IMG/VR virus record: IMGVR_UViG_3300042386_001233
Location: 62,001 to 126,000 of that record
Reading direction: 5' to 3' (one strand)
Length of the DNA: 64,000 bases
The notes beneath the pieces were generated by a model that made no database searches, was not told the DNA's origin, and saw only the letters and a list, made by a program, of their open reading frames with translations. Shown here piece after piece: positions 1-64,000 of the stretch. Within the stretch, counting starts at the first letter, position 1. The number at the start of each line of letters is the position of its first letter. The translations under genes and the position numbers were made by a program.

Positions 1-2
1 TA

Positions 3-3000
3 AGAGTGAGATGTAGTAAATTTAATAGGGTTGCTATTAGTCAGATAGGTGCGGTATTTGTTCCAATTAGTACGGGTTTTACAGTTAGGGAATTTATTGG
101 GATGATAGGATCAGTACCTGAAACAGAGGTTGTTAAATTAGATGAGCTGTATAAATTCTCAACAAAAAGAGCATTTACACAAACAGCCTCTGCAAATTTA
201 AGCATAACTTATAATTTAGAATCTAACACAATAGCCAAAATTTCATCAATATATATTGAAAAAATACGAAGTAATATCTCTGGATGTGAACAGTGCTATA
301 GTTTGTATGAGCCTAAATTACGAGCAGTAAAAACTATGGTATTTACCGGCGCTAGTAGAGTTAGGGCTGTTAGGTATAGTCGTATTAATAAAGCCCCAGA
401 GGGTTTCTTGTTCTATAAATATAAAAGTCAGGCCGGACCAGGACTAATATCTGCTGCTACGATTGAGACGGTAAGTTTTGGATATCCAGATATAACAACA
501 GCACAATCTCCACCCGTAAAAACATACGGAGGGTATAATAATAATGTTATTAATAGTTTTAATATTCAAAATAATATTAATAGCACTGTTTATAGCTCTA
601 CCATTCCTGGTTTATCAAGGCCAACATCAAATACTGGAGATTCTATATCGTTGGCTGCCGCACAACCATCAACACTCCCTCCTGTAACGGGTTTTCCTTT
701 GGATGCGGTTAATGATCAAAGTTCAGCTAAGCACAAACTATGTTATCAACGACAATTGCCATATGTTGGCGGTGGGCCTATAACATTTAATAAAGGAGTT
801 TTACACCCCAACAGCGGATGGATACCACATACCTCTAGTGATTATGCTATTCACGCTAATCGTAGTAGTGTTTTAAAATTTAATCCAGGAGCCAGAAGCA
901 CCTTTAGTTTTATTGGTCCAAAATTATCTAATATTAGCTCAACATCGGCAAATATTTCTGATAATGTTGTTGAGCCAAATACTTTGTCTAGCTCTGTTGA
1001 ACTAAGAATAGCTCCAAATGTTCAATGGAACCCCGCATGCGAATGTGAAGCAAGTGAGGGGGCTGATATAGAACTGTATAACAATAATCAAAAGCATAAA
1101 GAGTCTATCGATACAACAACAAATAGATCATCTCATGGTTATAGATACTTGAACGGAGGACAACCAAAACCGATAGAACGAACAGCACTAACTAATGAAG
1201 CAACATATAATGATGAATTTGGAACAGATCAGGACGATGATACTTTTACGTATTCTTTTGCTGTAACCGGACCAGCATCAGTACCCAGCGAAGTTAATGG
1301 TAGCGACGGCAAAAAACATTTACGAATTCCAACGGTACAAGATTTTGGCATAAAAGATATTGAGGTCAAGCTAAATTTTTTGAACTATATCAATACTAAA
1401 AATCTCGTGATATGGCTTGAAGTTCAGCCTGATGGTACAGAGTTGCGGTCTCGCAAAGCGAATAACTTGGGAATATATCCTTCTCCAATAAGGGCTTCGC
1501 AAAAATTTTTAGATCAAACTATTCCATCTCCCATTGTTTCTGGAACTTCGTATCAACCAGGGTCGTCTTCTTCTCTACTATATAATAATATTCCCAATAC
1601 TAAAATAGCAAATTATTTAGATGGTTTACTTAATGCTGAAAATGATGTTCCTGGTGGACCATTAAGGCTATTATTATTGAATCAAGAACATATAGAAAAT
1701 AATGGATATAATTTTAGCGTTAAATTTACTGACAATGCTTCTAAATATAATGTTCTATATGATCAAAATATCGTAACTGGAACACCAGCAACTACAGCAA
1801 CATTCTTTCCATTAAACCAGCTCGCAGACATAGATAAACAACAAAATATAATTAGACATAACGGAACAGTTAAACCATCCCTAGCAGCCAATTCATACTC
1901 TGATAGACAATCTTGTGAATTTAGTAAAGTCTTGCGAAATAATAGATTAAATATTACAGCAGCTAGTTTTAGCAAATTCAATACTAACACTTTATTTAGA
2001 AACACCCCTCCAGAAACTGGTCCTTGTTCAGAACGATCACCAAAACAAAAACAAGGAGACTTGAACGGTGCTACAAAATTCACTTTAAAAATAATGGTGC
2101 TAGATGAAACAGACGACCTGTCTCCTAATGATACTTTGATAAATAACCAATATCTAACAGGATTATCATCTTCATCAAAAACACAAAGCTCTACTGATAT
2201 TTTCAACTCTTTGTGTAATTGGGAGCTGATACTACATGTCGGGGATGTTCCAAAGTTTGTTCCACATACTAATCCGAACTTGGCTTCTTATGGAAATTGT
2301 GATGTCTTATCTTTATTAGACTATGATAAAAATTTAAAATATCCAGGGTATAGCTTCATTGCTGATTTAACAAATTATCAACACTTATTGCCATTAGCAA
2401 ATATTGACGCTCCAAATACTGCGATAGCAGATACTTCTTTATGCTTAACTAGCAAAAATGATCCAGTGGGCAGAGGTTTTGTTGTTAGGCCTGTAGAATT
2501 TCCTTCATATGCTATTGTACAGATTGTGGCGTCGTTGATACCATCTACTACTGGAACTCTTATAGGAACAGCCACAACCCCAGGATTAGGATATGGTCAA
2601 GGATTTAATGCTATTATTAGTTGGTTTGGAGAAAGTAGATTTTTAAGCAATCTAGAAGATTCTGGTAGACAAATTTTTACACAGTCATATACTAAATATC
2701 CGTTTGGGTCTTCGGAAAAAATTCTACTCAATGTCAAAAAACCAGACTCACTATGGTATTCATTAGAAGCGACTATAATGAAATATCATAATACTCCGAT
2801 TCTTCAGTTAAAAAAACACAACTATGTTAAAGTTCAAAGAGGAGTCAGCAAATACGCCACAGAATTTGGTTTTGGTATAGTTAGTGAATATCAAGAACTA
2901 ATAGATTTAAAGAATATACCAGAAATTTCCTTGTCTTGCGATGGAACTCTACCATTTCCAGCGGCTAGTATCACATATCCTACAACCAACTATGGTAATC

Positions 3001-5684
3001 GTATTATTAATTATGGAGATTTAGTTAATGTTACTGTTACTGGTTGTCCAGCTGGTACTGCTAGTAACGATGGTCTGTATGTTACACTAGATACTGGATG
3101 GACTAAAATTACTGATCAGTCCATAGAGAATCTAACAAAGTCAATCTCCTTTTTAAAACATAATTCAGTATTGTCTTATAGTAATAGCTTATTTTATAAT
3201 GGATTAAATACAGACATAACAGCTTCTAAGGTTATAATTTGCCCTACTCGTATACCATATGATATATTTCTGGTTGGAGATACAGTAGAGTGCTATTCAA
3301 AAGACGATAGACTATTATCTTCTGGGGGCAGTATAACTACTGTTAATATCGTTAAAAAAGGACTAATAAATAAGAATAACAAACTATACTCTGTTTTTGT
3401 ATTAAATGCCGCCATCACTAACCAAGACACTATCTCGCCCACTTCTGCAACAAATACATTACTAGTATACTCTAACAATACAACTAAAGAAAATAGAATT
3501 AGTAAGGATTATAATGCGTGGGGACTTGATTCTAATGGATATATTAAGGAAACTCCTCCATATGCTGGGTTTTCTGCTCATAGTGTTGGTTCTTACGGTA
3601 ATATGTCTCCTTTTGTTAACAAGAATTTATTAGATAAAAATTTTAGATATAACTCACTACAGGCAGCACACAATATCTTAAATAATCATGAAAATGATAA
3701 AATTCAAAAAAATAAATTGATTGTATATAATTATAGTAATGGTTCTCTTTCTGGAATATCTGCTTTTTCTAATGATATGGCCTGTGGATTTTCGTATAAT
3801 GAAAATGATTTATACGATAGTTCTATTTTTCAAACTAAAACTTCTAATGTAGCTATTGCTCCTGAAAACACAAGACAAGTGGATGGCGATTTTAGTAATT
3901 TGTCAGATAGTTTATTTGAGCAAATTAAAAATACAACAGGATACAATGAAACCAATTATTCTTTTATGTATGTTAGAACCTCATCCTCATCAACAAATCG
4001 TGCAGCTGCTACAATTCCATTATCAGGATACGTTACAATAGAGAACAATTATGAAGAGTACGTGCCTATTAAATTTGTAGACTTAACTAATATTATATCA
4101 AGATTAGCTACTATAGATACATTAAAGATACAGACAACACTAGAAAATATTGTTGGAGACGAGAGTCAAACTTCTACTATTCTTGCGTCTTCAAATATTA
4201 AATATATAGAAAAGCATATGAACAAGTTGGTCAAAGACGATCCTAGTAGTTGTCATAGACCCGGAGCTGTTATAGCTGATTGTCCAAAATTAAGAACCCA
4301 AACGAAACTCAATAAACTATATGTAGAGCGGACAGATCTGATTAAATTATTAGAGCAGCAAGCTGTTCAATCTGCGTCGATAACATATTTTGACGATTCT
4401 GGGAATAGACAAACAAGTACTGGCACAATTATTGCAGAGAGTAGTAGTTCTATCTCTTTAGACACTAGTGGAGGCATAACAAAAATTGCTAAATCTAGTA
4501 TTATTAATACAGACACAGAATATGGCTTAGCTAGATCTTTTACAAGAAAAGACCTGTTAGCAGCAGACCATATGCATAAGGTATCGTCGGATATTTTACC
4601 CAAAATAGAACCAGTGATAACTACTAATACTGACAGTAGCATAAATATACAATATTCTGGGGTTAATCTTAATCATTATTGGATTAATATTGACCCAAAA
4701 CAATCTTGTGTTTTAGATTTTACTAGTAATCCTAAAGTATTAGACTCTACAGAATATTTTTGTATAGAAGCCAATGTATCTAGCATGAATGCATTTGGTA
4801 GTACAGTGGTTGCAAATAATAACGTATGTCCAGATTTTGCTTCCAAAGAAAATGTTCCACAATTTCCAAGCGACGCTATCGGAGATGAGGGGTTTTCTTC
4901 GGCAGTATATAGGACATATAAATATACTATTCCTTTCAATACTGTTGAAAGAAACAAAACAGCATTGTCGCGTGAATATCCGGCGATTACTGGTTGGACT
5001 AAATATACCAAAGAAAGATTTTTTAATATAAACGCTGATAATAGCTTAGGCATTGGTGGAGCTGGGGATGAGACAACTGTACAGTCTAAAGAAACATATT
5101 GGATACCACTAATTAATAATACTCCAACCCATAATGATGGTTCGGCAGATACTCAGTCTGTTCCGGGAATCCCACAATGCCAAACTGATTCTCCTAGTCC
5201 TCCTGGGTTTGGTTTAATTGGTTCTGCATTTTCTGGAGGACTTGTGATTGGTGGAGGAAGGGTCGGAACTAGCACCAGAGTACAAAATATTTTCAATCTA
5301 GACGACATAACCTCTATTGATGTTCAAATTAAGAGAATACCAAGAATGTTAAGAGGTTGCGATATACTAGGAACAGTATATAGATATGGTAATCGCAACA
5401 TATTTAGACAACAATCATCATCTAATCCTAGAGTACCTTTTGAAGTAGATGGAATTGGATTGAATGGACCAATAAATAACGGACTATACTGCTGGATTTG
5501 TCTGCAACAGAGACTATCAGATAATAGTCTAAGATACGCTCCCCTTCCTCCTTTTTTTCAACATCAAAACGAAATGATATTTAGGAGCTTTTTTGGTAGT
5601 ATAGATAGGATAGAGAATAGAACAGATCTTATGGTACCCTATTACCCATGGGAGCTTATTCCTTATGAGTATTCAAGAAGTTGA
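3..5684 (+). CDS. Very large virion/tail-associated protein (5'-truncated) with an expanded proprotein-convertase P-domain-like region
   Basis: >1890 aa, Ser/Thr/Asn-rich; frame is open at the window's left edge; IKDIEVKLNF..NLVIWLEVQP..FTDNA..LNG..FTLKIMVLD..LCNWELILH resembles a P-domain beta-sandwich with long insertions. Confidence 0.55.
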   Translation, partial: RVRCSKFNRVAISQIGAVFVPISTGFTVREFIGMIGSVPETEVVKLDELYKFSTKRAFTQTASANLSITYNLESNTIAKISSIYIEKIRSNISGCEQCYSLYEPKLRAVKTMVFTGASRVRAVRYSRINKAPEGFLFYKYKSQAGPGLISAATIETVSFGYPDITTAQSPPVKTYGGYNNNVINSFNIQNNINSTVYSSTIPGLSRPTSNTGDSISLAAAQPSTLPPVTGFPLDAVNDQSSAKHKLCYQRQLPYVGGGPITFNKGVLHPNSGWIPHTSSDYAIHANRSSVLKFNPGARSTFSFIGPKLSNISSTSANISDNVVEPNTLSSSVELRIAPNVQWNPACECEASEGADIELYNNNQKHKESIDTTTNRSSHGYRYLNGGQPKPIERTALTNEATYNDEFGTDQDDDTFTYSFAVTGPASVPSEVNGSDGKKHLRIPTVQDFGIKDIEVKLNFLNYINTKNLVIWLEVQPDGTELRSRKANNLGIYPSPIRASQKFLDQTIPSPIVSGTSYQPGSSSSLLYNNIPNTKIANYLDGLLNAENDVPGGPLRLLLLNQEHIENNGYNFSVKFTDNASKYNVLYDQNIVTGTPATTATFFPLNQLADIDKQQNIIRHNGTVKPSLAANSYSDRQSCEFSKVLRNNRLNITAASFSKFNTNTLFRNTPPETGPCSERSPKQKQGDLNGATKFTLKIMVLDETDDLSPNDTLINNQYLTGLSSSSKTQSSTDIFNSLCNWELILHVGDVPKFVPHTNPNLASYGNCDVLSLLDYDKNLKYPGYSFIADLTNYQHLLPLANIDAPNTAIADTSLCLTSKNDPVGRGFVVRPVEFPSYAIVQIVASLIPSTTGTLIGTATTPGLGYGQGFNAIISWFGESRFLSNLEDSGRQIFTQSYTKYPFGSSEKILLNVKKPDSLWYSLEATIMKYHNTPILQLKKHNYVKVQRGVSKYATEFGFGIVSEYQELIDLKNIPEISLSCDGTLPFPAASITYPTTNYGNRIINYGDLVNVTVTGCPAGTASNDGLYVTLDTGWTKITDQSIENLTKSISFLKHNSVLSYSNSLFYNGLNTDITASKVIICPTRIPYDIFLVGDTVECYSKDDRLLSSGGSITTVNIVKKGLINKNNKLYSVFVLNAAITNQDTISPTSATNTLLVYSNNTTKENRISKDYNAWGLDSNGYIKETPPYAGFSAHSVGSYGNMSPFVNKNLLDKNFRYNSLQAAHNILNNHENDKIQKNKLIVYNYSNGSLSGISAFSNDMACGFSYNENDLYDSSIFQTKTSNVAIAPENTRQVDGDFSNLSDSLFEQIKNTTGYNETNYSFMYVRTSSSSTNRAAATIPLSGYVTIENNYEEYVPIKFVDLTNIISRLATIDTLKIQTTLENIVGDESQTSTILASSNIKYIEKHMNKLVKDDPSSCHRPGAVIADCPKLRTQTKLNKLYVERTDLIKLLEQQAVQSASITYFDDSGNRQTSTGTIIAESSSSISLDTSGGITKIAKSSIINTDTEYGLARSFTRKDLLAADHMHKVSSDILPKIEPVITTNTDSSINIQYSGVNLNHYWINIDPKQSCVLDFTSNPKVLDSTEYFCIEANVSSMNAFGSTVVANNNVCPDFASKENVPQFPSDAIGDEGFSSAVYRTYKYTIPFNTVERNKTALSREYPAITGWTKYTKERFFNINADNSLGIGGAGDETTVQSKETYWIPLINNTPTHNDGSADTQSVPGIPQCQTDSPSPPGFGLIGSAFSGGLVIGGGRVGTSTRVQNIFNLDDITSIDVQIKRIPRMLRGCDILGTVYRYGNRNIFRQQSSSNPRVPFEVDGIGLNGPINNGLYCWICLQQRLSDNSLRYAPLPPFFQHQNEMIFRSFFGSIDRIENRTDLMVPYYPWELIPYEYSRS

Positions 5685-6072
5685 CAACTCTTGGTTTTGT
5701 ACTTTTATTGAAGCTGGTTTAGACACTTATATATGTTCTAAATGTGGAACCAGAATAATGTCAGATGATGGACCACCCCCACTTATGTGCAGTATGCCTT
5801 CTGTCAAAACAGATCAAGAACAGTTAGCATCATTTTCCACAAAAGTTAAAAGCTTCATTAATGCAGCATCGGAGCATTTACAAAATGGAGCAAAACTCTG
5901 CTCTGATGAACAGATAGAACAAAGATATAGAATATGCCATGGTTGTGAGCATTTTATCAACTCTTCTTGCAATAAGTGTGGATGTCCTATTGTTCGCAAT
6001 AAAAGATTTATCAGCAAACTATCTTGGGCTTCTTCCGAATGTCCAGTCGGCAAATGGGGGAAAGAGGATTAA
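5665..6072 (+). CDS. Cys-rich metal-binding protein (DUF6171-like C-terminus)
   Basis: CSKCG plus RYRICHGCEHF..CNKCGC..KLSWASSECPVGKW. Confidence 0.6.
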   Translation: MSIQEVDNSWFCTFIEAGLDTYICSKCGTRIMSDDGPPPLMCSMPSVKTDQEQLASFSTKVKSFINAASEHLQNGAKLCSDEQIEQRYRICHGCEHFINSSCNKCGCPIVRNKRFISKLSWASSECPVGKWGKED

Positions 6073-6084
6073 CTCTTCTTCCCC
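6056..6084. terminator. Hairpin over the overlapping stop codons of two convergent genes
   Basis: GGGGAAAGAG-gattaa-CTCTTCTTCCCC; both stop codons lie in the shared TTAA in the loop. Confidence 0.35.
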
Positions 6085-6428
6085 GCCTTGCCCTCTGCTT
6101 GATCTTTGGACCATTTATGCCAACCCTTGTTAGGCAGTATTGTTCCGTTATCATCTTTCCTCTTTGGAAATAATGTTCCACCCTTTTTGTGTTGACCAAA
6201 AGCAAGAATTGCTCCACAGTCTGCACAGCGAAGTTCATAATAATCATTACCTTCAACGTTTCTAACGATAAATCTTAAATTGGTTGAAGAACACAAGCCA
6301 CACTTTTCTTCTGCAAAAATTTCTTGAATTACGGCTAGTTCCTTAAAAACTTCTTTTTGGCCAGAACCTTCTAATTCAAAGGTTAGTTTATCACTAGCTT
6401 TATATATTACTTTCATAACTATTTCCAA
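6069..6428 (-). CDS. Zinc-ribbon protein
   Basis: CGLC..CADCG motifs. Confidence 0.6.
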   Translation of the reverse strand: MEIVMKVIYKASDKLTFELEGSGQKEVFKELAVIQEIFAEEKCGLCSSTNLRFIVRNVEGNDYYELRCADCGAILAFGQHKKGGTLFPKRKDDNGTILPNKGWHKWSKDQAEGKAGKKS

Positions 6429-7165
6429 TCTTTAGAATACCCAACAATACTATTCGATATCTCATTGGTGTTCTGCTGATACTTAGACAATAGCCTAATT
6501 ACAGTTACAGCATCCTCATGAGAGATTCCGTAAATATTGTCAGTTGGTAGTTGATTATCTGAGAAAAGCCTCATTACATTAATATTAAGTCTCTGGGCCA
6601 TAACGTCAATGAAATTAATCTGATTATTACTAATCTTAGAAACAGTGTTTAAATCAGGATTATCTTCAATTTCCTTAGATATTTCTTCAGCAGCAACTAC
6701 TTTCCTGAGTCTCAATGCTCTACGAAGTGCCCTACCCTCTGCCCTAGTTTCAGCAACAGCTACCGGATGGTTGCGATATATCTTGTCGCAATTACCCCAA
6801 TAAACGTCCGCAGCGCCGTCAACAGTCACAGTATTTAAATCCTGTGTGTCACTTGACTGGTTTTTTAAAAGATAGCTTATAGAATGAATAACGGTGGCTC
6901 TTTTTTCATTGTCTGGACTGGGGGCTTGAGCAACCGCACTGGTTGACGATATTACCTGACAATTTAAGGCCAATTCAAAAATACGACGCAAACCATCTGT
7001 AGTAGGATTGCCAGAAATTTTCTCATCATCAGATAAAAGACCTAGTACATAATCTGTCCATTCTAGATCGGTAATCTTAGGCAACGCTACAACATCACTT
7101 TCGGGAGTTGGTGCTACTTTGTTTTCTACTTCTTTGTCCTTGCTCTTATCAACCTTGGCCATCAT
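6419..7165 (-). CDS. Putative single-strand annealing protein (Rad52/Sak-like)
   Basis: AVAETRAEGRALRRAL motif and a C-terminal ISNNQINFI..AVTVIRLL helical module typical of phage SSAPs. Confidence 0.55.
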   Translation of the reverse strand: MMAKVDKSKDKEVENKVAPTPESDVVALPKITDLEWTDYVLGLLSDDEKISGNPTTDGLRRIFELALNCQVISSTSAVAQAPSPDNEKRATVIHSISYLLKNQSSDTQDLNTVTVDGAADVYWGNCDKIYRNHPVAVAETRAEGRALRRALRLRKVVAAEEISKEIEDNPDLNTVSKISNNQINFIDVMAQRLNINVMRLFSDNQLPTDNIYGISHEDAVTVIRLLSKYQQNTNEISNSIVGYSKDWK

Positions 7166-7168
7166 AAA

Positions 7169-7966
7169 TTAGTCCTCTATAGTTAGAATTAATGGTATTT
7201 TAGATTGCTCACAAGATTTAATTGCTTGTAATAATCTCTCTAAGATAATTGTTCCTCTAGCATTTGAAAAATCTTTTGTTTGTTTGATTCTGATCAGATG
7301 CCACCCCTTACCAGTGATTAGTCCTTCTTTCTTTTTATCGTACTTTATATTTCTGCTCAGAGATTGCTCTCCCCACACTGGCTCAAAATGAGAAGGGCCG
7401 TCAACCTCAATAGCTGTACCAATACTAGGCAGGAACAGGTCGATCTGCAACTTGGTGGTAACAAGAGACTGTTCCTTATGAAACTCCACATGTAAACCAG
7501 AAGATAGCAGGTTCTTTAGTAAGAATTTTTCTAATTTTGATCCAACTTTACTAGATTGTCTTATAGCAACAATAGCTGCTTGTTGCATATTTTCTTTTTG
7601 ATTATGGTCTAATTTTTCCCAATTGGCTTTTGCTTTAGCTTTACGAGATTCTAATTCAGAAGCATCCAATGACTCCCATGAATTAAGAACACCCATACCA
7701 ATTTTATTTTTAATTTCTAACGATCTCTCTTGACCCTTTGTGGGATGCTTGTGTTTTCCTGTATTTAGAGCATTTTTTTGAGCGTCTGACTTATTGCGAA
7801 TTGTTATTTGAAATCTTTTAGCATCTCTTCTAACCTTATTTGCATAAGTTGACCATGCTGTAGCAATGTCAGCAAAGCTTTTATTCAATTCTTCATACCA
7901 TGTTCTGATAATCTTCTCTTTTTCTTTATCAGATAAATTGTCATATATATTTTGAGAGTTCTTCAT
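7169..7966 (-). CDS. Vsr/DUF559-type PD-(D/E)XK endonuclease with N-terminal DNA-binding region (homing-endonuclease-like)
   Basis: SKLEKFL..QIDLFLP..AIEVDGPSHF..D.KK..GWHLIRI. Confidence 0.7.
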   Translation of the reverse strand: MKNSQNIYDNLSDKEKEKIIRTWYEELNKSFADIATAWSTYANKVRRDAKRFQITIRNKSDAQKNALNTGKHKHPTKGQERSLEIKNKIGMGVLNSWESLDASELESRKAKAKANWEKLDHNQKENMQQAAIVAIRQSSKVGSKLEKFLLKNLLSSGLHVEFHKEQSLVTTKLQIDLFLPSIGTAIEVDGPSHFEPVWGEQSLSRNIKYDKKKEGLITGKGWHLIRIKQTKDFSNARGTIILERLLQAIKSCEQSKIPLILTIED

Positions 7967-8399
7967 AAGTAAATTGCTCCACTGTGGCTATTGGGCGTTT
8001 CCAACACATAGAATATAGGTCGTTTAGAACTGGACTGGTTACAATTATATCAAGATTCTCTTGCTCATAAATAGATCTCCACTGTTCATACATTCCGGTA
8101 TTGGTTTGTGTCCAATGGGTATCAGATGTAAATAGTATACGCTTGCTAATATTTGGGAATTGATTACTCAGAATAACACTAGGCATATCAAATAGTATTA
8201 GTTTTCCATCAAAAAACTGTGCTTGTTGAAGATGAAAAATTGGAACATTAAAAGTGTTACTTTTTTCCGAATAACTATTGAACACTACATGTTGCTGGTA
8301 TGGGCGACGTTTAATAAATTGTTCTACAGTATTTAGAATACTGTCATAAGTCTTGTTATTTAAAAGCTTTATTAAGACAAATCCTATATCTTCATTCAT
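7941..8399 (-). CDS. Hypothetical protein, glycosyltransferase-fragment-like
   Basis: Coupled ORF at the end of the GT cluster; Rossmann-like LDIIVTS segment. Confidence 0.4.
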   Translation of the reverse strand: MNEDIGFVLIKLLNNKTYDSILNTVEQFIKRRPYQQHVVFNSYSEKSNTFNVPIFHLQQAQFFDGKLILFDMPSVILSNQFPNISKRILFTSDTHWTQTNTGMYEQWRSIYEQENLDIIVTSPVLNDLYSMCWKRPIATVEQFTYEELSKYI

Positions 8400-9139
8400 A
8401 GTTTAAATAACTCTCTTAAAAATTTGTTATACGTAATATTAGTATGATATGTGTTTTCTGGTAGACTAGAAGTATAGCTATTATCTTTAATTTGGTCTAA
8501 GGAGACAACTATAGCCCCGCAAGACTTTGCCTCATTGGTATAGCTAAATCCAGCATCTTGTTTTAAGTCTAGATAATACTTATGCGTCTGCAATAGATTG
8601 GCTCTATTCTGTTCTGTTAACATACCAAGATTTTGGTAGTGCCTAATACTAGGGCAGTTGAAAAGCTTAATTGGCGTGGAACTATTTGGATATAGCAAAT
8701 CAAGTAGATCGTTAGGAATAGAAGCTAATCCATCCATAAAACAAACTATACCATCTTTTTTATTGTCATTTGTGCTAGTGCTATAAAATAGTTGATCATT
8801 AACCAACCCTAATGGAATAGCTACATCATAAGTATCATCATATCCAATATGGACTACTCTACATTTTTGAGGCAGTAAGGTCTTGACATTCTCATATGAC
8901 TTATTGTCAATATGAAAAAAATAAATGTTGGTACTATCGCTATAGTCCTCACAGAATTGTAAAATTTCTTTATTTACTAGACTGCCAGAGAATATGCAGT
9001 ATTCCGGCTTATGTCTAAAGAATGTTTGATATAGATTATTTCCTATTGATATATCTATTATCATAATATCTTCAAAAGATAAAGCAGAACAGTTTTGAAC
9101 AAACTTTTCCGAGCTTTGCTGTACAAGAATAGATCTCAT
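8396..9139 (-). CDS. Degenerate GT-B glycosyltransferase-like protein
   Basis: C-terminal KYYLD..YTNEAKSCGAIVV resembles an eroded GT-B EX7E region. Confidence 0.45.
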   Translation of the reverse strand: MRSILVQQSSEKFVQNCSALSFEDIMIIDISIGNNLYQTFFRHKPEYCIFSGSLVNKEILQFCEDYSDSTNIYFFHIDNKSYENVKTLLPQKCRVVHIGYDDTYDVAIPLGLVNDQLFYSTSTNDNKKDGIVCFMDGLASIPNDLLDLLYPNSSTPIKLFNCPSIRHYQNLGMLTEQNRANLLQTHKYYLDLKQDAGFSYTNEAKSCGAIVVSLDQIKDNSYTSSLPENTYHTNITYNKFLRELFKL

Positions 9140-9807
9140 ATAAATACTTTAGCTTTTGGCAAATCCTTAATAGTATTGATTTTCATAATTTTGGTTTTAT
9201 TCAGGTAGTGTTTGCTTAATATTGTGTTAGACGATAGCATTTCATTAAGCAACTCAAACAAATACATTTGACTAGTTTTATTTTGTTGAACTATGACCGA
9301 CAAATTATTAATAGCATCCTTATCCAAGTAAACACACTCTGCCCAAGGTTCTGGCAAATCGTAGAAAATATATTCTGTAACAGACTGAGTTAGTGCACAA
9401 CCTAAGTTAAAGTTTTCTTTGGCTTTGTCAAGAAGAAAAAGCTTTGAATGTCCAGACAGCAGTAGTTTATTTAGGGTATTTTTTTTCATCAATATCCCGT
9501 TATTAATAATCAAAAGATGTTTTGGAGAATATTTTTCTAAATACAGTCTTATGGATTCTCCTTGATTAGTTTCTTTGTAGGTTGGATTAAAAGTATATTC
9601 TATACTCAATTCGTCTAGAACAGAATGAACTTTCTCGGCTTCAAATCCAGTAGCAACAGTTATTTGTGTTTTTATATCAAGATTTTTAATATTGTGTATT
9701 TGATATTCTAGTACCTTTGTGTGCTTCTTAATATCTAAAAGGGCTTTTGAGCCTAATGACTTCATCCCTTTTGTTATTTCTGGAACCAGAATCAAAACAT
9801 GTAACAT
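9136..9807 (-). CDS. Degenerate nucleotidyltransferase (NTP_transf/LicC-like)
   Basis: LILVPEITKGMKSLGSKALL..VATGFEAEKV..NPTYKETNQGESI; the canonical AAGxGxR and GD residues are replaced. Confidence 0.6.
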   Translation of the reverse strand: MLHVLILVPEITKGMKSLGSKALLDIKKHTKVLEYQIHNIKNLDIKTQITVATGFEAEKVHSVLDELSIEYTFNPTYKETNQGESIRLYLEKYSPKHLLIINNGILMKKNTLNKLLLSGHSKLFLLDKAKENFNLGCALTQSVTEYIFYDLPEPWAECVYLDKDAINNLSVIVQQNKTSQMYLFELLNEMLSSNTILSKHYLNKTKIMKINTIKDLPKAKVFI

Positions 9808-9811
9808 CGTT

Positions 9812-10228
9812 TTATATACTTACTCTTTCGATATTGATACTAATATTATATTCAGCATAGTTAATATTGATTAGTTTAAAAACGTTTGTATCTAATGTTG
9901 TTAAGATATCTTCGATAATTACTATGTTGTTTTTGCCTCTTAATGAGTCGAAGATTTGGGATGATGGTATTTTAGAATTTAAAAAATCCTCAAATAATTT
10001 CTTAAAGTTAGTTAGACTAATAGTAATCTGTCCTTGAGGCTTAATCTTGGATAGGGACTGTTTGATAATTGTTTGTAAGCTAGATTTTTCTTGGTACTCT
10101 AGACATGAACACAAAATATTATCGGCAGAATGATTTATAATCTGTTCTATGTTATTTGTTAAGATTTTTTGATATCCAGAAATATTAGATACCGGTTCTG
10201 AAATACTAACTATATGATAATTTCTCAT
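9812..10228 (-). CDS. Degenerate class I methyltransferase-like protein
   Basis: ADNILCSCLEY..LSKIKPQGQITI resembles the C-terminal half of a methyltransferase; no GxGxG motif. Confidence 0.4.
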   Translation of the reverse strand: MRNYHIVSISEPVSNISGYQKILTNNIEQIINHSADNILCSCLEYQEKSSLQTIIKQSLSKIKPQGQITISLTNFKKLFEDFLNSKIPSSQIFDSLRGKNNIVIIEDILTTLDTNVFKLININYAEYNISINIERVSI

Positions 10229-11103
10229 GAAACAAAGAACTCCTCAAGTTTTATTTTTTGTAATAGTGTGTTGACGCTGCTATAAAATGCATTAAAGCTA
10301 TGATTGGATTGTATCCATGATTGATTGTGTAAAATATCCTCTTTGCTAAGCTCATCATTAATAATAGAGTTTAGTACTGTGTTAATATTACTATAGTCAA
10401 ATAGTAGTGTTATCCCTTTAATCTCTGGATTATGGCTTGTGGAAGTTATTGTTTTACATCCTAGATATTGGGAAATAAGAACATTCATAGGATTGTATAT
10501 GTCAATACATACTTTATATTTAGACATAATACTATATAGTGTATTGATTGAATCAATATGCTGCAATCCATTGATTATTTGTGCTGTTGGGAATTCATTT
10601 TTAATATGCTGATATAAATTATTAATTTCTTGACTATTATTTGCATTCATAATCAAAATAGATTCTGTTTTCTTTATATTATTAAGATCTTCGAATACTG
10701 GTATTCCATATGGTACTATTATATTCTTTTCATCAATATCACAGCCCCAAGCTTTTAATGTTTGAATATCAGAAAATATTTTTGTTGTATCATGTAATTG
10801 GTTTTTTACTAAAGCAATGTCTTCTTTTTTAAACTTTACCGGAGGACCATTATGGAACCAAACCATATCTATTAAATGCTGATTATGAGCTAGCATTTTG
10901 GTTTGCTGAGTATGCTCCAAGAAATTATTGCTCCAAAACAAGTCATAATAATAGTTTTGTAAACTACTATTTGTCTGATATAGATTAACTTCTAGTAACC
11001 CTGCTAGTAAATCAAAAGTATTATTTGTTGGAGAATACAGAATATTAGTATTTTTATTAACATACTTATATGCTATATTGTATATAGGATTAGAATAACT
11101 CAT
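10225..11103 (-). CDS. Degenerate GT-B glycosyltransferase-like protein
   Basis: IIVPYGI..LYSIMSKYKVCID..YLGCKTI pattern; EX7E absent. Confidence 0.5.
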   Translation of the reverse strand: MSYSNPIYNIAYKYVNKNTNILYSPTNNTFDLLAGLLEVNLYQTNSSLQNYYYDLFWSNNFLEHTQQTKMLAHNQHLIDMVWFHNGPPVKFKKEDIALVKNQLHDTTKIFSDIQTLKAWGCDIDEKNIIVPYGIPVFEDLNNIKKTESILIMNANNSQEINNLYQHIKNEFPTAQIINGLQHIDSINTLYSIMSKYKVCIDIYNPMNVLISQYLGCKTITSTSHNPEIKGITLLFDYSNINTVLNSIINDELSKEDILHNQSWIQSNHSFNAFYSSVNTLLQKIKLEEFFVS

Positions 11104-11104
11104 T

Positions 11105-12106
11105 TTATAGATATTTATTAATGTGATTTGTTTTAAACAAAGAGGCCGTGTTGTGTATCTGTCTCACTTCTAGATATTTTTTAATGCTGCTATTTATTGT
11201 TTGAGAAGATATCTTTAAAGATCCAGCTTGATTAATTTTATTAGACCCATCAGTTAAACTAAAGATATAGTCAGGATCAATCTTGATAATATTCTTCTTT
11301 AAGCTATTGGCTATTTTTAGATTAATACTATTTGATCCATAGTCAACAGCATCAATAAAGACATCTCCAGACTTATGGGCTGCATATATGTTATTTAAGT
11401 CTGATGTTATTGGAGCAATAATGACTCTGTTTATTGAGTATTTTGTGTCCATACTATTGTAAGTTTCTTTGATAAATTTCTCCAATTCAGCCTTTTCAGA
11501 TGAGGATATATCCAGAGTGAACAAAACCAATACTATATCTTTAGATCTTAGATTTCCAATAAATGATACTATAGTATCATATATAACTCTGACATTTGTT
11601 CTATAATTGCATACCATGTATAGTTTTTCACTATTGTTTAGTAGCCCTATATTAAATCCAGCTTTATAAGATGAATCAACATCAAAAACATAATCTATGT
11701 TCTTAACTAGTTTTTGCAATGTGGGGTAAGCTTGAGAAAACCTGATAACATCTGGCTTGTTGTCTACTAATATTCCGTCAAACCTTAGGACTTTATCTAT
11801 AACATCTTTTGGTACAAGGTTCGTATCTATAATTGGTATTAATATGTTTCTGTCTACCGAATCTATAACACAAGCCTTATTCAAAGGAACATGCTGAATA
11901 ACAGTATCAATCTTTGATAAGTGTATATTTTCTTGACGACATAGAGCTTCGTCTATATTCTTTATAGCACATTTACTATCAAGAAATATTGGTCTTAGTG
12001 ATATATTTTTTGATCGGTCGCTAAGCATGTTTTGTATTAATGCTGTTGACCACAATCCATTAATATCTCTTTGTCGATATGGTCCAATGTATAGAGTATT
12101 ATTCAT
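11105..12106 (-). CDS. Degenerate GT4-like glycosyltransferase
   Basis: LYIGPYR..DTVIQH..AHKSGDVFID; EX7E lost. Confidence 0.5.
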   Translation of the reverse strand: MNNTLYIGPYRQRDINGLWSTALIQNMLSDRSKNISLRPIFLDSKCAIKNIDEALCRQENIHLSKIDTVIQHVPLNKACVIDSVDRNILIPIIDTNLVPKDVIDKVLRFDGILVDNKPDVIRFSQAYPTLQKLVKNIDYVFDVDSSYKAGFNIGLLNNSEKLYMVCNYRTNVRVIYDTIVSFIGNLRSKDIVLVLFTLDISSSEKAELEKFIKETYNSMDTKYSINRVIIAPITSDLNNIYAAHKSGDVFIDAVDYGSNSINLKIANSLKKNIIKIDPDYIFSLTDGSNKINQAGSLKISSQTINSSIKKYLEVRQIHNTASLFKTNHINKYL

Positions 12107-12108
12107 TA

Positions 12109-13776
12109 TTAGGTTACGTTTTTCAGGTGTGCGTATGTGATAAAATCTTCATCAAATTTAACATTATTATTCTTAACATTTTCTGCTTGATTATTATTAT
12201 CTATCATAGTATTAATATAGTCAAGAGTATTATTAAAATCAAAAGGAGCCATTGATGTAGCACTAGATTGTACAAATCCATAGTCTGCATTTTTAAGCAG
12301 TTCTAACATTTTGTATGATCCTATGAGTTCTGTTTCTTGGAAATTATTATTGCATATTCCAATAAGTCTATCAAAATGGGTCTGAGGATCAATATTTGAC
12401 TCTTTGATTACTGGTGTCTCATATTTTCCAGTATTCCATTTAGACCTATATCCCTTTGCATCTAATTCGTCAAAATACTTTTCCCATTTTTGAGCAATAT
12501 TATCCCAATTATAGTGCTGATGTGTCAGATCTTGAATTTCATGTCTTAATTTTTCTCTGGTTGGTTTTGGCTTATTGATAAAATCAATTATATAATTAGC
12601 TAAATCATTATTATCTGGATAAACCCGTAAAGCTTTTGTTTCTAGTTCTTTAAATAGAGTTTGTATCTTGATTGGGTAGGCTTTTAATTTTTTAACTATA
12701 TCACACATAGCACTATAATCCACGGTAGCTATCGGCACACCACAAGCCCCAGCCTCCACCTGCGGCATACCAAATCCCTCACAGATTGAGTACTGAACAT
12801 AAAGATCAAATATGTTGTATATGCTACTCAGAGTGTCAGAAGATACACCTTCTGTTACAGATGGAAAGGTCATGCTTTTGCTCATACATTTTACACAAAC
12901 CTTTTGTGGGCCAGTAAATACAGAGCACTGGGTTGTCTTACAGTTTTTACATATATAGGTGAATAGAACCCTATTACTAACTCTTGACTGTCTTAGTAGT
13001 TCAGGAATATCCCAACCCATATCAGGATAGCTAGTATGAAGATATAGATATAGATTCTCTCCCAAAGAACTATTAGAGGCTTCTAATCTATCTAGGACTT
13101 CTCTGAAAGTGGTAAATAATTCTGGTATTAGTTTGCGTTTTTGGTTACGCATAACTGATCCTATTATGATAGAATCAGGAGATAGTCCAAGCTGTTGTTT
13201 AATATCGCTTCTGTTTTTTATCTTAAAGGTATTAATATCCACGCCAGGGGAAGTAGTATCTATATAATTAATCTTGTTAGATGATTGCTCTTTAAGAACT
13301 TCCGCACCCCAATCAGAGTATGTAAAGACTGCATCTGCGTCTAAGAAGGTATCTATCCATTCTTCTTGCTGTGGTGAAGAATCTACTGTTGGCATTAATA
13401 TCCAATGGAAAAATTTTCTAAGAGGAGAGGATCCTTGGTAAGCACTCATCCAATAATCACGAACATCAATAACGATATCTGGTTTAAAGTCCAATAAAAC
13501 CTTTTCAAAACGCCAGCGTCCAAACTGATTGTCTACTCTGGACGAATATTCTTTATGTCTATGGTCTGAATCTTTAACAGCATTGGCGTAGTATTTCCAG
13601 TGAATAGATACATCCCTCGGATCATTAACAAAACCATAAGAAGCGAATTCTGCTATTTCATACTTATTGGTTTTGTGTAAACGAGTTAGTAGTTCTTTTG
13701 CATATATACCGAAACCAGAATGAATAAAACTGGCTTCAGAGCACATCAAGATTTTTAATTTATTGTTTTTTGTCAT
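12109..13776 (-). CDS. GT4 (GT-B) glycosyltransferase with Cys4 insertion
   Basis: SGFGIYA, RNQKRK and FDLYVQYSICEGFGMPQVEAGACGVP (intact EX7E); CKNC..CVKC insertion. Confidence 0.85.
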   Translation of the reverse strand: MTKNNKLKILMCSEASFIHSGFGIYAKELLTRLHKTNKYEIAEFASYGFVNDPRDVSIHWKYYANAVKDSDHRHKEYSSRVDNQFGRWRFEKVLLDFKPDIVIDVRDYWMSAYQGSSPLRKFFHWILMPTVDSSPQQEEWIDTFLDADAVFTYSDWGAEVLKEQSSNKINYIDTTSPGVDINTFKIKNRSDIKQQLGLSPDSIIIGSVMRNQKRKLIPELFTTFREVLDRLEASNSSLGENLYLYLHTSYPDMGWDIPELLRQSRVSNRVLFTYICKNCKTTQCSVFTGPQKVCVKCMSKSMTFPSVTEGVSSDTLSSIYNIFDLYVQYSICEGFGMPQVEAGACGVPIATVDYSAMCDIVKKLKAYPIKIQTLFKELETKALRVYPDNNDLANYIIDFINKPKPTREKLRHEIQDLTHQHYNWDNIAQKWEKYFDELDAKGYRSKWNTGKYETPVIKESNIDPQTHFDRLIGICNNNFQETELIGSYKMLELLKNADYGFVQSSATSMAPFDFNNTLDYINTMIDNNNQAENVKNNNVKFDEDFITYAHLKNVT

Positions 13777-13820
13777 AAAAAATAGACAGGGGCCTGCTCA
13801 TCACAGACCCCCGTTTATTG
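13777..13820 (-). terminator. Rho-independent terminator after ssb
   Basis: Minus strand ACGGGGGTCTG-loop-CAGGCCCCTGT followed by CTATTTTTT. Confidence 0.7.
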
Positions 13821-13841
13821 TTTCCTTACATTCTCATAAGA

Positions 13842-14213
13842 TTAAAACGCTACAGGTTCGGATGAGTCCTGCTTGCTGTTCTTTGTTAAGCGAGTGATCT
13901 TAGAAAAGTTATTTACTCTAACCTTAAGACTACTGTGCTTAACTCCGTCCTTTTCCCAGGTATCGTTCCTTAAAGATCCCTCGACCATAACCAAATCACC
14001 CTTCTTGAATGACTCAGCAATCATCTCGGCACCACTATCCCAAGCTTCACAATTAATGAAAGAAGTAATCTTGTCTTTGTCGCCACTAGCCTTCGTATAT
14101 TCACGAGATACAGCTACTGTAAAATTAACAACAGATGTTTGCTTGCCACCAGTATTAACAATCCTTAATTCTGGATCACGAGCAAGATTACCTCTAAGCA
14201 ATGTAATATTCAT
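13842..14213 (-). CDS. ssb: Single-stranded DNA-binding protein
   Basis: LRGNLARDPELR..FINCEAW..KGDLVMVEGSL and acidic C-tail ending VAF; start moved to ATG 14213, behind an AAGGAG RBS. Confidence 0.95.
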   Translation of the reverse strand: MNITLLRGNLARDPELRIVNTGGKQTSVVNFTVAVSREYTKASGDKDKITSFINCEAWDSGAEMIAESFKKGDLVMVEGSLRNDTWEKDGVKHSSLKVRVNNFSKITRLTKNSKQDSSEPVAF

Positions 14214-14256
14214 ATATATCAAACTCCTTGTAAAAAAGAAATCACGCAACTACTAC

Positions 14257-14284
14257 ATTATAGCAATGAGCCGTTGATTGTCAA
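14257..14284 (-). promoter_or_regulatory. Consensus sigma70 promoter for ssb
   Basis: TTGACA-N16-TATAAT with TGn extended -10. Confidence 0.8.
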
Positions 14285-15906
14285 GTTATAGGCTCAAAAC
14301 ACTTTTCTACGATCAGACCGTCCTTGCTTTTGCTTTTATTTCCTGAAAAGACTAAAATATTACCTATAAATAAATAAGATCTATACTGGGAAAACTGTTC
14401 AGGAAAAAAGACCACAGAATCCAAAGTTCCGTATTGATCCTCTATGGTAACAAAAGCCATCTCTAGACCCGGATTCTTACCGCTCTTAGTTTTAGTAACA
14501 TTAACATTCCCAATCTCTCCTACTAAAACTATGTTTTCTTTTAGCAATGATGTCTTGAATGTTTTACAATTACAATTGGCCATAGTAATATCATAAACAT
14601 CAAGTTTAGAGCATGTGATACCAACCCCTAGTAAATCATTTTCTTGATCTGATAACCATTCTATTTTATCAATTAAGGAGTAAGGCGGATGTCCTAATGA
14701 TCTTATATAGTTCGCTATTGTTTCTTTTCGTCCTCTGATTAGTTTAGTTTCAGTATATAAAGCACTGAGAATGTCTATTATAGTACTATCTATCATGGTC
14801 TTTGAGTAAATATTAAATACCGTTTGCTCTTTTTTGGTTAATCCAGAACATATTTCATATTCGAAGAGCATCTCTGATCTATTTTTCTTATAGTAGTCAA
14901 ATGCGCCGCTACTAATCAAAGCCTTGGCTGCAACAGAGTTTATATTCATCAGAATATTGCCGACCATTTGTGGCCACGTTATATCATTAACATTCGTGTT
15001 CTTTGTTAGTTCTAATATTTTCTTGTATACAGACTGTCCTACCCCCTTTATGTCTGTTAAGCCAAAGTATATCTTTTGATTTTTCAATATGAAAAGCTCA
15101 TTTAAATTTCTAAAGTCAGGAATATGGACTTCTATATCCATCTCCATAGCATTTCTAACCAACTCTTTTATTTCCTGTTGAGGATCTATTTTGTCCTTAG
15201 CGAACCTGAGATATGATGCAAAAAAGATCTTGGGGAAATGTGCTTTAGCATACGCTGATAAATAAGCATTCATTGCATAGCTTATGGAATGACTAGCATT
15301 AAATAAGTATCTTTGTGATTTTTCAATCCATTCGAATATTTGTTCTGCTTCTGGTTCTGATAGTTTCCCAGTCTGCTTAGATCCTTCTATAAACTTCTTA
15401 CGGACTTTTGCCATTTTATCTGCTTGCTTTTTACCAATGGCTTTTCTTAGATCGTCTGCTTCTTGTAAATTGAAACCCGCTAGCTCTTTAGCTATAGACA
15501 TAGCCTGTTCTTGGTAAATCATTTCAGAATAGGTATGTTTTAAGATTGGCTCTAGTGCTGGATGGAAATAGTCAATAGACTCTAAGCCATTCTTTTTATC
15601 TATATAATGATTGCTTACGCTTTTACCATCTCTATGTGCCTCAAGACAACCCGGCCTAAGAATACTGATCAAGCCAGATAGCTGCTCAATATTTTGAGGC
15701 TTTAATTTCCGGGCCATGGTTTGTCCTAATCTGGACTCTAGCTGAAAACATCCTTTAGTATTGCCTTCGGATATCAGTTCCCATGTTTTATAGCATTCTA
15801 AACTAATGTTAGATAGTTTGGGAGAAAATTTTATTTTAGGAAATTCTCCACCCTTATCTAATACTTCAAATTTACATCCACAATCAAATACAAAAGAGTC
15901 TGACAT
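14281..15906 (-). CDS. dnaE: DNA polymerase III alpha, C-terminal half (fingers, HhH, OB)
   Basis: GCFQLES, LRPG, IYQEQAM, ADDLRKAIGKK, YLFNASHS, GLTDIKGVG, MAFVTIEDQYG. Confidence 0.93.
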   Translation of the reverse strand: MSDSFVFDCGCKFEVLDKGGEFPKIKFSPKLSNISLECYKTWELISEGNTKGCFQLESRLGQTMARKLKPQNIEQLSGLISILRPGCLEAHRDGKSVSNHYIDKKNGLESIDYFHPALEPILKHTYSEMIYQEQAMSIAKELAGFNLQEADDLRKAIGKKQADKMAKVRKKFIEGSKQTGKLSEPEAEQIFEWIEKSQRYLFNASHSISYAMNAYLSAYAKAHFPKIFFASYLRFAKDKIDPQQEIKELVRNAMEMDIEVHIPDFRNLNELFILKNQKIYFGLTDIKGVGQSVYKKILELTKNTNVNDITWPQMVGNILMNINSVAAKALISSGAFDYYKKNRSEMLFEYEICSGLTKKEQTVFNIYSKTMIDSTIIDILSALYTETKLIRGRKETIANYIRSLGHPPYSLIDKIEWLSDQENDLLGVGITCSKLDVYDITMANCNCKTFKTSLLKENIVLVGEIGNVNVTKTKSGKNPGLEMAFVTIEDQYGTLDSVVFFPEQFSQYRSYLFIGNILVFSGNKSKSKDGLIVEKCFEPIT

Positions 15907-15908
15907 AT

Positions 15909-16607
15909 TTATCCAACGGTAAATGCTGATTTAAATTTTACTTTATTCGAAATATTACGATGTAGTCTAAGAAAACGAATTAAAATATCTGCCGTATCCT
16001 TAACGTCTTTAAGAGCATCGTGAGCGCCCTCTTTACTAATTCCTAGATAGTCTCTAAGGTTATCTAGTGTATAGTTTTTAAGTTCATTATTTCCTTCAAA
16101 CCAATAAAAAACCAAATTCATCAAATCTATAACATCTCTTGGATAAAAAAGATCTGAACGACCCTCTTTATTAAGATTGTCATATTTTTTACTAAGCCTC
16201 TCCATTATTCGTAAATCAAATCTGTTGATATTATACCCAGCAGCAATCGGAGCAGTAAAACATGATTTTTTACCGCTTGATCGTGAATGATACATATTCA
16301 GATATGATACAAATAATTGCCATCCATTTTCTTGCTTTTGATAGGACTTCCAGTCAGCTAAAATAGCATCTTTAGTACTAGACCTAACTTTCGCATGAAA
16401 GTCTAGAACATCAGAATCTCCATAAGCATAATCAATATTATTTTCTAAAGCTTCTGGCTTTATCGTAATATTAAATTCAGAATCTGGTATAACTTCTAGT
16501 CGATATGGATCGATCATTATAGCAGCAATCTGAACAGGACTACATGTGTCGGGATTAATCCCGTCGGTTTCAAGATCAAATACGCAAATTTTTTGTAAAT
16601 TAGCCAT
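15909..16607 (-). CDS. DEDDh 3'-5' exonuclease (DnaQ/epsilon-like)
   Basis: VFDLETDG, AGYNINRFD, AHDALKDV. Confidence 0.9.
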   Translation of the reverse strand: MANLQKICVFDLETDGINPDTCSPVQIAAIMIDPYRLEVIPDSEFNITIKPEALENNIDYAYGDSDVLDFHAKVRSSTKDAILADWKSYQKQENGWQLFVSYLNMYHSRSSGKKSCFTAPIAAGYNINRFDLRIMERLSKKYDNLNKEGRSDLFYPRDVIDLMNLVFYWFEGNNELKNYTLDNLRDYLGISKEGAHDALKDVKDTADILIRFLRLHRNISNKVKFKSAFTVG

Positions 16608-16779
16608 TTACCACTACTACTGTTGAACCTGGGAAAAATGCCTTCTGGTTATTATCAGCTGCTACTTGACAGTTGATAGATCTGCAACAACTAACTCTGA
16701 CTTCTTCTGTCTTAACGTATTCAACATTGTTAACAGTGAATTTATCACCGAGCACTAATTCTTCAAATTTCTTTTCCAT
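16600..16779 (-). CDS. Small 59-aa protein between the dnaE halves (not in the ORF track)
   Basis: Hand-translated MEKKFEELVLGDKFTVNNVEYVKTEEVRVSCCRSINCQVAADNNQKAFFPGSTVVVVNG; GGAG RBS; overlaps the exonuclease start. Confidence 0.7.
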   Translation of the reverse strand: MEKKFEELVLGDKFTVNNVEYVKTEEVRVSCCRSINCQVAADNNQKAFFPGSTVVVVNG

Positions 16780-16781
16780 GA

Positions 16782-18650
16782 TTATTCTCCATATTTTAAT
16801 ATGTCTGATATTGTCATAATTTTATCCAACATAGCAACGCCCAGAATATCAAATTTAATTAAACCAAGACTTTCTAAATCCTGCATTTCCATACCGGCTA
16901 TGGCCTGTTTATTCTTTGTGTCATATACCATTGGACATACAGAACTAAGTTTTTTGCTACTAATAACTACACCAGCAGCATGTTTAGATTGATTTGACTT
17001 GGTTCCTTCCAGCCTGATTGCTTGCTCAAATCTTTTGGCCAGTGGTCCCTCCAGAACGTTGTCATTAGATATATAGCACCATTCCTTGAGTTTGTCAACA
17101 TTATTTTCTAAAGCCCAACGTATGATAGAAGCTTCTCCAGTATCTTCTTTCATTTCTTGCAATTCGTCTGCAATTTTTGCTTCGTCAGGAATACTTTTAG
17201 TAATTCTGTTCATTTCATCAAAGGATATATTACCATAAACTCTTAAAACTTCCTTTAAAGCTCCTCTACCTTTCATAGTATTAAAAGTTATCATTTGAGA
17301 TACTTTTTCTATTCCATATTTATCTTTAATATAGTCTATGACATATTGTCTTTTGGTAATTGGTACGTCCACATCAATATCTGGCATGGATATATGATCT
17401 GCAGTATTTCTTCCTTCGTTATAAAATCTCTCAAACAACAAATCATACTTAATAGGATTAATATCTGTAATACCGACAAGATATGATACCAAACATCCAG
17501 CAGCACTACCTCTACCCGGTCCTGGTAGCCATCCATTGGACTTAACATAATTGACAATATCTTGAATAATTAAAAAATAACTAGATAATCCAGCACCTTG
17601 TAGAACTTTTAATTCAAACTTGATACGATTAACATAGGTTTCGTGTTCAGACTCTGGAACTTTATCAGCAATCTTTTCTCTCCAGCCATCTCGACAAAGT
17701 TGTCTAAGATATTCGTCTGGATCAGCATTATTGGGACATTCAAACGTTGGAAGGGATGGCTTGCTCAATATATTGTATTCTTCACATAGCGAGTCTACAT
17801 ACAAAGTGTTTTCGATCTCTTCTTCTGTATGAATATCACTCATCTCTTCTGGAGATAGTATGTGATAATTATCTGACTGAAAAAAACAACTCAATGGAAC
17901 ATCTTGATTAGCTAATAGCTTTTTATTCACATCTACTAAAGTAGTCTTCAGATTGTTACATAGTAGAATTCTTTGGTCTATGGCGTCTTCTTTTGTGCAA
18001 TAATGAGCATCTGGTGTGCATATTACTTTTGTTTTTGTTTTACTGCCCAAAGAACGAACAAAATCTGTTATGTCTCTTTGTGCAGGATTGAGTGCTTGGT
18101 CCATAAGCTGTGCTTCTAAAAAGAAGTTCTCTTGACCAAATATTTCTTTCATTTTAGCTACAAAATCTATACCTATCTTATCCATTGTTCCAGACTGGTT
18201 TTCTAATAGATCTGGCAAGAGAGATCCCAAATGACCACAGAACCCTATAATATTCCCATCCAAAAAATTAGCTAGTCTGTCCATACTAATTCTTGGCTTA
18301 TGATAAAAATTTTCTTCTTTATTGGTTTCGGAAGCTATTGAGATTAAATTACGCCACCCCTTTAAATTCTTCGCCAATACTAAAAAATGACTAAGCTTGC
18401 TATTTTCTTTAGTTTTGATGTTAGAATCTTCATGGGAAATATAAAGTTCACAACCTAGTATTGGCTTTATATTTTGAGCTTTAAGAGCTTGGAAAAATTG
18501 AACACATCCAGAAATAGAACCATGATCAGTTAATGCACACGATTTAATCCCAGTGTTAGCACATCTTTGAGCAATCTGATGAGGCTTGCTGATACCGTCC
18601 AATAGGCTGTAGTGAGAGTGTGTATGCAATGCGGCATAAGTTTTAGTCAT
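16782..18650 (-). CDS. dnaE: DNA polymerase III alpha, N-terminal half (PHP, palm, thumb)
   Basis: HTHSHYSLLDG, TDHG, DAHY, GPGRGSAAG, MPDIDVD, GLIKFDILG. Confidence 0.95.
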   Translation of the reverse strand: MTKTYAALHTHSHYSLLDGISKPHQIAQRCANTGIKSCALTDHGSISGCVQFFQALKAQNIKPILGCELYISHEDSNIKTKENSKLSHFLVLAKNLKGWRNLISIASETNKEENFYHKPRISMDRLANFLDGNIIGFCGHLGSLLPDLLENQSGTMDKIGIDFVAKMKEIFGQENFFLEAQLMDQALNPAQRDITDFVRSLGSKTKTKVICTPDAHYCTKEDAIDQRILLCNNLKTTLVDVNKKLLANQDVPLSCFFQSDNYHILSPEEMSDIHTEEEIENTLYVDSLCEEYNILSKPSLPTFECPNNADPDEYLRQLCRDGWREKIADKVPESEHETYVNRIKFELKVLQGAGLSSYFLIIQDIVNYVKSNGWLPGPGRGSAAGCLVSYLVGITDINPIKYDLLFERFYNEGRNTADHISMPDIDVDVPITKRQYVIDYIKDKYGIEKVSQMITFNTMKGRGALKEVLRVYGNISFDEMNRITKSIPDEAKIADELQEMKEDTGEASIIRWALENNVDKLKEWCYISNDNVLEGPLAKRFEQAIRLEGTKSNQSKHAAGVVISSKKLSSVCPMVYDTKNKQAIAGMEMQDLESLGLIKFDILGVAMLDKIMTISDILKYGE

Positions 18651-19687
18651 ACTGTTCCTGGGGCCTTGTATAATCCAATAGAGTGTTTCGGGTGCTTGTA
18701 CAAGTTCATTGTAGTGTCGATTCCGTAAAGATCAAGATCATGTTTTACCTGTTCACACTTTGTCATGGTTTGGCCAACAGAGCATGTTTGACCGTCTCTA
18801 TATTCTGTTATAGGAGTGACATTAGTATTGTCAAAAGTTGTTTTGCCAAAATGACATAATTTGTTACACATCCAGCTTTTATGTAATCTGGGTTTTTTAG
18901 TATTTTTAATAAGTTCGTACTTAGCCCTCAGCATGTTCTCTGTTTCTGCTAAGTCAGAATCATTAAAACATATAGTAAATGGACCTCCATCATTAATAAA
19001 ATAAATAGAGAACATTATATGGTTAATCTTAGGATATAAATGCTTAATAGCATAATGATATATTCTTAATTGAGGATCTCTTTCCAATTTTTCTTGAGTC
19101 TTTTCTTCTCCTGTAGCCCAGTCAAGTCTCCTACCAGTTTTCCAGTCTATAATTTCTATGGTGGTATCATTAACCAGAGTTATTAGGTCAATAGTTCCCT
19201 TAAGAGCTAAATTACCAGTAATCTTCTTATCTTCTACATCATACGAATATTTAGCCCATGGTTTAGATATCTCAAAGTCAAAGTGTTGTTCTGGACATAG
19301 AACATTTCTATTTCTAGGATCAAACATCCCATTGTTAAACTCGATTGCTTTATATACCCAAGCCCGACAATCTTTTAAGTCTTTGGGAGACCATTTATGG
19401 TGCTGTGTTTGTTGAGTATAATAATCGTAGACTTTATCAATAATTTCATCCAGATTATAGCTATGTACATTTATTAAACCAAAGACATCGTCTTCTACAG
19501 TGTCTAGATTGTCTTGTTGTGCCTTTTTAATAACTGCTAAAATTTCTAGAACTTTATGAGTTATTGTTCCTTTATCTGCCTTTTGACCAGACGGACCCCG
19601 CCACCCTAGTACATATTCAGCAAAATATTGCTGTTCACAGAGACTATGAGTATTGTAAGAAGAACTTCTAAAGTATGTTATTATCAT
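18647..19687 (-). CDS. PD-(D/E)XK exonuclease (AddB/Cas4-like)
   Basis: GTITHKVLE, LKGTIDLI, IIDWKTG, QLRIY; N-terminal Cys and C-terminal CNKLC. Confidence 0.85.
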   Translation of the reverse strand: MIITYFRSSSYNTHSLCEQQYFAEYVLGWRGPSGQKADKGTITHKVLEILAVIKKAQQDNLDTVEDDVFGLINVHSYNLDEIIDKVYDYYTQQTQHHKWSPKDLKDCRAWVYKAIEFNNGMFDPRNRNVLCPEQHFDFEISKPWAKYSYDVEDKKITGNLALKGTIDLITLVNDTTIEIIDWKTGRRLDWATGEEKTQEKLERDPQLRIYHYAIKHLYPKINHIMFSIYFINDGGPFTICFNDSDLAETENMLRAKYELIKNTKKPRLHKSWMCNKLCHFGKTTFDNTNVTPITEYRDGQTCSVGQTMTKCEQVKHDLDLYGIDTTMNLYKHPKHSIGLYKAPGTV

Positions 19688-20415
19688 GTAGTGAGTCCTA
19701 AGAGGTTTTCTAGTAATGTTTTAATTTGAGACACCTGATCATATATTGACGAATTAACATTATCTATAACGTAATCAAATTTAGACCAGTCAAATTTATC
19801 TTTATCTAATATGGATTCGCTAAGATGATCAGAATTATGTGGATTTCTAGTTAGTCTTAATACTTTGCCACCAATATTTTGAATTGACTCAACCTCGTTA
19901 GGAAAACGACAGTCTGTAATTATAGCAATATCTGGTTTTTCTCTGACTATTTTAGAGATGGTTGCTTTTACCCAAACGTCAGGATCTAATTTACGAAATA
20001 TGTCCGTTCCTATAATTTGCATAGCATCTCTGCCAGACAGCTGCTTGTTTTCCCATTGCAAATGTGTGGTTTGATTTTTTTCATCATCACTACCATAACA
20101 TTGATTATATTCCAATCCTAGAATATTCATGCAAATGTCTTGTTTTAAAACATCTGCAAAGTTATATATTTTGATTTTACTATATAGTTTTTGCAATAAG
20201 CTTTGGGCATTAATATCTGTCTTTGGTATTATGTGTGGTTGAAATAATCCTTCGTACTCTTTATTTCCGCCAAAATCAGAAAGTAGTATCTGTCCTTCGT
20301 CGTCTAGTAATACCTTTTCTGCCAAGCCTAGTTTAGACAGATGCAGAGATAATATAAAGTTACCAGCTGTTGTTTTGCCGGATTGTTTTCGTCCAGATAT
20401 ACCTAGCACTATCAT
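19684..20415 (-). CDS. Deoxynucleoside monophosphate kinase
   Basis: GRKQSGKTT, FADVLK, R..MQ.IGT..R, ITDCRFPNE, H.SE. Confidence 0.85.
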   Translation of the reverse strand: MIVLGISGRKQSGKTTAGNFILSLHLSKLGLAEKVLLDDEGQILLSDFGGNKEYEGLFQPHIIPKTDINAQSLLQKLYSKIKIYNFADVLKQDICMNILGLEYNQCYGSDDEKNQTTHLQWENKQLSGRDAMQIIGTDIFRKLDPDVWVKATISKIVREKPDIAIITDCRFPNEVESIQNIGGKVLRLTRNPHNSDHLSESILDKDKFDWSKFDYVIDNVNSSIYDQVSQIKTLLENLLGLTT

Positions 20416-21581
20416 ATAGAGTATCCTTGTAGTTGTGGTAAAATATATTCATGAATATCTTTTGTAGACATTTCTGCAATATCGTTTGCTGTTAACTTAA
20501 TGTGTTTAATGTTATATGTTCTACAACATTTTTCTTCTATATTCTTAGCAGCAGCCTCGCCAGCCTTATCATTATCCATAATTGTTACTATGTTCATGGC
20601 TCCAGAAATATCTAATAACATCTTTTGCTTGTGACTTAATGATGCTCCAAAGATTGCCACAGAATTATGTATTCCTGCTTCTTCTAGTCTCCATACATTT
20701 CCAGGACTTTCTACCAGAATCACAGTATGAGAAGACGAGATATGCTCTTTAGCGAACCAATAATTATACAAATACTCTTGTGTTTTAAAGTTTTTATTAT
20801 GTCTCCATTTACAGTACTTCCATACCTCATTGTCAGATGGGCAATCTGATTCGGTTTTATGGAATCCTCCACATTTGATACATTTATTATAGAAGGTTCG
20901 TCCAGTACAACCTGTCATATTTTGACCACTATCATCATAAACAGGAACCACCGCCCTGTCACACATTTCCTTGTTAGGATCTAAGCAGTCTCCAACGTCA
21001 TATTTGCGCAATACGTCCTCACTGAAGCCCCTATTTAAAAAGTATTGAGATGGAATAGACAGAGCTTTAACCACAGATGATCTGGGAACAGTACCAAGAT
21101 TTATTGGCCTATCATTTGATTGAATATTTTTTATGGCATTTATAAAAGTAGATTTTTCTTTGGCTCTTTTTGAGACCTTGATATTGGCCAAATCAGACTT
21201 ACTAAAATCAATAGCAAACTCCAGAGCTTCACCAAAAGATACTACTGGATCTCCTGATTTAGACCATCCCTTTTCATGAGACAAACAACCTCTAATAAAC
21301 CCAATAATAGACGACTTAAAAATTTCTTCACATTGATGGGTTCTGCATTTCCAGTTACCTCTATAAGAGTCTCCTTGATGATACAGATTAAACGCGGAGT
21401 CGTTATCTCCTCCGTGGATTGGACAACTCATGATAACCATTTTATCAAGCATTCTATAAGATGTTATTCCGAGATGACTGAGTAAATTCTCTATATCATC
21501 ACAGACCACATCAGATAGATGCTTTAATTGATGCTGATCATACGAATGGTATTTCTTCTGCTTCTTCTTCATTATATTCAT
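20412..21581 (-). CDS. dnaG: DNA primase (Zn finger + Toprim)
   Basis: CPIHGGDN..WKCRTHQC; YFLNRG; LVESPGNVW; MDNDKAG. Confidence 0.85.
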   Translation of the reverse strand: MNIMKKKQKKYHSYDQHQLKHLSDVVCDDIENLLSHLGITSYRMLDKMVIMSCPIHGGDNDSAFNLYHQGDSYRGNWKCRTHQCEEIFKSSIIGFIRGCLSHEKGWSKSGDPVVSFGEALEFAIDFSKSDLANIKVSKRAKEKSTFINAIKNIQSNDRPINLGTVPRSSVVKALSIPSQYFLNRGFSEDVLRKYDVGDCLDPNKEMCDRAVVPVYDDSGQNMTGCTGRTFYNKCIKCGGFHKTESDCPSDNEVWKYCKWRHNKNFKTQEYLYNYWFAKEHISSSHTVILVESPGNVWRLEEAGIHNSVAIFGASLSHKQKMLLDISGAMNIVTIMDNDKAGEAAAKNIEEKCCRTYNIKHIKLTANDIAEMSTKDIHEYILPQLQGYSI

Positions 21582-23013
21582 TGTTACTAACTATAAATCC
21601 ATCTTTTTTGGTCTGAACGTTGTTAACTAATTCTAAACGAGTTTTACCTTCTACTATTTTGGCACACCAACCCTTCATGTGACAATTAATATAATCATTA
21701 TCGTCTAATCCTCCTCCGTGACGACTAATTAATGGCACTAACTTACGATTCCCATTATCTGGACCATCTTCAGCAATCTCCTCATCTGACTTTCTTTTAA
21801 AGATAGTGAAATTGCTACAGAGCCAAATGATTCTGTCTGATCCGCTAGCGGTATCTGTACTTTCCTTGGAAATACCGTCTCTGTTTAATTGTATAAAGGC
21901 TACTATTGGTACCTTATATTTAACGGCAAAGTTATGTAATGATGTCATCATGAAGCCAAGAACCTGATATTCTTTCATGTCTTGAGAGATACCGGCAGAG
22001 TCCATGAGCTTTAGATAGTCATAAAAAATTACGCACTCTTTAGCTGTGCCGTCATCATTAAGTCCAACCTCTTTAACTATCCACCTCCTCATTAATGCTA
22101 ATTGTTCTTCGAATGATTTGCCAGCAATACTATGATGATACAGTCTACTGGCTTTTAATTCAGCTACAGCTGCTTGCATTTTAGACATAGATCCTGGAGT
22201 ATCTGCAAACTTACCAGTTTCTATTTTGGATATTTCTAGTTCTGATGACATAGCAAGAATACGATGAACGTGGTCTTCCCTAGTCATTTCAGTATCCATA
22301 TTCAATACTGGTATTTTTAACTTACTAGCAATATAATAACCCATATTGTCTGATAGTAATGTCTTGCCCACCTTTGGTCTGGCCGCTATTACATTAACTG
22401 TTCCACGACGCAAACCCCCTCCAATAGACTGGTCATAAACTGGAAATCCTGTAGATATACCAATTTGATCTACTTTATGTTCTTGCAAAAACTTAATATA
22501 ATCATCAATGTCTTTGCCTATAGAAGATGGAGAAGAATCACCGTCAGTTGACAAAGAAGAAGAGAAATTAAAGATAGACTCTTCTGCTATACCTATAATA
22601 GAAGATATATTCTCTGACCCAGTAACATCTAATAGTTGTTCCTGAGCATTCTCTAGTTCTTTATGTAGTAATCTGGCTATTTCTAGCTTCTTGATTTTGG
22701 CAGCAAACTTCCTAACGTTTTCTAGATTAACTGGAAAATCGAATATAGCTTTTAAGTGCTGCGCTTCCTCTTTTTTGGATAAAACGTCTGATAGTCCCAA
22801 CTCTTGGGCAGACGAGTAGATAGATGCTAGATCTAGTTTAGTCTGAGGATTTTTATCACAGATATTCTTAATGCATTTATAAATTATTTGATTGCTGTCA
22901 ATAGTAAATGCGCCTTCTTGGATTATATCACAAATATCCAAGTAGGCATCTTCACCATACTTCAATATACCGCTCAGTACCGCTCTTTCTGCGGAAGGAT
23001 CACATAAAATCAT
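21538..23013 (-). CDS. dnaB: Replicative DNA helicase
   Basis: AERAVL, GISTGF, AARPKVGKT, DTEM, FYDYLKL, QLNR. Confidence 0.95.
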   Translation of the reverse strand: MILCDPSAERAVLSGILKYGEDAYLDICDIIQEGAFTIDSNQIIYKCIKNICDKNPQTKLDLASIYSSAQELGLSDVLSKKEEAQHLKAIFDFPVNLENVRKFAAKIKKLEIARLLHKELENAQEQLLDVTGSENISSIIGIAEESIFNFSSSLSTDGDSSPSSIGKDIDDYIKFLQEHKVDQIGISTGFPVYDQSIGGGLRRGTVNVIAARPKVGKTLLSDNMGYYIASKLKIPVLNMDTEMTREDHVHRILAMSSELEISKIETGKFADTPGSMSKMQAAVAELKASRLYHHSIAGKSFEEQLALMRRWIVKEVGLNDDGTAKECVIFYDYLKLMDSAGISQDMKEYQVLGFMMTSLHNFAVKYKVPIVAFIQLNRDGISKESTDTASGSDRIIWLCSNFTIFKRKSDEEIAEDGPDNGNRKLVPLISRHGGGLDDNDYINCHMKGWCAKIVEGKTRLELVNNVQTKKDGFIVSNNEYNEEEAEEIPFV

Positions 23014-23015
23014 AA

Positions 23016-23423
23016 TTACCCTGCTTGAGTTGAACAGTTATTACATTTGTATCTTGAGGCGCCCTCAAATATTAAACCAGGACTAACAATCTCTGTCTTA
23101 CCACAAATTCTGCATGTTACTTGTACTGGTTCAAACTCTCTCATTCTTGCTACCGGAGGATGTTTTGATAGCTTTTTGTCTATTGAACTATCTTCTTTAT
23201 GCATACTAAACTCTGGCATTTTAGCAAATTTATTTACCGATTCTTCGCTATCATTTTGAGTCCTGCCTCTTTGACGACTCTTTGTCTTCATTTTAGACTT
23301 TGAAGATTTGGTTTCTGTCTTTGCTTCTTGTTCAGGAGTTTGGTCATTGGGCAATAGACTTTGTAGTAGGTTTATTAACAACTTAACATTTTCTGGATTA
23401 TTTAGCACTTCTTTAGGATCCAT
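23016..23423 (-). CDS. Hypothetical protein with C-terminal Zn ribbon
   Basis: CRICG..CNNC. Confidence 0.6.
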   Translation of the reverse strand: MDPKEVLNNPENVKLLINLLQSLLPNDQTPEQEAKTETKSSKSKMKTKSRQRGRTQNDSEESVNKFAKMPEFSMHKEDSSIDKKLSKHPPVARMREFEPVQVTCRICGKTEIVSPGLIFEGASRYKCNNCSTQAG

Positions 23424-23904
23424 GACTCACCTTTGCTCTTTGAATGGACAACATGATATCAGATAAATTCTTTAAACTATTTGCTATATAAGATAGTCTG
23501 TCACTTCTTTGCTTAGCATACTTCTTAATACTGCTCAAAGACTGTGCTTTATCATTATGCTTTATGGCTTGTAAAGATTTTTCAATATAGCCATATCCTT
23601 TATAATTATTCACTTCATCCGCTATTGTCTCTTTAATAGACTCTTCAGCCCAATTCTGTCTGGCAATTTCTCTGTTAATTGTTCTTTGAACATGAAAAGC
23701 AAACTGTCCAAGTCTGTAGGATATTTGAGCACAATCTTCTGGAGATAGCTTCTCAATTTCATCACGAGACATTGTTAAATATGTGTTCATTTCTTGTTCT
23801 GACACACCATATGATTGAGCATACTCTGGCAGCGAAATACTCTTTTCGTATTCGTCAAGCACCTTATCCCAGTGTTGTAAATCTTCTTTCGCACTTCTAT
23901 TCAT
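23413..23904 (-). CDS. Helical protein, possibly UvsY-like recombination mediator
   Basis: Coiled-coil character; located between recA and dnaB. Confidence 0.35.
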   Translation of the reverse strand: MNRSAKEDLQHWDKVLDEYEKSISLPEYAQSYGVSEQEMNTYLTMSRDEIEKLSPEDCAQISYRLGQFAFHVQRTINREIARQNWAEESIKETIADEVNNYKGYGYIEKSLQAIKHNDKAQSLSSIKKYAKQRSDRLSYIANSLKNLSDIMLSIQRAKVSHGS

Positions 23905-24307
23905 TGTTGGTAATCCTTTGTTCCCATACTTCTGGAGATTCCATATATCCTAATACTATATATTTGATTCCATTTTTTTCACACCATTCTTGTTTATCAT
24001 GATCTCTTTTTTGAGACTTGAGAAAAGAAATTCTAGAATTATGATAGAATGGTATGAACTTATAATGCTGCTCTCCATGCACTTCTACCGACATCTTTAA
24101 TAGAGGAATATAAAAATCTAAATACAAAGTTTCCGATTTACGCAATGGTACTGGAACTTCCTCCAGTATTTGCATGGTTGGAAAATTTTTAGTCAGAATC
24201 TTTCTGGCTTCCAGATGAAAAGATGACTTATTTTGCATTTTACCCTTCGCAATGTAACCTGTCAAGTGCCAAGAATGAGAATTCCCATCCAAATCGACTA
24301 TATTCAT
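23897..24307 (-). CDS. Vsr/DUF559-like endonuclease
   Basis: LYLDFYIP..VEVHGEQHY..RDHDKQEWCEKNGI. Confidence 0.75.
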   Translation of the reverse strand: MNIVDLDGNSHSWHLTGYIAKGKMQNKSSFHLEARKILTKNFPTMQILEEVPVPLRKSETLYLDFYIPLLKMSVEVHGEQHYKFIPFYHNSRISFLKSQKRDHDKQEWCEKNGIKYIVLGYMESPEVWEQRITNNE

Positions 24308-25326
24308 TTATTAATTCCTAATACTTCTTTTACAGCATTTTCAACAGTAGCATAAGCGGTAGGATTTTCTAATAGATAGTTTCTTACCTTTTCTGACCCT
24401 TGGAATTTAGGCTTATCCTCTAATACGGTAATAGTATACCAAGCACCACCCTTATGAATAATACCAACATCGGAAGCTAGATTGATAATTTCGGTACATT
24501 TATCAATACCCTGACCGTATCTAATATAACTGGTTGTTGTTGCTCCGGGTGGTCCCAATGCTGAACATATAACTTGCCATTCTATCTCTTGTCCTATTTG
24601 AGTATTATCGGTACCCAGCAACCAAGGCTTGAATGTTTTTGCTCTGAGTTTGATATCAGTCTGATATGCGATAGCTTGCCCAGACTTTTCTTTAAATTCT
24701 GCACCATAACCAGTTGGATTACCCATTAAGTGAGTAATACCAATAACGATATTCTTATTAACAGGAATAACATTAGCGACTTTACGACAAAACTTAGCCA
24801 AAAGTTTAGCCCCGTCTGCTCTTTGCATTTTATCCATATCAGATGTAATTTCTGCTTCTGTACATAATGCAGAGTACGAGTCTATGATTAGAACACATCC
24901 AGGAATTTCATTAATAATTCTTTCTCCAATTTGCAGGTATTCTTCAGCGTGTAGAATCTTGCCTTGCTGAGAACCTATTACATGAAATCTAGAGAGGTCT
25001 AATGCTGGTATTCCTTCAAGATCTCTTTTCTTTAATCTACCTTCAATATTTAGGTAGTACACTTGACGACCTTCTTTAAAAGATCCATAAGCATATTCTA
25101 GTCTTTGTGCCGTTGCAGCAAAGTCTAGTGACGATGTTGTTTTACCACACTTTGGCTGTCCGGTAAGAACAACAAAACTACCCTCGGGTATTCCTCCGTT
25201 GAGAGCGATATCTAAAGCTGGACCAATAGGTATTGTTAAGATTTTTTTATCTACAATAGCATTACCAGACAAAATAATCCCATCACCAAAATTCTTATTA
25301 ACATCTTCTTTTAGCGTTGTAGCCAT
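24304..25326 (-). CDS. recA: RecA/UvsX recombinase
   Basis: LDIALNGGIP, GQPKCGKTT, IIDSYSAL, KGGAWY, KFQG. Confidence 0.92.
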   Translation of the reverse strand: MATTLKEDVNKNFGDGIILSGNAIVDKKILTIPIGPALDIALNGGIPEGSFVVLTGQPKCGKTTSSLDFAATAQRLEYAYGSFKEGRQVYYLNIEGRLKKRDLEGIPALDLSRFHVIGSQQGKILHAEEYLQIGERIINEIPGCVLIIDSYSALCTEAEITSDMDKMQRADGAKLLAKFCRKVANVIPVNKNIVIGITHLMGNPTGYGAEFKEKSGQAIAYQTDIKLRAKTFKPWLLGTDNTQIGQEIEWQVICSALGPPGATTTSYIRYGQGIDKCTEIINLASDVGIIHKGGAWYTITVLEDKPKFQGSEKVRNYLLENPTAYATVENAVKEVLGINK

Positions 25327-25745
25327 TATTCTAAATCTCGTAGTTTGGAAATGATATTTGGTTTACTGTTATTCGCTTTTCTATGTACTATATTATCTTT
25401 ACGATCATAGTCCATAGACAATTCCGTATTTTCCTGCTCCACTATCTTTTGGTATTGGTCTATAATAGCAAGAAGGTGTGGCGCTCGCAAAGAGTAAATC
25501 TTAGCTGATTTGGTATCATTCAAGGCTTTTATAATGGCTTTGGGATGGTATTTTTTAAGTAGTTTATTTGCTGATCCTATTTGGTTCCTATAATATGTTG
25601 ACCACTCTTTAGTCAACCAGAACCTATAGTGTAAATCTATGTTACTTAATTTGGCTTTATGTTCGCATATTATCTCAGTGATATACTGAGCAGCGGACAC
25701 ATCCTTACCATTAGAATACCTGGAGGGGTATTGAGCTTTATGCAT
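25326..25745 (-). CDS. Hypothetical protein
   Basis: 139-aa ORF coupled to recA. Confidence 0.6.
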   Translation of the reverse strand: MHKAQYPSRYSNGKDVSAAQYITEIICEHKAKLSNIDLHYRFWLTKEWSTYYRNQIGSANKLLKKYHPKAIIKALNDTKSAKIYSLRAPHLLAIIDQYQKIVEQENTELSMDYDRKDNIVHRKANNSKPNIISKLRDLE

Positions 25746-26071
25746 TACTTGGACTTGTTTGGTCTAAAAATATTCTTTTCTTGGTTTCTTCCCTGCGATG
25801 ATTCTGCTTGCTTTCTTGTTTCGTCGGCAATTGCTGAAGCATCCTTGGTCATAATTGCTACATTGTTTAATTTCTTACCAGATGTATGGGTAATCATTAA
25901 ACTTTTAGCATTAGGTTTTGGTACAGTATTCATTTGAACATTGGCTTCCAGCACCTCGTTAATCTGCTTTTCTGACACTCCTAGTTCAGTCGATATCTTA
26001 TCAATACCTTCACCAGTGTGACTGAGCCAAAGAATAGCATACTTATTTGCTTTACTTAATTTAGCCATCAA
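25745..26071 (-). CDS. HTH-containing protein
   Basis: GIDKISTELGVSEKQINEVL. Confidence 0.5.
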   Translation of the reverse strand: MMAKLSKANKYAILWLSHTGEGIDKISTELGVSEKQINEVLEANVQMNTVPKPNAKSLMITHTSGKKLNNVAIMTKDASAIADETRKQAESSQGRNQEKNIFRPNKSK

Positions 26072-26448
26072 ATCTTCTCTCTTTCTGCTTTGTTAAGCCA
26101 TAATAAATTTTTAGAACAAAGGAATTGTAAATAACATTCAAATACTGCATAGCTAACCGGAGTAAAACGATTAGTTGGACGACAAGTATTATCAACTATG
26201 CTAGAAGATTTATCTTCTCCTAATTGAGAGATTGGATTATATAGCTTGTTGTTGGTTGATAGTCTAATAAAATATTGTGTAGGATTATTTGTTTTTGTAA
26301 TTTTTTTAGCTAGTACTTTATTGCTATCTGCATTAAGCATAGGGTTGCCACTGGAATCTACGTGGTCTTCATCTCCGACAAGACAGTAAAACTTATAATC
26401 TGTGGTGTCTTGCTTATTGTGATCAATAGTAAAAATGAAATCATTCAT
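26068..26448 (-). CDS. Hypothetical protein, paralogue of 27142..27540
   Basis: Shared CL.G.ED..D, YNPI and Y.QFL...N..WL...ER motifs. Confidence 0.65.
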   Translation of the reverse strand: MNDFIFTIDHNKQDTTDYKFYCLVGDEDHVDSSGNPMLNADSNKVLAKKITKTNNPTQYFIRLSTNNKLYNPISQLGEDKSSSIVDNTCRPTNRFTPVSYAVFECYLQFLCSKNLLWLNKAEREKI

Positions 26449-26800
26449 TATTTATCTCCGATGCTTTCTCTGTTGCTTCTTTATCAGATTCCATAATACA
26501 TTTCTGCAGTTTGTTGAAGAACCCTGCCATGTACTCATGATAGTGCTTGTTCTGAGGTACGGGAACGTGATAATTCTGTTTGCAAATTTCATTAATTCCA
26601 ACAACATTGCCAGTTTCGTCTTGTTCTAAAACCTTAGCAGTTACAGTAATTACCAGCTCGTGTGGACACTCTAAGAGTTTTTCATATTCTTGTTCGATCT
26701 CATTTGATAATGTATTTTGTTTTAATATGCTCTCTAATACTGTATCGATAGCTTTCTTTTCTTCTTCCGAAATATTTTGCTCTGTCATTATTTTGTCCAT
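26441..26800 (-). CDS. Hypothetical acidic protein
   Basis: Coupled ORF in the operon. Confidence 0.55.
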   Translation of the reverse strand: MDKIMTEQNISEEEKKAIDTVLESILKQNTLSNEIEQEYEKLLECPHELVITVTAKVLEQDETGNVVGINEICKQNYHVPVPQNKHYHEYMAGFFNKLQKCIMESDKEATEKASEINNE

Positions 26801-27138
26801 TTGGTTTTTGTTTTAGGTTTTTTAATTTGAGACATTCCTTTAGGTAGATTGGCTATTTCTTCAGGATCTTTGTATGAATTATGTTTCTCGTGCAAAGACA
26901 TTCTTTGATCATCACTTAAAGAATCTCTGTTACGATTAGCTAGATCTCCCAATGTTTTAAGTTCACTAGAGTGTTTTCTTATAGAACAAGAAACGTTGAT
27001 GACATCGTCTTCATAAGATCTTTCTGTATTTTTTGCAGCGCAGTGTTGACACTTGGGGTGTTCTTTATAGTCTGAAAAATGAGCGAATAATTCAAATTTC
27101 TTTTCGCACTTATTGCATATGTAAGTATATGTTGGCAT
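26788..27138 (-). CDS. FmdB-family zinc-ribbon protein
   Basis: MPTYTYICNKCEKKFE..CQHC. Confidence 0.85.
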   Translation of the reverse strand: MPTYTYICNKCEKKFELFAHFSDYKEHPKCQHCAAKNTERSYEDDVINVSCSIRKHSSELKTLGDLANRNRDSLSDDQRMSLHEKHNSYKDPEEIANLPKGMSQIKKPKTKTKWTK

Positions 27139-27141
27139 AAA

Positions 27142-27540
27142 CTATTTTGTGTCTCTCTCTATTTCCTTTAGCCAAGCTATGTTCATAGTATTTAAGAATT
27201 GTATATATTTATCAAATATGATCTTATTGACTTCTTTAAAAGACCACTCTGTTTTACATACCTGGGTAATGATATTGTGTTTTTTGTCTTTGATCTTATG
27301 ATATTGAATAGGATTATATACTTCTCCAGTTGGACTAATTTTTATATAGTACCTATAATATTGACTGACACTACCAAAATGTTTAGGCTTTTTGTTTTGT
27401 ATGCATTTTGCAACAACATGCGGGGAGGATGAGTCAGATAATCTTGATCTATCATTATCATCTATAAAATCTTCACTACCTCTTAAACAAAAATACATTT
27501 CTACATCTTTATCTTGCTTAGCTCGAAATATGTGTTCCAT
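27142..27540 (-). CDS. Hypothetical protein, paralogue of 26068..26448
   Basis: Same shared motifs as 26068..26448. Confidence 0.65.
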   Translation of the reverse strand: MEHIFRAKQDKDVEMYFCLRGSEDFIDDNDRSRLSDSSSPHVVAKCIQNKKPKHFGSVSQYYRYYIKISPTGEVYNPIQYHKIKDKKHNIITQVCKTEWSFKEVNKIIFDKYIQFLNTMNIAWLKEIERDTK

Positions 27541-28135
27541 TACTTTTCTCGTATTGAATAAACGGTTCCCACTCTGATAATACCTGAGTGTTATCTATAC
27601 TAGACAATTCCTTATACCAAGGCAAGTACTCTACTGAGTATTTCGGCTCAACAGGAGATTGTAGTAGTGTCATTCCTGCTTCGTTAGGTGTTTTATTGCC
27701 CTTTTTATGGTTGCATGGTCTACAGGCAGTTACTATATTATGCCAATTAGTAGACGCTTTTCTGTTTGGGGCATATCTACTTTTAGGTATAATATGATCA
27801 TACGTTAATTGAGAATTAGAGCACTTTTGCCCACAATATTGACATGTAAAATTATCTCTAATAAATAGATTATGTCTAGAAAAATTAATCTTTCTACCGT
27901 AGAGATTAAAATATCTGATTGTTCTAGCAACAGATGGGACTGGAAATCTTTTCCCATTTGGACCATGAATATTCTTGTCTTTATAATAGTCTAGTATTTC
28001 AATACCATAACTACTATCGTTTTCATATTTCATAGACCAGACAATAGCCCTCTGCCAAGAGATAATTCGCAGAGGGGTCATGTCCGCATTTAATAATAAA
28101 CACTTACTGTGTTCAGCTTTGTTGCTCATAACCAT
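27518..28135 (-). CDS. HNH endonuclease (McrA-like)
   Basis: LLLNAD..PL, RDNFTCQYCG, TYDHIIPKS, WHNIVTACRPCNHKKG. Confidence 0.92.
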   Translation of the reverse strand: MVMSNKAEHSKCLLLNADMTPLRIISWQRAIVWSMKYENDSSYGIEILDYYKDKNIHGPNGKRFPVPSVARTIRYFNLYGRKINFSRHNLFIRDNFTCQYCGQKCSNSQLTYDHIIPKSRYAPNRKASTNWHNIVTACRPCNHKKGNKTPNEAGMTLLQSPVEPKYSVEYLPWYKELSSIDNTQVLSEWEPFIQYEKSNGTHISS

Positions 28136-28844
28136 CTAGTTTAGATAAGATCTTAGCAATGATTGGATTACGCACTATATCACATGATTCTAGTCTGGCA
28201 CAACCAATCCCGTCTATTCCTTGTAAAGCTTCAATCATACTAGCAAAACCACCCTGTAAATGTCTGTTTAGGTCTGACTGACCAACATCTCCAGTTAGTA
28301 CCATTTTACTATCTGTGCCTGTGCGAGTTATTAACATTTTAAGTTGCTCATAGGAAGAATTCTGACACTCATCTGCTACAATAAAAGCATTATGAAAATT
28401 ACGACCTCTCATTAAACCTAATGGAACAACTTCAATTTTATTGTTTAGCTTTAAGGAAGTATACTGAGCAGTTGATATAAAATAGTTGACTTCATCAAGA
28501 ACAGGCAGAAGGTATGGATGTAATTTTTCTTCTGCCGACCCTGGAAGATAACCTATTTTTTCTCCTGCTTCAATTATAGGCCGAGTTATGATAATTTTCT
28601 TTACTTTTTCGTCAAGAAGATACTCTATAGCCATACCTATAGCAATGTGTGTTTTTCCGCTACCCGCTAACCCTTGACAAAAGGTTATTGTATTTTCTGC
28701 TATGGTTCTAATATACTCTTTTTGATTTTCACTTCTTGGTCTTAATCTATTTCTGTATACATTAACAACCTGCGTAGGCTCTAGAGGATTGGTAAGATTG
28801 ATTACTTTGGACTTCTTTTTGGCAGCTTTGTTGTTTTTTCTCAA
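28113..28844 (-). CDS. phoH: PhoH-family ATPase
   Basis: GLAGSGKT, RP.IEAGE.IGYLPG, MRGRNF, DECQN, GDVGQSD; likely TTG start after AAGGA. Confidence 0.95.
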   Translation of the reverse strand: MRKNNKAAKKKSKVINLTNPLEPTQVVNVYRNRLRPRSENQKEYIRTIAENTITFCQGLAGSGKTHIAIGMAIEYLLDEKVKKIIITRPIIEAGEKIGYLPGSAEEKLHPYLLPVLDEVNYFISTAQYTSLKLNNKIEVVPLGLMRGRNFHNAFIVADECQNSSYEQLKMLITRTGTDSKMVLTGDVGQSDLNRHLQGGFASMIEALQGIDGIGCARLESCDIVRNPIIAKILSKLDGYEQQS

Positions 28845-28893
28845 GAGTATTCCTTTGTAAAAACGGAGTATAATTACCAATTATGCATTAATA

Positions 28894-28900
28894 ATACACC
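28894..28900 (-). promoter_or_regulatory. GGTGTAT motif upstream of the phoH-replication operon
   Basis: GGTGTATTATTAATGCATAAT in the intergenic gap. Confidence 0.6.
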
Positions 28901-28915
28901 ATTGTTAATTTAATA

Positions 28916-29341
28916 TTATTTACCGCTAGAACCGAAGCCACCGTTAGATCTTGAGGTTTCTCCTAAGCTATTGGTCTCTTGAAATGTAACAGAATGATAG
29001 GTTTCAAAAATAATTTGTGCTATCCTATCACCACGTGAGATTTTGAACATATTGTTTTGGTCTGTATTGTACAAAACCACCCCTATTTCTCCTCTATAGC
29101 CGGGATCTATAACTCCAGCCAAGACATCTATACCATTTTTAAATGCTAGTCCAGACCGTGGTGCTATGCGACCATAGATGCCACTGGGCATGGATAGGGA
29201 GATACCTGTGCGAACTAGTTTTCTGGTTAATGGGAAAATAACCATATCTTCTACAGAATACAGGTCAGCACCAGCGTCATCAATATTAGCTCTTGATGGT
29301 GCTTTAGCTAACTCGTTTAGTTTTACAAAATCAATATTCAT
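28916..29341 (-). CDS. dut: Trimeric dUTPase
   Basis: AGADL, RIAPRSG, GVIDPGYRGE, GDRIAQ, RSNGGFGSSG. Confidence 0.97.
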   Translation of the reverse strand: MNIDFVKLNELAKAPSRANIDDAGADLYSVEDMVIFPLTRKLVRTGISLSMPSGIYGRIAPRSGLAFKNGIDVLAGVIDPGYRGEIGVVLYNTDQNNMFKISRGDRIAQIIFETYHSVTFQETNSLGETSRSNGGFGSSGK

Positions 29342-29343
29342 AC

Positions 29344-31536
29344 TTATAGTAGACATGCTCCACCAGCACAGCTGATTTCTTCTATTCCTGCTGTATTGTC
29401 TTCTAGTTCTGATAATTGAGTGTAGTCAACCTTGGTAAACCCATTGAATAGATCACAATAGATCTTCCAATTATATACATCTTTCATGCAATATGTTAAA
29501 CGACGTAAATCAGAATCGAAGTATTTACTAGCAAAATTTGTCATTTTTGTCACAAACTTTAGCTTATTTGGATCGTCTGTTTCTTTAGTCTGATTTAGGC
29601 TGACATAATCACATGCTGCCCACAGATTATTATTAAAGGCATTCAAGCCTAATTCAATTAATCCAGAGCACCACAAGGCAGCATCTCCATATTCCTTTAC
29701 TATTTCTCTGCTAGTATAAACAGTAGTAAAAGGAGCCTGTGGATAATCTTTATCTCCACTTTGTGGTATCAATGATATGCCAGCAAAATATTTTCTATTA
29801 TCATAGATAAATCTAGCAACACTTTCCCATTCATCCGGCTTAACTGTTACTGTATTGCTAACGTTATGACTAAGATAGTCTTGTGTACATAGCGATCTAT
29901 TCTTTCCAGAATATACCCAATTTTTTTGAGTATCTTTAACAACCTTTAGCATCTCTACTGCCGGTAATTGATTCTTTAACTTTGCACCATCGGGTACCTC
30001 AATAGGAAACTTAATAACCTCATCAGTATTGTTAGCAGACCATGATGACTTTTCACATGCCTGTGGGTTTAGTTTCTTAAAGTATTGATACGGTGCTTCT
30101 AAGACATTCGCTTGAACGTGCCTAATATATCTTTTAGCATGGTGCGGGTGTATTCCGGAGCTAGTACCAAGCATACTGCTGCTCGTTCCTTCTGGCTTTA
30201 AACAGGTTACTCTAGCTGCTTGATTAATACCTATAGCTTTAGCCATTAGCTTGTTTGTTTCAACAGCGATCTTTGCTCCGTTCTTTAATGCTTTTTCTGT
30301 TAGCACCAAATCATGTTTTTCCATAGTTCCTGTTAATGAGACTCCCAACAAAGCTTCTCTCTCAAATATCTTACAACTAATTTCTCCAAGATAATCTAGC
30401 TTTGTAAATCCTGCTTGTAAAGTACCAATGATAGCTGCTGCTTTACATCTCTCATAAAAATCTTCTTCATCTTCTATTGATGAGCAGTTAATTGTGGAGA
30501 GATTACATCCTTGCCATCCACTCTTTCCGCTTTCTTCATCCACTGGCCACATACCGACTTCAACGCAAGGATTAAATGTCATTTCTGTAGAATCACTCCA
30601 AATAAATCCTGGCTCTCCGAATTCTTTCACAGACTGCATTAAAGCGTCGAACTCTTCGTATGTTGTTGAATCTTTTATTAGAAGTGCTGAGTTATTGCTT
30701 CTTGCTCTTTGTGGATTGTCCATATACCAATTGCCCGTTTTAGCTTTAGCCATTTCTATATCGTCATGACTGAATAAAGCCAAAGAAGCACTTCGTCGAA
30801 CACCACCAGATAAAACCGCGTCACTACTATGCATGATAATATCATAAGCATCAATTGGTCTAAGTTTCTTTTGACCATTATAGATACATCTATCTAGCAA
30901 AGTTCTGATTTTTTCTAGTCCGTTGGCTAGGGGTTCGTATCCAGGAGCTTTGCCTACTCCGGATGCTAATGATGATCCTTTTGGTCTAATATTGGAATAA
31001 TCAAACACTATGTGACTATTCTTATATTGTTTGAATTCTTCTACTGGCTTACTAAAGTAGGAACTTAGTAATACTCCAAGAGAATTTGCCCAGCCTTCGA
31101 TACTATCTTCAATTACGTATTTTACTGCTTGATCTTCTTTAACATCATGTTCTAGTGACGGTAGCTTGGATACATGATGCTTTTGAACACTGAATCCAGT
31201 ACCGGATCCACAGAGCAGTAACCAAAAACATTCTTGAAAAAATCTTAAGCGATCACAGTATGAACTTGTGCAATTATAGATTTTCGCATGTCTCTTTAGG
31301 ATAGGGTCTCCTCCAAACTGTAGTGCTCTTTGTGATCCAAGCACTTTTCTTTTTAGCATTAGTTCATATGCCCAGTCGATGTCGTTTGTAATGCCCTTGT
31401 CAGCATAAAAGGAATGCATCATATTCTTAACACGATCTACTGCTTCTTTCCATGTTTCTCTGCGATTTTTATCTTCAATCCAACGAGCATATTTGCTAAC
31501 GAAAGTATAGTTCTGTAATTCTTGCAGAGCTGACAT
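29344..31536 (-). CDS. nrdJ: Ribonucleotide reductase, class II (AdoCbl-dependent, RTPR-like)
   Basis: YNC, GGVRRSA, NPCVE, CNL, KPEGTSS and C-terminal CAGGAC; no beta-subunit gene adjacent. Confidence 0.8.
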   Translation of the reverse strand: MSALQELQNYTFVSKYARWIEDKNRRETWKEAVDRVKNMMHSFYADKGITNDIDWAYELMLKRKVLGSQRALQFGGDPILKRHAKIYNCTSSYCDRLRFFQECFWLLLCGSGTGFSVQKHHVSKLPSLEHDVKEDQAVKYVIEDSIEGWANSLGVLLSSYFSKPVEEFKQYKNSHIVFDYSNIRPKGSSLASGVGKAPGYEPLANGLEKIRTLLDRCIYNGQKKLRPIDAYDIIMHSSDAVLSGGVRRSASLALFSHDDIEMAKAKTGNWYMDNPQRARSNNSALLIKDSTTYEEFDALMQSVKEFGEPGFIWSDSTEMTFNPCVEVGMWPVDEESGKSGWQGCNLSTINCSSIEDEEDFYERCKAAAIIGTLQAGFTKLDYLGEISCKIFEREALLGVSLTGTMEKHDLVLTEKALKNGAKIAVETNKLMAKAIGINQAARVTCLKPEGTSSSMLGTSSGIHPHHAKRYIRHVQANVLEAPYQYFKKLNPQACEKSSWSANNTDEVIKFPIEVPDGAKLKNQLPAVEMLKVVKDTQKNWVYSGKNRSLCTQDYLSHNVSNTVTVKPDEWESVARFIYDNRKYFAGISLIPQSGDKDYPQAPFTTVYTSREIVKEYGDAALWCSGLIELGLNAFNNNLWAACDYVSLNQTKETDDPNKLKFVTKMTNFASKYFDSDLRRLTYCMKDVYNWKIYCDLFNGFTKVDYTQLSELEDNTAGIEEISCAGGACLL

Positions 31537-31676
31537 TATGATCTCCTAGTGTTTAGAATCGCCGCTAATCCGATTATAACAGCGGCATGAAAAGAATAAT
31601 TTATAGTGTCAATATTTGTATTAAAAAATCGTTGATACATATATACGACTGTTGAAATGTAAAATGCTATAGACAT
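31536..31676 (-). CDS. Small 46-aa membrane protein (not in the ORF track)
   Basis: MSIAFYISTVVYMYQRFFNTNIDTINYSFHAAVIIGLAAILNTRRS fills the gap exactly; stop overlaps the nrdJ ATG (TAATG). Confidence 0.5.
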   Translation of the reverse strand: MSIAFYISTVVYMYQRFFNTNIDTINYSFHAAVIIGLAAILNTRRS

Positions 31677-31678
31677 GA

Positions 31679-32143
31679 TTATACACCGTTAATATTTTTA
31701 ATCCAAGATAAATCTGGTCTTATCCTAACTATCTTAATGCCGCTCATTTGTACGAATAAATCAAATCTTTTTTTTGCATCTTCATCAAATAAGTGAGTAC
31801 CATGATCATCGGACATTACCACAGAAGTAACACCTTCTTGCCATAAAGCCATAATACAATCATTACAACTTTGACCAGTTACGTACGCTATACCATTATC
31901 TGGCCTAACAACACAATTACTTAAAGCATTTCGTTCTGCATGAATCATCCACGGATATTTTTCTGGGCGAGTCTTTGGAAGGTCATCATCATCTAATCCT
32001 CGGGGGTAACCATTGTAGCCCACGCCAAGAATTCTATTATTCTGATCTGTGATTACGCATCCGTGTTGGGTGTGAATATCATGACTTCTTTGAGACACCA
32101 CCTTTGACAAACCTAAAAAATAATCGGTCCAGATCGGTCTCAT
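31679..32143 (-). CDS. dCMP deaminase
   Basis: RSHD, GYNG, HAERNAL, SCNDC. Confidence 0.9.
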   Translation of the reverse strand: MRPIWTDYFLGLSKVVSQRSHDIHTQHGCVITDQNNRILGVGYNGYPRGLDDDDLPKTRPEKYPWMIHAERNALSNCVVRPDNGIAYVTGQSCNDCIMALWQEGVTSVVMSDDHGTHLFDEDAKKRFDLFVQMSGIKIVRIRPDLSWIKNINGV

Positions 32144-32171
32144 TATTTGTTACTATTTCCGAAGACATTTT

Positions 32172-32230
32172 TCTTGATGCCACACGCATCAAGAGTAGGT
32201 TATTATACGCAGAGGCCATGGATGTAGCAA
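32172..32230 (-). promoter_or_regulatory. sigma70-type promoter followed by a perfect 9-bp inverted repeat
   Basis: TTGCTA-N17-TATAAT (32230-32202); TCTTGATGC-N5-GCATCAAGA (32172-32194). Confidence 0.6.
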
Positions 32231-32239
32231 CAGCTCTGT

Positions 32240-33067
32240 TTAATTTTCTTCTTTGCATCTGCGCTCTAGATTTTCATATAATTCATCATACTCTTTGAGC
32301 ATATAGTGGTGTAACTGATGTGAGTTTTTACTATGTAAAAAAGATCCATAAAAATCAGAAATACCATGAGAGGCTAATTGTTTATGTTCTAGTGTATTTG
32401 ACGCATACTTGATATTTAATTGATTTAATATACAGAATATAAAAAATGCTCTTTCATGAACATATGCGCCAAAAGGATCGTGTCTGAATACTTCTGTCAT
32501 TGGTAGAAACCAATCAACAAACTTATTAAGGATTTGTTTAGATAAGGTTATATTGGTTGTTGTTGGCCAAAATTTATACTGATGTTTGTTAGCGTCTACA
32601 AATTGTTGTAAGTCAATATTGTAAATTTTTTTAAGAGATATTGCTAACCATGGGGTGCTTTTATAGAATACATAATGGTCCGTGAGTGTTTTATTGTATC
32701 CTATAATATAATTATTCTTGTTGTATTTGTTAATTAAACCAGCATTTATTTGATGAAATTTGGTATCAAGTTCTATATCATATTCTAATAAGCAAATATT
32801 CTTATTTTGATAAAGACTGTTTTTGACAACAGCATACCAAGCGACAAAGCTACATAGATAAGGATATTCTTCTAAATTATATTTTAGATTTCTACAAATA
32901 ATAGTTTCGTGATCTAAGTGATTCAGCTTACTTGTTTTTCCATTTCCAACAAATAAGAACTTATAACTAGGAAGATTGCGAAAAATATTTTTATTTATTT
33001 GCTGATTAATAATATCTTGGTCATGACAAACTATAAAATAATCTATCTTACTACCAATAGGATCCAT
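32240..33067 (-). CDS. Putative glycosyltransferase (GT-A-like)
   Basis: YFIVCH, WYAV, LLEYD, HER motifs; located in the glycan island. Confidence 0.5.
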   Translation of the reverse strand: MDPIGSKIDYFIVCHDQDIINQQINKNIFRNLPSYKFLFVGNGKTSKLNHLDHETIICRNLKYNLEEYPYLCSFVAWYAVVKNSLYQNKNICLLEYDIELDTKFHQINAGLINKYNKNNYIIGYNKTLTDHYVFYKSTPWLAISLKKIYNIDLQQFVDANKHQYKFWPTTTNITLSKQILNKFVDWFLPMTEVFRHDPFGAYVHERAFFIFCILNQLNIKYASNTLEHKQLASHGISDFYGSFLHSKNSHQLHHYMLKEYDELYENLERRCKEEN

Positions 33068-33896
33068 TTTCAATATTCCTATATGACTCTGGAGTTTCTT
33101 CTGGGAGTGGCCTAGTCCAGTATTCATTAATAAAATTTTTAGAGCCGTGTCTATTATATTGCGCCCATCTATTTCCCATTATACCAAATAATAATTGGAG
33201 TGCCCCGCCCATATGAATAGCTGTTTTATTCAAATGTTTTTTAATGTAGGCTCCTAACGGAAGACCAAATGCCCCACACCCAATCAGAGCAACATCAAAA
33301 TCTATATTATTGATTTCATCTTGCATTGTATATAAACTATCAAACCAGTCATAATTCATATTATTACCGATATTTTGAATGGCTTTCATTGTTATTAATT
33401 CGAATTCTGGTAAAATATTAGTACCAACAAACAAATGCTGTCTATTCTTATAGTTCTGCTCTATGCTTTTTTGAAATGGATGTATAACTAAGACTCTTTT
33501 GTCTTTTAATGCTTCGGTCCAGGGATTTTGAGGAAAATGATATGGTTCTAATCCCCATAAATAAAAGGGTATAGCATTAGGACAATAGTTAGCAATAAGA
33601 CGACTATAATTAGGGGTACAACCAATGAAAGCTACGAGGTCTAATAACCCAATACAGTCGCTATATTTTTTACTAAAAGCATAAAGATAATCCTGATCAT
33701 TAGGATAAATCCCAGCAGGAGACCGAGAGTTTTGCACCATCTGATTGGTACAGGCTTTATTGTCTAGCAACATAGTACATACAATATCGCACTCTGTTAC
33801 ACCGGATCTGCCAACAAAAAATATTTCTTTTTTCTCAAGACGTTCTTTAATTAAATTATTGCCCTCTATTTCTCTTAAAATATTGATAGTAGTCAT
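33051..33896 (-). CDS. Polysaccharide-biosynthesis protein
   Basis: LEPY..PWT.AL.DKRVLVIHPF; DFDVALIGCGAFGLPL; AIHMGGALQLLFGI.G.RW. Confidence 0.65.
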   Translation of the reverse strand: MTTINILREIEGNNLIKERLEKKEIFFVGRSGVTECDIVCTMLLDNKACTNQMVQNSRSPAGIYPNDQDYLYAFSKKYSDCIGLLDLVAFIGCTPNYSRLIANYCPNAIPFYLWGLEPYHFPQNPWTEALKDKRVLVIHPFQKSIEQNYKNRQHLFVGTNILPEFELITMKAIQNIGNNMNYDWFDSLYTMQDEINNIDFDVALIGCGAFGLPLGAYIKKHLNKTAIHMGGALQLLFGIMGNRWAQYNRHGSKNFINEYWTRPLPEETPESYRNIENGSYW

Positions 33897-35221
33897 AATA
33901 TAGTTTTATTTTGATTGTTTATTAAAAGAGTTATCCAATTAAAGAACTCATCCTGTACATTCATAATACTTGTTGGTTGATAGGGGTCAATTGGTATTTC
34001 TATAACATTTGTTGGCTTAGTTAGCTTGCCAAAAAAAGCCTCTTTACAGTCGTATGTAGAAAGCAATCTTCCCATAGAATAAAAGTCATCCGGGAATACT
34101 CTTCCTTTAGCCATAGTAAATAATGGTATATTATATAAGCATGGTATATTACATCCAGAACAATTAGTTCCAACAACGCCCATACAATAGTTTTGATAAA
34201 AACAAGCCTGTTTTTCAACTGAATATGCTATTAATACTTCTTCTCCATCAACAGATTTAGCCATATTAATTTCACTATCTGTACATGCTACAATAATAGG
34301 ATATAGTCCTCTTTTTTTAATTAGAGCACAAACATCTTTTAATTGTGCCGCAGAAGCCAAACCCGCCCTACGAGTATTATCTGAGTGTATTAAGACCGCA
34401 ATATATTTTTTATTTAAAACTATACCATTAGAATTTTTAAGTAAGATTTTATTGTTTTGAAATAAATCTTTAATAATGTCTGTACCATAGATACTTGGAA
34501 ATGTATTTTTAGAAATGCATCTGGTTAATGATTGATATTTATCAAGTTCGATATTTATACTATTATTGAGGATTACTGATTCTGAGATATGGCGTATATT
34601 ATGCATCCCATGGTTCCATGTGAATATTGGAGACCAATCAACATACCATATTTCATCAAGACCCATAATTTTATTAAAAGGCTTGACAAAAAATTTGGTC
34701 TTTTGATCTAATATTAAAATGTTATAGGTATCTTTAGATATTTCTTTTTGTGTATGTTCTTTAATTCTTACTATCGCTCTTAAGCAGTCTTGGAAGTGCT
34801 CCGTGCAGATAGCATTAGCGATATAGATTGTTTGTGGCTGTTTATTGGATAGTTTTATTTTTTCTAATCTAGTAATATCGTGATTTGTTTTCATGCTCTC
34901 TATACTATGACGAAAAAACTCACGAGCTTTAATTCTAACTTCTGATACATAGTCCCCTTTAGCACTTGGGGCGAGTTGTTCGTTTCCTGTCCAGGCCCCT
35001 TCTGAATTAATAGTTCCAATATATCTATTAAGGGACCACTTATAATTACCACAGCCATGTCTATTAAAATTGTCTGTAAAATCCCAAAATAGATTTTCTA
35101 AAAAGCAATGTACGGAATCACAATGAACGCACTTATAAGAGAATTCTGATCCTATAAATAGAATTTTTTGATGATCTTCCTTTTGGCAATTAGGGCATTT
35201 AAAGGTGGTTAAAGTTAACAT
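33893..35221 (-). CDS. Zn-ribbon fused to GT-B/GT9-like domain
   Basis: CPNC..CVHC N-terminus; YIAVLIH..VVGTNCSG..IP. Confidence 0.4.
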   Translation of the reverse strand: MLTLTTFKCPNCQKEDHQKILFIGSEFSYKCVHCDSVHCFLENLFWDFTDNFNRHGCGNYKWSLNRYIGTINSEGAWTGNEQLAPSAKGDYVSEVRIKAREFFRHSIESMKTNHDITRLEKIKLSNKQPQTIYIANAICTEHFQDCLRAIVRIKEHTQKEISKDTYNILILDQKTKFFVKPFNKIMGLDEIWYVDWSPIFTWNHGMHNIRHISESVILNNSINIELDKYQSLTRCISKNTFPSIYGTDIIKDLFQNNKILLKNSNGIVLNKKYIAVLIHSDNTRRAGLASAAQLKDVCALIKKRGLYPIIVACTDSEINMAKSVDGEEVLIAYSVEKQACFYQNYCMGVVGTNCSGCNIPCLYNIPLFTMAKGRVFPDDFYSMGRLLSTYDCKEAFFGKLTKPTNVIEIPIDPYQPTSIMNVQDEFFNWITLLINNQNKTIL

Positions 35222-35904
35222 TTATTTTTAGCAGCAAACTCTAAACTTTTAATAGTGTCTGATAAGTTTTGTGTTGAGGAGTTATTATTGGTGTCTATAA
35301 AGTATTGAGCAATAGCTTCTAGAGTATTTTTTGATAAGTGCCAAGGGCTAGATATGGACTTTATATTATTAGTATTTTCAGTTATACAAAGAGACTCTTC
35401 TGATATAATTGTGTTTAAATCAATATATTGGGTCTTATTGTTTATTAGAGAAGGCTGAACCACCTCATCAAAATACATTTTTTTTCTCTCTTGAATTCTA
35501 GATCTCATGGATGTAGCACCTATATTGTGGTACATTTCTGATCTATGCCAAGCCGCAGGGGTATCAAAAATCATCATGTTCACATTTAGAGAAGATAAAT
35601 TAAGTAGAATTTCTCTCCATATTTTAAATAGAATAGAAGTTTTTTCGCATAATACTGCCGAGTTTGACCAAGCTGTTAGTACTATTATGTTGGATGGTCT
35701 TAAAGCAGAGAATAGGTAGGTGGTTCCGCACCTTCCCCATTTAACATCAAAAAAGTGATAGTTTTTATGGTTTTTCTTGAAAATCTCTTTTATCTCTAGA
35801 AGATAACAATATCCAACACCCAGAGTAAAATTACCTTCTAGTCCAACAACCTCATCCCAGTCTGAAGATGTTTTAAATTCATTGGTTAAGCTGTCATATT
35901 TCAT
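35215..35904 (-). CDS. Hypothetical protein (possibly SGNH-like)
   Basis: Coupled ORF; C-terminal YIDL..PWHL. Confidence 0.4.
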   Translation of the reverse strand: MKYDSLTNEFKTSSDWDEVVGLEGNFTLGVGYCYLLEIKEIFKKNHKNYHFFDVKWGRCGTTYLFSALRPSNIIVLTAWSNSAVLCEKTSILFKIWREILLNLSSLNVNMMIFDTPAAWHRSEMYHNIGATSMRSRIQERKKMYFDEVVQPSLINNKTQYIDLNTIISEESLCITENTNNIKSISSPWHLSKNTLEAIAQYFIDTNNNSSTQNLSDTIKSLEFAAKNKC

Positions 35905-35975
35905 GTGATATTCTCTATGTAGTTTTTAATATAGTGATTATTAAAATCGGACGATAAAGTTACGAAACTTTCCAT
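35901..35975 (-). pseudogene. 24-aa scar-like mini-ORF
   Basis: MESFVTLSSDFNNHYIKNYIENIT; GAGGT RBS; ATGA overlap with the next gene. Confidence 0.4.
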
Positions 35976-35990
35976 TTTTACCTCTTTTTC

Positions 35991-36578
35991 TTAAATATGT
36001 ACATACCAGCAAGATATTGATTTTTCAAAAACTTGGGCAGAATGGCCGAAAATCTCTTCAACCGCAGTTGAAACCCCTTTTTCTTGATAATCATGTCCTG
36101 AGACGATTCCTCCTTTTTTAATTTTAGGCAACCATGCTTCTATATCTTTTTTTACATAATCGTACCAGTGGTTTCCGTCTATAAAAACAAAATCTAATGA
36201 TTCGTTTTCAAACAATGATGCGGCAGCAGAACTATCACTTTTTATAAGTTCAACAAAATGATTACATCCAACTTTATTTAATCTATTGACAACGAAATTA
36301 TACTTGTATTCACCAAGTTTTTTTAATCTATCTTCGTCAGACAAACCTTTTGTGTCATACAAAGATTCAATTTCTTCTTTGCCTGCCCAGGTGTCAAATA
36401 AATCTACTCCGTAAATTTTTACACCATCTTTGCTTTTGATTTTTTGCGCTAAAAAACTAATTGACAAGCCAAAAAACACACCAACTTCAACAAAAGTTTT
36501 AAAATTTTGTTTTGATATGAATTCGTAAAAGCTAGAATAGTTGAAATAATTAGGTTCATTTTTTACCATTGGCAACAC
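35991..36578 (-). CDS. Class I SAM methyltransferase (Methyltransf_24)
   Basis: VEVGVFFGLS, DFVFIDGNH, GGIVSGHDY. Confidence 0.9.
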   Translation of the reverse strand: MLPMVKNEPNYFNYSSFYEFISKQNFKTFVEVGVFFGLSISFLAQKIKSKDGVKIYGVDLFDTWAGKEEIESLYDTKGLSDEDRLKKLGEYKYNFVVNRLNKVGCNHFVELIKSDSSAAASLFENESLDFVFIDGNHWYDYVKKDIEAWLPKIKKGGIVSGHDYQEKGVSTAVEEIFGHSAQVFEKSISCWYVHI

Positions 36579-36618
36579 CTCTTTTCTTGATTTATATATT
36601 AAGCCTACTTTTATTATC

Positions 36619-37449
36619 CTATACTTCCTTGTAGTTTTTAATCACACCGTTACAGAAATCATTTAAATGCGTATTTATATCAAGAACTTTAGAGCCTCCG
36701 CCATAATGAACCCAATAAAAATCTTCCGGTGCGGAGTTTGGGTCATGTGGATTTTTCAAATAAAATAGGAGAGAAGAGTCAATACCTTTAACTATCAGAT
36801 TACTATTTTTGGATGGAAGATATTCGGTCTTTATTAGTTTTGATAATGCAAAAGCCAATAATTCATCATATGAATTCCTATCCATTTGCTTTTCGTAGTT
36901 AATTAGCGATTGAGATTTTAGAGCATATACTACTCCCAAACACCATTTTTTTTGTTTTTCAACAGACCATTCTATAAGTTCTTCAATAGTAAAACCCCAA
37001 ACTTTGTAAAAGTCATTTGGATCCCATTGTTTTGTGCTTTTTATAATTTTTTCTTTAGCATCGAAGGAGCCACCGTCTCCGACCAACATTTCCGATTCTC
37101 CCAACATATCTTTTACAGCTGAGTTAAAATCAACTTTGCCAAACAAATACATGTCGGAATCAACCCAGCAAATAATTTCTTCTGGATGTTCTTTTGCAAC
37201 TTCAATGCACTTCGTAAATTTTTGCAAGTTTGAACTTGTTCTCCAAACTTTTACTCCTATATTATTCAAAAAATCCAAGTATTTAGATTCTTGTATATCT
37301 GATATTACATAGATATCTTGTGGAAGCAGCCCGCCATTTTTAATCAGTGAAACAGCGTGGGCCGCCGCAAACATCGGATAACGATATTGTCTTTCAAAGG
37401 GCGGTTCTTGGATCCACCCGGTCCATCTTGCAATCATCACTATTTTCAT
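36619..37449 (-). CDS. GT-A glycosyltransferase
   Basis: WVDSD (DxD), DE and VHY motifs. Confidence 0.55.
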   Translation of the reverse strand: MKIVMIARWTGWIQEPPFERQYRYPMFAAAHAVSLIKNGGLLPQDIYVISDIQESKYLDFLNNIGVKVWRTSSNLQKFTKCIEVAKEHPEEIICWVDSDMYLFGKVDFNSAVKDMLGESEMLVGDGGSFDAKEKIIKSTKQWDPNDFYKVWGFTIEELIEWSVEKQKKWCLGVVYALKSQSLINYEKQMDRNSYDELLAFALSKLIKTEYLPSKNSNLIVKGIDSSLLFYLKNPHDPNSAPEDFYWVHYGGGSKVLDINTHLNDFCNGVIKNYKEV

Positions 37450-37458
37450 ATTTATTCC

Positions 37459-37572
37459 TTAATTAAACCTATCAATTAGCCATTTTTCAGACCTACTATT
37501 ACTTGAGGGACCAATTAAATTACACCTAACTAAACTCTTTTTTCCAGCACATATCTGTGTATTAGTTCTCAT
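37459..37572 (-). pseudogene. 37-aa scar-like mini-ORF
   Basis: MRTNTQICAGKKSLVRCNLIGPSSNSRSEKWLIDRFN; fills the gap and overlaps the upstream gene end. Confidence 0.35.
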
Positions 37573-38191
37573 AAGAACGATAAGGGCTTTGAGTATATTT
37601 TTTGTTTTGTCTCCAGTCAACATGTATTAAATCTATATGTTCAAACAAATTAACGATAACAACGCCAGATTTTTCGGCATTTTTTCTAAAATGATTTTCG
37701 CAATGAAGAACTCCCAAGTTCCAATCTTTGTTAAAATCATAACTTATTTTTTTGTACACCCAAGCATCTTGTGAACAAATAGTAGATATGTGTTTTTTAT
37801 TGTCTGGGTTGTGATCTGCTGCTGATGGCACTATATTACCATCTTTGGTCAAATCTTTTCTTGTCAATAAGTACAGTGTTTCTTCCCATTCGTTTATTTT
37901 ATCCAAAAAACACAATGATTCATCAAAATAAACATCAGAATTAGATAGTATTTTTATATCTTCTGGATATTCTTTATCAGCATAGTCCATCCACATTTTA
38001 TAAGAAAGTCTTGTTTGTATTGGAACAACAATCAACTTTTTATTGAAAATTGTGTCAAATTCGCAATTATCAGTAAATAGAACTAGTTTGTCTATTCTTT
38101 CATTAGAAAGGTTTTGATATAAACAGTAAAGATTGTAAGTTAGAATTTCGGGTGTGGCTTTGAACCACTGGGTGAATAGTATTTTATTCAT
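37562..38191 (-). CDS. GT-A-like glycosyltransferase
   Basis: LSNSDVYFD, LTR, SQDAW, G..CEN, H motifs. Confidence 0.6.
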   Translation of the reverse strand: MNKILFTQWFKATPEILTYNLYCLYQNLSNERIDKLVLFTDNCEFDTIFNKKLIVVPIQTRLSYKMWMDYADKEYPEDIKILSNSDVYFDESLCFLDKINEWEETLYLLTRKDLTKDGNIVPSAADHNPDNKKHISTICSQDAWVYKKISYDFNKDWNLGVLHCENHFRKNAEKSGVVIVNLFEHIDLIHVDWRQNKKYTQSPYRSYEN

Positions 38192-38317
38192 TAAGTCCTC
38201 GTGCATACAACTATGTCAGCAGGTTCGGGGATGGTTTCTTTTCCGGGCATTCCTGGGTCGTACTCGCATATAGGGAACGGCTTTTCTAACCATTTCTATA
38301 TTCTGTGTGTTGCTCAT
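38191..38317 (-). pseudogene. Frame-broken remnant of a class I methyltransferase
   Basis: KPFPICEYDPGMPGKETIPEPADIVVCT matches the YDP..P.PAD.VVCTDVLEH motif, out of frame with the ATG at 38317. Confidence 0.6.
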
Positions 38318-38335
38318 GCTTACTCTCTATAAAAT

Positions 38336-38401
38336 TCAGATGTAGATAAACCACGTTTCACATCTACTCCTTTGACTTTGGTCTAATTTAAATTTTTTCA
38401 C
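38336..38401 (-). pseudogene. 21-aa scar-like mini-ORF
   Basis: GTG start overlaps the neuA stop (GTGA); ends ETWFIYI, like a Methyltransf_24 C-terminus (compare SCWYVHI at 35991). Confidence 0.4.
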
Positions 38402-39030
38402 AATAATCTGCGCATCAATTCTAAATCCTCTAGTGTATCTAGTTGAAAACTTCTATATATAGGCATATTTACTATGCCCATTTTCCCGCTATATCTCAAA
38501 CCGGATTTTATTAAGCATTCTCTTTTAGTTATATAAATAGCACCATTTTCTACCCATTTTGCCTCCACATCTTGTCTCATTGGACGAGAAGTTGTGTCCC
38601 AATTGTCTGGACTTGTATTTAAATCCCACCTAGGATTCCAGTGTTCCTCATATGCACTAAAAATTGAATCATATTCGTTTATCATATCTAAACCACGATT
38701 AATATCATCTGGCAAAATTAATGGAGATGTTGGCTGAATAAAAACCAAGATGTCAAAATCTTGAAGACTAGCAAAGTGCAACAATGCTTCTTCGCTTTTG
38801 GATTTGTCTCCTGAAATATTTTCTGGTCGTTTAACTACATTAGATCCTAATTGCATGGCAACGCTAGCAATTTTATCGCAATTAGTGCTAACCCATACAT
38901 CATTGGCTTTGGATGCTTTGGCTGCGTCTATTGTATACTGGATTAAAGGCTTGCCATTAATATCAATGATATTTTTACCTGGTATGCCTTTGCTTCCTCC
39001 TCTAGCTAATATAAGTGTTTTTATATTCAT
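38398..39030 (-). CDS. neuA: Acylneuraminate cytidylyltransferase (CMP-nonulosonate synthetase)
   Basis: ILARGGSKGIPGKNI, QPTSPL, RQD, ENGAIY, LDTLED. Confidence 0.93.
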   Translation of the reverse strand: MNIKTLILARGGSKGIPGKNIIDINGKPLIQYTIDAAKASKANDVWVSTNCDKIASVAMQLGSNVVKRPENISGDKSKSEEALLHFASLQDFDILVFIQPTSPLILPDDINRGLDMINEYDSIFSAYEEHWNPRWDLNTSPDNWDTTSRPMRQDVEAKWVENGAIYITKRECLIKSGLRYSGKMGIVNMPIYRSFQLDTLEDLELMRRLL

Positions 39031-39036
39031 AATGTT

Positions 39037-39081
39037 TTATTTTATTTCTTTTACTCCCCAAATGTGTAGTACTTTTTTCAT
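39037..39081 (-). pseudogene. 14-aa scar-like mini-ORF
   Basis: MKKVLHIWGVKEIK resembles a methyltransferase start (KKVLH) joined to a C-terminus. Confidence 0.35.
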
Positions 39082-39087
39082 TTATTT

Positions 39088-40122
39088 TTAAGCCACTTTA
39101 TATTTTTTAAATATACTTGTATAACCAGATAAAGACTGCTTGCTTAAAATCTGGCATGTTTTTATTATGTTTTCACGCACGCTTTCGTTATTTTCTAAAT
39201 AGTATTTAGTTAAATTATAAATTTCGTTAATTTGTTCATCTAATAATGGAAATGTAAAAACGACAGGGTTTTTATACTCTAGTATTTTTTGGATGTGCAT
39301 AGTTTTATCACTATTACTTTCAAAAAATATACAAGGAGTTCCATTGAGAGATGCCATTATTGATGGATGAAATCGTCCAGAAATATAAACCTGAGCCATT
39401 TGTAGTTCTTTCATTCCCTGGTCTATATCACATTCTTTCGGTATTAATTCAAAGCCATGATCTTTAGCCAATTGTTCCATCCAATAATCTCCACCGCAGT
39501 TTTGCACTAATTTTACTTTTGCTAGTCCAGAAATCTTATCTATTAATTTTAAATATGATAATTTTTTATTTTCTATTTGATCATGATTAGGAGGAGATGA
39601 TCCCCCGCCCAGCAAAATATAATCTCCTGTTTTTATTCTGTGAGATTGCCAAGTAAACAACGCATCCGGGATATATGAATAGTCTAATTTGCTATCAATT
39701 AAATAACCCGAAATCGGATCTCTAATCACCAATTCACAACACTTAGACCAAGCTTTAAGTGCCCTATTATACGTTTCGTTATCAAAAGGAGTCTTTGGGC
39801 ATTTTGAAATCATTGCATTGACATATAAACATTTTTTGTTTATTTTGCCACAATATTCAATAACCATTAGATGTTTATCAAAATCATTCCTAATAGGAGA
39901 TCTAAATATTGGACTTCCTTCTCCATTAATTATTACTATGTCACATTCTTTTATATTTTTTTCTATTTTTGTAAAATCAGTTTTTATCAGTTCATTATTG
40001 CCAATCTTTAAAATTTTATCGGGTTTTAAAGCAGATTGTATTATTTGTAACAATGCTTTTGGAGTGGATCGACACCCCCAATTAAGCTGGTCTACATTAT
40101 ACCCTATATATAAAATTTTCAT
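39088..40122 (-). CDS. Polysaccharide pyruvyl transferase-like protein
   Basis: NWGC, IINGEG, IRDPIS, PDALF, ISGRFH..IMA...GTP. Confidence 0.8.
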   Translation of the reverse strand: MKILYIGYNVDQLNWGCRSTPKALLQIIQSALKPDKILKIGNNELIKTDFTKIEKNIKECDIVIINGEGSPIFRSPIRNDFDKHLMVIEYCGKINKKCLYVNAMISKCPKTPFDNETYNRALKAWSKCCELVIRDPISGYLIDSKLDYSYIPDALFTWQSHRIKTGDYILLGGGSSPPNHDQIENKKLSYLKLIDKISGLAKVKLVQNCGGDYWMEQLAKDHGFELIPKECDIDQGMKELQMAQVYISGRFHPSIMASLNGTPCIFFESNSDKTMHIQKILEYKNPVVFTFPLLDEQINEIYNLTKYYLENNESVRENIIKTCQILSKQSLSGYTSIFKKYKVA

Positions 40123-40943
40123 TTTCTTAAACTACCCCTCTTTATTTTTTCATTTTCAAATAATATTCTTGGACCAATAGGATATTTTGTAGAATTTTCT
40201 ATATCCCTAATGCCTTTTACTAACTTAAATACACCAGCAGGCTCCAAACTACTTAAATGGTCACTACCCCACATATTATGATTCAATGTAATGTGCCTCT
40301 CGATCCATTCTGCTCCTATTGCTACGGCAGCAAAAGTAGAAACTAATCCATATTCATGGCCACTATAACCTATTTCTTTATTTTTCCATTTATTTTTAAG
40401 CCATTTGATATAGTTTAAGTTTATTTCTTCTACCGGACAAGGATATGTACTATTAGTATGCATTATAATGTCTGGATTGCATTCGTTTATACATCTACTT
40501 ATTTCTTCTTCAGTGCTCATGCCCGTAGAGATTATAAGTGTTTTGAATTTATTTCTAACATATTTACACAAATCTAAGTCTGTGATAGAAGCAGATGCTA
40601 TCTTAGTAATGTCTGAGTATTTGCTCATGATTTCAGCGCTGGGTTTGTCCCATACACTAGCAAAAAAAATAATATTTTTATTGTCAGCGTATTCTTTAAT
40701 TTCTTTAATTTGTGCTTCTTCAAACTCTATCTTTTTTTTGTAGTCTAGATAAGACATGTCTCCCCAAGTAGTAGATCTAATTTTATTTTTTTGATTTTCT
40801 GGAACACAAAGCTCTGGAGTTCGTTTTTGAATTTTTACAAAATCACACCCAGCAATAGACGCTATGTCTATTAATTGTTTGCATATATTAGCATCGCCAT
40901 TATGATTAATGCCTATCTCGGCTATGATTTTAGTTTTAAACAA
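40119..40943 (-). CDS. neuB: N-acetylneuraminate/nonulosonate synthase (no SAF domain)
   Basis: IAEIGINHNG, VKIQKR, KIASA, STGMS, HTNSTYP, GYSGHE, IERHITL, GSDH. Confidence 0.95.
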   Translation of the reverse strand: MFKTKIIAEIGINHNGDANICKQLIDIASIAGCDFVKIQKRTPELCVPENQKNKIRSTTWGDMSYLDYKKKIEFEEAQIKEIKEYADNKNIIFFASVWDKPSAEIMSKYSDITKIASASITDLDLCKYVRNKFKTLIISTGMSTEEEISRCINECNPDIIMHTNSTYPCPVEEINLNYIKWLKNKWKNKEIGYSGHEYGLVSTFAAVAIGAEWIERHITLNHNMWGSDHLSSLEPAGVFKLVKGIRDIENSTKYPIGPRILFENEKIKRGSLRK

Positions 40944-41223
40944 GGGTATTGTCCCGTTCTGTCTCTATGGGTTCTAAAAATATTACTCCGCGCCTTGCTC
41001 CTGCGGCTTCTTCATTGTATCTGTAGACGTATTTGTCTTTGCCATATACTATATCAAAAAATTGGATGACTGGTGGGCCGAATCTACACATATACTCTGT
41101 TGTTATTCCTTCAAAACTTCCAGTTTCTAATAGTAAATCAGGCTTATGCTTTTCAATTAGTTTACTATATTCTGCTTGTAAGAAGTAATCTCCATTAAAA
41201 GGATTTAACCCTAATGTATTCAT
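40936..41223 (-). pseudogene. Internally deleted methyltransferase-like gene
   Basis: LLETGSFEGITT SAM-binding start joined directly to a terminal segment; the central DxH region is missing; only 95 aa. Confidence 0.5.
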
Positions 41224-41243
41224 GTGTTTAATTCCTTATTATT

Positions 41244-41963
41244 TTACTGTACTGTGTTTTTGAAAAATTTTAAACCTGTTATTAAACTATTTGGTGTGCC
41301 GTTATATACCGATACGCCTCTTTTTTCACACAATTCGCCATACTCACGGTATGAATTATTCATTTGATTCAGTATATTTTTTTGTCTTTCAAGATCTGAA
41401 TCGTTACAAACGCCTCCACGGCCCGTAAACCAAAACCACTCATTATACCCCATCCTAGACAAAACACTCTGAGATTCATCATAAAAATGTTTTGTTTCAC
41501 CAATATGGTTTACCCAACTATGATCTATTCCCATAACAAGTACTTGGTCAATGCTCTCTTGCTTAGCAACATAATAACCCATTTGCAAACCAATCTGAGC
41601 TATAGTTTCATAATGTCCCATGCGGTTTGGTATAGTTTCTGGGAATTGTCCATCATTATCCCAATAAATAACTTCATTATTTACAAATAAATTGTTATTT
41701 GTAACAATATGCTTATCCTTGATATGAATTAATACTTTTGTTTTTTTGTTTACACAAGTTTCACACTCTTTAAACCACGCAACTCCCATTTCATAAGTAA
41801 TAGGATGGTGCAAATGTCCAAAAATATGATACTTTACATTCATATTCTGAAATTCTGGGTGAACAAAAAAATTACTAATTGTAACACAAGGATTATCTTT
41901 TATTTTTTTTAAATCTTGGTCCTTAATAGATGGGCCGCAAGCAAATACATAGCAAGTTTTCAT
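41244..41963 (-). CDS. Maf/DUF115-like (nonulosonate) transferase
   Basis: CYVFACGPSI..DL, ISNF, MGIDHSW, HFY, VYNGTP.S. Confidence 0.65.
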   Translation of the reverse strand: MKTCYVFACGPSIKDQDLKKIKDNPCVTISNFFVHPEFQNMNVKYHIFGHLHHPITYEMGVAWFKECETCVNKKTKVLIHIKDKHIVTNNNLFVNNEVIYWDNDGQFPETIPNRMGHYETIAQIGLQMGYYVAKQESIDQVLVMGIDHSWVNHIGETKHFYDESQSVLSRMGYNEWFWFTGRGGVCNDSDLERQKNILNQMNNSYREYGELCEKRGVSVYNGTPNSLITGLKFFKNTVQ

Positions 41964-42038
41964 ATATAATATTTTTTATAAGTTTTTATTGTTTCGTTAA
42001 AGTAATCATCATATATTGTTTTTAATGGTAATATTTCA

Positions 42039-42110
42039 TTATACATACTCAATGATGTATACTCTTGATGCATTACAACATTTCGCAATTATCAACAAAT
42101 AGTACTTCAT
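42039..42110 (-). pseudogene. 23-aa scar-like mini-ORF
   Basis: MKYYLLIIAKCCNASRVYIIEYV; ATGA overlap with the epimerase stop. Confidence 0.3.
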
Positions 42111-42958
42111 TTATGCCTCATGTGAAACTTAATTGTTTTGGACAGCCCATAATCCATATCAGTGTAATCAAATTTAAAGTTAGTATTTTTTGGAGAGTTA
42201 GCCGAAACAATTTGTTTTGAATTGTTGTATTTTATATCTATGCTCCTATTCATCTTATCCATAATAAGTTCATGTAGATTTTTTATTGTTATTGTATTCT
42301 TTGTATTAAAAACTATCTTATTACAATACACATTATTGTTTAAAAGGTGTTCTACTATTTTCAATATGTCATCTATGTATAATAAGTTAACTTGAGTTTT
42401 TTCATTACAATCAACAAATACTTTATCGTAGTTAGAAATCTTAAATATGGAAGCAGGAACAATCCTACTTTGTTCGCTAAATAAATCGTGCTCTCCATAG
42501 GCATTAGTCAAAAAAAGACACAATATCTTTATTTGTTCGGAGTAAGCTTTGATATAATAGTCTAAAACTTTCTTTGATAACAAATACCCAGAGTTGTTTT
42601 TTATCTCTGATAGATGAACATCACTTTCACTATATTGTTCGGCATCTCCGAAAACTCTGTATGTTGAAAATACTACTAATTTTGTTTTGAATTTTGAGCA
42701 CACAGAAAAAACATTGTGTAGAATTTTGTTGTTTCTTTCAAATATTTCTAAGTCATCAATATTACCTATGGAACTGCCGACCACTCCAGCACAGTTGATA
42801 ACGACTGTTGGCCTTATGCTATTAAGGTAAACAAACAATTCTTCATAATTTTCTAAGTTCAGATTGTCATTATAAAATACTTGGGAGTTGAATTTGCTTA
42901 TGAAATTCTTGCCAAAAAAGCCCCTTGATCCCAATATTAAAACTTTTTCTGCGTTCAT
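42107..42958 (-). CDS. NAD-dependent epimerase/reductase (GDP-L-fucose synthase-like SDR)
   Basis: GSRGFFG, VINCAGVVG, YLLSK, TNAYGEHD. Confidence 0.85.
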   Translation of the reverse strand: MNAEKVLILGSRGFFGKNFISKFNSQVFYNDNLNLENYEELFVYLNSIRPTVVINCAGVVGSSIGNIDDLEIFERNNKILHNVFSVCSKFKTKLVVFSTYRVFGDAEQYSESDVHLSEIKNNSGYLLSKKVLDYYIKAYSEQIKILCLFLTNAYGEHDLFSEQSRIVPASIFKISNYDKVFVDCNEKTQVNLLYIDDILKIVEHLLNNNVYCNKIVFNTKNTITIKNLHELIMDKMNRSIDIKYNNSKQIVSANSPKNTNFKFDYTDMDYGLSKTIKFHMRHK

Positions 42959-43674
42959 GTCTTTATAGCAAAAGCTACTCCGTAACCAATCTCAGTAAAA
43001 CAATAATCAGTTAAGTTATTATGTTTGCTTATTACAGATTTCCATACATCTAATAAATAGCGGTGTTGAGGATGAGATATGTCATCAAAAACAAGAACTC
43101 CACCCACAGAAAGATAAGGTATAACATCTTCTAAATCTTTGGTTGCCCCCTCCGCAGAGTGATCTCCGTCTACGGTAATTAAATCAAATTTCAAATCTGA
43201 ATTTGTATTAAAAAAAGACGGTAATGTTTCATGACTGTTGCCGTTGATAAAATGAACTTTGCCACAATGTTCATGACGAGATAATTCTTGTTGTACAAAA
43301 TTTGATCCGGGATTATCCATATTGGCATAATTAGACACCCACATATCAAAAGCACAAATATCAACCGAAGGACATCCTCTTACAACAGTGCACGCAGACC
43401 GACCACGACGAACCCCTATTTCTAAATAATTTTTTGGCTTTAAAACTTTAGAAGCAGAGTATAATACATTGATAATATCCAAATAGAACCAATTTTTTCC
43501 ATAAAGATTAATACATTTGTTATACCATCTGTCAAGATATTTAACATAATCGTCTGTTGCTAATTGACGATGAAAAGATAGAATCTCTTGCCATGTTTCA
43601 TGGCTAGATGCTATATTAACCAAAGTAGCAGGATTCAAAAAAGCTTCACCGTAAAATTTTTTAGTCATATTCAT
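42955..43674 (-). CDS. Class I SAM methyltransferase (Methyltransf_24)
   Basis: YLEIGVRRGRS, FDLITVDGDHS, GGVLVFDD. Confidence 0.9.
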   Translation of the reverse strand: MNMTKKFYGEAFLNPATLVNIASSHETWQEILSFHRQLATDDYVKYLDRWYNKCINLYGKNWFYLDIINVLYSASKVLKPKNYLEIGVRRGRSACTVVRGCPSVDICAFDMWVSNYANMDNPGSNFVQQELSRHEHCGKVHFINGNSHETLPSFFNTNSDLKFDLITVDGDHSAEGATKDLEDVIPYLSVGGVLVFDDISHPQHRYLLDVWKSVISKHNNLTDYCFTEIGYGVAFAIKT

Positions 43675-43711
43675 TTCCTTTAAGAAATCTTCTATCGTTC
43701 CAAGAACTCAT
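43661..43711 (-). pseudogene. 16-aa scar-like mini-ORF
   Basis: MSSWNDRRFLKGNEYD; TGATG coupling upstream and overlap with the next ATG. Confidence 0.3.
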
Positions 43712-44421
43712 CAACATTTCTCCTTTGTCAAAAATTCTTCAATTGTAATCAAATTCAAGTAATAATTTCTTTTTGCGGCAAATTTATTGAACTCATAAAA
43801 AGGATTATCAAATTCGCAACACTTTTGACTTCCTTTTTTTATTATGCCCACCCCCATATCTTCGGTGTTCACAGAGTACATCTCTAAATCTGGTCTTGTT
43901 ACTCTCATCTTGTAGAAAGTTTTCCAAACAGTTCCATTCCAATATCCCAAATTAAAACCATAAGTGACTTTGTCAAATTGATTTGTTGAGACTTTGTACT
44001 GATAATCTTCTCGGGCAGTATGAATAGTTGCTGGATTTATGTCGTGAACTACAATTATCCCAGACGGACTCAGGTGGTTTAAGGAATTTAGTATGTCTTT
44101 TTCAACTTGCTCAGCAAGATGCAAGCCGTCAATAAATATTATGTCCCACTTATAATCTTTGTTTAAGTCCAAAGAACCCATATCAAGTAATTCAAAGAAT
44201 TTATCTGATGTAAATTTGTATGTTATTTTGTGATATTCTTCTGCAATTTTAGGATCATAATATTTTTCGTGTCCAGGGTCCACGGAATGTTTTGTGGGAC
44301 ATTCTATTTTATTAAAACATTCATCCGGTATTCTGACCCCTATTTCTAGATAGTTTTTGAATTTTTTGGTTTTTATCAAGTAATTTATTATATCATTTCT
44401 CCACATCACAATTGCCTCCAA
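43711..44421 (-). CDS. Class I SAM methyltransferase (Methyltransf_24)
   Basis: YLEIGV, SVDP, DIIFIDGLH, IVVHD, WNGTVWK. Confidence 0.9.
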   Translation of the reverse strand: MEAIVMWRNDIINYLIKTKKFKNYLEIGVRIPDECFNKIECPTKHSVDPGHEKYYDPKIAEEYHKITYKFTSDKFFELLDMGSLDLNKDYKWDIIFIDGLHLAEQVEKDILNSLNHLSPSGIIVVHDINPATIHTAREDYQYKVSTNQFDKVTYGFNLGYWNGTVWKTFYKMRVTRPDLEMYSVNTEDMGVGIIKKGSQKCCEFDNPFYEFNKFAAKRNYYLNLITIEEFLTKEKC

Positions 44422-45316
44422 AGATATTGTAGAACATAGTTCCTGGTTTTATTTTTAACTTCATATCAGTATTAATGTATAATTTTGCATTGTTCTTATC
44501 CATCATCTCTCTGTGTAGGTTTATATGGTCATTATCGTCTGTTGGTTCTGAAAAATTTCTGGCATCAACACCTACATTGCATTTGCTGTCTTGACAAATT
44601 CCACACTTGTGCAAGCCCAAGTAGCTGCAACCCTTCATGCTCTTTAATCTGTATAGTCCCATGCCATTGAAACAAGACTGAACTGGTACTAGTTTGTCAT
44701 TTGATCTAGACGCTTCAAATATAATTTTACTGAATGTCTTTGTGTGTTGTCTGTAGTCCTGCTTCGGATAATAGCAAGTAGAAAAAACATTATTGGCAAA
44801 ATACGAGTCTTTGTGTCTTAATGCCCAGTAATCAAAGTAGTAAAAATCTTCATTGATACAACCCATCATGTCCCATTCATCAAGATCGTATTGAAAGCAT
44901 GTTAAAATTCCATCAATGCTTATCTCCCAAAAAACTTCATCTAAATCACAGTGCAAAGCATACTCATAAGTATTTTCTAGGCTGTTTTCAAATATGTATT
45001 TTAGAATAGAGTTTCTACAATAAGCTAATCTTTGTGTTCTAGAAGGCATTGTGTTTGCTAGACCATCTTCCAAGATGATGTGTTTTTTTATTTTGCTGCT
45101 ACTTTTTTTCCAATCTTTTAGTAGATTTCTTGTTTTGTCTGATGAATCATTTTCAAAAATAATGCACAGTACATTATCAAAAACATCAGATATCTTGTCA
45201 ATATTTGAAAAAGACTTTGCGAAATGTTCTTCTATGTTCCTTATTGAACCATAGATGATCAAGTTTGTTTTTTTAACCTTGTTTTTAGCTTCGTCTGGAG
45301 ATGATATTTTTTTCAT
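44393..45316 (-). CDS. GT-A glycosyltransferase (CAP59/GT69-like)
   Basis: IFENDSSDKT, RLAYCRN, DLD, DYWALR, VQSCFNG, H. Confidence 0.75.
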   Translation of the reverse strand: MKKISSPDEAKNKVKKTNLIIYGSIRNIEEHFAKSFSNIDKISDVFDNVLCIIFENDSSDKTRNLLKDWKKSSSKIKKHIILEDGLANTMPSRTQRLAYCRNSILKYIFENSLENTYEYALHCDLDEVFWEISIDGILTCFQYDLDEWDMMGCINEDFYYFDYWALRHKDSYFANNVFSTCYYPKQDYRQHTKTFSKIIFEASRSNDKLVPVQSCFNGMGLYRLKSMKGCSYLGLHKCGICQDSKCNVGVDARNFSEPTDDNDHINLHREMMDKNNAKLYINTDMKLKIKPGTMFYNIFGGNCDVEK

Positions 45317-45347
45317 ATTTGTAGATTAGAAACCCATGTTTTTCTGC

Positions 45348-46157
45348 TTATGTTGAGAAATATTGGATTACTTTATTGTTAAAACTTTCTTTTCTATTGT
45401 ACTGATGAATAATTGAATACACCTTATTCAGATTGTCTGTGATTTTGATTCCGTCAATATTAATTCCATGACTATTGATTAGCTTATCAGAAAAACCAAA
45501 ACCAGCAGCTAACATCAGGCTAAAATTACTAGGAGCAAATTGATAGTTATAAGGATAAGGATATTGTTTAGAATAGATTATTTTCATTAATATTCCTTGG
45601 TCTGATCCGGTAAAACAACGATGTGTCTTATCGTGTTCAGAAACAATTAGACTACAAATAATATCTAAAGAAGTTTTGTCTCCTGCAATTATACCACTAT
45701 TAATTATTGGCTCTTCTATAAAACGATCTGCTATCTCATAACCATAAACATTTTTAATAATGTCATAATTCCACTGTATATCTTTAATTAAAGCATTTTC
45801 AGACGACAAAACCAACCCAGATTGATACGTTTCTAAGTCTAAGAAAGGATCTTTTTGCAAATAAACATCTGTGCAATCACTCAGTATTATATGGTGATAC
45901 GTAGTTTGACTAAGGTATTCTTTATATGCTTGAAATCTATCTATATAAAGGCTATCGATTTGTTTCTTGATTTTGACAATTGAAACATCGTAATCTTTTG
46001 CAAATTCTTTTATCTCTTCTCCCGAACCATCGTCAGAAGCATCTAGCAGAACAGTATCAAAGCTTTTATTTTTTAAGGAATAAGAGCTCTTTATAAACAC
46101 CTTTATTCCTTCAAGAGATTTTACGTTATAAAAATAACCAATTAATAAGTTTTTCAT
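45348..46157 (-). CDS. GT-A glycosyltransferase
   Basis: RF..Y, LSDCTDVYLQKDPF, INSGIIAG, DQG, HQYNR. Confidence 0.75.
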   Translation of the reverse strand: MKNLLIGYFYNVKSLEGIKVFIKSSYSLKNKSFDTVLLDASDDGSGEEIKEFAKDYDVSIVKIKKQIDSLYIDRFQAYKEYLSQTTYHHIILSDCTDVYLQKDPFLDLETYQSGLVLSSENALIKDIQWNYDIIKNVYGYEIADRFIEEPIINSGIIAGDKTSLDIICSLIVSEHDKTHRCFTGSDQGILMKIIYSKQYPYPYNYQFAPSNFSLMLAAGFGFSDKLINSHGINIDGIKITDNLNKVYSIIHQYNRKESFNNKVIQYFST

Positions 46158-46789
46158 AGTTTACCAATCCAATTATTTAAAAATTGATTTATAACCCTTG
46201 TTCTATTGTGTAGATAAATTCCCCAGTATTTATTATTTTTTTGTGATTCCTCCAAAGAAAACTCTGGCATACTTTGGGAAAGATCATATGTCCGAATATC
46301 CAAGTTTTTTTCCTCTTCTATCGTACTTTTACATAAATTACAGTTTAGTATAAGATGCATTTCAAATTTAAGCTTGGGATTTTTTCTAGTTAAAAATTGA
46401 TAAATGTTTTTTGACAACTTTATTTCATCTAGTTGCTCTGGTGTTGGCTTTGTTTTTAAAGAGGAACAATCAAAATGATGGTTAGAAGAATGGCCCAGCC
46501 TAATGAAAAGTAACTCATCGTTAACGGAATCTATTAATTGAAACAATCTCTCAATTCTTCTTTCATATTTTGTAATGTCTTTAGGAAAAGAATCATGCAT
46601 AAAGCGAATATAGTCGGTAGAACTTTCTCCATCGTTAGGGAAAAAATTATCGAACTTATTTTCCAATAAAATATCTATTCCATAGTAAGAAACTACCCAA
46701 TCAAAAGGATACGCTTCTTGTCTTATATTTTTATCTTTAAAATAACTGGCTAAAGAACAGTCTACGCCTAAAGATACTATGTGTTTCAT
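46154..46789 (-). CDS. DUF1796 putative papain-like cysteine peptidase
   Basis: SLGVDC, R..AYPFDW, F.H, KYERRIERL, LFIR. Confidence 0.8.
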   Translation of the reverse strand: MKHIVSLGVDCSLASYFKDKNIRQEAYPFDWVVSYYGIDILLENKFDNFFPNDGESSTDYIRFMHDSFPKDITKYERRIERLFQLIDSVNDELLFIRLGHSSNHHFDCSSLKTKPTPEQLDEIKLSKNIYQFLTRKNPKLKFEMHLILNCNLCKSTIEEEKNLDIRTYDLSQSMPEFSLEESQKNNKYWGIYLHNRTRVINQFLNNWIGKL

Positions 46790-46803
46790 TTATAAATACC
46801 TGC

Positions 46804-47064
46804 TTAAGCTGGTGGTGCTGGTAGGGCCGTTCTTGTACAATTGCCACCCTCATTAACAAAACAATACGCATCACCATTACTAAAAACAGTAAAACCTAAC
46901 ATCTGAGCCACGGTCTTAAATTCTTCTGAAACATCCTCATACTTGGTGGGACGATAAACAACCGCACCATTCATCCCAAGAAAAGTAAGATATCTTCTCA
47001 CTGTATAACTAGTATCTTTTGGGATCTTAAAACCATCACTCTTGGTATATTCATCTTCTGTCAT
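46804..47064 (-). CDS. Hypothetical protein
   Basis: 86-aa ORF with ATGA coupling. Confidence 0.5.
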   Translation of the reverse strand: MTEDEYTKSDGFKIPKDTSYTVRRYLTFLGMNGAVVYRPTKYEDVSEEFKTVAQMLGFTVFSNGDAYCFVNEGGNCTRTALPAPPA

Positions 47065-48116
47065 AAAACTTCCTTTGGTAATAGGCTTACATAATAGCTT
47101 TTAAATTGTTCTTTAAAAGAATCACACTGCCCTAGCGCCGACAAGAAAGACTCAAGCATTCCTTGTTTATTTTTTGGATTGGTATTTTTTTGCCACCATT
47201 TCCATGCGTTCAAAGAAATGAAATCATAAAACTCTCTATCTTGAAGCTTAGCATATGCGTCTACAAAAGACGACGGGCTTTGTAAATCAAATGCCACATA
47301 ATGATAATCAGGAATCAGCGGGTCGGCATATCCGATCTCAAACTTGGGAGATATACACGGAATACATTGGGCAAAATATTCATATTCTCTGTAGCAGGCG
47401 AGTCCCAGGCCGGGAAGAGTTAATCCTATTCTAGATCTAGATAGTTTTTCTTGGTAGTCTTGATACATTTTTTGAATAATAATATCTGCATAAACCAAGC
47501 CCTCAATACCTTTTGTTAAACCAAAAGGAACTGAACATAGACCAATATAAGACATCGGAGGAAAATATTTTTCAAGTAATCTGCAACTCTCTGAGCGTAC
47601 CATACCAGTATCTCTATTTGTTCTATCTGTTCCAGTGAATATTAAGTTTATATCTTTGTCAAAATTAGAAATCCAATTTTCACATGGCTTTGTTTTCCAT
47701 CTTCCATATTCCCAGGCGTGTCCAACCCATGGTACAACCTTATGTCTACAGCCTCCTAAAGTTTTACTTTTTTCATCATTGTCAATTCCTATACCTTTGT
47801 TATTATAAAAGCCTTCTTTCTCTCTATACGCATATTTAACAATAAACCAAGCATCAAAGTCATTTATAGCCGGAGTAATATAAGAAGTCTCTCTTTCATC
47901 TATTACAATAGGTTTACATCCCTCTATTCTGATAATAGTATAATGTTGACCGTGTGGATTCCCAAATTGTTCTTTTACGCATGGTCTGGAGTTGAGAGAG
48001 ATTTTCCAGTCTAGTTTTGACTCTAGTTCTTTAAAAAGTATACGGTACATCCAATCTACATAAGGGAAAAAAGTATTCTCTGCTGATCCCCTCATTGCTT
48101 GAATAGTAACGTTCAT
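47061..48116 (-). CDS. GT-B glycosyltransferase-like protein
   Basis: YQEKLSRSRIGLTLPGLG..CYREYE..LIPDYHYV. Confidence 0.65.
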   Translation of the reverse strand: MNVTIQAMRGSAENTFFPYVDWMYRILFKELESKLDWKISLNSRPCVKEQFGNPHGQHYTIIRIEGCKPIVIDERETSYITPAINDFDAWFIVKYAYREKEGFYNNKGIGIDNDEKSKTLGGCRHKVVPWVGHAWEYGRWKTKPCENWISNFDKDINLIFTGTDRTNRDTGMVRSESCRLLEKYFPPMSYIGLCSVPFGLTKGIEGLVYADIIIQKMYQDYQEKLSRSRIGLTLPGLGLACYREYEYFAQCIPCISPKFEIGYADPLIPDYHYVAFDLQSPSSFVDAYAKLQDREFYDFISLNAWKWWQKNTNPKNKQGMLESFLSALGQCDSFKEQFKSYYVSLLPKEVL

Positions 48117-48838
48117 TTAGTAATCTCCTTCAGAATACCAGTTTTATAGTATTCTCTAATAGCTTGGGCATAATCAGCCTTAGGAGGATCTCCTCCTTTA
48201 TAATATTTATTTCTTAGGTCAATGGGGTGCCATTGATGATAAAGGTCTGTGTCTGTTTCTCGAAACACTTTTAATCCATTTTTAATACAATTGTAAAGGA
48301 ATATAGTATCTTCTCCACCCCAACAATTCATAGAAATCCAAGGTGGCAACTTCAATAGATCTTTATGCCTAATCCATAAGTTACCCACACTCTCTAAAAC
48401 CTTATGTCCATTCAACCCATCTTCTGCCAAAAAATATGGAGCAAAAAACCCGACAGCATTGTCCGTGTTAAATCTAGCCTCTATACGCTCAATAAAAGAC
48501 TTTGTTACTATCACATCAACATCTAAATAGACTAAAAAGTCATCTTCAGTAAACAAATCACGAGAATAATTTAGACCCTCCCCCTTATCAAAAAATTCCG
48601 AATTTGTTTGAATTATCTCATAGTCTAGTTTGTCTTTTAATTTATTGGGCATCCAGTCGTATAAAGGATAGTCGTCAGAATGAAAATCATAAACATAAAG
48701 CTTATAATTAAATGAAGAGCTTGAGATAGCATTTATTATAGAATCTATACAATTAGGATAAAGATACAGCGTTTGCTGCCCATCTATTATCTTAGATCTA
48801 TTTTTAATAACTTGAAATATATTAATAGTCTGTGTCAT
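48113..48838 (-). CDS. GT2/GT7-like glycosyltransferase
   Basis: DFHSDD, GLN, YLDVD, WGGED, HQWH. Confidence 0.8.
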   Translation of the reverse strand: MTQTINIFQVIKNRSKIIDGQQTLYLYPNCIDSIINAISSSSFNYKLYVYDFHSDDYPLYDWMPNKLKDKLDYEIIQTNSEFFDKGEGLNYSRDLFTEDDFLVYLDVDVIVTKSFIERIEARFNTDNAVGFFAPYFLAEDGLNGHKVLESVGNLWIRHKDLLKLPPWISMNCWGGEDTIFLYNCIKNGLKVFRETDTDLYHQWHPIDLRNKYYKGGDPPKADYAQAIREYYKTGILKEITK

Positions 48839-48841
48839 AAA

Positions 48842-49090
48842 TTACCAATTATAACGAACCCAACTACCAAGAAAATCTGAGGTTTTATTTTTGATACTTT
48901 CAATTTCATTTAATAGCGTTGATTCTACTCTTTCAATCTTTAATATCTTTTCTACTAATTCGCCATTCTGTGTTTCTAGTCTCATTATGACCTGAAAACA
49001 CAAAGAAAGCATCCTTTGGATTTCAGCATCCTGTTCTGTATTATTTGTTGGCTTATAATTTTCTAATAACTTTTTTATATCTTCGTACAT
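48842..49090 (-). CDS. Small coiled-coil protein
   Basis: 82 aa with heptad pattern. Confidence 0.5.
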   Translation of the reverse strand: MYEDIKKLLENYKPTNNTEQDAEIQRMLSLCFQVIMRLETQNGELVEKILKIERVESTLLNEIESIKNKTSDFLGSWVRYNW

Positions 49091-49100
49091 AATTGACTCC

Positions 49101-50288
49101 TTAATGTAAAACGCTTATTTCGGATAAACAAAGTTCTGAACATGGTCTATTTTTTGTATACAAAATAAATTTGATAGAGGAAAGCATAGTGTCTTCTGAG
49201 CAACTAATATAATCTTTAATATTAATAGAGTATGATGATACAAAATCTGTTTTGAATGGTATTCTTATTCGTTGAGTTTTTTGTTCTGTTTCATCATTAA
49301 TAAATGTTAGCTCTAAATCAGTAGGTATTTCTTGTTCTGACATCCATCCTTTGATAATAATTTGGTCACTGTTTTTAATTAAAACATTGGTCTCTATATA
49401 AAAAATAGTCCAATCATATATTCCTGTTGTATTGCAGGATAGATATTTTGTGCCGCTGTGGTCTTCTTTGATAAGAAGTTTTTTATAATCAGAGTTGACT
49501 ACAAAAGAGTCCTTATAATAGCCACATGGATAAAATCCGTTTCCAAAAAAAACAGTTTTATCGCTATCCGGGGTGGGATATTTGGGCGACGGAAATAATA
49601 GTTCACACCTATGAATAAGAGTATTTCTTCTATCTGTGAAATTTGGTCTTGTTGAAATTTTAGAATCTATTTTAGCAGGAAGCTCAATGTATCCGTCTTT
49701 ATCTGGGATTGGTAGGACCAGAGGTTTTTTACCAGATAGGTGGGTTGTTATATAACTAAATACAATATCTTCTCCATTCAAATTAGTGTTGACATCATAA
49801 AAAACAACATCAGACAATTTACAATATTCAACAGCATATAGCTTATCGAAGCATGTCGTTCTAGTGAGAACAACATCTACTTCTGTTGGTTCTTTAACAT
49901 TCTCTATTCTTCCTGGCCCCGGAGCACAGGTATATAATCCATTTTGAGGAATACGTCCTTCATAAGTATAAATTCTAGAATAGTCTCTTTCAAAGTGATT
50001 AATTAGGTTTTTTATATTTTTTTCCGATAATAAGATATCGTCATCGTTTACTATAACACATCTATTAGACGCTAAAAGAGCACCGATAAATCTAGTATTT
50101 AATCCAAAATCACTATTACAATTAATGGTTTTAACTTTGGATAAATTTAAATTAGAGACATAAAAAAACGAATTATTATTCCAAACAATTATTTCTTTAA
50201 CGCAACTATACTCTTGATATGCGGATAAAATAGTATTAATATTTTCAGGTCTATCCCAAGACATCATAACTATTGAACACTGTGTCAT
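49101..50288 (-). CDS. GT64/EXTL-like glycosyltransferase with C-terminal beta-domain
   Basis: SWDRPEN, EIIVWNN, RF, NDDD, GEDIVFS. Confidence 0.7.
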   Translation of the reverse strand: MTQCSIVMMSWDRPENINTILSAYQEYSCVKEIIVWNNNSFFYVSNLNLSKVKTINCNSDFGLNTRFIGALLASNRCVIVNDDDILLSEKNIKNLINHFERDYSRIYTYEGRIPQNGLYTCAPGPGRIENVKEPTEVDVVLTRTTCFDKLYAVEYCKLSDVVFYDVNTNLNGEDIVFSYITTHLSGKKPLVLPIPDKDGYIELPAKIDSKISTRPNFTDRRNTLIHRCELLFPSPKYPTPDSDKTVFFGNGFYPCGYYKDSFVVNSDYKKLLIKEDHSGTKYLSCNTTGIYDWTIFYIETNVLIKNSDQIIIKGWMSEQEIPTDLELTFINDETEQKTQRIRIPFKTDFVSSYSINIKDYISCSEDTMLSSIKFILYTKNRPCSELCLSEISVLH

Positions 50289-51115
50289 TATGAAGAGACC
50301 TTTTCTTCTACTATGAGAGGACTATTAAATAGAATATTTTTATTTTTCCCCCAGTAATGCACTATTTTACATGTGGTGGAAGGGTCGTTTTTAAGAGTAG
50401 TTTGTAGTTTGTTTTCTTTATTTCTGTACCATTCATTTATCATAGATCCGGCCGTGTTGTGGTCAATAGTGAAGTTTTTGTGTGAGTAGTCATATTTGAT
50501 GTGGTCTAAATAGCTTTTGATTATAGACTGATCAGTTCCCGGTATAATTTGATTAGAATTATGAAACCTAGGAATAAAATTGATAGACATAGCAAATCTA
50601 TAAATTTTATCCCAGTTATATATTAGATGTTTTGGATCATTCATAATGAACACACCAGAATTAATAAACGGAGGTAGAAAAATTGTTTCTGCTGGTATGT
50701 TTGGTTCATGGTCCAAGAAAAAAATTTGATCTTTGGTGGTTTCAAAAATACTGTTTAACTTGTCTATTGATCCTACTATAAATGCATCACAATCCATAAA
50801 CAAAAAAGGAAAATTAATTTGAGTAGTATTATATAGTTTAAATAAGAAGTTATGGTTAGAAATTACCATGTGTGCTTCGCAACCAAAATGAATACTTTCT
50901 GTGTGAGCAAATTTTTTGACTATCACAGATTTAAAAACACAGGTATCAGAAGATAGTATGGATTTTTTGAGACCATCTGGAAGAGGTTTAAAACTATAAA
51001 TATATACTGTGTCATATTTAGATAGCCATATTTTACATTGTTTGATCCAAGTGTAACATAGGTCAAAACTTTGTTTTTTTGACCAGTCATAGTTCATAAT
51101 TGTAACAATATTCAT
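50288..51115 (-). CDS. GT8-like glycosyltransferase
   Basis: FKL, FMDCD, INSGVF, DQS, HYWG. Confidence 0.75.
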   Translation of the reverse strand: MNIVTIMNYDWSKKQSFDLCYTWIKQCKIWLSKYDTVYIYSFKPLPDGLKKSILSSDTCVFKSVIVKKFAHTESIHFGCEAHMVISNHNFLFKLYNTTQINFPFLFMDCDAFIVGSIDKLNSIFETTKDQIFFLDHEPNIPAETIFLPPFINSGVFIMNDPKHLIYNWDKIYRFAMSINFIPRFHNSNQIIPGTDQSIIKSYLDHIKYDYSHKNFTIDHNTAGSMINEWYRNKENKLQTTLKNDPSTTCKIVHYWGKNKNILFNSPLIVEEKVSS

Positions 51116-53013
51116 TTTTCTGTACTTTCTTTGGCCGGTGCCGAGTCCTTATTTTTAGCAGATGTCCAGCCCTTATGGAAAAGTATAGCTTCTGGATATT
51201 TTTTAATCAATCCCTTTTTACTTAAAAAGCTATCTTTTACAAATTCATGATATTCAGGATTATTTTGTTTATTTACACACCACCAAGAAGGGTAAAAATA
51301 TTTATGATTTAATATATTGACACTAATATCTGATTGCAAAGAATCAAACACAGACTGAACAAAATCTGGCCCAGTTGCCGCTACAACTCCATGTTTTCTA
51401 TTATTATCATATGAAATTCTCATTTGACCAATAAGATAAGCTATAATTGGATTCTGTATTGTTGCACCAAAAACCCCATTGGCACACCGTGTTGTGTTCT
51501 CATTTAAATATCCTTTGCCTATTTTTTTTCCTGTTTTTTCATAAGCAATTAGTATTCCGTAAGATGTTAGGTGCTGGATACTCAATAAAGATTTATCACC
51601 TAACCATATAGTATCAGAATCTATAAAAATACCACCAAACTGATTTAAGATTTCTACTCTAGCAATATCGGACTTACAATCGTATTGTGTTTCTTTGTCA
51701 AAAAGATCCCTATTGATCATCTTGAGATTCTTCAACTTTGCATCATCCCATAAAATATATCTAAAACCAGGATACTGTTTCATATAATCTACAGAAAAAG
51801 TTTTCATCATCTTTTTAATTGGTATGGGTATTGGTCCACCGATCCATATTTGATGAATAACAGGAGGAATAGTCCATCTAAAATCTCTGAAATAGTTTTT
51901 AGCAAAGCCTACGAACTCTGTTTTATCCATGTTGGCTACAGTTTTATCCATCTGTTCTATAGCATATATATCCATTGAGCTAATAGGGTCATCGTATCTA
52001 GTCTCTGGTGCTAGCCAAAAGTTAGGCCAGTTTTTGTTTCTTTTGGCCAGCATAAATTCTTTAGGAATATTATGACAAGACGGTAGTGGTTCTACTCCTG
52101 GAATATCAAACTGTATTTTTTTTCTAATCTTATAAATAGTCCTGTCTTTAGATCCATAGGATAAGCTTTTTAGATAAGTTGTGTCGTTAGACATATTTAA
52201 GTGATCGGGTATATTATGCTTAATAATTTCTTGATCAACTCTAACCATCTTTCCTAATTTAAACGCTATCTGACTAAATTCATCATCACAATAGTATCCA
52301 GTGTAACAGGGGTTGTATATGGGTTTAATTTGATTATAAAGTTTATTGCCGATAATTGCTAAGGTATTAGTTTTTTTATTATCTCCTGTATCAAACCATA
52401 ATACTCCGTCTAATCCTGGAAAATGTTTAATCATATTATCGATAATAATTTGATCATATCCATATTTTGTTACTATCATGTCATCAGAAGATAATATTAG
52501 TATATCAAATTGAACATGATCTATATGTAGATTGTACGCTTCTATTTTTGATCTGGTGTCCGCATAACAAATAGTCAGATTATCATAAGAATTTAATTTA
52601 GCAATAATTTTAGGATTATTCGTTAAAATATCATTATTGTCAACAGTAACAATAAAATGAATATTATCTTTATTTTGAGCATTCTCTGAAAAAGACTTAA
52701 TAGAATCTAATAACTGTTTTGGTCTACTAAGAGTTGGAATTTTAATCAATATTTTTTTATTGATACTAGATAATATTTCTGCATACTGGTCAGCATCTGT
52801 TTCTATTACCCTTGACCGAGCAAAGATCCTTTTTTCTCTATTTCCAAAGAATAGAAAATGCTCAATAGCACTTTTCTCGTTGTTTATTCCTGCTAGATTT
52901 AAATCTTGATTTTGCTCTAAATAATACTGCCAGTCAAAATTTTTAGGAAGTAGATGTATATATTTTTGCACCTCTTTTTCTATGAGATGACTACTGATCC
53001 ACTTATGAGTCAT
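51112..53013 (-). CDS. Multidomain glycosyltransferase (N-terminal YL..N.DL module + GT2-like + GT32/DXD)
   Basis: FDWQYYLEQNQDL..HF..G.REKR; SSDDM; IPPVIHQIWIG, SDIARVEIL..FGGIFIDSD, TGP. Confidence 0.85.
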   Translation of the reverse strand: MTHKWISSHLIEKEVQKYIHLLPKNFDWQYYLEQNQDLNLAGINNEKSAIEHFLFFGNREKRIFARSRVIETDADQYAEILSSINKKILIKIPTLSRPKQLLDSIKSFSENAQNKDNIHFIVTVDNNDILTNNPKIIAKLNSYDNLTICYADTRSKIEAYNLHIDHVQFDILILSSDDMIVTKYGYDQIIIDNMIKHFPGLDGVLWFDTGDNKKTNTLAIIGNKLYNQIKPIYNPCYTGYYCDDEFSQIAFKLGKMVRVDQEIIKHNIPDHLNMSNDTTYLKSLSYGSKDRTIYKIRKKIQFDIPGVEPLPSCHNIPKEFMLAKRNKNWPNFWLAPETRYDDPISSMDIYAIEQMDKTVANMDKTEFVGFAKNYFRDFRWTIPPVIHQIWIGGPIPIPIKKMMKTFSVDYMKQYPGFRYILWDDAKLKNLKMINRDLFDKETQYDCKSDIARVEILNQFGGIFIDSDTIWLGDKSLLSIQHLTSYGILIAYEKTGKKIGKGYLNENTTRCANGVFGATIQNPIIAYLIGQMRISYDNNRKHGVVAATGPDFVQSVFDSLQSDISVNILNHKYFYPSWWCVNKQNNPEYHEFVKDSFLSKKGLIKKYPEAILFHKGWTSAKNKDSAPAKESTEK

Positions 53014-53933
53014 GATCCTATATATGTATTATTGGCTATTTTTACATATTTTCTAGTGTGTGGTTTGGTTAAATGATTCCAAACTATAGTAAATGTGCCC
53101 TCATCTCTATGCAATAGTCTACCTCTTACTTGAATATCCTCTTCTAAAAAAACATATCCACTATTTGTTATAGACAAATGCAGTTTATTCGTTGGAGATT
53201 TGGTATTTATTACACGAATAGTTTGATATTTTGCATAGTCTGTTAGTAAACCGTAGTGCTCACATATATAGCCAAATATTCTTTCTAGACTATGAGAGTA
53301 TGTAGCTCCTTTATTGTCTCTGACATATCCGACTTCTTGTCTCAGAAGGGGATCTAGATAACTTATAGAGCCCTTATTTAAAAAATTGTTGTACAGACTA
53401 CTTTTACCCATAAACATAGTACCAGCAGCGAACACTCTATTTTTTATGCTCTCTTTGGGTATTTGATAATATTGTAGGATCTCATCAATTTTGTTAGAGT
53501 TTGGACCCTCTTGATTTTTGAAGAGCAGAGCACGATGGCTAATTAAGCCAATTTTTTCGTGTTTTTGTAATCGATTAATGTTAGTATAAAAATTATTTCC
53601 ATTATTTCCTATTAAAGAATGAAGAAGAACTTTTCTCCACTCTATTTTATTCATTAGTATACTTTTTTTAGAATGAATTTTTAGAAATATATCTTGTTTA
53701 CAAGAATTATTAACAAAATCATTAATGAACGATAGAATATCAGCACCGGCATTAGGATAGTGACTGATTTTTAGATGTGGAAAGCCGCGTTCTGCTAAAT
53801 AAATTACTTCTTTAGTCTGAGTATCATGGCATAGTCCAAGATGAAGAACAATATTTTCTTTTATTGGAGACAACAGACTATAAAATTCATCCCATAAATC
53901 TATATGATACAGCCACAGATAAACATCGACCAT
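53010..53933 (-). CDS. Rhamnan synthesis F (RgpF)-like protein
   Basis: N.GADI..F, LKIHSKKS, WR..L, FAAGTMF, HSLER. Confidence 0.8.
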   Translation of the reverse strand: MVDVYLWLYHIDLWDEFYSLLSPIKENIVLHLGLCHDTQTKEVIYLAERGFPHLKISHYPNAGADILSFINDFVNNSCKQDIFLKIHSKKSILMNKIEWRKVLLHSLIGNNGNNFYTNINRLQKHEKIGLISHRALLFKNQEGPNSNKIDEILQYYQIPKESIKNRVFAAGTMFMGKSSLYNNFLNKGSISYLDPLLRQEVGYVRDNKGATYSHSLERIFGYICEHYGLLTDYAKYQTIRVINTKSPTNKLHLSITNSGYVFLEEDIQVRGRLLHRDEGTFTIVWNHLTKPHTRKYVKIANNTYIGS

Positions 53934-53942
53934 AAGGAAATA

Positions 53943-54200
53943 CTATTTACTAGTCGTAATTTTATTATAAAGCACAAGAGATAATGTCGCACCAGCAACA
54001 CCCATAAAAATACCTGCTGGACTTAGGCTACTATATTGACCAATCATATATAATATGGCTCCGCCCATGTAAGATCCTGCAACTCCTAGAGCTACGGTTT
54101 TAACAAAGCCGAAATTTTCTTCGCCAGGAACTAGGCTCTTAGCGATAGATCCAACGAATAAACCATAGACACACCATACTAATATATTAAACATTGGCAT
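53943..54200 (-). CDS. GlsB/YeaQ/YmgE (transglycosylase-associated) membrane protein
   Basis: W.VYGL.VG.IAK.LVPG..LGVAGSYMGG. Confidence 0.85.
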   Translation of the reverse strand: MPMFNILVWCVYGLFVGSIAKSLVPGEENFGFVKTVALGVAGSYMGGAILYMIGQYSSLSPAGIFMGVAGATLSLVLYNKITTSK

Positions 54201-54585
54201 TCTCCACTAGTGTTTGAATCTCATCATCCGTGAGAATTTCTCCTGTTTCTAACAAAGCATCCAGAATACTTAATGAGTATTTATTATAATCTTCTTTGTT
54301 CATTTCTCTACGAAGAATTTTTTTAATTCTCATTTTAGTAAACCAACCTTTTCTTGAACTAAAGGTTTTTATTTGTTCACCATACATTGAATATTTATCT
54401 TGTGCTGTAGATTGGGAGGTTAGTTTATTCTTATTACATTCTTGTAGTATTCTTACACATGTTAGTATTATGCTTATCATCATTAAAATAGTAACAATAG
54501 CAAATCCGTACATATCGTCTTTAGGTACAGTAGACTTTTCTAAAATTTTAATAGCTATAGCTTTGAGTTTTTCATTATCAGCCAT
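54187..54585 (-). CDS. Membrane-anchored hypothetical protein
   Basis: TM segment FAIVTILMMISIILTCV; likely start MADNEK behind AGGAG. Confidence 0.55.
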   Translation of the reverse strand: MADNEKLKAIAIKILEKSTVPKDDMYGFAIVTILMMISIILTCVRILQECNKNKLTSQSTAQDKYSMYGEQIKTFSSRKGWFTKMRIKKILRREMNKEDYNKYSLSILDALLETGEILTDDEIQTLVENANV

Positions 54586-54590
54586 AGTAT

Positions 54591-54950
54591 TTATCTCCTT
54601 GGTGTTTTGGGAATTGGACAGTTTCCGTCTGGGCAATTTATTGGAGCTGAGTATATCTTGATTGGAGGAGCTGATGGAGTAATTGATTTGATTGGTCCCA
54701 CAGAAAGAGAACCTTTATCAATTTCACAATATGTGCAATCAATTTTAAGAATACCATCACCACTCATATACCAACCCTTACCCTTGCAAATTGGACAATC
54801 TTTTCTTTTATACTTTTGGGTGACTTCCTGTACATGCTTGGCTTTAATAATGCCTCCAGCAAGAGTCACAGGGGCTGTTGTGGAGCCATAGTAACTAGAC
54901 TCAGCAAACAACAAACTAACACAGAATAAACCAACAAATAATTTATTCAT
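54591..54950 (-). CDS. Exported protein with DnaJ-like Cys motif
   Basis: Signal peptide; CPICKGKG..GDG..CTYC; C-terminal CPDGNCP. Confidence 0.6.
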   Translation of the reverse strand: MNKLFVGLFCVSLLFAESSYYGSTTAPVTLAGGIIKAKHVQEVTQKYKRKDCPICKGKGWYMSGDGILKIDCTYCEIDKGSLSVGPIKSITPSAPPIKIYSAPINCPDGNCPIPKTPRR

Positions 54951-54951
54951 T

Positions 54952-55134
54952 TTATTTTCTCCATGGAAGAATATTGTCTACCAAATCTCTTAAAGGTTTT
55001 TTTGGTTTTGGCTTAACAGGACCATCTGGCTTATTCTCAGGAGAATTTTTATTAAATATCTTGATAATAGCCAAAATAAAATTTAGAAGCATTTGTATTG
55101 CTCTATTTAGAGCTATTCTATCTATTAATCTCAT
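54952..55134 (-). CDS. Small membrane-associated protein
   Basis: Hydrophobic helix plus Pro/Lys-rich tail; first gene after a GGTGTAT motif. Confidence 0.55.
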   Translation of the reverse strand: MRLIDRIALNRAIQMLLNFILAIIKIFNKNSPENKPDGPVKPKPKKPLRDLVDNILPWRK

Positions 55135-55172
55135 AGAAATAATCTCTGTAGAAAGGAAGGATTATAGTATAA

Positions 55173-55210
55173 ATACACCAATTATAATTTAGTTTGTTTT
55201 TTAGGTGTAT
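55173..55210. promoter_or_regulatory. Back-to-back divergent GGTGTAT motifs
   Basis: Minus strand GGTGTATTTATACTATAAT (55179); plus strand GGTGTATCCTTTATTATGAT (55204). Confidence 0.65.
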
Positions 55211-55281
55211 CCTTTATTATGATACATTCAACCCTCTAATTGGGGGTAACTTCTAATGTAAATTTTAAAAAGGCTAACTTT

Positions 55282-55452
55282 ATGACATATGATAATGATG
55301 GACCGATTTATAGTGTTTTGAATGGGAAACCGTGTTATTGCTGCAATTCGTGGGGGACCTGCGACAATTTTGGAGAGGCTATGTGTGCCAATATTGATGG
55401 CATATGCTACGGCGACTTCGAAACTTGTTGGGCCAATTTAGGAGATTGCTAA
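55282..55452 (+). CDS. 56-aa 8-Cys peptide
   Basis: MTYDNDGPIYSVLNGKPCYCCNSWGTCDNFGEAMCANIDGICYGDFETCWANLGDC; has its own upstream motif. Confidence 0.6.
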   Translation: MTYDNDGPIYSVLNGKPCYCCNSWGTCDNFGEAMCANIDGICYGDFETCWANLGDC

Positions 55453-55487
55453 AATCTATCCTGGATATAATCTTTGATTATGTCGTA

Positions 55488-55530
55488 GATAAATCCGCCC
55501 CATAGTATTATTACTCCTGTGGCGGTCAGT
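55488..55530. terminator. Hairpin between convergent genes
   Basis: CCGCC...GGCGG stem with inner AGTA/TACT pairing. Confidence 0.4.
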
Positions 55531-55534
55531 TTTC

Positions 55535-56458
55535 TTATAGATAATCTTCGAATCCGTAGCTCGGTAGTTTTTGTAAAGGAAAGCCATCAAAACCACTAAA
55601 AGCATAAGAGCCATTAGCAGATAGCATTCCAGCAGCAACATCAGCGTGGATTAAAAACGACCCTTCTGGAATAGGACCCCATTCTGGATGTCCACCATCA
55701 TTCCATTTACCCCAGCTATTTTGAACGAGAAAAGCTGGTTCACTACCAGTATCATCACAAGCTATCCAGGCCATACAATGACCCCAGTTACCAGATGTTC
55801 TAGCAAATCCCTTTTTATCTCTAGTATTGCTAAATCCATAATTAGAGCATACAGCTAATCCATAACCATTAGCTAAAGCATCACGGGCTTCTTCTACTGT
55901 TCGTATTAATGAAGCAGTCTTGATCTGGTGATCGTTAGAGAGATCTAGTACTTTATCTGGAAGACCTCTACCGCCCCAGCCCGCCCCTAAATTACCATTA
56001 TATTTACTGAAATCTACAAAACCATAATTCTTTCTCACTACAAGACCACCAACCTTACTAACAAATTCAGCTGCTCTAGCACAACTCATACCCTGTCCAC
56101 TAAACCCTCTATATCCATAGATAGCTTCTGTTGCACCCCTTGCTATCCAATCCTCTCTCTCATTATGTATATCTATTTCTACAGCTCGGGTTACATCACA
56201 AGCATTTCGCGTTCCGTGACTAACACAATCTCCAGTAGTTTGTCTTTCATTATAAGGATGTTTATCAAACTTTAACACACTTTTGTATGGTGTTGAAAGC
56301 TTACCTTTGCCACTACCACTAATTTTTTTACTAGCATCTCCAAATAATGGATACTTGGAAGTTTCCATTAAGTGATCAAACACATGCTGTTCAAATAAAC
56401 AACCGCTAAAACCCTTACGATAATTGTCATATAATTCTTTTGGAGTATATCGTGGCAT
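55535..56458 (-). CDS. Papain-fold (C1-like) cysteine peptidase
   Basis: QTTGDCVSHG, WGHCM, QNSWG (Q/C/H/N catalytic set). Confidence 0.85.
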   Translation of the reverse strand: MPRYTPKELYDNYRKGFSGCLFEQHVFDHLMETSKYPLFGDASKKISGSGKGKLSTPYKSVLKFDKHPYNERQTTGDCVSHGTRNACDVTRAVEIDIHNEREDWIARGATEAIYGYRGFSGQGMSCARAAEFVSKVGGLVVRKNYGFVDFSKYNGNLGAGWGGRGLPDKVLDLSNDHQIKTASLIRTVEEARDALANGYGLAVCSNYGFSNTRDKKGFARTSGNWGHCMAWIACDDTGSEPAFLVQNSWGKWNDGGHPEWGPIPEGSFLIHADVAAGMLSANGSYAFSGFDGFPLQKLPSYGFEDYL

Positions 56459-56949
56459 TATTTTGATCCCATGTTACAAGCCCAAGCTAAAGCATTAAGA
56501 CCTTCTGCAGCTTTAACTCGTAGCTCTTTGGATAGTAGAATATGATCATCGCCTATAGCTGCAACAACAACTTCTTTAGCTTCTTTTGCTAAATCTGGAT
56601 ATTTGCCTTTTATGTCTAGTTTAAGCATCACACCAGCTAAGCTATTTGCTTGACGAATTTCTTCAGTACTCTTAACTACTTCGTCTTCTCCATCAAGCTC
56701 CACAAGCTTTGCCAAATCAATGTAAAGATCTCTAAGTCTTTTAGCATCGTTTTTAGCCCCTGCTTCTTTTAGAAGAACAACAACATCATCTGCTTCTTTT
56801 TTGACGGCTGGGTCTGTTGGTTCTGGTAGCTCTAAAACATCAACTACTGCTGGTTTGTTTGGACCAAGAATATTTGAAAAGTCTGGCTTAAGCAAACCAA
56901 CAACAATTAATAGACCAGCTAATACTAGTAGTACGTTTTTTTGATTCAT
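56458..56949 (-). CDS. N-terminally membrane-anchored helical protein
   Basis: Signal-anchor VLLVLAGLLIVVGLL. Confidence 0.6.
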   Translation of the reverse strand: MNQKNVLLVLAGLLIVVGLLKPDFSNILGPNKPAVVDVLELPEPTDPAVKKEADDVVVLLKEAGAKNDAKRLRDLYIDLAKLVELDGEDEVVKSTEEIRQANSLAGVMLKLDIKGKYPDLAKEAKEVVVAAIGDDHILLSKELRVKAAEGLNALAWACNMGSK

Positions 56950-57338
56950 GATACCTTATCCTCATTTTGTTTACTGCATACATTGGGACTTAAATATGGG
57001 AACATCTGGTCTGCTACCTTAACAGCTTCAGAACATCCGCTCTGAACAGCAAGATCACGAGTTTGCTTCCATGAAACTACTAGCTTAAAAAATGTATCTT
57101 CTGAATCTGTTTTCTTTGGAACAACAACAGGAGAAACAGCAGGAACATTTACTACTGGGAGAGAAGTATTGTCTGTTGCTCCTCTGAGTTTTTCAATCAT
57201 AGAACCTAATAGCTTTTGTACTGGATTAAGCTTATCCTTAAACATAACCCATAGTACGATACCAACACCAGCATATAGAGCCAAGTCCATTGTGCTCAAT
57301 CTACTACTAAACTCTTGGAAACTTTCTGTAAAATTCAT
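56946..57338 (-). CDS. Membrane protein
   Basis: TM segment LALYAGVGIVLWVMF. Confidence 0.6.
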   Translation of the reverse strand: MNFTESFQEFSSRLSTMDLALYAGVGIVLWVMFKDKLNPVQKLLGSMIEKLRGATDNTSLPVVNVPAVSPVVVPKKTDSEDTFFKLVVSWKQTRDLAVQSGCSEAVKVADQMFPYLSPNVCSKQNEDKVS

Positions 57339-57349
57339 TTTAGCCTCTC

Positions 57350-57775
57350 TTATTTATCTGAAACTGATGGAGTTTTATCTACGTCCGGAGTAATTACAAC
57401 ACTTGGATCAATGAAAATGCCATTATTCCTAAAAGTAATGACAAAAGCATCAATTGAAGAACTTACTAAAAGCATTAACAATTGCTTGACATACTTCTGT
57501 ATAATAGGCTGTAAAAGTTTTGGCACAAATGGAAAATTCACTAAAGTAAAAACTTGATCATAAAAGTTGCTAATCATAGTCATAGCAAGTGTTTTTTTAT
57601 CAACCCCTTTAAGAGAGGGGTTATTATCTTCTATCTTTTGAATTACTTCGGCTGTAGCCAATTGCAATACGTTCCATGCTTGTGGCATTGCTACTGCTTT
57701 GGCGTTTTTAAGTATTTCTTTAGCTTTAGCTACTAAATTTCCAAGATCATTTACTGGCAGGTTTTGGTTTTCCAT
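57350..57775 (-). CDS. Hypothetical protein (holin-associated type)
   Basis: G.DKK.LA motif, amphipathic helices. Confidence 0.45.
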   Translation of the reverse strand: MENQNLPVNDLGNLVAKAKEILKNAKAVAMPQAWNVLQLATAEVIQKIEDNNPSLKGVDKKTLAMTMISNFYDQVFTLVNFPFVPKLLQPIIQKYVKQLLMLLVSSSIDAFVITFRNNGIFIDPSVVITPDVDKTPSVSDK

Positions 57776-58079
57776 TTGTTTTTCTCTTTTTTCTTACTGT
57801 TGCTGGTTTGTCGTTCTTTTTGTTTGCTTCTTTTCTTTCTTCTGGAGTGGCTGTACTCCACCAAGTCTTTTTTAGGTCTGTTCTTCCTTTTACATATTTA
57901 AATAATACAGTTAGCTGTCCAATAATAAGGATTGTTGCTTCTAGACCTCTTGTAGTTTCTTGAATTAGGTCTTCTTTTTGAGAATTTTCACCTATAAGAC
58001 CCATAAGATATAATCCGCTAAAAATAAAACTAACTACTGTAAACCAAAATTCTGAACTTTTCCAACCGGGCTTAATCAT
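57747..58079 (-). CDS. Putative holin
   Basis: KPGWKSSEFW, two TM segments, basic C-tail. Confidence 0.55.
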   Translation of the reverse strand: MIKPGWKSSEFWFTVVSFIFSGLYLMGLIGENSQKEDLIQETTRGLEATILIIGQLTVLFKYVKGRTDLKKTWWSTATPEERKEANKKNDKPATVRKKRKTNGKPKPASK

Positions 58080-58121
58080 AATAGTTTATCTCCTATGTTA
58101 AAGACTGCTATTATATACTAT

Positions 58122-58128
58122 ATACACC
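58122..58128 (-). promoter_or_regulatory. GGTGTAT motif upstream of the holin/peptidase operon
   Basis: GGTGTATATAGTATATAAT followed by an AGGAG RBS. Confidence 0.65.
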
Positions 58129-58129
58129 G

Positions 58130-58825
58130 CTACAAGATCTTATCTGATTTAGCAATATTCAAATCCCACCACAATGGCTGCATATTAGTATAGTGAAAAC
58201 AAATTTTTTGCTGTTCTGGATCAGAAAGGTCAAAACTGGCGCATGGAATTATGTGGTCAATATGCCATCCTTTGGGGCCATAGGCTTCCCAGTTCAGTCT
58301 AGGATCTTTATAAAATTGTGATTCCAGATGTTGTTTAAACTCTTCAATAGAACAACCCAATAATTCTGTTGTAGCTTGAGATTTATAGTATCCTTTAATA
58401 CTAGCTACTATTCTTTTTTGTAAAATACTTTTTAACCTATAAGAAAGATCAGAATAATATTTTTTATGCTGCCACTTATTTGCACTTTGTCTAATTTTTT
58501 CTTTATTATTAATCCTATAATTTTTCATATACTCGGGCTTATTTAGTCTTTGTTCTTTCTGATAAGCTAGCTTAGTTTCTCGTTGTCTTGAATATCTTTG
58601 TTTATCTATTGTTTTATTATGCTCTTTATTTTTAATTTTATAGTCTTTAGATTTTTTTATTCTATCTTCTCTATTTTTAATATATCTATTGTGCTGATTA
58701 GCCTTATCACAACTTTTACACTGAGCTAGTTTGCCATATTTACCAGTTTTACTATTCGGAAAATCATTAAGTTGTTTTGTAATATTACATTGATTACATG
58801 TTTTGGTTTGAGTCATAATAAACAC
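58130..58825 (-). CDS. HNH homing-type endonuclease
   Basis: KTCNQC..CKSC; LLGCSIEEFKQHLESQF; WHIDHIIPCASF..CFHYTNMQPLW..N..K. Confidence 0.85.
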   Translation of the reverse strand: MFIMTQTKTCNQCNITKQLNDFPNSKTGKYGKLAQCKSCDKANQHNRYIKNREDRIKKSKDYKIKNKEHNKTIDKQRYSRQRETKLAYQKEQRLNKPEYMKNYRINNKEKIRQSANKWQHKKYYSDLSYRLKSILQKRIVASIKGYYKSQATTELLGCSIEEFKQHLESQFYKDPRLNWEAYGPKGWHIDHIIPCASFDLSDPEQQKICFHYTNMQPLWWDLNIAKSDKIL

Positions 58826-58834
58826 GGTTTAGTA

Positions 58835-59707
58835 TTATGCGTTTTGATCAACAAATCCGAAACAAACCGTACAATAATTTTCACTAACAGTATAATTGAA
58901 AGTTACAGTAGTTACAGTTCCATCTATTCGAATTATATTATATCCTTCTTCTCCGGTAAACTGAGAATATTGTGTAGCATTTACTGGATTTTGATATGTT
59001 GTAAGTGTTTCCCATATTGGAGTAAATGATGCTGATACTTGTACAGGAACTGGGGTACCTCCTTGACCAACGCTAGCAAATGCAACCAACGCGTCGGTAA
59101 CAGGTTGACTAAAAGTTGCAGTAAAAATACCAGATTGAGTATTCTTAATTTGAGTTCCACTAAGTGGTACTCCGTAAGCTTCGGGGAAGGTTGTGCCACC
59201 AACCATACCATCGTGGGCATCCATACCTCCGCCAGTTTGTGTTATTGAGATTGTGATATTGTTTTGACCAATTCCAGAAGCGGAGGTTGAAGTAACAGAG
59301 CTGATATTCATCCACTGAAACCCAGAACTACCAAAACTACAAAACTTCTCACCAGAATAAGGAGCTGGCCAGTTTACTAACCAAGGATAGCTTGCATAAC
59401 TATATGCTCTCGTAATCTCCCCTTCTGCTCCAATATAAAGCCATACTCCTGTCTCGTATCGGACAGTTTCGTCTCCATAGGTATAGGTCTCACGACCATA
59501 AGGAGCATATCCAATAGGAGCAAGAGTTCTGTCACCAGAAACCCATCCTATCATTTTGACACTAGCAACTGAATCTGTACAACTTTCTGATGTACTTCCA
59601 AATACTAGATTCTCGCCAAGGAATATTTTAGAAACACTATTATCTCCTAATTTAATAGAAGTTATGTTAGAGTTACTTAAAAATATATCACTATTTACTG
59701 TTGGCAT
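58835..59707 (-). CDS. Virion/tail-fibre-associated mosaic protein
   Basis: N-terminal IKLGDNSVSKIFLGENLVF module plus beta-rich domains. Confidence 0.5.
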   Translation of the reverse strand: MPTVNSDIFLSNSNITSIKLGDNSVSKIFLGENLVFGSTSESCTDSVASVKMIGWVSGDRTLAPIGYAPYGRETYTYGDETVRYETGVWLYIGAEGEITRAYSYASYPWLVNWPAPYSGEKFCSFGSSGFQWMNISSVTSTSASGIGQNNITISITQTGGGMDAHDGMVGGTTFPEAYGVPLSGTQIKNTQSGIFTATFSQPVTDALVAFASVGQGGTPVPVQVSASFTPIWETLTTYQNPVNATQYSQFTGEEGYNIIRIDGTVTTVTFNYTVSENYCTVCFGFVDQNA

Positions 59708-59719
59708 ACAAATTTATCC

Positions 59720-59980
59720 TTAGCCATTAACTATGTATAGTGTATTAGTATCTTTTGTAGCAAGAGCATCGTAGTTGCTTTGAGAAATACTAATCATATT
59801 TGTTATACGAATAGAATTATTAACTAAGCTAGTATTGCTTTGAACTAAACCAGAATGAAGAACAGATACTGGGACTTTTTTTGTTAAAGCAGACCCTGAT
59901 GGATCGTCCATAATTAAAAATATATCATCACTAGTCAGAGCACTAGCTGCTGGAAATTCATTAATACGTTGTATACTCAT
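59720..59980 (-). CDS. Small tail-fibre-associated protein
   Basis: RINEFP..DDIFLIMD..TKKV and SQSNYDALATKDTNTLYIV motifs. Confidence 0.6.
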   Translation of the reverse strand: MSIQRINEFPAASALTSDDIFLIMDDPSGSALTKKVPVSVLHSGLVQSNTSLVNNSIRITNMISISQSNYDALATKDTNTLYIVNG

Positions 59981-60193
59981 TTAACCACCTATTACTGTTT
60001 GGTCGCCGACTAATTGAACAAAAATACCATTATAGAATCTATTATCATATTTTGTTTCAATATCACTAATTGTTGGAGTGTTTTTAACATACGTGTCGAT
60101 TGTTGAGTATTCTCCGGTAACTGTTGTTGTAACAACGGTTGTTCCGTTTTTTATTTGATTAGCACTAATTGCTTTATTTATATCGTTTGCCAT
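59981..60193 (-). CDS. Hypothetical small protein
   Basis: 70-aa ORF packed in the operon. Confidence 0.55.
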   Translation of the reverse strand: MANDINKAISANQIKNGTTVVTTTVTGEYSTIDTYVKNTPTISDIETKYDNRFYNGIFVQLVGDQTVIGG

Positions 60194-60196
60194 AAA

Positions 60197-60514
60197 TTAC
60201 CTTTCTATTCTGTCTTCTAAAGTTTCTAAAGTTTTGCCAAGCATTGCTATTTGAATTTTCAGTTCTGTCATAACTTCTGTATTTCTTTGAAGAGCCAGCG
60301 CGAAAGCTGCTTGACTTTCTTTGTTAGAAGCTAACCTTTCCATAATAAATTGTTTATCATGAAGGTATGGAGATTGTGTTTCTATCATAACCAAAACCTC
60401 TGATTTAGTTGCCATATTTCTACCAATAGCCACCCAAAATCCAACCATTGTTACTATAATTCCAATACTTGTTGTGGCTATGTTCTCCCAGAAATGAATA
60501 ATGGTTTCAGACAT
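60197..60514 (-). CDS. TM + coiled-coil protein
   Basis: TM segment IGIIVTMVGFWV; C-terminal heptads. Confidence 0.6.
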   Translation of the reverse strand: MSETIIHFWENIATTSIGIIVTMVGFWVAIGRNMATKSEVLVMIETQSPYLHDKQFIMERLASNKESQAAFALALQRNTEVMTELKIQIAMLGKTLETLEDRIER

Positions 60515-60563
60515 TATGGAAGCCTTTTATAAGATTTTTAGAAAGTGTTATTCTTTAGATATA

Positions 60564-60570
60564 ATACACC
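60564..60570 (-). promoter_or_regulatory. GGTGTAT motif
   Basis: GGTGTATTATATCTAAAGAAT immediately after a terminator. Confidence 0.6.
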
Positions 60571-60573
60571 TAT

Positions 60574-60608
60574 AAAAAAAGAACCAGAAAGATGATTCCT
60601 GGTTCTCT
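60574..60608 (-). terminator. Rho-independent terminator
   Basis: Minus strand AGAACCAGGAA-TCATC-TTTCTGGTTCT followed by a T-run. Confidence 0.75.
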
Positions 60609-60634
60609 TCTTATTGGTAGAATTTAATTAACTA

Positions 60635-61177
60635 TTAGCCATTTTTAGCTGGATAGTTTTTTGCAATAGCAACAGGAGCGCCACTCTTGAATCTCATAGA
60701 ACCGGGAACGCTTCTGGTGGGACTAGCAGCATTATCTGTACCTGGGGTTTCTGTAACAGCTGTTGGGGCAGTTGTGAACCTACCTGTGTAAAGACTAAAG
60801 TAGCCAGCTCTGATAGCGGTTGCGGTGCCGGGTGATCTGTAGCTTTCTCTCTTGTTAATGCTTCTTAATTGACCAGGAACATTAGCTGTAGTTGATAAAG
60901 CACTACTGGCAACTCCACCAAGCTCTGAGGTTACTTTGGCAGTTATGGGCTTGACATGATCGTGGGCGATAGTTCCTTCAGAAATAGCCTTGTTTGTGTA
61001 ATCTCCATCAATAACTGTTGAAGCGAAAACACCAACATTTACTTGTCCTAGTGAACTATTCTCTAAGACAGAGGATACTGTGCCGACTCTTTTAGCTGTA
61101 CCGTGATTATTATTTGTAGAGCTACCACTCCAGTATGTGCCTGTTGAGGCTGCTCCACCTTGTTGAATTGTAGCCAT
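60635..61177 (-). CDS. Ala/Thr/Ser/Gly-rich probable virion protein, monocistronic
   Basis: Low-complexity composition; GGAG RBS; own motif and terminator. Confidence 0.55.
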   Translation of the reverse strand: MATIQQGGAASTGTYWSGSSTNNNHGTAKRVGTVSSVLENSSLGQVNVGVFASTVIDGDYTNKAISEGTIAHDHVKPITAKVTSELGGVASSALSTTANVPGQLRSINKRESYRSPGTATAIRAGYFSLYTGRFTTAPTAVTETPGTDNAASPTRSVPGSMRFKSGAPVAIAKNYPAKNG

Positions 61178-61233
61178 TTTATAAAACTCCATGAAGATTT
61201 AAGGAAAGAAACAAGTATATACTTATTATTCGT

Positions 61234-61240
61234 ATACACC
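61234..61240 (-). promoter_or_regulatory. GGTGTAT motif
   Basis: GGTGTATACGAATAATAAG in the intergenic gap. Confidence 0.6.
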
Positions 61241-61253
61241 TAAAAACAGAGAA

Positions 61254-61895
61254 TTAGCTATTTATTAGCTGTAAACCGTTTAGGGAATTGATTCTTAAAC
61301 CGTATAATTGGTTATTTTTAACCATTTTTAGATGATTACTATTCCACAAATTACCATTACAGATAATATTGATATTTGGAACTTTCTTATTAATTAGAGC
61401 AGAAGCTATGATATTGTCGCCAATATCGTCTAAAGAGTATCCAGTTGAGGGATAGATTGTTTTAACATTAAAGTCATATAAGATTTGGGCAACTTTATAG
61501 AGCAGCTCGTAGGAGTATTGCCTATATTCTAAAACGTATCTTAGTTCAACATTTAGGGAAGAACATAGATTAGTTAATTGTTTAATGTCATCCCTAAACT
61601 TATCATACTTCCTGTTGCACAATAGCTGTGCTGGGCAAACTGCCTCAATTATATCAACATTATTTTTTAAACAAAAATCAACTACTGATAGTCTGGATTT
61701 TATATCTAACACACCCATTGGATAATCTATCGGGCAAGAAATCTTTGCAGCATTGTTTACTAAAGACTTTACAAGTCTGGCATATGGCGGAAGTACAGAT
61801 ATTGTCTGCACATTGTGTTTTAAAGCTTCTGTTAAGTTGCCTTGAATTTCGGCATCATTAGAAGCGATATCATAATATGAATATTCTAATAGCAT
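61254..61895 (-). CDS. DeoC (deoxyribose-phosphate aldolase)-like protein lacking catalytic lysines
   Basis: PIDYPMG, RYVLE, TIYPSTG (vs FIKTSTG), IICNGN (vs VKASGG). Confidence 0.7.
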   Translation of the reverse strand: MLLEYSYYDIASNDAEIQGNLTEALKHNVQTISVLPPYARLVKSLVNNAAKISCPIDYPMGVLDIKSRLSVVDFCLKNNVDIIEAVCPAQLLCNRKYDKFRDDIKQLTNLCSSLNVELRYVLEYRQYSYELLYKVAQILYDFNVKTIYPSTGYSLDDIGDNIIASALINKKVPNINIICNGNLWNSNHLKMVKNNQLYGLRINSLNGLQLINS

Positions 61896-62566
61896 TATTT
61901 TTTAAGTGAGTCTATATTGGGATATTTTTTAGTGCCAAGAATACCATCGGCAAAGCCGTAATATACTGCTTCTTCAGCCGTTAATATCCAATCGCATTTA
62001 TTAGCAAGTTGTGAGACTATGTGTTTTTTTGCCATCATTTTTTTCCAATTTTTCTCTTTAGCTATCATACTATTCATACACCTGTCAGTAAAAATATCAA
62101 CCATCTTATCACACTCGTTTTCGTTCCATCTAATGCCAGCCGCAGCAGCTTTGCTGTGTTCCCCATCCATACTAAATGACCCATAATGAATCATAACATG
62201 TGTATTTGGCATCAATATTCTAAGGTCGGCAGCTTGTAATAAAACACTACTAGAAGATTCTGCTTTAGCATAAGCGAGGATGATAACTTTAGCTTTTGAT
62301 GCCCTGACAGCATCATACATACCTAGGCAGTCTTGCCAGTCTCCTCCTGGTAAATGCATATGAACTAAAATTGGTTCTAGAGATAATAGGTTTAAGTACC
62401 TGAGATTTTTTTCAAGTACTATAGCAGACCTATAGTCAACACCACCTTCTTCACTATCTCCTAAATATGAATGTAGATATATTTCTCTGTTTTTTGTATC
62501 TATATTATATGAGTGTATTGATTGTAATTCGCTTTCAAGTTCAGTAAATGATTTGGCTGTTGACAT
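61895..62566 (-). CDS. clpP: ClpP-like serine protease
   Basis: REIYL, HLPGG, AESSS (Ser), VMIH (His), DWILTAEEAVYYGFAD (Asp). Confidence 0.85.
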   Translation of the reverse strand: MSTAKSFTELESELQSIHSYNIDTKNREIYLHSYLGDSEEGGVDYRSAIVLEKNLRYLNLLSLEPILVHMHLPGGDWQDCLGMYDAVRASKAKVIILAYAKAESSSSVLLQAADLRILMPNTHVMIHYGSFSMDGEHSKAAAAGIRWNENECDKMVDIFTDRCMNSMIAKEKNWKKMMAKKHIVSQLANKCDWILTAEEAVYYGFADGILGTKKYPNIDSLKK

Positions 62567-62568
62567 TG

Positions 62569-63000
62569 TTATGATAGCTCCGAGTATACTCTCTTATTTA
62601 TATCTCTCATTACCGAAGAATCATCAAAAGCTTTACCAACAGCAATTCGGAATCTGTATCTAGTAAAAATATCTAGGGTTTCAACCCCATCGGTTTTTTC
62701 GATAACATCAGCAACTTTATGAGTAATATCAAAGTTAGTATGCCCAATCCAAAAATTAAAAATCTTTCCACTCATAGTATTATCAGTGACTGGTATAATG
62801 CCCATTGGCGTAGCAATAACTTTTACTCTTTGTGTTGTATTAATTATTTTATTCTCTTGCTCCTCATCATTAATGTTTTCAGTAGTACCATCTGATTCTT
62901 GTTCTTCATAATCTGCAAGATATGGATCATGCTCCAGCTCTTCTGCGTCATCAGATCCAAATGGATCAAGCCACTTTTGCCATGAGATAAGATTGATCAT
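62569..63000 (-). CDS. Acidic hypothetical protein
   Basis: D/E-rich linker; C-terminal DGVE..RYRFRIAVGKAF domain. Confidence 0.6.
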   Translation of the reverse strand: MINLISWQKWLDPFGSDDAEELEHDPYLADYEEQESDGTTENINDEEQENKIINTTQRVKVIATPMGIIPVTDNTMSGKIFNFWIGHTNFDITHKVADVIEKTDGVETLDIFTRYRFRIAVGKAFDDSSVMRDINKRVYSELS

Positions 63001-63039
63001 ATAATTGATACTTTGTTTAAACTCTTATTTTTTTTAGAG

Positions 63040-63066
63040 ATACCATGTATAATACACCCATGGTAT
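63040..63066 (-). promoter_or_regulatory. GGTGTAT motif enclosed by an 8-bp inverted repeat
   Basis: ATACCATG-[TATAATACACC]-CATGGTAT. Confidence 0.6.
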
Positions 63067-63096
63067 AGTAATAAGAAATTGGCCGACAAACAACAG

Positions 63097-63513
63097 CTAT
63101 TTGGAGTTAAATACAGATCTTGGTCTGATTAGTGGGCCATTATCAATTAGTTTTTTCTCAAATTCGGTTTTTATAACATCATAATATGATAGAACATTAT
63201 CATAAAATAATTGCTCTTTATCATTATTCGTGTTTTTGATTTTATTACGAATTGTTGTCAATAATTTTGGTTCCATTAGATTATTAGTAACATAAATCAA
63301 CAATTCTGCAAATTTCTCTGCTTCTGTTGAAATTTCAACTAGAGATAATTTATCTAACTTTGGATGCAAAACTATGATATCAACCATGTCGTCTGGATGT
63401 AGAATTACACTTAGACTATGCATCTCCTCTGCTATAGACTCTTCTTGGGTTTTTTCTTTAGCCACAGAGGGCTGTTTTTTACTTAGCCAATAACGAAAGA
63501 GTTCTTGTAGCAT
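63097..63513 (-). CDS. Hypothetical protein
   Basis: 138 aa, ends PLIRPRSVF. Confidence 0.55.
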   Translation of the reverse strand: MLQELFRYWLSKKQPSVAKEKTQEESIAEEMHSLSVILHPDDMVDIIVLHPKLDKLSLVEISTEAEKFAELLIYVTNNLMEPKLLTTIRNKIKNTNNDKEQLFYDNVLSYYDVIKTEFEKKLIDNGPLIRPRSVFNSK

Positions 63514-63829
63514 TTGGTGGTAGTATATCGGTGTTAAGATCTATGGTTCTAGTATAGCTATTTATTATAGTAGTTTCATAATTAACAAAACAAATATAAT
63601 ATATATCAAGCTGAGAAGTTATGATAATGTCAACTAATTTAGGATTTGTTCCAGAGGTTTCTTTTATACATCTATTCAACAGCATTGATAGAAGCTCATT
63701 AATGTCTTGATTAGGCTCTAGTTCAACAGAAGGCAGTCTTAGAGTATAATCAGCTAATGAGAGTATCTCATATCTGTTCTTGGAATGAATAAAAATTGGA
63801 ATAATAAGATTAAGCTGTGCATTTATCAT
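63479..63829 (-). CDS. Hypothetical protein (possibly degenerate NUDIX fold)
   Basis: Likely start MINAQL overlapping the sigma-like gene end; YEILS..LRLPSVEL. Confidence 0.4.
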   Translation of the reverse strand: MINAQLNLIIPIFIHSKNRYEILSLADYTLRLPSVELEPNQDINELLSMLLNRCIKETSGTNPKLVDIIITSQLDIYYICFVNYETTIINSYTRTIDLNTDILPPNATRTLSLLAK

Positions 63830-64000
63830 AAGATCGAATAATATCCAGTGCTCTCTTAATGTTTTGCCTAATTGCTTCTCTAGAGACACCAAACTTTTTA
63901 CCAATATATGACAAAGTATGATTTTCTAGATAATACATTTTAATCTGTATTTTCTGTTTGTCAGATAAAATGCTATTATTCAGTAGCTGATCGATGCTTG
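63810..64000 (-). CDS. Sigma70 region-4-like C-terminus of a probable phage sigma factor (5'-truncated; not in the ORF track)
   Basis: Hand-translated ..LSDKQKIQIKMYYLENHTLSYIGKKFGVSREAIRQNIKRALDIIRS..*, a classic region 4.2 HTH. Confidence 0.8.
   Translation of the reverse strand, partial: SIDQLLNNSILSDKQKIQIKMYYLENHTLSYIGKKFGVSREAIRQNIKRALDIIRSYDKCTA

What the first reader, a model, noticed from the sequence alone, without database searches (positions are those of the whole stretch)
35901..43711. Series of translationally coupled scar-like mini-ORFs between glycan genes
Seen: most gaps in this 8 kb contain a 14-37 aa ORF (35901-35975, 37459-37572, 38336-38401, 39037-39081, 42039-42110, 43661-43711). 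Most overlap a neighbouring gene's start or stop (ATGA, GTGA, TGATG). Some read like a gene start fused to a gene end (MKKVLH|IWGVKEIK; VKKFKL..|ETWFIYI). Inference: genes were removed by internal deletion, leaving start and stop stubs that preserve coupling along the operon. This would record rapid cassette turnover of the glycan code.
Basis: partly seen in the sequence, partly recalled or inferred. Interest (0 to 1): 0.6.

Follow-up and report, generated by a model that had tools for sequence, protein, structure and literature searches.

The report
Gene relics at phage cassette junctions
The short gaps between sugar-modification genes of this freshwater jumbo phage are partly leftover pieces of genes that were displaced when gene cassettes were swapped, and the mini-ORFs seen in them are mostly by-products of that debris; this is an ordinary mark of phage mosaic evolution, not a new coupling device.

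Summary
The six mini-ORFs exist on the minus strand as stated. The sequence is not an assembly collapse: four lake metagenome runs from 2018-2024 each cover 37400-43390 in one contig without a difference. As plain ORFs of 14 aa or more they occur at the chance rate genome-wide. As ORFs that bridge a whole gap they are enriched in the region (5 of 7 gaps, 1.3 expected).

Three of the seven gaps hold relics of genes that are full-length elsewhere:
- Gap 37450-37561 holds the frameshifted 3' end of a 245-aa gene that is intact in a related phage.
- Gap 41964-42106 holds the last 111 nt (98.7% identical) of a GT8-like gene that is intact in another relative.
- Gap 38207-38397 holds a 27-codon internal piece of a Methyltransf_23 methyltransferase.

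Only mini-ORF 2 reads a relic frame. Mini-ORF 5 lies in a different frame from its relic and mini-ORF 3 lies outside its relic. No window mini-ORF is a start-to-end fusion, but one relative carries a 60-aa in-frame fusion of the 214-aa gene. Gaps 1, 4 and 6 have no counterpart in what I could search.

Verdict: this is cassette-turnover debris in a hypervariable glycan island, a known kind of phage mosaicism. Preservation of translational coupling is untested.

The parts
37463..37562 (-). Relic 1: the 3' end of a 245-aa gene that is full-length in a relative (L008:12168-12905). A 1-nt deletion shifts the frame of its 5' part. Its stop TAA (37459-37461) overlaps the SD AAGGA of gene 36619-37449.
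   Evidence: blastn 79% over 101 nt. Aligned peptide KKSLVRCNLIGPSSNSRSEKWLIDRF against KKSLVRCNLVGPSSNKTTEKWLIKRF, tblastx E 1.6e-11.
37459..37572 (-). Its last 27 aa are the relic's ancestral frame. Its ATG lies inside the 3' end of gene 37562-38206 and is fortuitous.
   Evidence: Identical in L033, so it gives no information on constraint.
38200..38286 (-). Relic 2: an internal piece of 27-29 codons from a Methyltransf_23-type SAM methyltransferase (PFPICEYDPGMPGKETIPEPADIVVCT). It lacks the GCG motif I and the DVLEH motif. It ends flush with the SD (GAGGA) of the 214-aa gene. It is GC-rich compared with its surroundings.
   Evidence: tblastn E 2e-3 and 4e-3 to two phage methyltransferases. 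phmmer gave 19 hits at E<=1e-3 in 1.84 billion proteins, best 3.4e-8, up to 81% identity. Eight of the 10 hits scanned carry a Methyltransf_23 domain, and the match lies inside it (or inside another methyltransferase-domain stretch in P0001). There is no other copy in the 244-kb genome.
38336..38401 (-). It lies in the 5' part of gap 3, outside the methyltransferase relic, and does not reach the next gene.
   Evidence: No counterpart in relatives.
41964..42074 (-). Relic 3: the last 111 nt of a GT8-like 286-aa gene that is full-length in a relative (L012:9144-10004). The ancestral frame is still open (ORF 41960-42088, 42 aa). Its stop overlaps the ATG of gene 41244-41963 (ATGA), as in the relative.
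   Evidence: 98.7% identity across 41250-42074. Alignment and frames. tblastx E 1.3e-23. Pfam Glyco_transf_8 for the full-length gene is sub-threshold: E 2e-4, 21.4 bits against a cutoff of 24.3.
42039..42110 (-). It overlaps relic 3 but is in a different frame, so it is an incidental ORF.
42083..42106 (-). Possible second fragment: 23 of 24 nt match the VLFVDNCE stretch of the 214-aa gene family (the relative's allele). Suggestive only.
35901..35975 (-). It bridges gap 1 and ends in ATGA with gene 35215-35904. No counterpart was found. A 97%-identical contig (L033) has a real gene directly after the methyltransferase instead.
39037..39081 (-). It lies inside a block of about 1.4 kb that is close to 100% identical to the relative, so it is uninformative. 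No counterpart was found.
43661..43711 (-). An ORF bridging this gap is expected by chance (P 0.80). Frame 0 of the gap reads TIEDFLKE, which resembles the upstream gene's C-terminus TIEEFLTKE, but the DNA similarity is not significant.
37562..38191 (-). The 214-aa-family gene (209 aa from ATG 38191), of unknown function. It is a recombination hub: intragenic recombinants exist, a second copy exists in a relative, and so does an internally deleted 60-aa copy (L008:11958-12140).
40146..41249 (-). Cassette of NeuB plus a 95-aa ORF. It is present here and absent from relative relA, where gene 41244-41963 directly precedes the pyruvyl-transferase gene. The last 8-9 codons of NeuB lie in the block shared with relA.
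38398..39030 (-). CTP_transf_3 cytidylyltransferase gene. It contains an intragenic recombination breakpoint near 38721: about 100% identity to relA upstream of it and 62-73% downstream.

Best explanation
The window comes from a 244-kb freshwater jumbo phage. Positions of roughly 32.2-45.3 kb form a hypervariable island of sugar-modification genes: NeuB, a CMP-sugar synthetase, an epimerase, a pyruvyl transferase, several methyltransferases and several glycosyltransferases.

Related phages differ here by replacement, insertion and deletion of single genes or small cassettes. They also differ by homologous exchange inside shared genes.

When a cassette is lost or replaced, the cut usually falls some way upstream of the start of the next retained gene. 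A piece of the old upstream gene is then stranded. This can be its 3' end, or an internal fragment after repeated events. These stranded pieces make up the 'gaps'.

Because they were coding until recently, they are poor in stop codons in the old frame. Because the old gene ended at the next gene's start, an ORF in that frame ends there too. This produces mini-ORFs that appear to couple neighbouring genes.

- **Shown:** gaps 2, 3 and 5 are relics, the island is mosaic, and the sequence is stable in the field.
- **Inferred:** relics persist because deletions that reach the downstream ribosome-binding site or start are selected against, and the remainder has not yet decayed.
- **Inferred:** the remaining mini-ORFs (1, 3, 4, 6) are chance ORFs or relics whose parents have not been sampled.
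- **Inferred:** the peptides have no function of their own.
For: - **Mosaic structure.** blastn and protein maps against relatives show sharp identity transitions, indels of whole genes and intragenic breakpoints.
- **Relics.** Gap 2, gap 5 and gap 3.
- **The same kinds of debris in relatives.** A 60-aa in-frame fusion stub appears in three assemblies. relA has a chimeric ORF and a frameshifted 5' stub. There is also an 'MKIL' start stub.
- **Position of the relics.** All three window relics abut the SD or start of the downstream gene.
- **Chance rates.** Plain mini-ORFs are at the chance rate genome-wide. The excess of gap-bridging ORFs in the region is carried by the relic frames.
- **No regulatory signal.** There is no excess of promoter- or terminator-like sites, no Rfam match, no significant RNA fold in gap 3 and no sequence shared among the gaps.
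- **Gene calls.** An independent gene call on a public assembly calls no gene in these gaps.
- **Field stability.**
Against: - Gaps 1, 4 and 6, the 40-nt gap 36579-36618 and the 5' 100 nt of gap 3 have no identified parent gene. For these, 'relic' is extrapolation.
- Gaps 1 and 4 are both bridged by an ORF although each has only about 0.13-0.15 chance. This leaves room for a functional reading.
- No expression data exist: none of the 24 listed runs that hold the stretch is on record as RNA.
- No diverged copies of the relics were found, so neutrality was not tested.
- Only about 7 related viral contigs and 6 metagenome contigs were available.
Confidence: 0.75

Rival explanations
1. Genes were removed by internal deletions that kept their start and stop. 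The resulting mini-ORFs are maintained because they relay ribosomes (translational coupling) along the operon.
For: - One relative carries exactly such a product: a 60-aa in-frame N+C fusion that overlaps the upstream gene by ATGA and ends 27 nt before the next gene.
- In the window, five of seven gaps are bridged by one sense ORF against 1.3 expected.
- Mini-ORFs 1, 2, 4 and 6 run from the upstream stop region to the downstream start region.
Against: - None of the window's identified relics keeps the lost gene's start. They are a 3' end with a frameshift, a 3' end and an internal fragment.
- Mini-ORFs 3 and 5 stop 76-145 nt short of the next gene.
- Overlaps such as ATGA or GTGA need only a permissive base before TGA.
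- Plain mini-ORFs are at the chance rate genome-wide.
- There is no evidence of conservation or of translation.
Confidence: 0.1
2. Pure chance. The mini-ORFs are random open frames in AT-rich intergenic DNA, and the gaps have no history worth reading.
For: - Genome-wide, sense mini-ORFs number 56 of 92 against 51 shuffled and 51 antisense.
- A bridging ORF in gap 6 is expected by chance (P 0.80), and gaps 1 and 4 are each at 0.13-0.15.
- No counterparts were found for gaps 1, 4 and 6.
Against: Three gaps have statistically solid homology to coding sequence of full-length genes elsewhere. So chance cannot be the whole explanation, although it may hold for ORFs 1, 3, 4, 5 and 6 taken as ORFs.
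Confidence: 0.1
3. The gaps carry regulatory elements that mediate cassette shuffling, namely promoters, terminators or PeSL-like promoter-stem-loop cassettes as in T4-type phages. The mini-ORFs are irrelevant.
For: PeSL-mediated shuffling is documented in hyperplastic regions of T4-type phages (PMC2839356, PMC4122927). Gap 3 has a 7-bp hairpin followed by a T-rich stretch.
Against: - Promoter-like sites number 57 against 49.8 +/- 7.3, and terminator-like sites 3 against 3.7; none lies in a gap.
- No sequence is repeated among the gaps or elsewhere in the genome.
- The gap 3 fold has z = 0.27.
- There is no Rfam family match.
- The phage's own promoter type is unknown, so this rival is not fully excluded.
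Confidence: 0.05

Closest known systems
Mosaic module exchange in tailed phages by illegitimate or short-homology recombination near gene boundaries (Hendrix/Hatfull model; e.g. mycobacteriophages, PMC3029335)
   Same: Closely related genomes show sharp identity discontinuities, with exchange units of one or a few genes and joints close to gene starts and stops. No conserved boundary sequence is present. Leftover or duplicated gene ends sit at the joints; that paper describes an inserted gene sharing its 18 C-terminal residues with the upstream gene.
   Different: Here the events are concentrated in a glycan-gene island of an uncultured freshwater jumbo phage. Several joints also lie inside shared genes, through homologous exchange between diverged alleles.
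Hyperplastic regions of T4-type phages shuffled through PeSL promoter-stem-loop cassettes (PMC2839356, PMC4122927)
   Same: A variable region of non-essential genes lies between conserved core blocks. Near relatives differ there by insertion, deletion and replacement of single genes.
   Different: The defining repeated promoter-plus-terminator cassette is absent. No repeats occur among the gaps and there is no excess of promoter- or terminator-like sites.
Hypervariable glycosyltransferase-rich islands of aquatic myophages (pelagimyophage and cyanomyophage host-recognition clusters, PMC7029224)
   Same: A large non-syntenic island rich in glycosyltransferases and LPS- or sugar-related genes, in aquatic phages with large genomes. 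The proposed role is alteration of the host surface.
   Different: This phage is not T4-like. It has a DnaE-type polymerase with at most 35% identity to any cultured phage, and the island sits beside nucleotide-metabolism genes. That paper does not describe relics at the junctions.
Gene remnants at cassette junctions of bacterial O-antigen and capsule loci (from my own knowledge, not checked in a paper here)
   Same: Sugar-pathway and transferase genes are swapped as cassettes, and truncated pseudogene fragments mark earlier gene content.
   Different: Those are host chromosomal loci, often with IS elements or conserved flanking genes that drive the exchange. No mobile-element signature was seen here.

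Membership tests
Phage mosaic junction with gene relic (illegitimate or homologous recombination debris) | Abrupt change of nucleotide identity between otherwise related genomes at the feature | tested here: met
   Joints at 42074, 41250/40145, about 38721, 38200, 37562/37463 and 36570/35995
Phage mosaic junction with gene relic (illegitimate or homologous recombination debris) | The non-coding stretch is homologous to part of a gene that is full-length elsewhere | tested here: met
   Met for gap 2, gap 5 and gap 3. Not met for gaps 1, 4 and 6 with the databases available.
Phage mosaic junction with gene relic (illegitimate or homologous recombination debris) | The fragment is incomplete or disrupted, so it cannot encode the parent function | tested here: met
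   Gap 2 keeps about 33 of 245 codons with a frameshift. Gap 5 keeps 37 of 286 codons. Gap 3 keeps 27 codons and lacks SAM-binding motif I.
Internal-deletion stub (start fused to end of one gene) | The N-terminal codons and the C-terminal codons of the same gene are joined in frame | tested here: not met
   Not met for any window mini-ORF. Met only in a relative, L008:11958-12140.
Translationally coupled small ORF (functional relay or leader peptide) | Start at or near the upstream stop and stop at or near the downstream start | tested here: inconclusive
   True for ORFs 1, 2, 4 and 6, and for the 42-aa relic ORF in gap 5. Not true for ORFs 3 and 5. The geometry is also what 3' relics would give.
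Translationally coupled small ORF (functional relay or leader peptide) | The open frame is conserved across diverged relatives, or translation is shown | not testable with these tools
   All available copies of the gaps are identical. None of the listed runs that hold the stretch is on record as RNA.
PeSL-type regulatory shuffling cassette | A repeated promoter plus stem-loop terminator motif flanks the variable genes | tested here: not met
Methyltransf_23 SAM-dependent methyltransferase (for the gap 3 fragment) | A complete domain with the glycine-rich SAM-binding motif I and the acidic post-I and motif II regions | tested here: not met
   Only the PFPI..EYDP..PAD.VVCT segment is present. Pfam finds no domain in the 34-aa peptide. 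Full-length relatives carry LDYGCG upstream and DVLEH downstream of this segment, and both are absent here.

The most novel reading that the evidence does not exclude
Relic-derived mini-ORFs are retained under selection as 'coupling bridges'. After a cassette is lost, the stranded 3' end of the old gene acquires a start codon at the new upstream stop. This is seen in mini-ORF 2 and in the 60-aa stub of the relative. Terminating ribosomes are thereby passed on to the next gene, which buffers operon expression against rapid cassette turnover.
Probability: 0.07. Interest if true: 0.6.

Novelty: new member of a known kind. Interest (0 to 1): 0.3.

Why it matters
The finding gives a base-level record of how a glycan-modification island in an abundant, uncultured lake phage turns over. 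The phage was found in 229 blocks of the assembly collection and in lake-water runs from 2018-2024. Single genes are replaced, deleted or recombined internally, and the debris dates and orders the events.

The relics show that this lineage once carried a GT8-like transferase, a 245-aa gene of unknown function and a Methyltransf_23 methyltransferase at these positions. For annotation, the practical lesson is that small ORFs in such islands should be checked against relatives before they are called genes.

It does not reveal a new mechanism.

Tried and rejected
- **Megablast of the region against GenBank phages:** no match.
- **Rfam scan of 35000-45000:** only one sub-threshold chance hit.
- **RNA fold of gap 3:** z = 0.27.
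- **Promoter and terminator scan:** at the shuffle level.
- **Short-word blast of all gaps against the whole genome:** no repeats.
- **Gap 3 DNA against the full records of five relatives:** only 14-nt chance hits.
- **blastn 'distant' of gap 3 against phages:** only AT-rich chance hits.
- **tblastn of the gap 1 peptide against phages:** nothing.
- **Degenerate peptide patterns for gaps 1 and 4 in IMG/VR:** only the already known contigs.
- **Relatives of gene 43711-44421 (L017, L018):** unrelated contexts, no information on gap 6.
- **Similarity of gap 6 to the upstream gene's 3' end:** not significant at DNA level, P = 0.14.
- **Pfam on the relic peptides themselves:** nothing.
- **Junction microhomology for the relative's 60-aa stub:** none evident when the window allele is used as proxy parent. 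This is inconclusive because the true parent is unknown.
- **Constraint on gap 2 from the 97%-identical contig L033:** uninformative, because all differences are clustered in two recombinant segments outside the gap.
- **The look-up of encoding contigs for the 229-aa protein:** 16 contigs, all with the same neighbourhood.

Full report
**Context.** The window is bases 62001-126000 of a 243,821-bp IMG/VR virus record with direct terminal repeats. GC content is 36%. The window encodes a DnaE-type polymerase, primase, DnaB-like helicase, UvsX-like recombinase, class II ribonucleotide reductase and dCMP deaminase. No cultured phage is closer than about 35% identity at the polymerase. Runs that hold the sequence are all lake-water metagenomes.

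All genes of the region of interest lie on the minus strand. They form a sugar-modification set:
- two Methyltransf_24 methyltransferases (35991-36578 and 42955-43674) and a third, weaker one (43711-44421);
- a CTP_transf_3 cytidylyltransferase (38398-39030);
- a polysaccharide pyruvyl transferase (39088-40122);
- NeuB (40119-40943);
- an NAD-dependent epimerase/dehydratase (42107-42958);
- a GT-D-like protein and a CAP59-like transferase;
- several proteins without a family.

**The observation.** The sequence is not an assembly artefact:
- Five independent contigs are 99.98-100% identical across the region.
- Twenty-four lake runs from 2018-2024 hold all sampled words.
- In four of those runs a single contig spans 37400-43390 with no difference, no indel and no alternative joint.

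**Chance.** Counted as sense ORFs of 14 aa or more in gaps of 30 nt or more between co-directional genes, the genome has 56 of 92. Shuffles give 51.3 +/- 3.6 and the antisense strand gives 51, so such ORFs are what AT-rich DNA produces. The region has 6 of 7 against 3.1 expected, but the region was picked for this property.

A sharper statistic counts ORFs that run from the upstream stop to the downstream start. This gives 5 of 7 gaps in the region against 1.3 +/- 0.8. Genome-wide the figure is 29 of 78 against 13.9. That excess comes mostly from gaps of 116-250 nt (7 against 0.9), which are evidently real genes under my 60-aa calling limit. Per-gap chance values in the region are 0.126, 0.049, 0.152, 0.007 and 0.80 for gaps 1, 2, 4, 5 and 6.

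**Relatives.** Protein-seeded scans of IMG/VR and JGI metagenomes gave four groups:
- near-identical contigs;
- 'relA' (3300044647_002431 and 3300044635_001663);
- 'relB' (3300034280_001042, 3300034062_007299 and a JGI contig);
- L033, a 3.2-kb contig that is 97% identical.

The conserved flanks (RNR, dCMP deaminase, genes 45348-51115) are 41-89% identical at the protein level, the nearest ones (RNR, dCMP deaminase, 45348-46157) 80-89%. Between them, gene content differs gene by gene.

**Gap 2 (37450-37561).** Positions 37463-37562 are 79% identical to the last 100 nt of a 245-aa gene of relB (L008:12168-12905). In relB this gene lies between the 214-aa-family gene and the methyltransferase.
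- The last 27 residues of mini-ORF 2 are that protein's C-terminus (tblastx E 1.6e-11).
- Further upstream the homology continues in another frame because of a 1-nt deletion.
- The ATG of mini-ORF 2 lies inside the end of the upstream gene (…TATGAGAACTAA).

The gap is therefore a 5'-truncated, frameshifted 3' relic, and the start of mini-ORF 2 is fortuitous. The relic's stop overlaps the SD of the next gene (36619-37449), which relB lacks.

**Gap 5 (41964-42106).** Positions 41250-42074 are 98.7% identical to relA. There the 111 nt upstream of the gene start are the 3' end of a 286-aa GT8-like gene (L012:9144-10004; Pfam match sub-threshold, E 2e-4).
- The ancestral frame is still open (ORF 41960-42088) and keeps the ATGA overlap with gene 41244-41963.
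- The 24 nt directly after the epimerase stop match a piece of the 214-aa gene family at 23 of 24 positions. This is a possible second fragment.

**Gap 3.** The GC-rich half encodes PFPICEYDPGMPGKETIPEPADIVVCT (38280-38200).
- It matches the middle of small methyltransferases of Roseobacter phage CRP-9 and of a Caudoviricetes genome (tblastn E 2e-3 and 4e-3).
- In a full HMMER search of 1.84 billion proteins, 19 proteins match at E<=1e-3 (best 3.4e-8, up to 81% identity). The match lies in a methyltransferase domain in 8 of the 10 hits scanned against Pfam (Methyltransf_23 in seven; in P0001 the Methyltransf_23 call lies elsewhere), and four of those are fused to an MptE-like domain.
- Full-length relatives have LDYGCG before this segment and DVLEHIEP after it. 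Both are missing here, and the genome has no other copy.
- The fragment ends exactly at the SD (GAGGA) of the 214-aa gene, whose conserved start is ATG 38191.
- Mini-ORF 3 lies in the other half of the gap, for which I found no parent.
- In relA, about 7 kb of other genes occupy the position of this gap.

**Gaps 1, 4 and 6.**
- Gap 4 lies in a block of about 1.4 kb that is close to 100% identical to relA, so it is uninformative.
- In place of gap 1, L033 and relB have a real gene directly after the methyltransferase. That gene shares nothing detectable with gap 1.
- Gap 6 is only 36 nt, and an ORF across it is expected by chance.
- Searches for parents of these gaps found nothing.

**The same process in relatives.**
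- relB carries a 60-aa ORF (L008:11958-12140) made of the first 31 (of 33 stub codons matching up to the join) and the last roughly 27 codons of the 214-aa gene, joined in frame. It overlaps its upstream gene by ATGA and is identical in three assemblies. relB also has a full-length second copy.
- relA has a chimeric 121-aa ORF whose last 52 residues are the C-terminus of the window's 269-aa protein. It also has a frameshifted 5' stub of the window's 307-aa transferase, and a 16-aa 'MKIL…' start stub ahead of its 214-aa gene.
- Several joints lie inside shared genes. The cytidylyltransferase switches from about 100% to 62-73% identity near 38721. L033 is a recombinant within the 214-aa gene and within the methyltransferase.

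**Alternatives.** There is no repeated element, no excess of promoter- or terminator-like sites, no Rfam family and no significant fold in the gaps. A PeSL-like mechanism (PMC2839356) is therefore not supported. The pattern fits the general mosaic model for tailed phages, in which joints fall close to gene boundaries and functional products are kept (PMC3029335). Glycosyltransferase-rich hypervariable islands are known in aquatic phages with large genomes (PMC7029224).

**Conclusion.** The gaps of this island do record cassette turnover. The mechanism is mostly truncation and replacement that strands 3' ends or internal fragments next to the retained downstream gene, not internal deletion that fuses a start to a stop. 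Most of the listed mini-ORFs are incidental. Whether any relic ORF helps translation of the next gene is open, and I rate it unlikely.

Noticed in passing
window 14281-18650 (-): The DnaE-type (Pol III alpha-like) polymerase is split into two ORFs. ORF 16782-18650 matches profile positions 41-613 and ORF 14281-15906 matches positions 622-1053. A 232-aa RNase_T/DnaQ-like exonuclease ORF (15909-16607) lies between them.
   Followed up: partly
window 40119-40943 (-): The NeuB ORF is 274 aa, has a TTG start and lacks the C-terminal SAF/antifreeze-like domain of the 349-aa synthases. It aligns only to about residues 17-271 of those. Its last 8-9 codons lie in the block shared with relA, where the NeuB cassette is absent. 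It may therefore be 3'-truncated, although a 290-aa solved NeuB exists.
   Followed up: partly
genome-wide (G000), gaps of 116-250 nt: Seven of 27 such co-directional gaps are spanned by a single sense ORF of under 60 aa, against 0.9 expected and 0 on the antisense strand. These are probably real small genes that a 60-aa cutoff misses.
   Followed up: no
L012:3995-4505 (relative relA): A chimeric 121-aa ORF combines a 68-aa unique N-terminus with the last 52 aa of the window's 269-aa protein. It is followed by a frameshifted 5' stub (about 42 codons) of the window's CAP59-like 307-aa transferase.
   Followed up: partly
window 40109-40126 and 41971-41989: In run X14 a 503-nt low-depth contig touches both places about 300 nt apart, although they lie 1.8 kb apart in the window. 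It may be a minor variant or another phage with a different cassette between the same joints.
   Followed up: no
window 3-5684 (+): A frame of at least 1,893 aa on the plus strand runs off the start of the window. It is the only long plus-strand gene in a mostly minus-strand window.
   Followed up: no
window 38194-38295 (-) and its database relatives: Four of the ten full-length relatives of the methyltransferase relic that I scanned against Pfam are fused to an MptE-like (PF01973) domain. From my own knowledge this domain family includes nonulosonic-acid transferases, which would fit the NeuB and CMP-sugar genes of this island.
   Followed up: no

What the first reader, a model, noticed from the sequence alone, without database searches (positions are those of the whole stretch)
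38398..41963. Phage-encoded nonulosonic (sialic-like) acid module: NeuB, NeuA, Maf-like transferase and pyruvyl transferase
Seen: clear NeuB and NeuA motifs next to a Maf/DUF115-like ORF. Established: NeuB makes and NeuA activates nonulosonates, and Maf proteins transfer them to flagellin. No NeuC or Pse/Leg precursor genes are in the window. Inference: the phage sialylates its virion proteins or remodels the host surface, using a host or unaminated (KDN-like) precursor.
Basis: partly seen in the sequence, partly recalled or inferred. Interest (0 to 1): 0.6.

Follow-up and report, generated by a model that had tools for sequence, protein, structure and literature searches.

The report
Phage-encoded Kdn-type sialic acid pathway
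A complete 244-kb lake-water jumbo phage carries its own genes to make, activate and transfer a sialic-acid-like sugar (most likely the non-aminated form, Kdn), which explains why the usual precursor genes are missing and points to a gene set shared by many uncultured aquatic phages.

Summary
Window 38398-41963 (minus strand) encodes five tightly packed genes:
- a CMP-nonulosonate synthetase (NeuA)
- a polysaccharide pyruvyl transferase
- a short NeuB that lacks the SAF domain
- a 95-aa methyltransferase-like remnant
- a 239-aa protein with no direct Pfam hit, which is a divergent DUF115/MptE-like protein. Its best structural match is the catalytic domain of Maf (Z 11.7).

The window lies in a complete 243.8-kb tailed-phage genome with terminal repeats, from lake water. 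NeuC is absent from the whole genome.

Three results point to a phosphosugar, Kdn-type route:
- NeuA carries the arginine (Arg179) that was shown experimentally to make the Prymnesium enzyme Kdn-specific. Neu5Ac and Pse enzymes have Leu, Phe or Ile at that position.
- A ~100-aa HAD phosphatase lies beside the short NeuB in 25 of 36 related viral loci. The same domain is fused to NeuA in 105 of the 120 best cellular hits.
- This phage has one copy of that phosphatase, 31 kb from NeuB and outside the window.

The proposed pathway is Man-6-P + PEP → Kdn-9-P → Kdn → CMP-Kdn → transfer by the DUF115-like enzyme.

The acceptor (virion proteins or host surface) is unresolved. My literature searches found no description of such a viral pathway.

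The parts
38398..39030 (-). NeuA: CMP-nonulosonate synthetase (210 aa, no C-terminal domain). It has Arg179 at the Kdn gatekeeper position.
   Evidence: PF02348, E 3.3e-26. PDB 9t4z, the Prymnesium CMP-Kdn synthetase, 2.4e-33. Arg179 aligns with PpNeuA Arg196, whereas Neu5Ac/Pse enzymes have L/F/F/I there. The Arg is conserved in viral relatives.
39088..40122 (-). Polysaccharide pyruvyl transferase family protein (344 aa). Its start overlaps the NeuB stop by 4 nt.
   Evidence: PF04230, E 1.1e-13, 52.1 bits against a cut-off of 25.3, covering profile positions 9-279 of 280. CsaB equivalog is only 22 bits. No PDB sequence match. Found next to NeuB only in this phage and identical contigs.
40119..40943 (-). 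Short NeuB-family nonulosonate (or nonulosonate-9-P) synthase (274 aa, TIM barrel only, no SAF/AFP domain).
   Evidence: PF03102, E 2.4e-64. NeuB_NnaB 209 bits versus PseI 155 bits. Aligns with 1vli, 8h2c and 6ncs, and the aligned His, Glu and Lys motifs are kept. Sits in an all-viral clade.
40936..41223 (-). 95-aa ORF, probably a remnant of a Methyltransf_24-type gene.
   Evidence: No family hit. Weak BLASTP match (E 0.004) to the N-terminus and SAM-motif region of the neighbouring methyltransferase at 35991-36578.
41244..41963 (-). DUF115/MptE-like protein with a sialyltransferase-type fold (239 aa): the proposed CMP-nonulosonate transferase.
   Evidence: Five of 10 homologues hit PF01973. 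Atlas neighbours are MptE-like/WaaZ clusters. AF2 model against Maf 5mu5: Z 11.7; Cst-I 7.6; GT29 enzymes 6-7. Homologues lie beside NeuB and NeuA in a phage contig and in a bacterial genome bin.
37562..38206 (-). 214-aa protein just downstream of NeuA, probably another virus-type glycosyltransferase.
   Evidence: No Pfam, PHROG or NCBIfam hit. ESM Atlas feature score 0.98 to viral 'putative glycosyltransferase' clusters.
42107..44421 (-). SDR sugar epimerase/reductase (42107-42958) and two Methyltransf_24 methyltransferases (42955-43674, 43711-44421), directly upstream of the module.
   Evidence: PF01370, E 5.5e-22; PF13578, E 3.2e-18 and 7e-10.
32240..53933 (-). The ~22-kb glycan island that contains the module. 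It holds GT-D-like, CAP59-like, CHGN/GT2, GT64, Gly_transf_sug and RgpF-like transferases, a third Methyltransf_24, and DUF1796. None has a predicted membrane segment.
   Evidence: Pfam scans. Hydropathy scan of all ORFs.

Best explanation
The phage encodes its own cytoplasmic pathway for a nonulosonic acid that has no N-acyl group at C5, most likely Kdn. The pathway starts from a host hexose-6-phosphate rather than from a UDP-sugar.

Proposed steps:
1. The short NeuB condenses PEP with mannose-6-phosphate to give Kdn-9-P (inferred).
2. A ~100-aa HAD phosphatase removes the 9-phosphate (inferred from linkage and fusion). It is encoded at genome position 134308-134625, 8.3 kb beyond the window's end and 31 kb from NeuB.
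3. NeuA makes CMP-Kdn. The enzyme family is shown; Kdn specificity is inferred from the gatekeeper Arg179.
4. The 239-aa DUF115/Maf-fold protein transfers the sugar to an acceptor. The fold and the conserved gene linkage are shown; the activity is inferred.

The pyruvyl transferase, the methyltransferases and the many soluble glycosyltransferases of the surrounding 22-kb island would build and decorate the rest of the glycan.

The genome has no flippase, polymerase or membrane-bound initiating transferase. The glycan is therefore either assembled directly on proteins in the cytoplasm, with virion proteins the most attractive target, or fed into host membrane machinery.
For: Enzyme identities.

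No NeuC, NanE, PMI-II or NTP_transferase gene in the complete genome.

Kdn gatekeeper:
- Phage NeuA Arg179 aligns with full posterior confidence to PpNeuA Arg196.
- Mouse, V. cholerae and N. meningitidis CMAS and a fifth NeuA (9ftb) have L, F, F and I at that column.
- PMC12934254 shows that R196L switches PpNeuA from Kdn to Neu5Ac, and states that Arg there is found only in Kdn-specific enzymes.
- The Arg is kept in all close viral NeuAs.

Phosphatase:
- A mini-HAD with all four HAD motifs lies within 6 kb of the short NeuB in 25 of 36 non-identical viral loci, against 1 of 36 cellular loci.
- It often directly abuts NeuB or NeuA.
- The same domain is fused to the C-terminus of CTP_transf_3 in L061 and in 105 of the 120 best cellular hits.
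- Its nearest solved relative is a phage sugar-bisphosphate phosphatase that removes a terminal phosphate: 9iqw AfhF, profile E 2e-23 (PMC13326640).
- This genome has exactly one copy (hmmsearch E 1.3e-21).

Precedent: the Man-6-P to Kdn-9-P to Kdn to CMP-Kdn route is biochemically established in B. thetaiotaomicron and P. parvum (PMC6200933).

Transferase:
- Fold match to Maf, Z 11.7.
- Homologues at 58% and 41% identity sit beside NeuB and NeuA in a phage contig and in a bacterial bin near LPS heptosyltransferases.
- Related jumbo phages have a GT29 sialyltransferase (PF00777, E 9.8e-17) or another MptE-like gene in the equivalent place.

Soluble machinery: no island protein has a predicted membrane segment, and no ORF in the genome has more than three, the only three-segment one being an 83-aa ORF.
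Against: - No enzyme was assayed, and the NeuB substrate is not established by sequence. NeuB falls below both the NeuB_NnaB and PseI equivalog cut-offs. I could not place it against characterised Kdn-9-P synthases, because no reference sequences were available to the tools.
- In this phage the phosphatase is not in the NeuB cluster. It lies 31 kb away among other sugar genes (DegT aminotransferase, ATP-grasp) and is only 32-37% identical to the NeuB-linked copies, so it may serve another pathway here.
- The phosphatase could act before NeuB (hexose-6-P to free hexose) rather than after it.
- The HAD subfamily (EcbF/BcbF/AfhF type, sub-threshold NCBIfam hits) differs from the KdsC-type Kdn-9-P phosphatase of Bacteroides.
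- The paper notes that the trout CMAS prefers Kdn despite having Leu at the gatekeeper position, so that residue is not the only determinant.
- The genome also encodes GlmS and an aminotransferase, so an aminated sugar is not excluded.
- The acceptor is unknown.
Confidence: 0.55

Rival explanations
1. Bacterial-type route. NeuB condenses PEP with a free N-acylated hexosamine (ManNAc, or a Leg/Pse precursor) supplied by the host's own NeuC/LegG/PseG-type enzymes, and the phage makes CMP-Neu5Ac, CMP-Leg or CMP-Pse.
For: - NeuB scores best against the N-acetylneuraminate synthase model (209 bits) and also matches PseI (155 bits).
- The best NCBIfam hit for NeuA is PseF (105 bits).
- The genome carries GlmS, a DegT aminotransferase and SDR dehydratase-like genes elsewhere.
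- Source databases label the homologues 'N-acetylneuraminate synthase'.
Against: - All those scores are far below the equivalog cut-offs.
- No NeuC/LegG homologue (PF02350) or NanE exists anywhere in the complete genome. PseG and PseH were not searched for. The neighbours listed for related loci show no such gene either.
- NeuA has Arg where every N-acyl-nonulosonate enzyme in the PDB has a hydrophobic residue. In PpNeuA that Arg clashes sterically with the 5-N-acetyl group (PMC12934254).
- The NeuB-linked, NeuA-fused phosphatase has no role in the non-phosphorylated route.
Confidence: 0.2
2. The acceptor is the host surface rather than the virion. CMP-nonulosonate and the other phage-made sugars are added to host LPS, capsule, S-layer or flagellin during infection, for example to block superinfection or mask receptors.
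For: - The closest bacterial homologue of the 239-aa transferase lies with NeuB and NeuA next to GT9 heptosyltransferases, in what looks like an LPS-core locus.
- Atlas neighbours include WaaZ-type Kdo transferases.
- The island points the same way as the early/metabolic genes (RNR, dCMP deaminase, PhoH), not the structural modules.
Against: - The genome has no flippase, polymerase, ligase or initiating phosphoglycosyl transferase: no island protein has a membrane segment and no genome ORF has more than three.
- Glycosyltransferases acting on lipid-linked intermediates are often peripheral, so this is weak evidence.
- There is no lysogeny marker to suggest long-term serotype conversion; no integrase search was done.
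Confidence: 0.35
3. The sugar genes serve DNA hypermodification, that is, glycosylation of modified bases, as in T-even and RB69-like phages.
For: - The nearest solved relative of the mini-HAD is AfhF, from a phage DNA-arabinosylation pathway (PMC13326640).
- The island adjoins dCMP deaminase and ribonucleotide reductase genes.
Against: - No thymidylate-synthase/dCMP-hydroxymethylase homologue is present in the genome.
- A CMP-nonulosonate pathway, O-methyltransferases and a pyruvyl transferase have no known role in DNA modification.
- The mini-HAD is fused to NeuA in many bacteria.
Confidence: 0.03
4. The region is host DNA mis-assembled into a viral contig, or a recent non-functional passenger.
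For: The enzymes are of cellular type, and short NeuB homologues occur in aquatic bacteria and archaea.
Against: - The genome is closed by terminal repeats.
- The identical island occurs on three further IMG/VR contigs. All sampled words of the stretch are present in 24 lake-water runs dated 2018-2024.
- GC content is uniform with the flanks.
- NeuB belongs to a deep clade that is viral apart from two Woesearchaeota-bin contigs (SH-aLRT 100).
- All ORFs except the 95-aa remnant are intact and tightly packed.
Confidence: 0.02

Closest known systems
Kdn pathway of Bacteroides thetaiotaomicron and Prymnesium parvum (Kdn-9-P synthase, Kdn-9-P phosphatase, CMP-Kdn synthetase; PMC6200933, PMC12934254)
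   Same: A NeuB-family synthase, a HAD phosphatase and a CTP_transf_3 synthetase, with no NeuC. The phage NeuA is closest in the PDB to PpNeuA and shares its Kdn gatekeeper Arg.
   Different: - It is encoded by a virus.
- NeuB lacks the SAF domain.
- The phosphatase is a ~100-aa EcbF/BcbF/AfhF-type HAD, not a KdsC-type enzyme, and in this phage it is unlinked.
- The substrates are untested.
Maf flagellin nonulosonate glycosyltransferases (e.g. Magnetospirillum Maf, PDB 5mu5)
   Same: Best fold match of the 239-aa protein: Z 11.7 over 189 residues of the Maf central domain. It belongs to the DUF115/MptE-like superfamily and is linked to NeuB and NeuA.
   Different: It is 239 aa against 632 aa, has no N- or C-terminal Maf domains, has no direct PF01973 hit, and the phage has no flagellin context.
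GT42 and GT29 sialyltransferases (Cst-I 2p56; mammalian ST3Gal, ST6Gal, ST8Sia)
   Same: A shared Rossmann-like sialyltransferase fold (Z 5.9-7.6). A related jumbo phage carries a true GT29-family gene beside NeuA and the HAD (PF00777, E 9.8e-17).
   Different: Only about 10% identity and no sequence-level match. The Z values fall in the range where fold similarity alone is weak evidence.
Predicted Kdo pathway of the giant viruses CroV and Fadolivirus (PMC9614988)
   Same: A virus-encoded ulosonic acid route with the same logic (synthase on a sugar phosphate, then phosphatase, then CMP-activating enzyme), embedded in a large glycogene cluster.
   Different: That pathway makes an eight-carbon Kdo with a KdsA-type synthase in eukaryotic viruses. 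This one uses a nine-carbon NeuB-type synthase in a tailed phage.
Phage HY126 AfhF and the EcbF/BcbF capsule biosynthesis phosphatases (PDB 9iqw; TIGR01689)
   Same: The closest relatives of the mini-HAD (profile E 2e-23; Foldseek E 1.4e-5). They are small cap-less HADs that remove a terminal sugar phosphate.
   Different: AfhF acts on arabinose 1,5-bisphosphate for DNA modification. The viral mini-HADs found here are linked or fused to NeuB and NeuA.
Virion glycosylation in mycobacteriophages (Freeman et al. 2023, as cited in PMC12619734) and in giant viruses (PMC9614988)
   Same: Virus-encoded soluble glycosyltransferases that decorate capsid, tail or fibril proteins.
   Different: None of the reviews and papers I searched reports a nonulosonic acid. 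Virion glycosylation has not been shown for this phage.

Membership tests
NeuB family (PF03102) nonulosonate synthases | TIM-barrel NeuB domain above the Pfam gathering score | tested here: met
   217.5 bits against a cut-off of 22.1, covering profile positions 1-236 of 241.
NeuB family (PF03102) nonulosonate synthases | Conserved motifs of the catalytic core, including the two His residues that bind the metal in solved NeuBs (their role is stated from general knowledge) | tested here: met
   The motifs iiaEiginHnG, vKiQ, igySgH and ierH are identical or conserved in the alignments to 1vli, 8h2c and 6ncs.
NeuB family (PF03102) nonulosonate synthases | C-terminal SAF/antifreeze-like domain of canonical NeuB, PseI and LegI (~340-350 aa) | tested here: not met
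   The protein is 274 aa and the ORF ends at the barrel. The short form is shared by viral and many aquatic cellular relatives (272-300 aa) and by the 290-aa PDB chain 6ncs.
N-acetylneuraminate synthase (TIGR03569) or pseudaminic acid synthase (TIGR03586) equivalogs | Score above the curated equivalog cut-off | tested here: not met
   209 bits against 399.65, and 155.3 bits against 340.25. Neither product can be assigned by this test.
CMP-nonulosonate synthetase (CTP_transf_3, PF02348) | Cytidylyltransferase domain above the cut-off, with close solved homologues | tested here: met
   92.9 bits against 22.6. 9t4z at 2.4e-33 and 1qwj at 2.8e-32.
Kdn-specific CMP-sialic acid synthetases | Arginine at the position of PpNeuA Arg196, in the pocket that holds the C5 substituent | tested here: met
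   Phage Arg179 aligns to it. The Neu5Ac/Pse-type PDB homologues have L, F, F and I. The Arg is conserved in viral relatives. The functional meaning comes from PMC12934254.
Kdn pathway (phosphorylated route) | Synthase uses Man-6-P and gives Kdn-9-P | not testable with these tools
   This needs an enzyme assay, or a phylogeny that includes BT1714 and the P. parvum enzyme. Neither sequence was available to the tools.
Kdn pathway (phosphorylated route) | Dedicated sugar-phosphate phosphatase | tested here: inconclusive
   A mini-HAD is present once in the genome, is linked to NeuB in 25 of 36 viral loci and is fused to NeuA in many bacteria. However, it is unlinked in this phage, belongs to a different HAD subfamily from KdsC-type Kdn-9-P phosphatases, and its NCBIfam and Pfam hits are sub-threshold.
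Maf (motility-associated factor) flagellin glycosyltransferases | MptE-like/DUF115 domain (PF01973) | tested here: inconclusive
   The protein itself has no hit. Five of 10 homologues hit, best E 5e-6. Atlas and fold evidence agree with the superfamily.
Maf (motility-associated factor) flagellin glycosyltransferases | Multi-domain architecture of about 600 aa, with N- and C-terminal domains flanking the catalytic domain | tested here: not met
   It is 239 aa and aligns only to residues 272-512 of the 632-aa 5mu5 chain.
Maf (motility-associated factor) flagellin glycosyltransferases | Genomic association with flagellin or flagellar glycosylation genes | tested here: not met
   The neighbours are sugar-modifying genes of a phage island. 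Homologue contexts are phage or LPS-type loci.
Polysaccharide pyruvyl transferase (PF04230) | Domain above the gathering score over nearly the full profile length | tested here: met
   52.1 bits against 25.3, profile positions 9-279 of 280. The CsaB equivalog is not met (22 bits against 213).

The most novel reading that the evidence does not exclude
A large, long-established lineage of aquatic jumbo phages builds its own 'viral sialome'. A four-enzyme route independent of NeuC takes host mannose-6-phosphate to CMP-Kdn, using a SAF-less NeuB, a ~100-aa HAD phosphatase and an Arg-gated NeuA. Interchangeable sialyltransferase-fold enzymes (DUF115-like or GT29) then cap methylated and pyruvylated glycans that are assembled directly on virion proteins. 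This would give phage particles an acidic, variable glycan coat comparable to giant-virus fibrils.
Probability: 0.3. Interest if true: 0.8.

Novelty: new variant of a known kind. Interest (0 to 1): 0.62.

Why it matters
Nonulosonic acids are known as products of cells: animals, some algae, and bacterial and archaeal surfaces. Viruses are known mainly as users or destroyers of them. My searches of the literature, including a comprehensive 2022 review of giant-virus glycans, found no described viral pathway for a nine-carbon ulosonic acid.

Here the pathway sits in a complete phage genome. Its NeuB belongs to a deep clade that is viral apart from two Woesearchaeota-bin contigs. That clade has many members: 39 IMG/VR loci, and all 120 listed protein clusters from metagenomes are at least 69% identical.

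If the Kdn reading is right, it gives three things:
- a compact enzyme set with simple substrates for making CMP-Kdn
- a functional assignment for a widespread ~100-aa HAD domain that is fused to many bacterial 'NeuA' proteins
- a concrete, testable case of phages making acidic glycans for their particles or their hosts, with consequences for adsorption, aggregation, grazing and defence in lakes

The variable transferase (DUF115-like here, GT29 in a relative) and the different genomic position of the module in related phages suggest diversifying selection of the kind seen at O-antigen loci.

Tried and rejected
- Direct family scans of the 239-aa ORF (Pfam, PHROGs, NCBIfam), a tblastn against 50,697 phage records and a profile search of PDB sequences all found nothing. 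Foldseek against the PDB gave no match at E<=0.001; MptE and Cst-II were the only rows with high probability. The fold was resolved only by VIA-align and the Atlas.
- DNA-level search of the phage collection found one short 69% match. The NeuB protein search found 3 of 50,697 records. The large terminase subunit is at most 26% identical to that of any isolate, so there is no cultured relative.
- I looked for Pse/Leg/Neu precursor genes across the genome: NeuC, NanE, PMI-II and NTP_transferase are absent. PF02719 gave only weak hits inside ordinary SDRs (GMD and a fucose-synthase-like gene). I rejected a complete Pse or Leg pathway.
- I tested whether the 341-aa protein in the NeuB-NeuA slot of relative L095 is a diverged pyruvyl transferase. 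It shows no similarity.
- The promoter and terminator scan of the island gave counts at chance level, so it does not define an operon.
- A functional NeuB phylogeny with characterised NeuB, LegI, PseI and Kdn-9-P synthase anchors could not be built, because the tools offered no reference sequences. Plasmid hits supplied only PseI-labelled genes at about 30% identity.
- The 'moraphage' lineage of freshwater jumbo phages (PMC12619734) is a possible home for this genome, but I could not test membership.
- Not used, because no claim depends on them: read laying, complex prediction, the search of protein representatives.

Full report
**What is at the coordinates**

Window 38398-41963 holds five minus-strand ORFs with 4- and 8-nt overlaps or gaps of 20-57 nt.
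- 38398-39030 is a 210-aa cytidylyltransferase of the CMP-sialic acid synthetase type (PF02348, E 3.3e-26).
- 39088-40122 is a polysaccharide pyruvyl transferase family protein (PF04230, E 1.1e-13).
- 40119-40943 is a 274-aa NeuB (PF03102, E 2.4e-64).
- 40936-41223 (95 aa) and 41244-41963 (239 aa) have no hit in Pfam, PHROGs or NCBIfam.

NeuB scores 209 bits on the N-acetylneuraminate synthase model and 155 bits on the PseI model. Both are far below the equivalog cut-offs, partly because the protein stops at the end of the TIM barrel and has no SAF domain. The motifs conserved in the alignments to solved NeuB, PseI and SpsE structures are intact. The 95-aa ORF resembles only the N-terminus of a neighbouring Methyltransf_24 gene and is probably a remnant.

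**The 'Maf-like' ORF**

Four other lines of evidence recover it.
- The protein has ten metagenomic homologues at 41-98% identity, with invariant GPS, SNFFVH and GIDHSW motifs. Five of them hit PF01973 (best E 5e-6).
- ESM Atlas feature neighbours (0.95) and structure neighbours (TM 0.83) are MptE-like, DUF115 and WaaZ Kdo-transferase clusters.
- An AF2 model (pLDDT 83.9) matches the Maf glycosyltransferase of Magnetospirillum best: Z 11.7, rmsd 3.9, 189 residues, chain residues 272-512. Next come archaeal MptE (8.0), Campylobacter Cst-I (7.6) and mammalian GT29 sialyltransferases (5.9-7.1). Foldseek alone was inconclusive.
- A 58%-identical homologue lies four genes from NeuA and NeuB on a PhoH-bearing phage-like contig. 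A 41%-identical one lies two genes from NeuB and NeuA in a bacterial genome bin, beside GT9 heptosyltransferases.

The protein is therefore a minimal DUF115/Maf-fold enzyme that is genetically tied to nonulosonate synthesis. It is not a Maf in the strict sense. It lacks the flanking domains of the ~600-aa Mafs and has no flagellin context.

**The genome**

The window is bases 62001-126000 of a 243,821-bp virus record with direct terminal repeats and 35.6% GC. The genome encodes a large terminase subunit, portal, tail proteins, RIIA, DNA ligase, a class II ribonucleotide reductase, dCMP deaminase and PhoH. The terminase is at most 26% identical to that of any isolated phage. All sampled words of the stretch occur in 24 lake-water metagenome runs dated 2018-2024, so this is a persistent freshwater jumbo phage.

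The five genes sit in a ~22-kb island (window 32240-53933). The island holds at least six further glycosyltransferase-like genes, three Methyltransf_24 genes, an SDR and a DUF1796 protein. Elsewhere the genome encodes GlmS, GDP-mannose 4,6-dehydratase, another SDR, a DegT aminotransferase, UDP-galactopyranose mutase, an ATP-grasp enzyme and more transferases. No island protein has a predicted membrane segment. No ORF in the genome has more than three, and the only three-segment one is an 83-aa ORF. The phage therefore has no flippase, polymerase or membrane-bound initiating transferase of its own.

**Why there is no NeuC**

NeuC is absent from the whole genome, as are NanE, type II PMI and sugar-1-P nucleotidyltransferases. 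Two findings give a coherent alternative.

The first concerns NeuA. Its best solved relative is the Prymnesium parvum CMP-Kdn synthetase. That enzyme's Kdn specificity depends on Arg196. The R196L mutant prefers Neu5Ac, and the authors report that Arg at this site occurs only in Kdn-specific enzymes (PMC12934254). In the HMMER alignment, at full posterior confidence, phage Arg179 occupies that column. Mouse CMAS has Leu, the V. cholerae and N. meningitidis enzymes have Phe, and a fifth NeuA has Ile. The Arg is conserved in every close viral NeuA and in most cellular NeuAs that accompany short NeuBs.

The second concerns a phosphatase. When I compared relatives, a ~100-aa ORF kept appearing beside NeuA or NeuB. 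It has the four HAD motifs: DxDxT, T..RG, K and DD.
- It lies within 6 kb of the short NeuB in 25 of 36 non-identical IMG/VR loci, but in only 1 of 36 loci from cellular genome bins.
- In that one bin it is fused to the C-terminus of NeuA.
- A search with the HAD part of that fusion found 265 proteins. Of the 120 best, 105 are CTP_transf_3-HAD fusions of about 335-365 aa, in bacteria such as Rhodocytophaga, Rhodocyclus and Lachnospiraceae.
- Its nearest solved structures are phage HY126 AfhF (profile E 2e-23; Foldseek E 1.4e-5, TM 0.66), 1xpj and BT0820. AfhF is an Mg-dependent phosphatase that removes the terminal phosphate of arabinose 1,5-bisphosphate (PMC13326640).
- NCBIfam places the family nearest the EcbF/BcbF capsule biosynthesis phosphatases, below threshold.
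- This phage has exactly one copy, at genome 134308-134625. That is 31 kb from NeuB and 8.3 kb beyond the window's end.

A phosphatase tied to NeuB and NeuA has no role in the classical bacterial route. It is the middle step of the phosphorylated route, Man-6-P + PEP to Kdn-9-P to Kdn to CMP-Kdn, which has been shown biochemically in B. thetaiotaomicron and P. parvum (PMC6200933). Taken together with the Arg gate, Kdn made from host mannose-6-phosphate is the most economical reading.

The weak points:
- The synthase substrate is inferred.
- The phage's own HAD is unlinked and only 32-37% identical to the NeuB-linked ones.
- The phosphatase could act before the synthase rather than after it.
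- The gatekeeper residue is not the sole determinant in all species.

**Distribution and evolution**

The short NeuB has 39 relatives on IMG/VR contigs. All 120 listed 90%-identity protein clusters from metagenomes are at least 69% identical to it. Only 3 of 50,697 deposited phage records carry it.

In a maximum-likelihood tree of 71 sequences, the window's NeuB falls in a 13-member all-viral clade (SH-aLRT 100). That clade lies inside a 30-member clade with 28 viral sequences and two from Woesearchaeota-labelled bins. The whole group is nested among SAF-less NeuBs of Pelagibacteraceae, Flavobacteriales and DPANN archaea. The short form is a trait of this wider family, not of viruses alone.

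Two related jumbo phages share core genes at 50-83% identity with this genome. They carry NeuB (71-76%), NeuA (64-67%) and the HAD at a different genomic position, and with a different transferase: a GT29 sialyltransferase family gene in one (PF00777, E 9.8e-17) and another MptE-like gene in the other. The pyruvyl transferase accompanies NeuB only in this phage. So NeuB, NeuA and the HAD form a conserved core, while the transferase and the decorating enzymes vary.

**What receives the sugar**

Sequence cannot settle this.
- The fully soluble machinery and the protein-glycosyltransferase-like fold favour direct glycosylation of proteins in the cytoplasm. Virion proteins are the obvious candidates, by analogy with mycobacteriophage capsid and tail glycosylation and with giant-virus fibrils (PMC12619734 citing Freeman 2023; PMC9614988).
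- The LPS-type context of the bacterial homologue and the WaaZ-like neighbours keep host-surface remodelling open.
- DNA glycosylation is unlikely, because there is no dCMP-hydroxymethylase-type gene.
- Mis-assembly is excluded by the terminal repeats, the replicate contigs and the viral clade.

**Novelty**

The enzyme families and the Kdn route are known. Four things appear to be new, as far as my searches reach:
- A tailed phage encodes the pathway.
- A widespread viral module combines a SAF-less NeuB, a mini-HAD and an Arg-gated NeuA.
- The mini-HAD, free-standing or fused to NeuA, gets a functional reading.
- Sialyltransferase-fold enzymes are interchangeable within the module.

The closest viral precedent is the predicted Kdo pathway of CroV and Fadolivirus (PMC9614988). 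I rate it a new variant of a known kind, with interest 0.62. Confidence is 0.55 for the full mechanism. It is about 0.9 that the module is a genuine phage-encoded nonulosonate synthesis, activation and transfer set.

Noticed in passing
Outside the window: genome G000:C1:134308-134625 (-), = L006:9308-9625: A 105-aa minimal HAD phosphatase with all four HAD motifs, present once in the genome. Its homologues abut NeuB or NeuA in 25 of 36 related viral loci and are fused to NeuA in many bacteria. The nearest solved structure is the phage HY126 arabinose-1,5-bisphosphate phosphatase AfhF.
   Followed up: yes
window 32240-53933: A ~22-kb island of soluble glycan genes: GT-D-like, CAP59-like, CHGN/GT2, GT64, Gly_transf_sug and RgpF-like transferases, three Methyltransf_24 genes, an SDR, and a DUF1796 papain-like protein. 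None has a predicted membrane segment.
   Followed up: partly
L095:13052-13660 (related 207-kb jumbo phage scaffold): A 202-aa GT29-family (eukaryote-type) sialyltransferase homologue (PF00777, E 9.8e-17), directly after NeuA and the mini-HAD. tblastn with it also hits four more viral NeuB loci (L023, L027, L031, L040).
   Followed up: partly
L061:6799-7890 (Myxococcota genome bin): NeuA with a C-terminal mini-HAD domain. 105 of the 120 best hits to that domain are such fusions (~335-365 aa). Other fusion partners are SDR dehydratases and NUDIX. On viral contigs there are HAD-cupin (L031) and HAD-kinase-like (L023) fusions.
   Followed up: partly
Outside the window: G000:C1:152306-153307 (-): A 333-aa protein 76-78% identical to genes annotated PF25216 Volactin (an actin homologue) in the two related jumbo phages. 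A RuvB-like AAA+ gene lies next to it. It may be a phage cytoskeletal protein.
   Followed up: no
window 3-5684 (+) and genome 13704-33068 (+): Very large ORFs in the structural arm: the window begins inside a 2660-aa protein, and the genome also encodes a 6454-aa protein and several of 1100-2100 aa.
   Followed up: no
Outside the window: G000:C1:221558-229552: A second sugar cluster beside the terminase: GlmS (606 aa, GATase + 2 SIS), a GT2, a GDP-fucose-synthase-like SDR, GDP-mannose 4,6-dehydratase and a sigma-70 region-2-like protein.
   Followed up: partly
Outside the window: G000:C1:128541-138683: A third sugar cluster: GT1, an IMPDH/GMP-reductase-like gene, GT2, a DegT aminotransferase, an ATP-grasp enzyme, Fringe-like and GT92-like transferases, and UDP-galactopyranose mutase. 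The GT1-IMPDH pair is syntenic in relative L095.
   Followed up: partly
window 38398-41963: All sampled 31-mers of the stretch are present in 24 lake-water metagenome runs from 24 studies dated 2018-2024. The phage population appears stable and recurrent in fresh water. These samples may include the source sample.
   Followed up: no
L059, L060 (Woesearchaeota-labelled genome bins): Their NeuB genes fall inside the otherwise viral clade (57-60% identity to the window's NeuB). These contigs may be mis-binned viral DNA, or a virus-host transfer.
   Followed up: no
window 40936-41223: A 95-aa ORF overlapping the NeuB start by 8 nt that looks like the N-terminal stub of a SAM-dependent methyltransferase. 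In relative L096 an intact Methyltransf_24 gene sits next to NeuB.
   Followed up: partly
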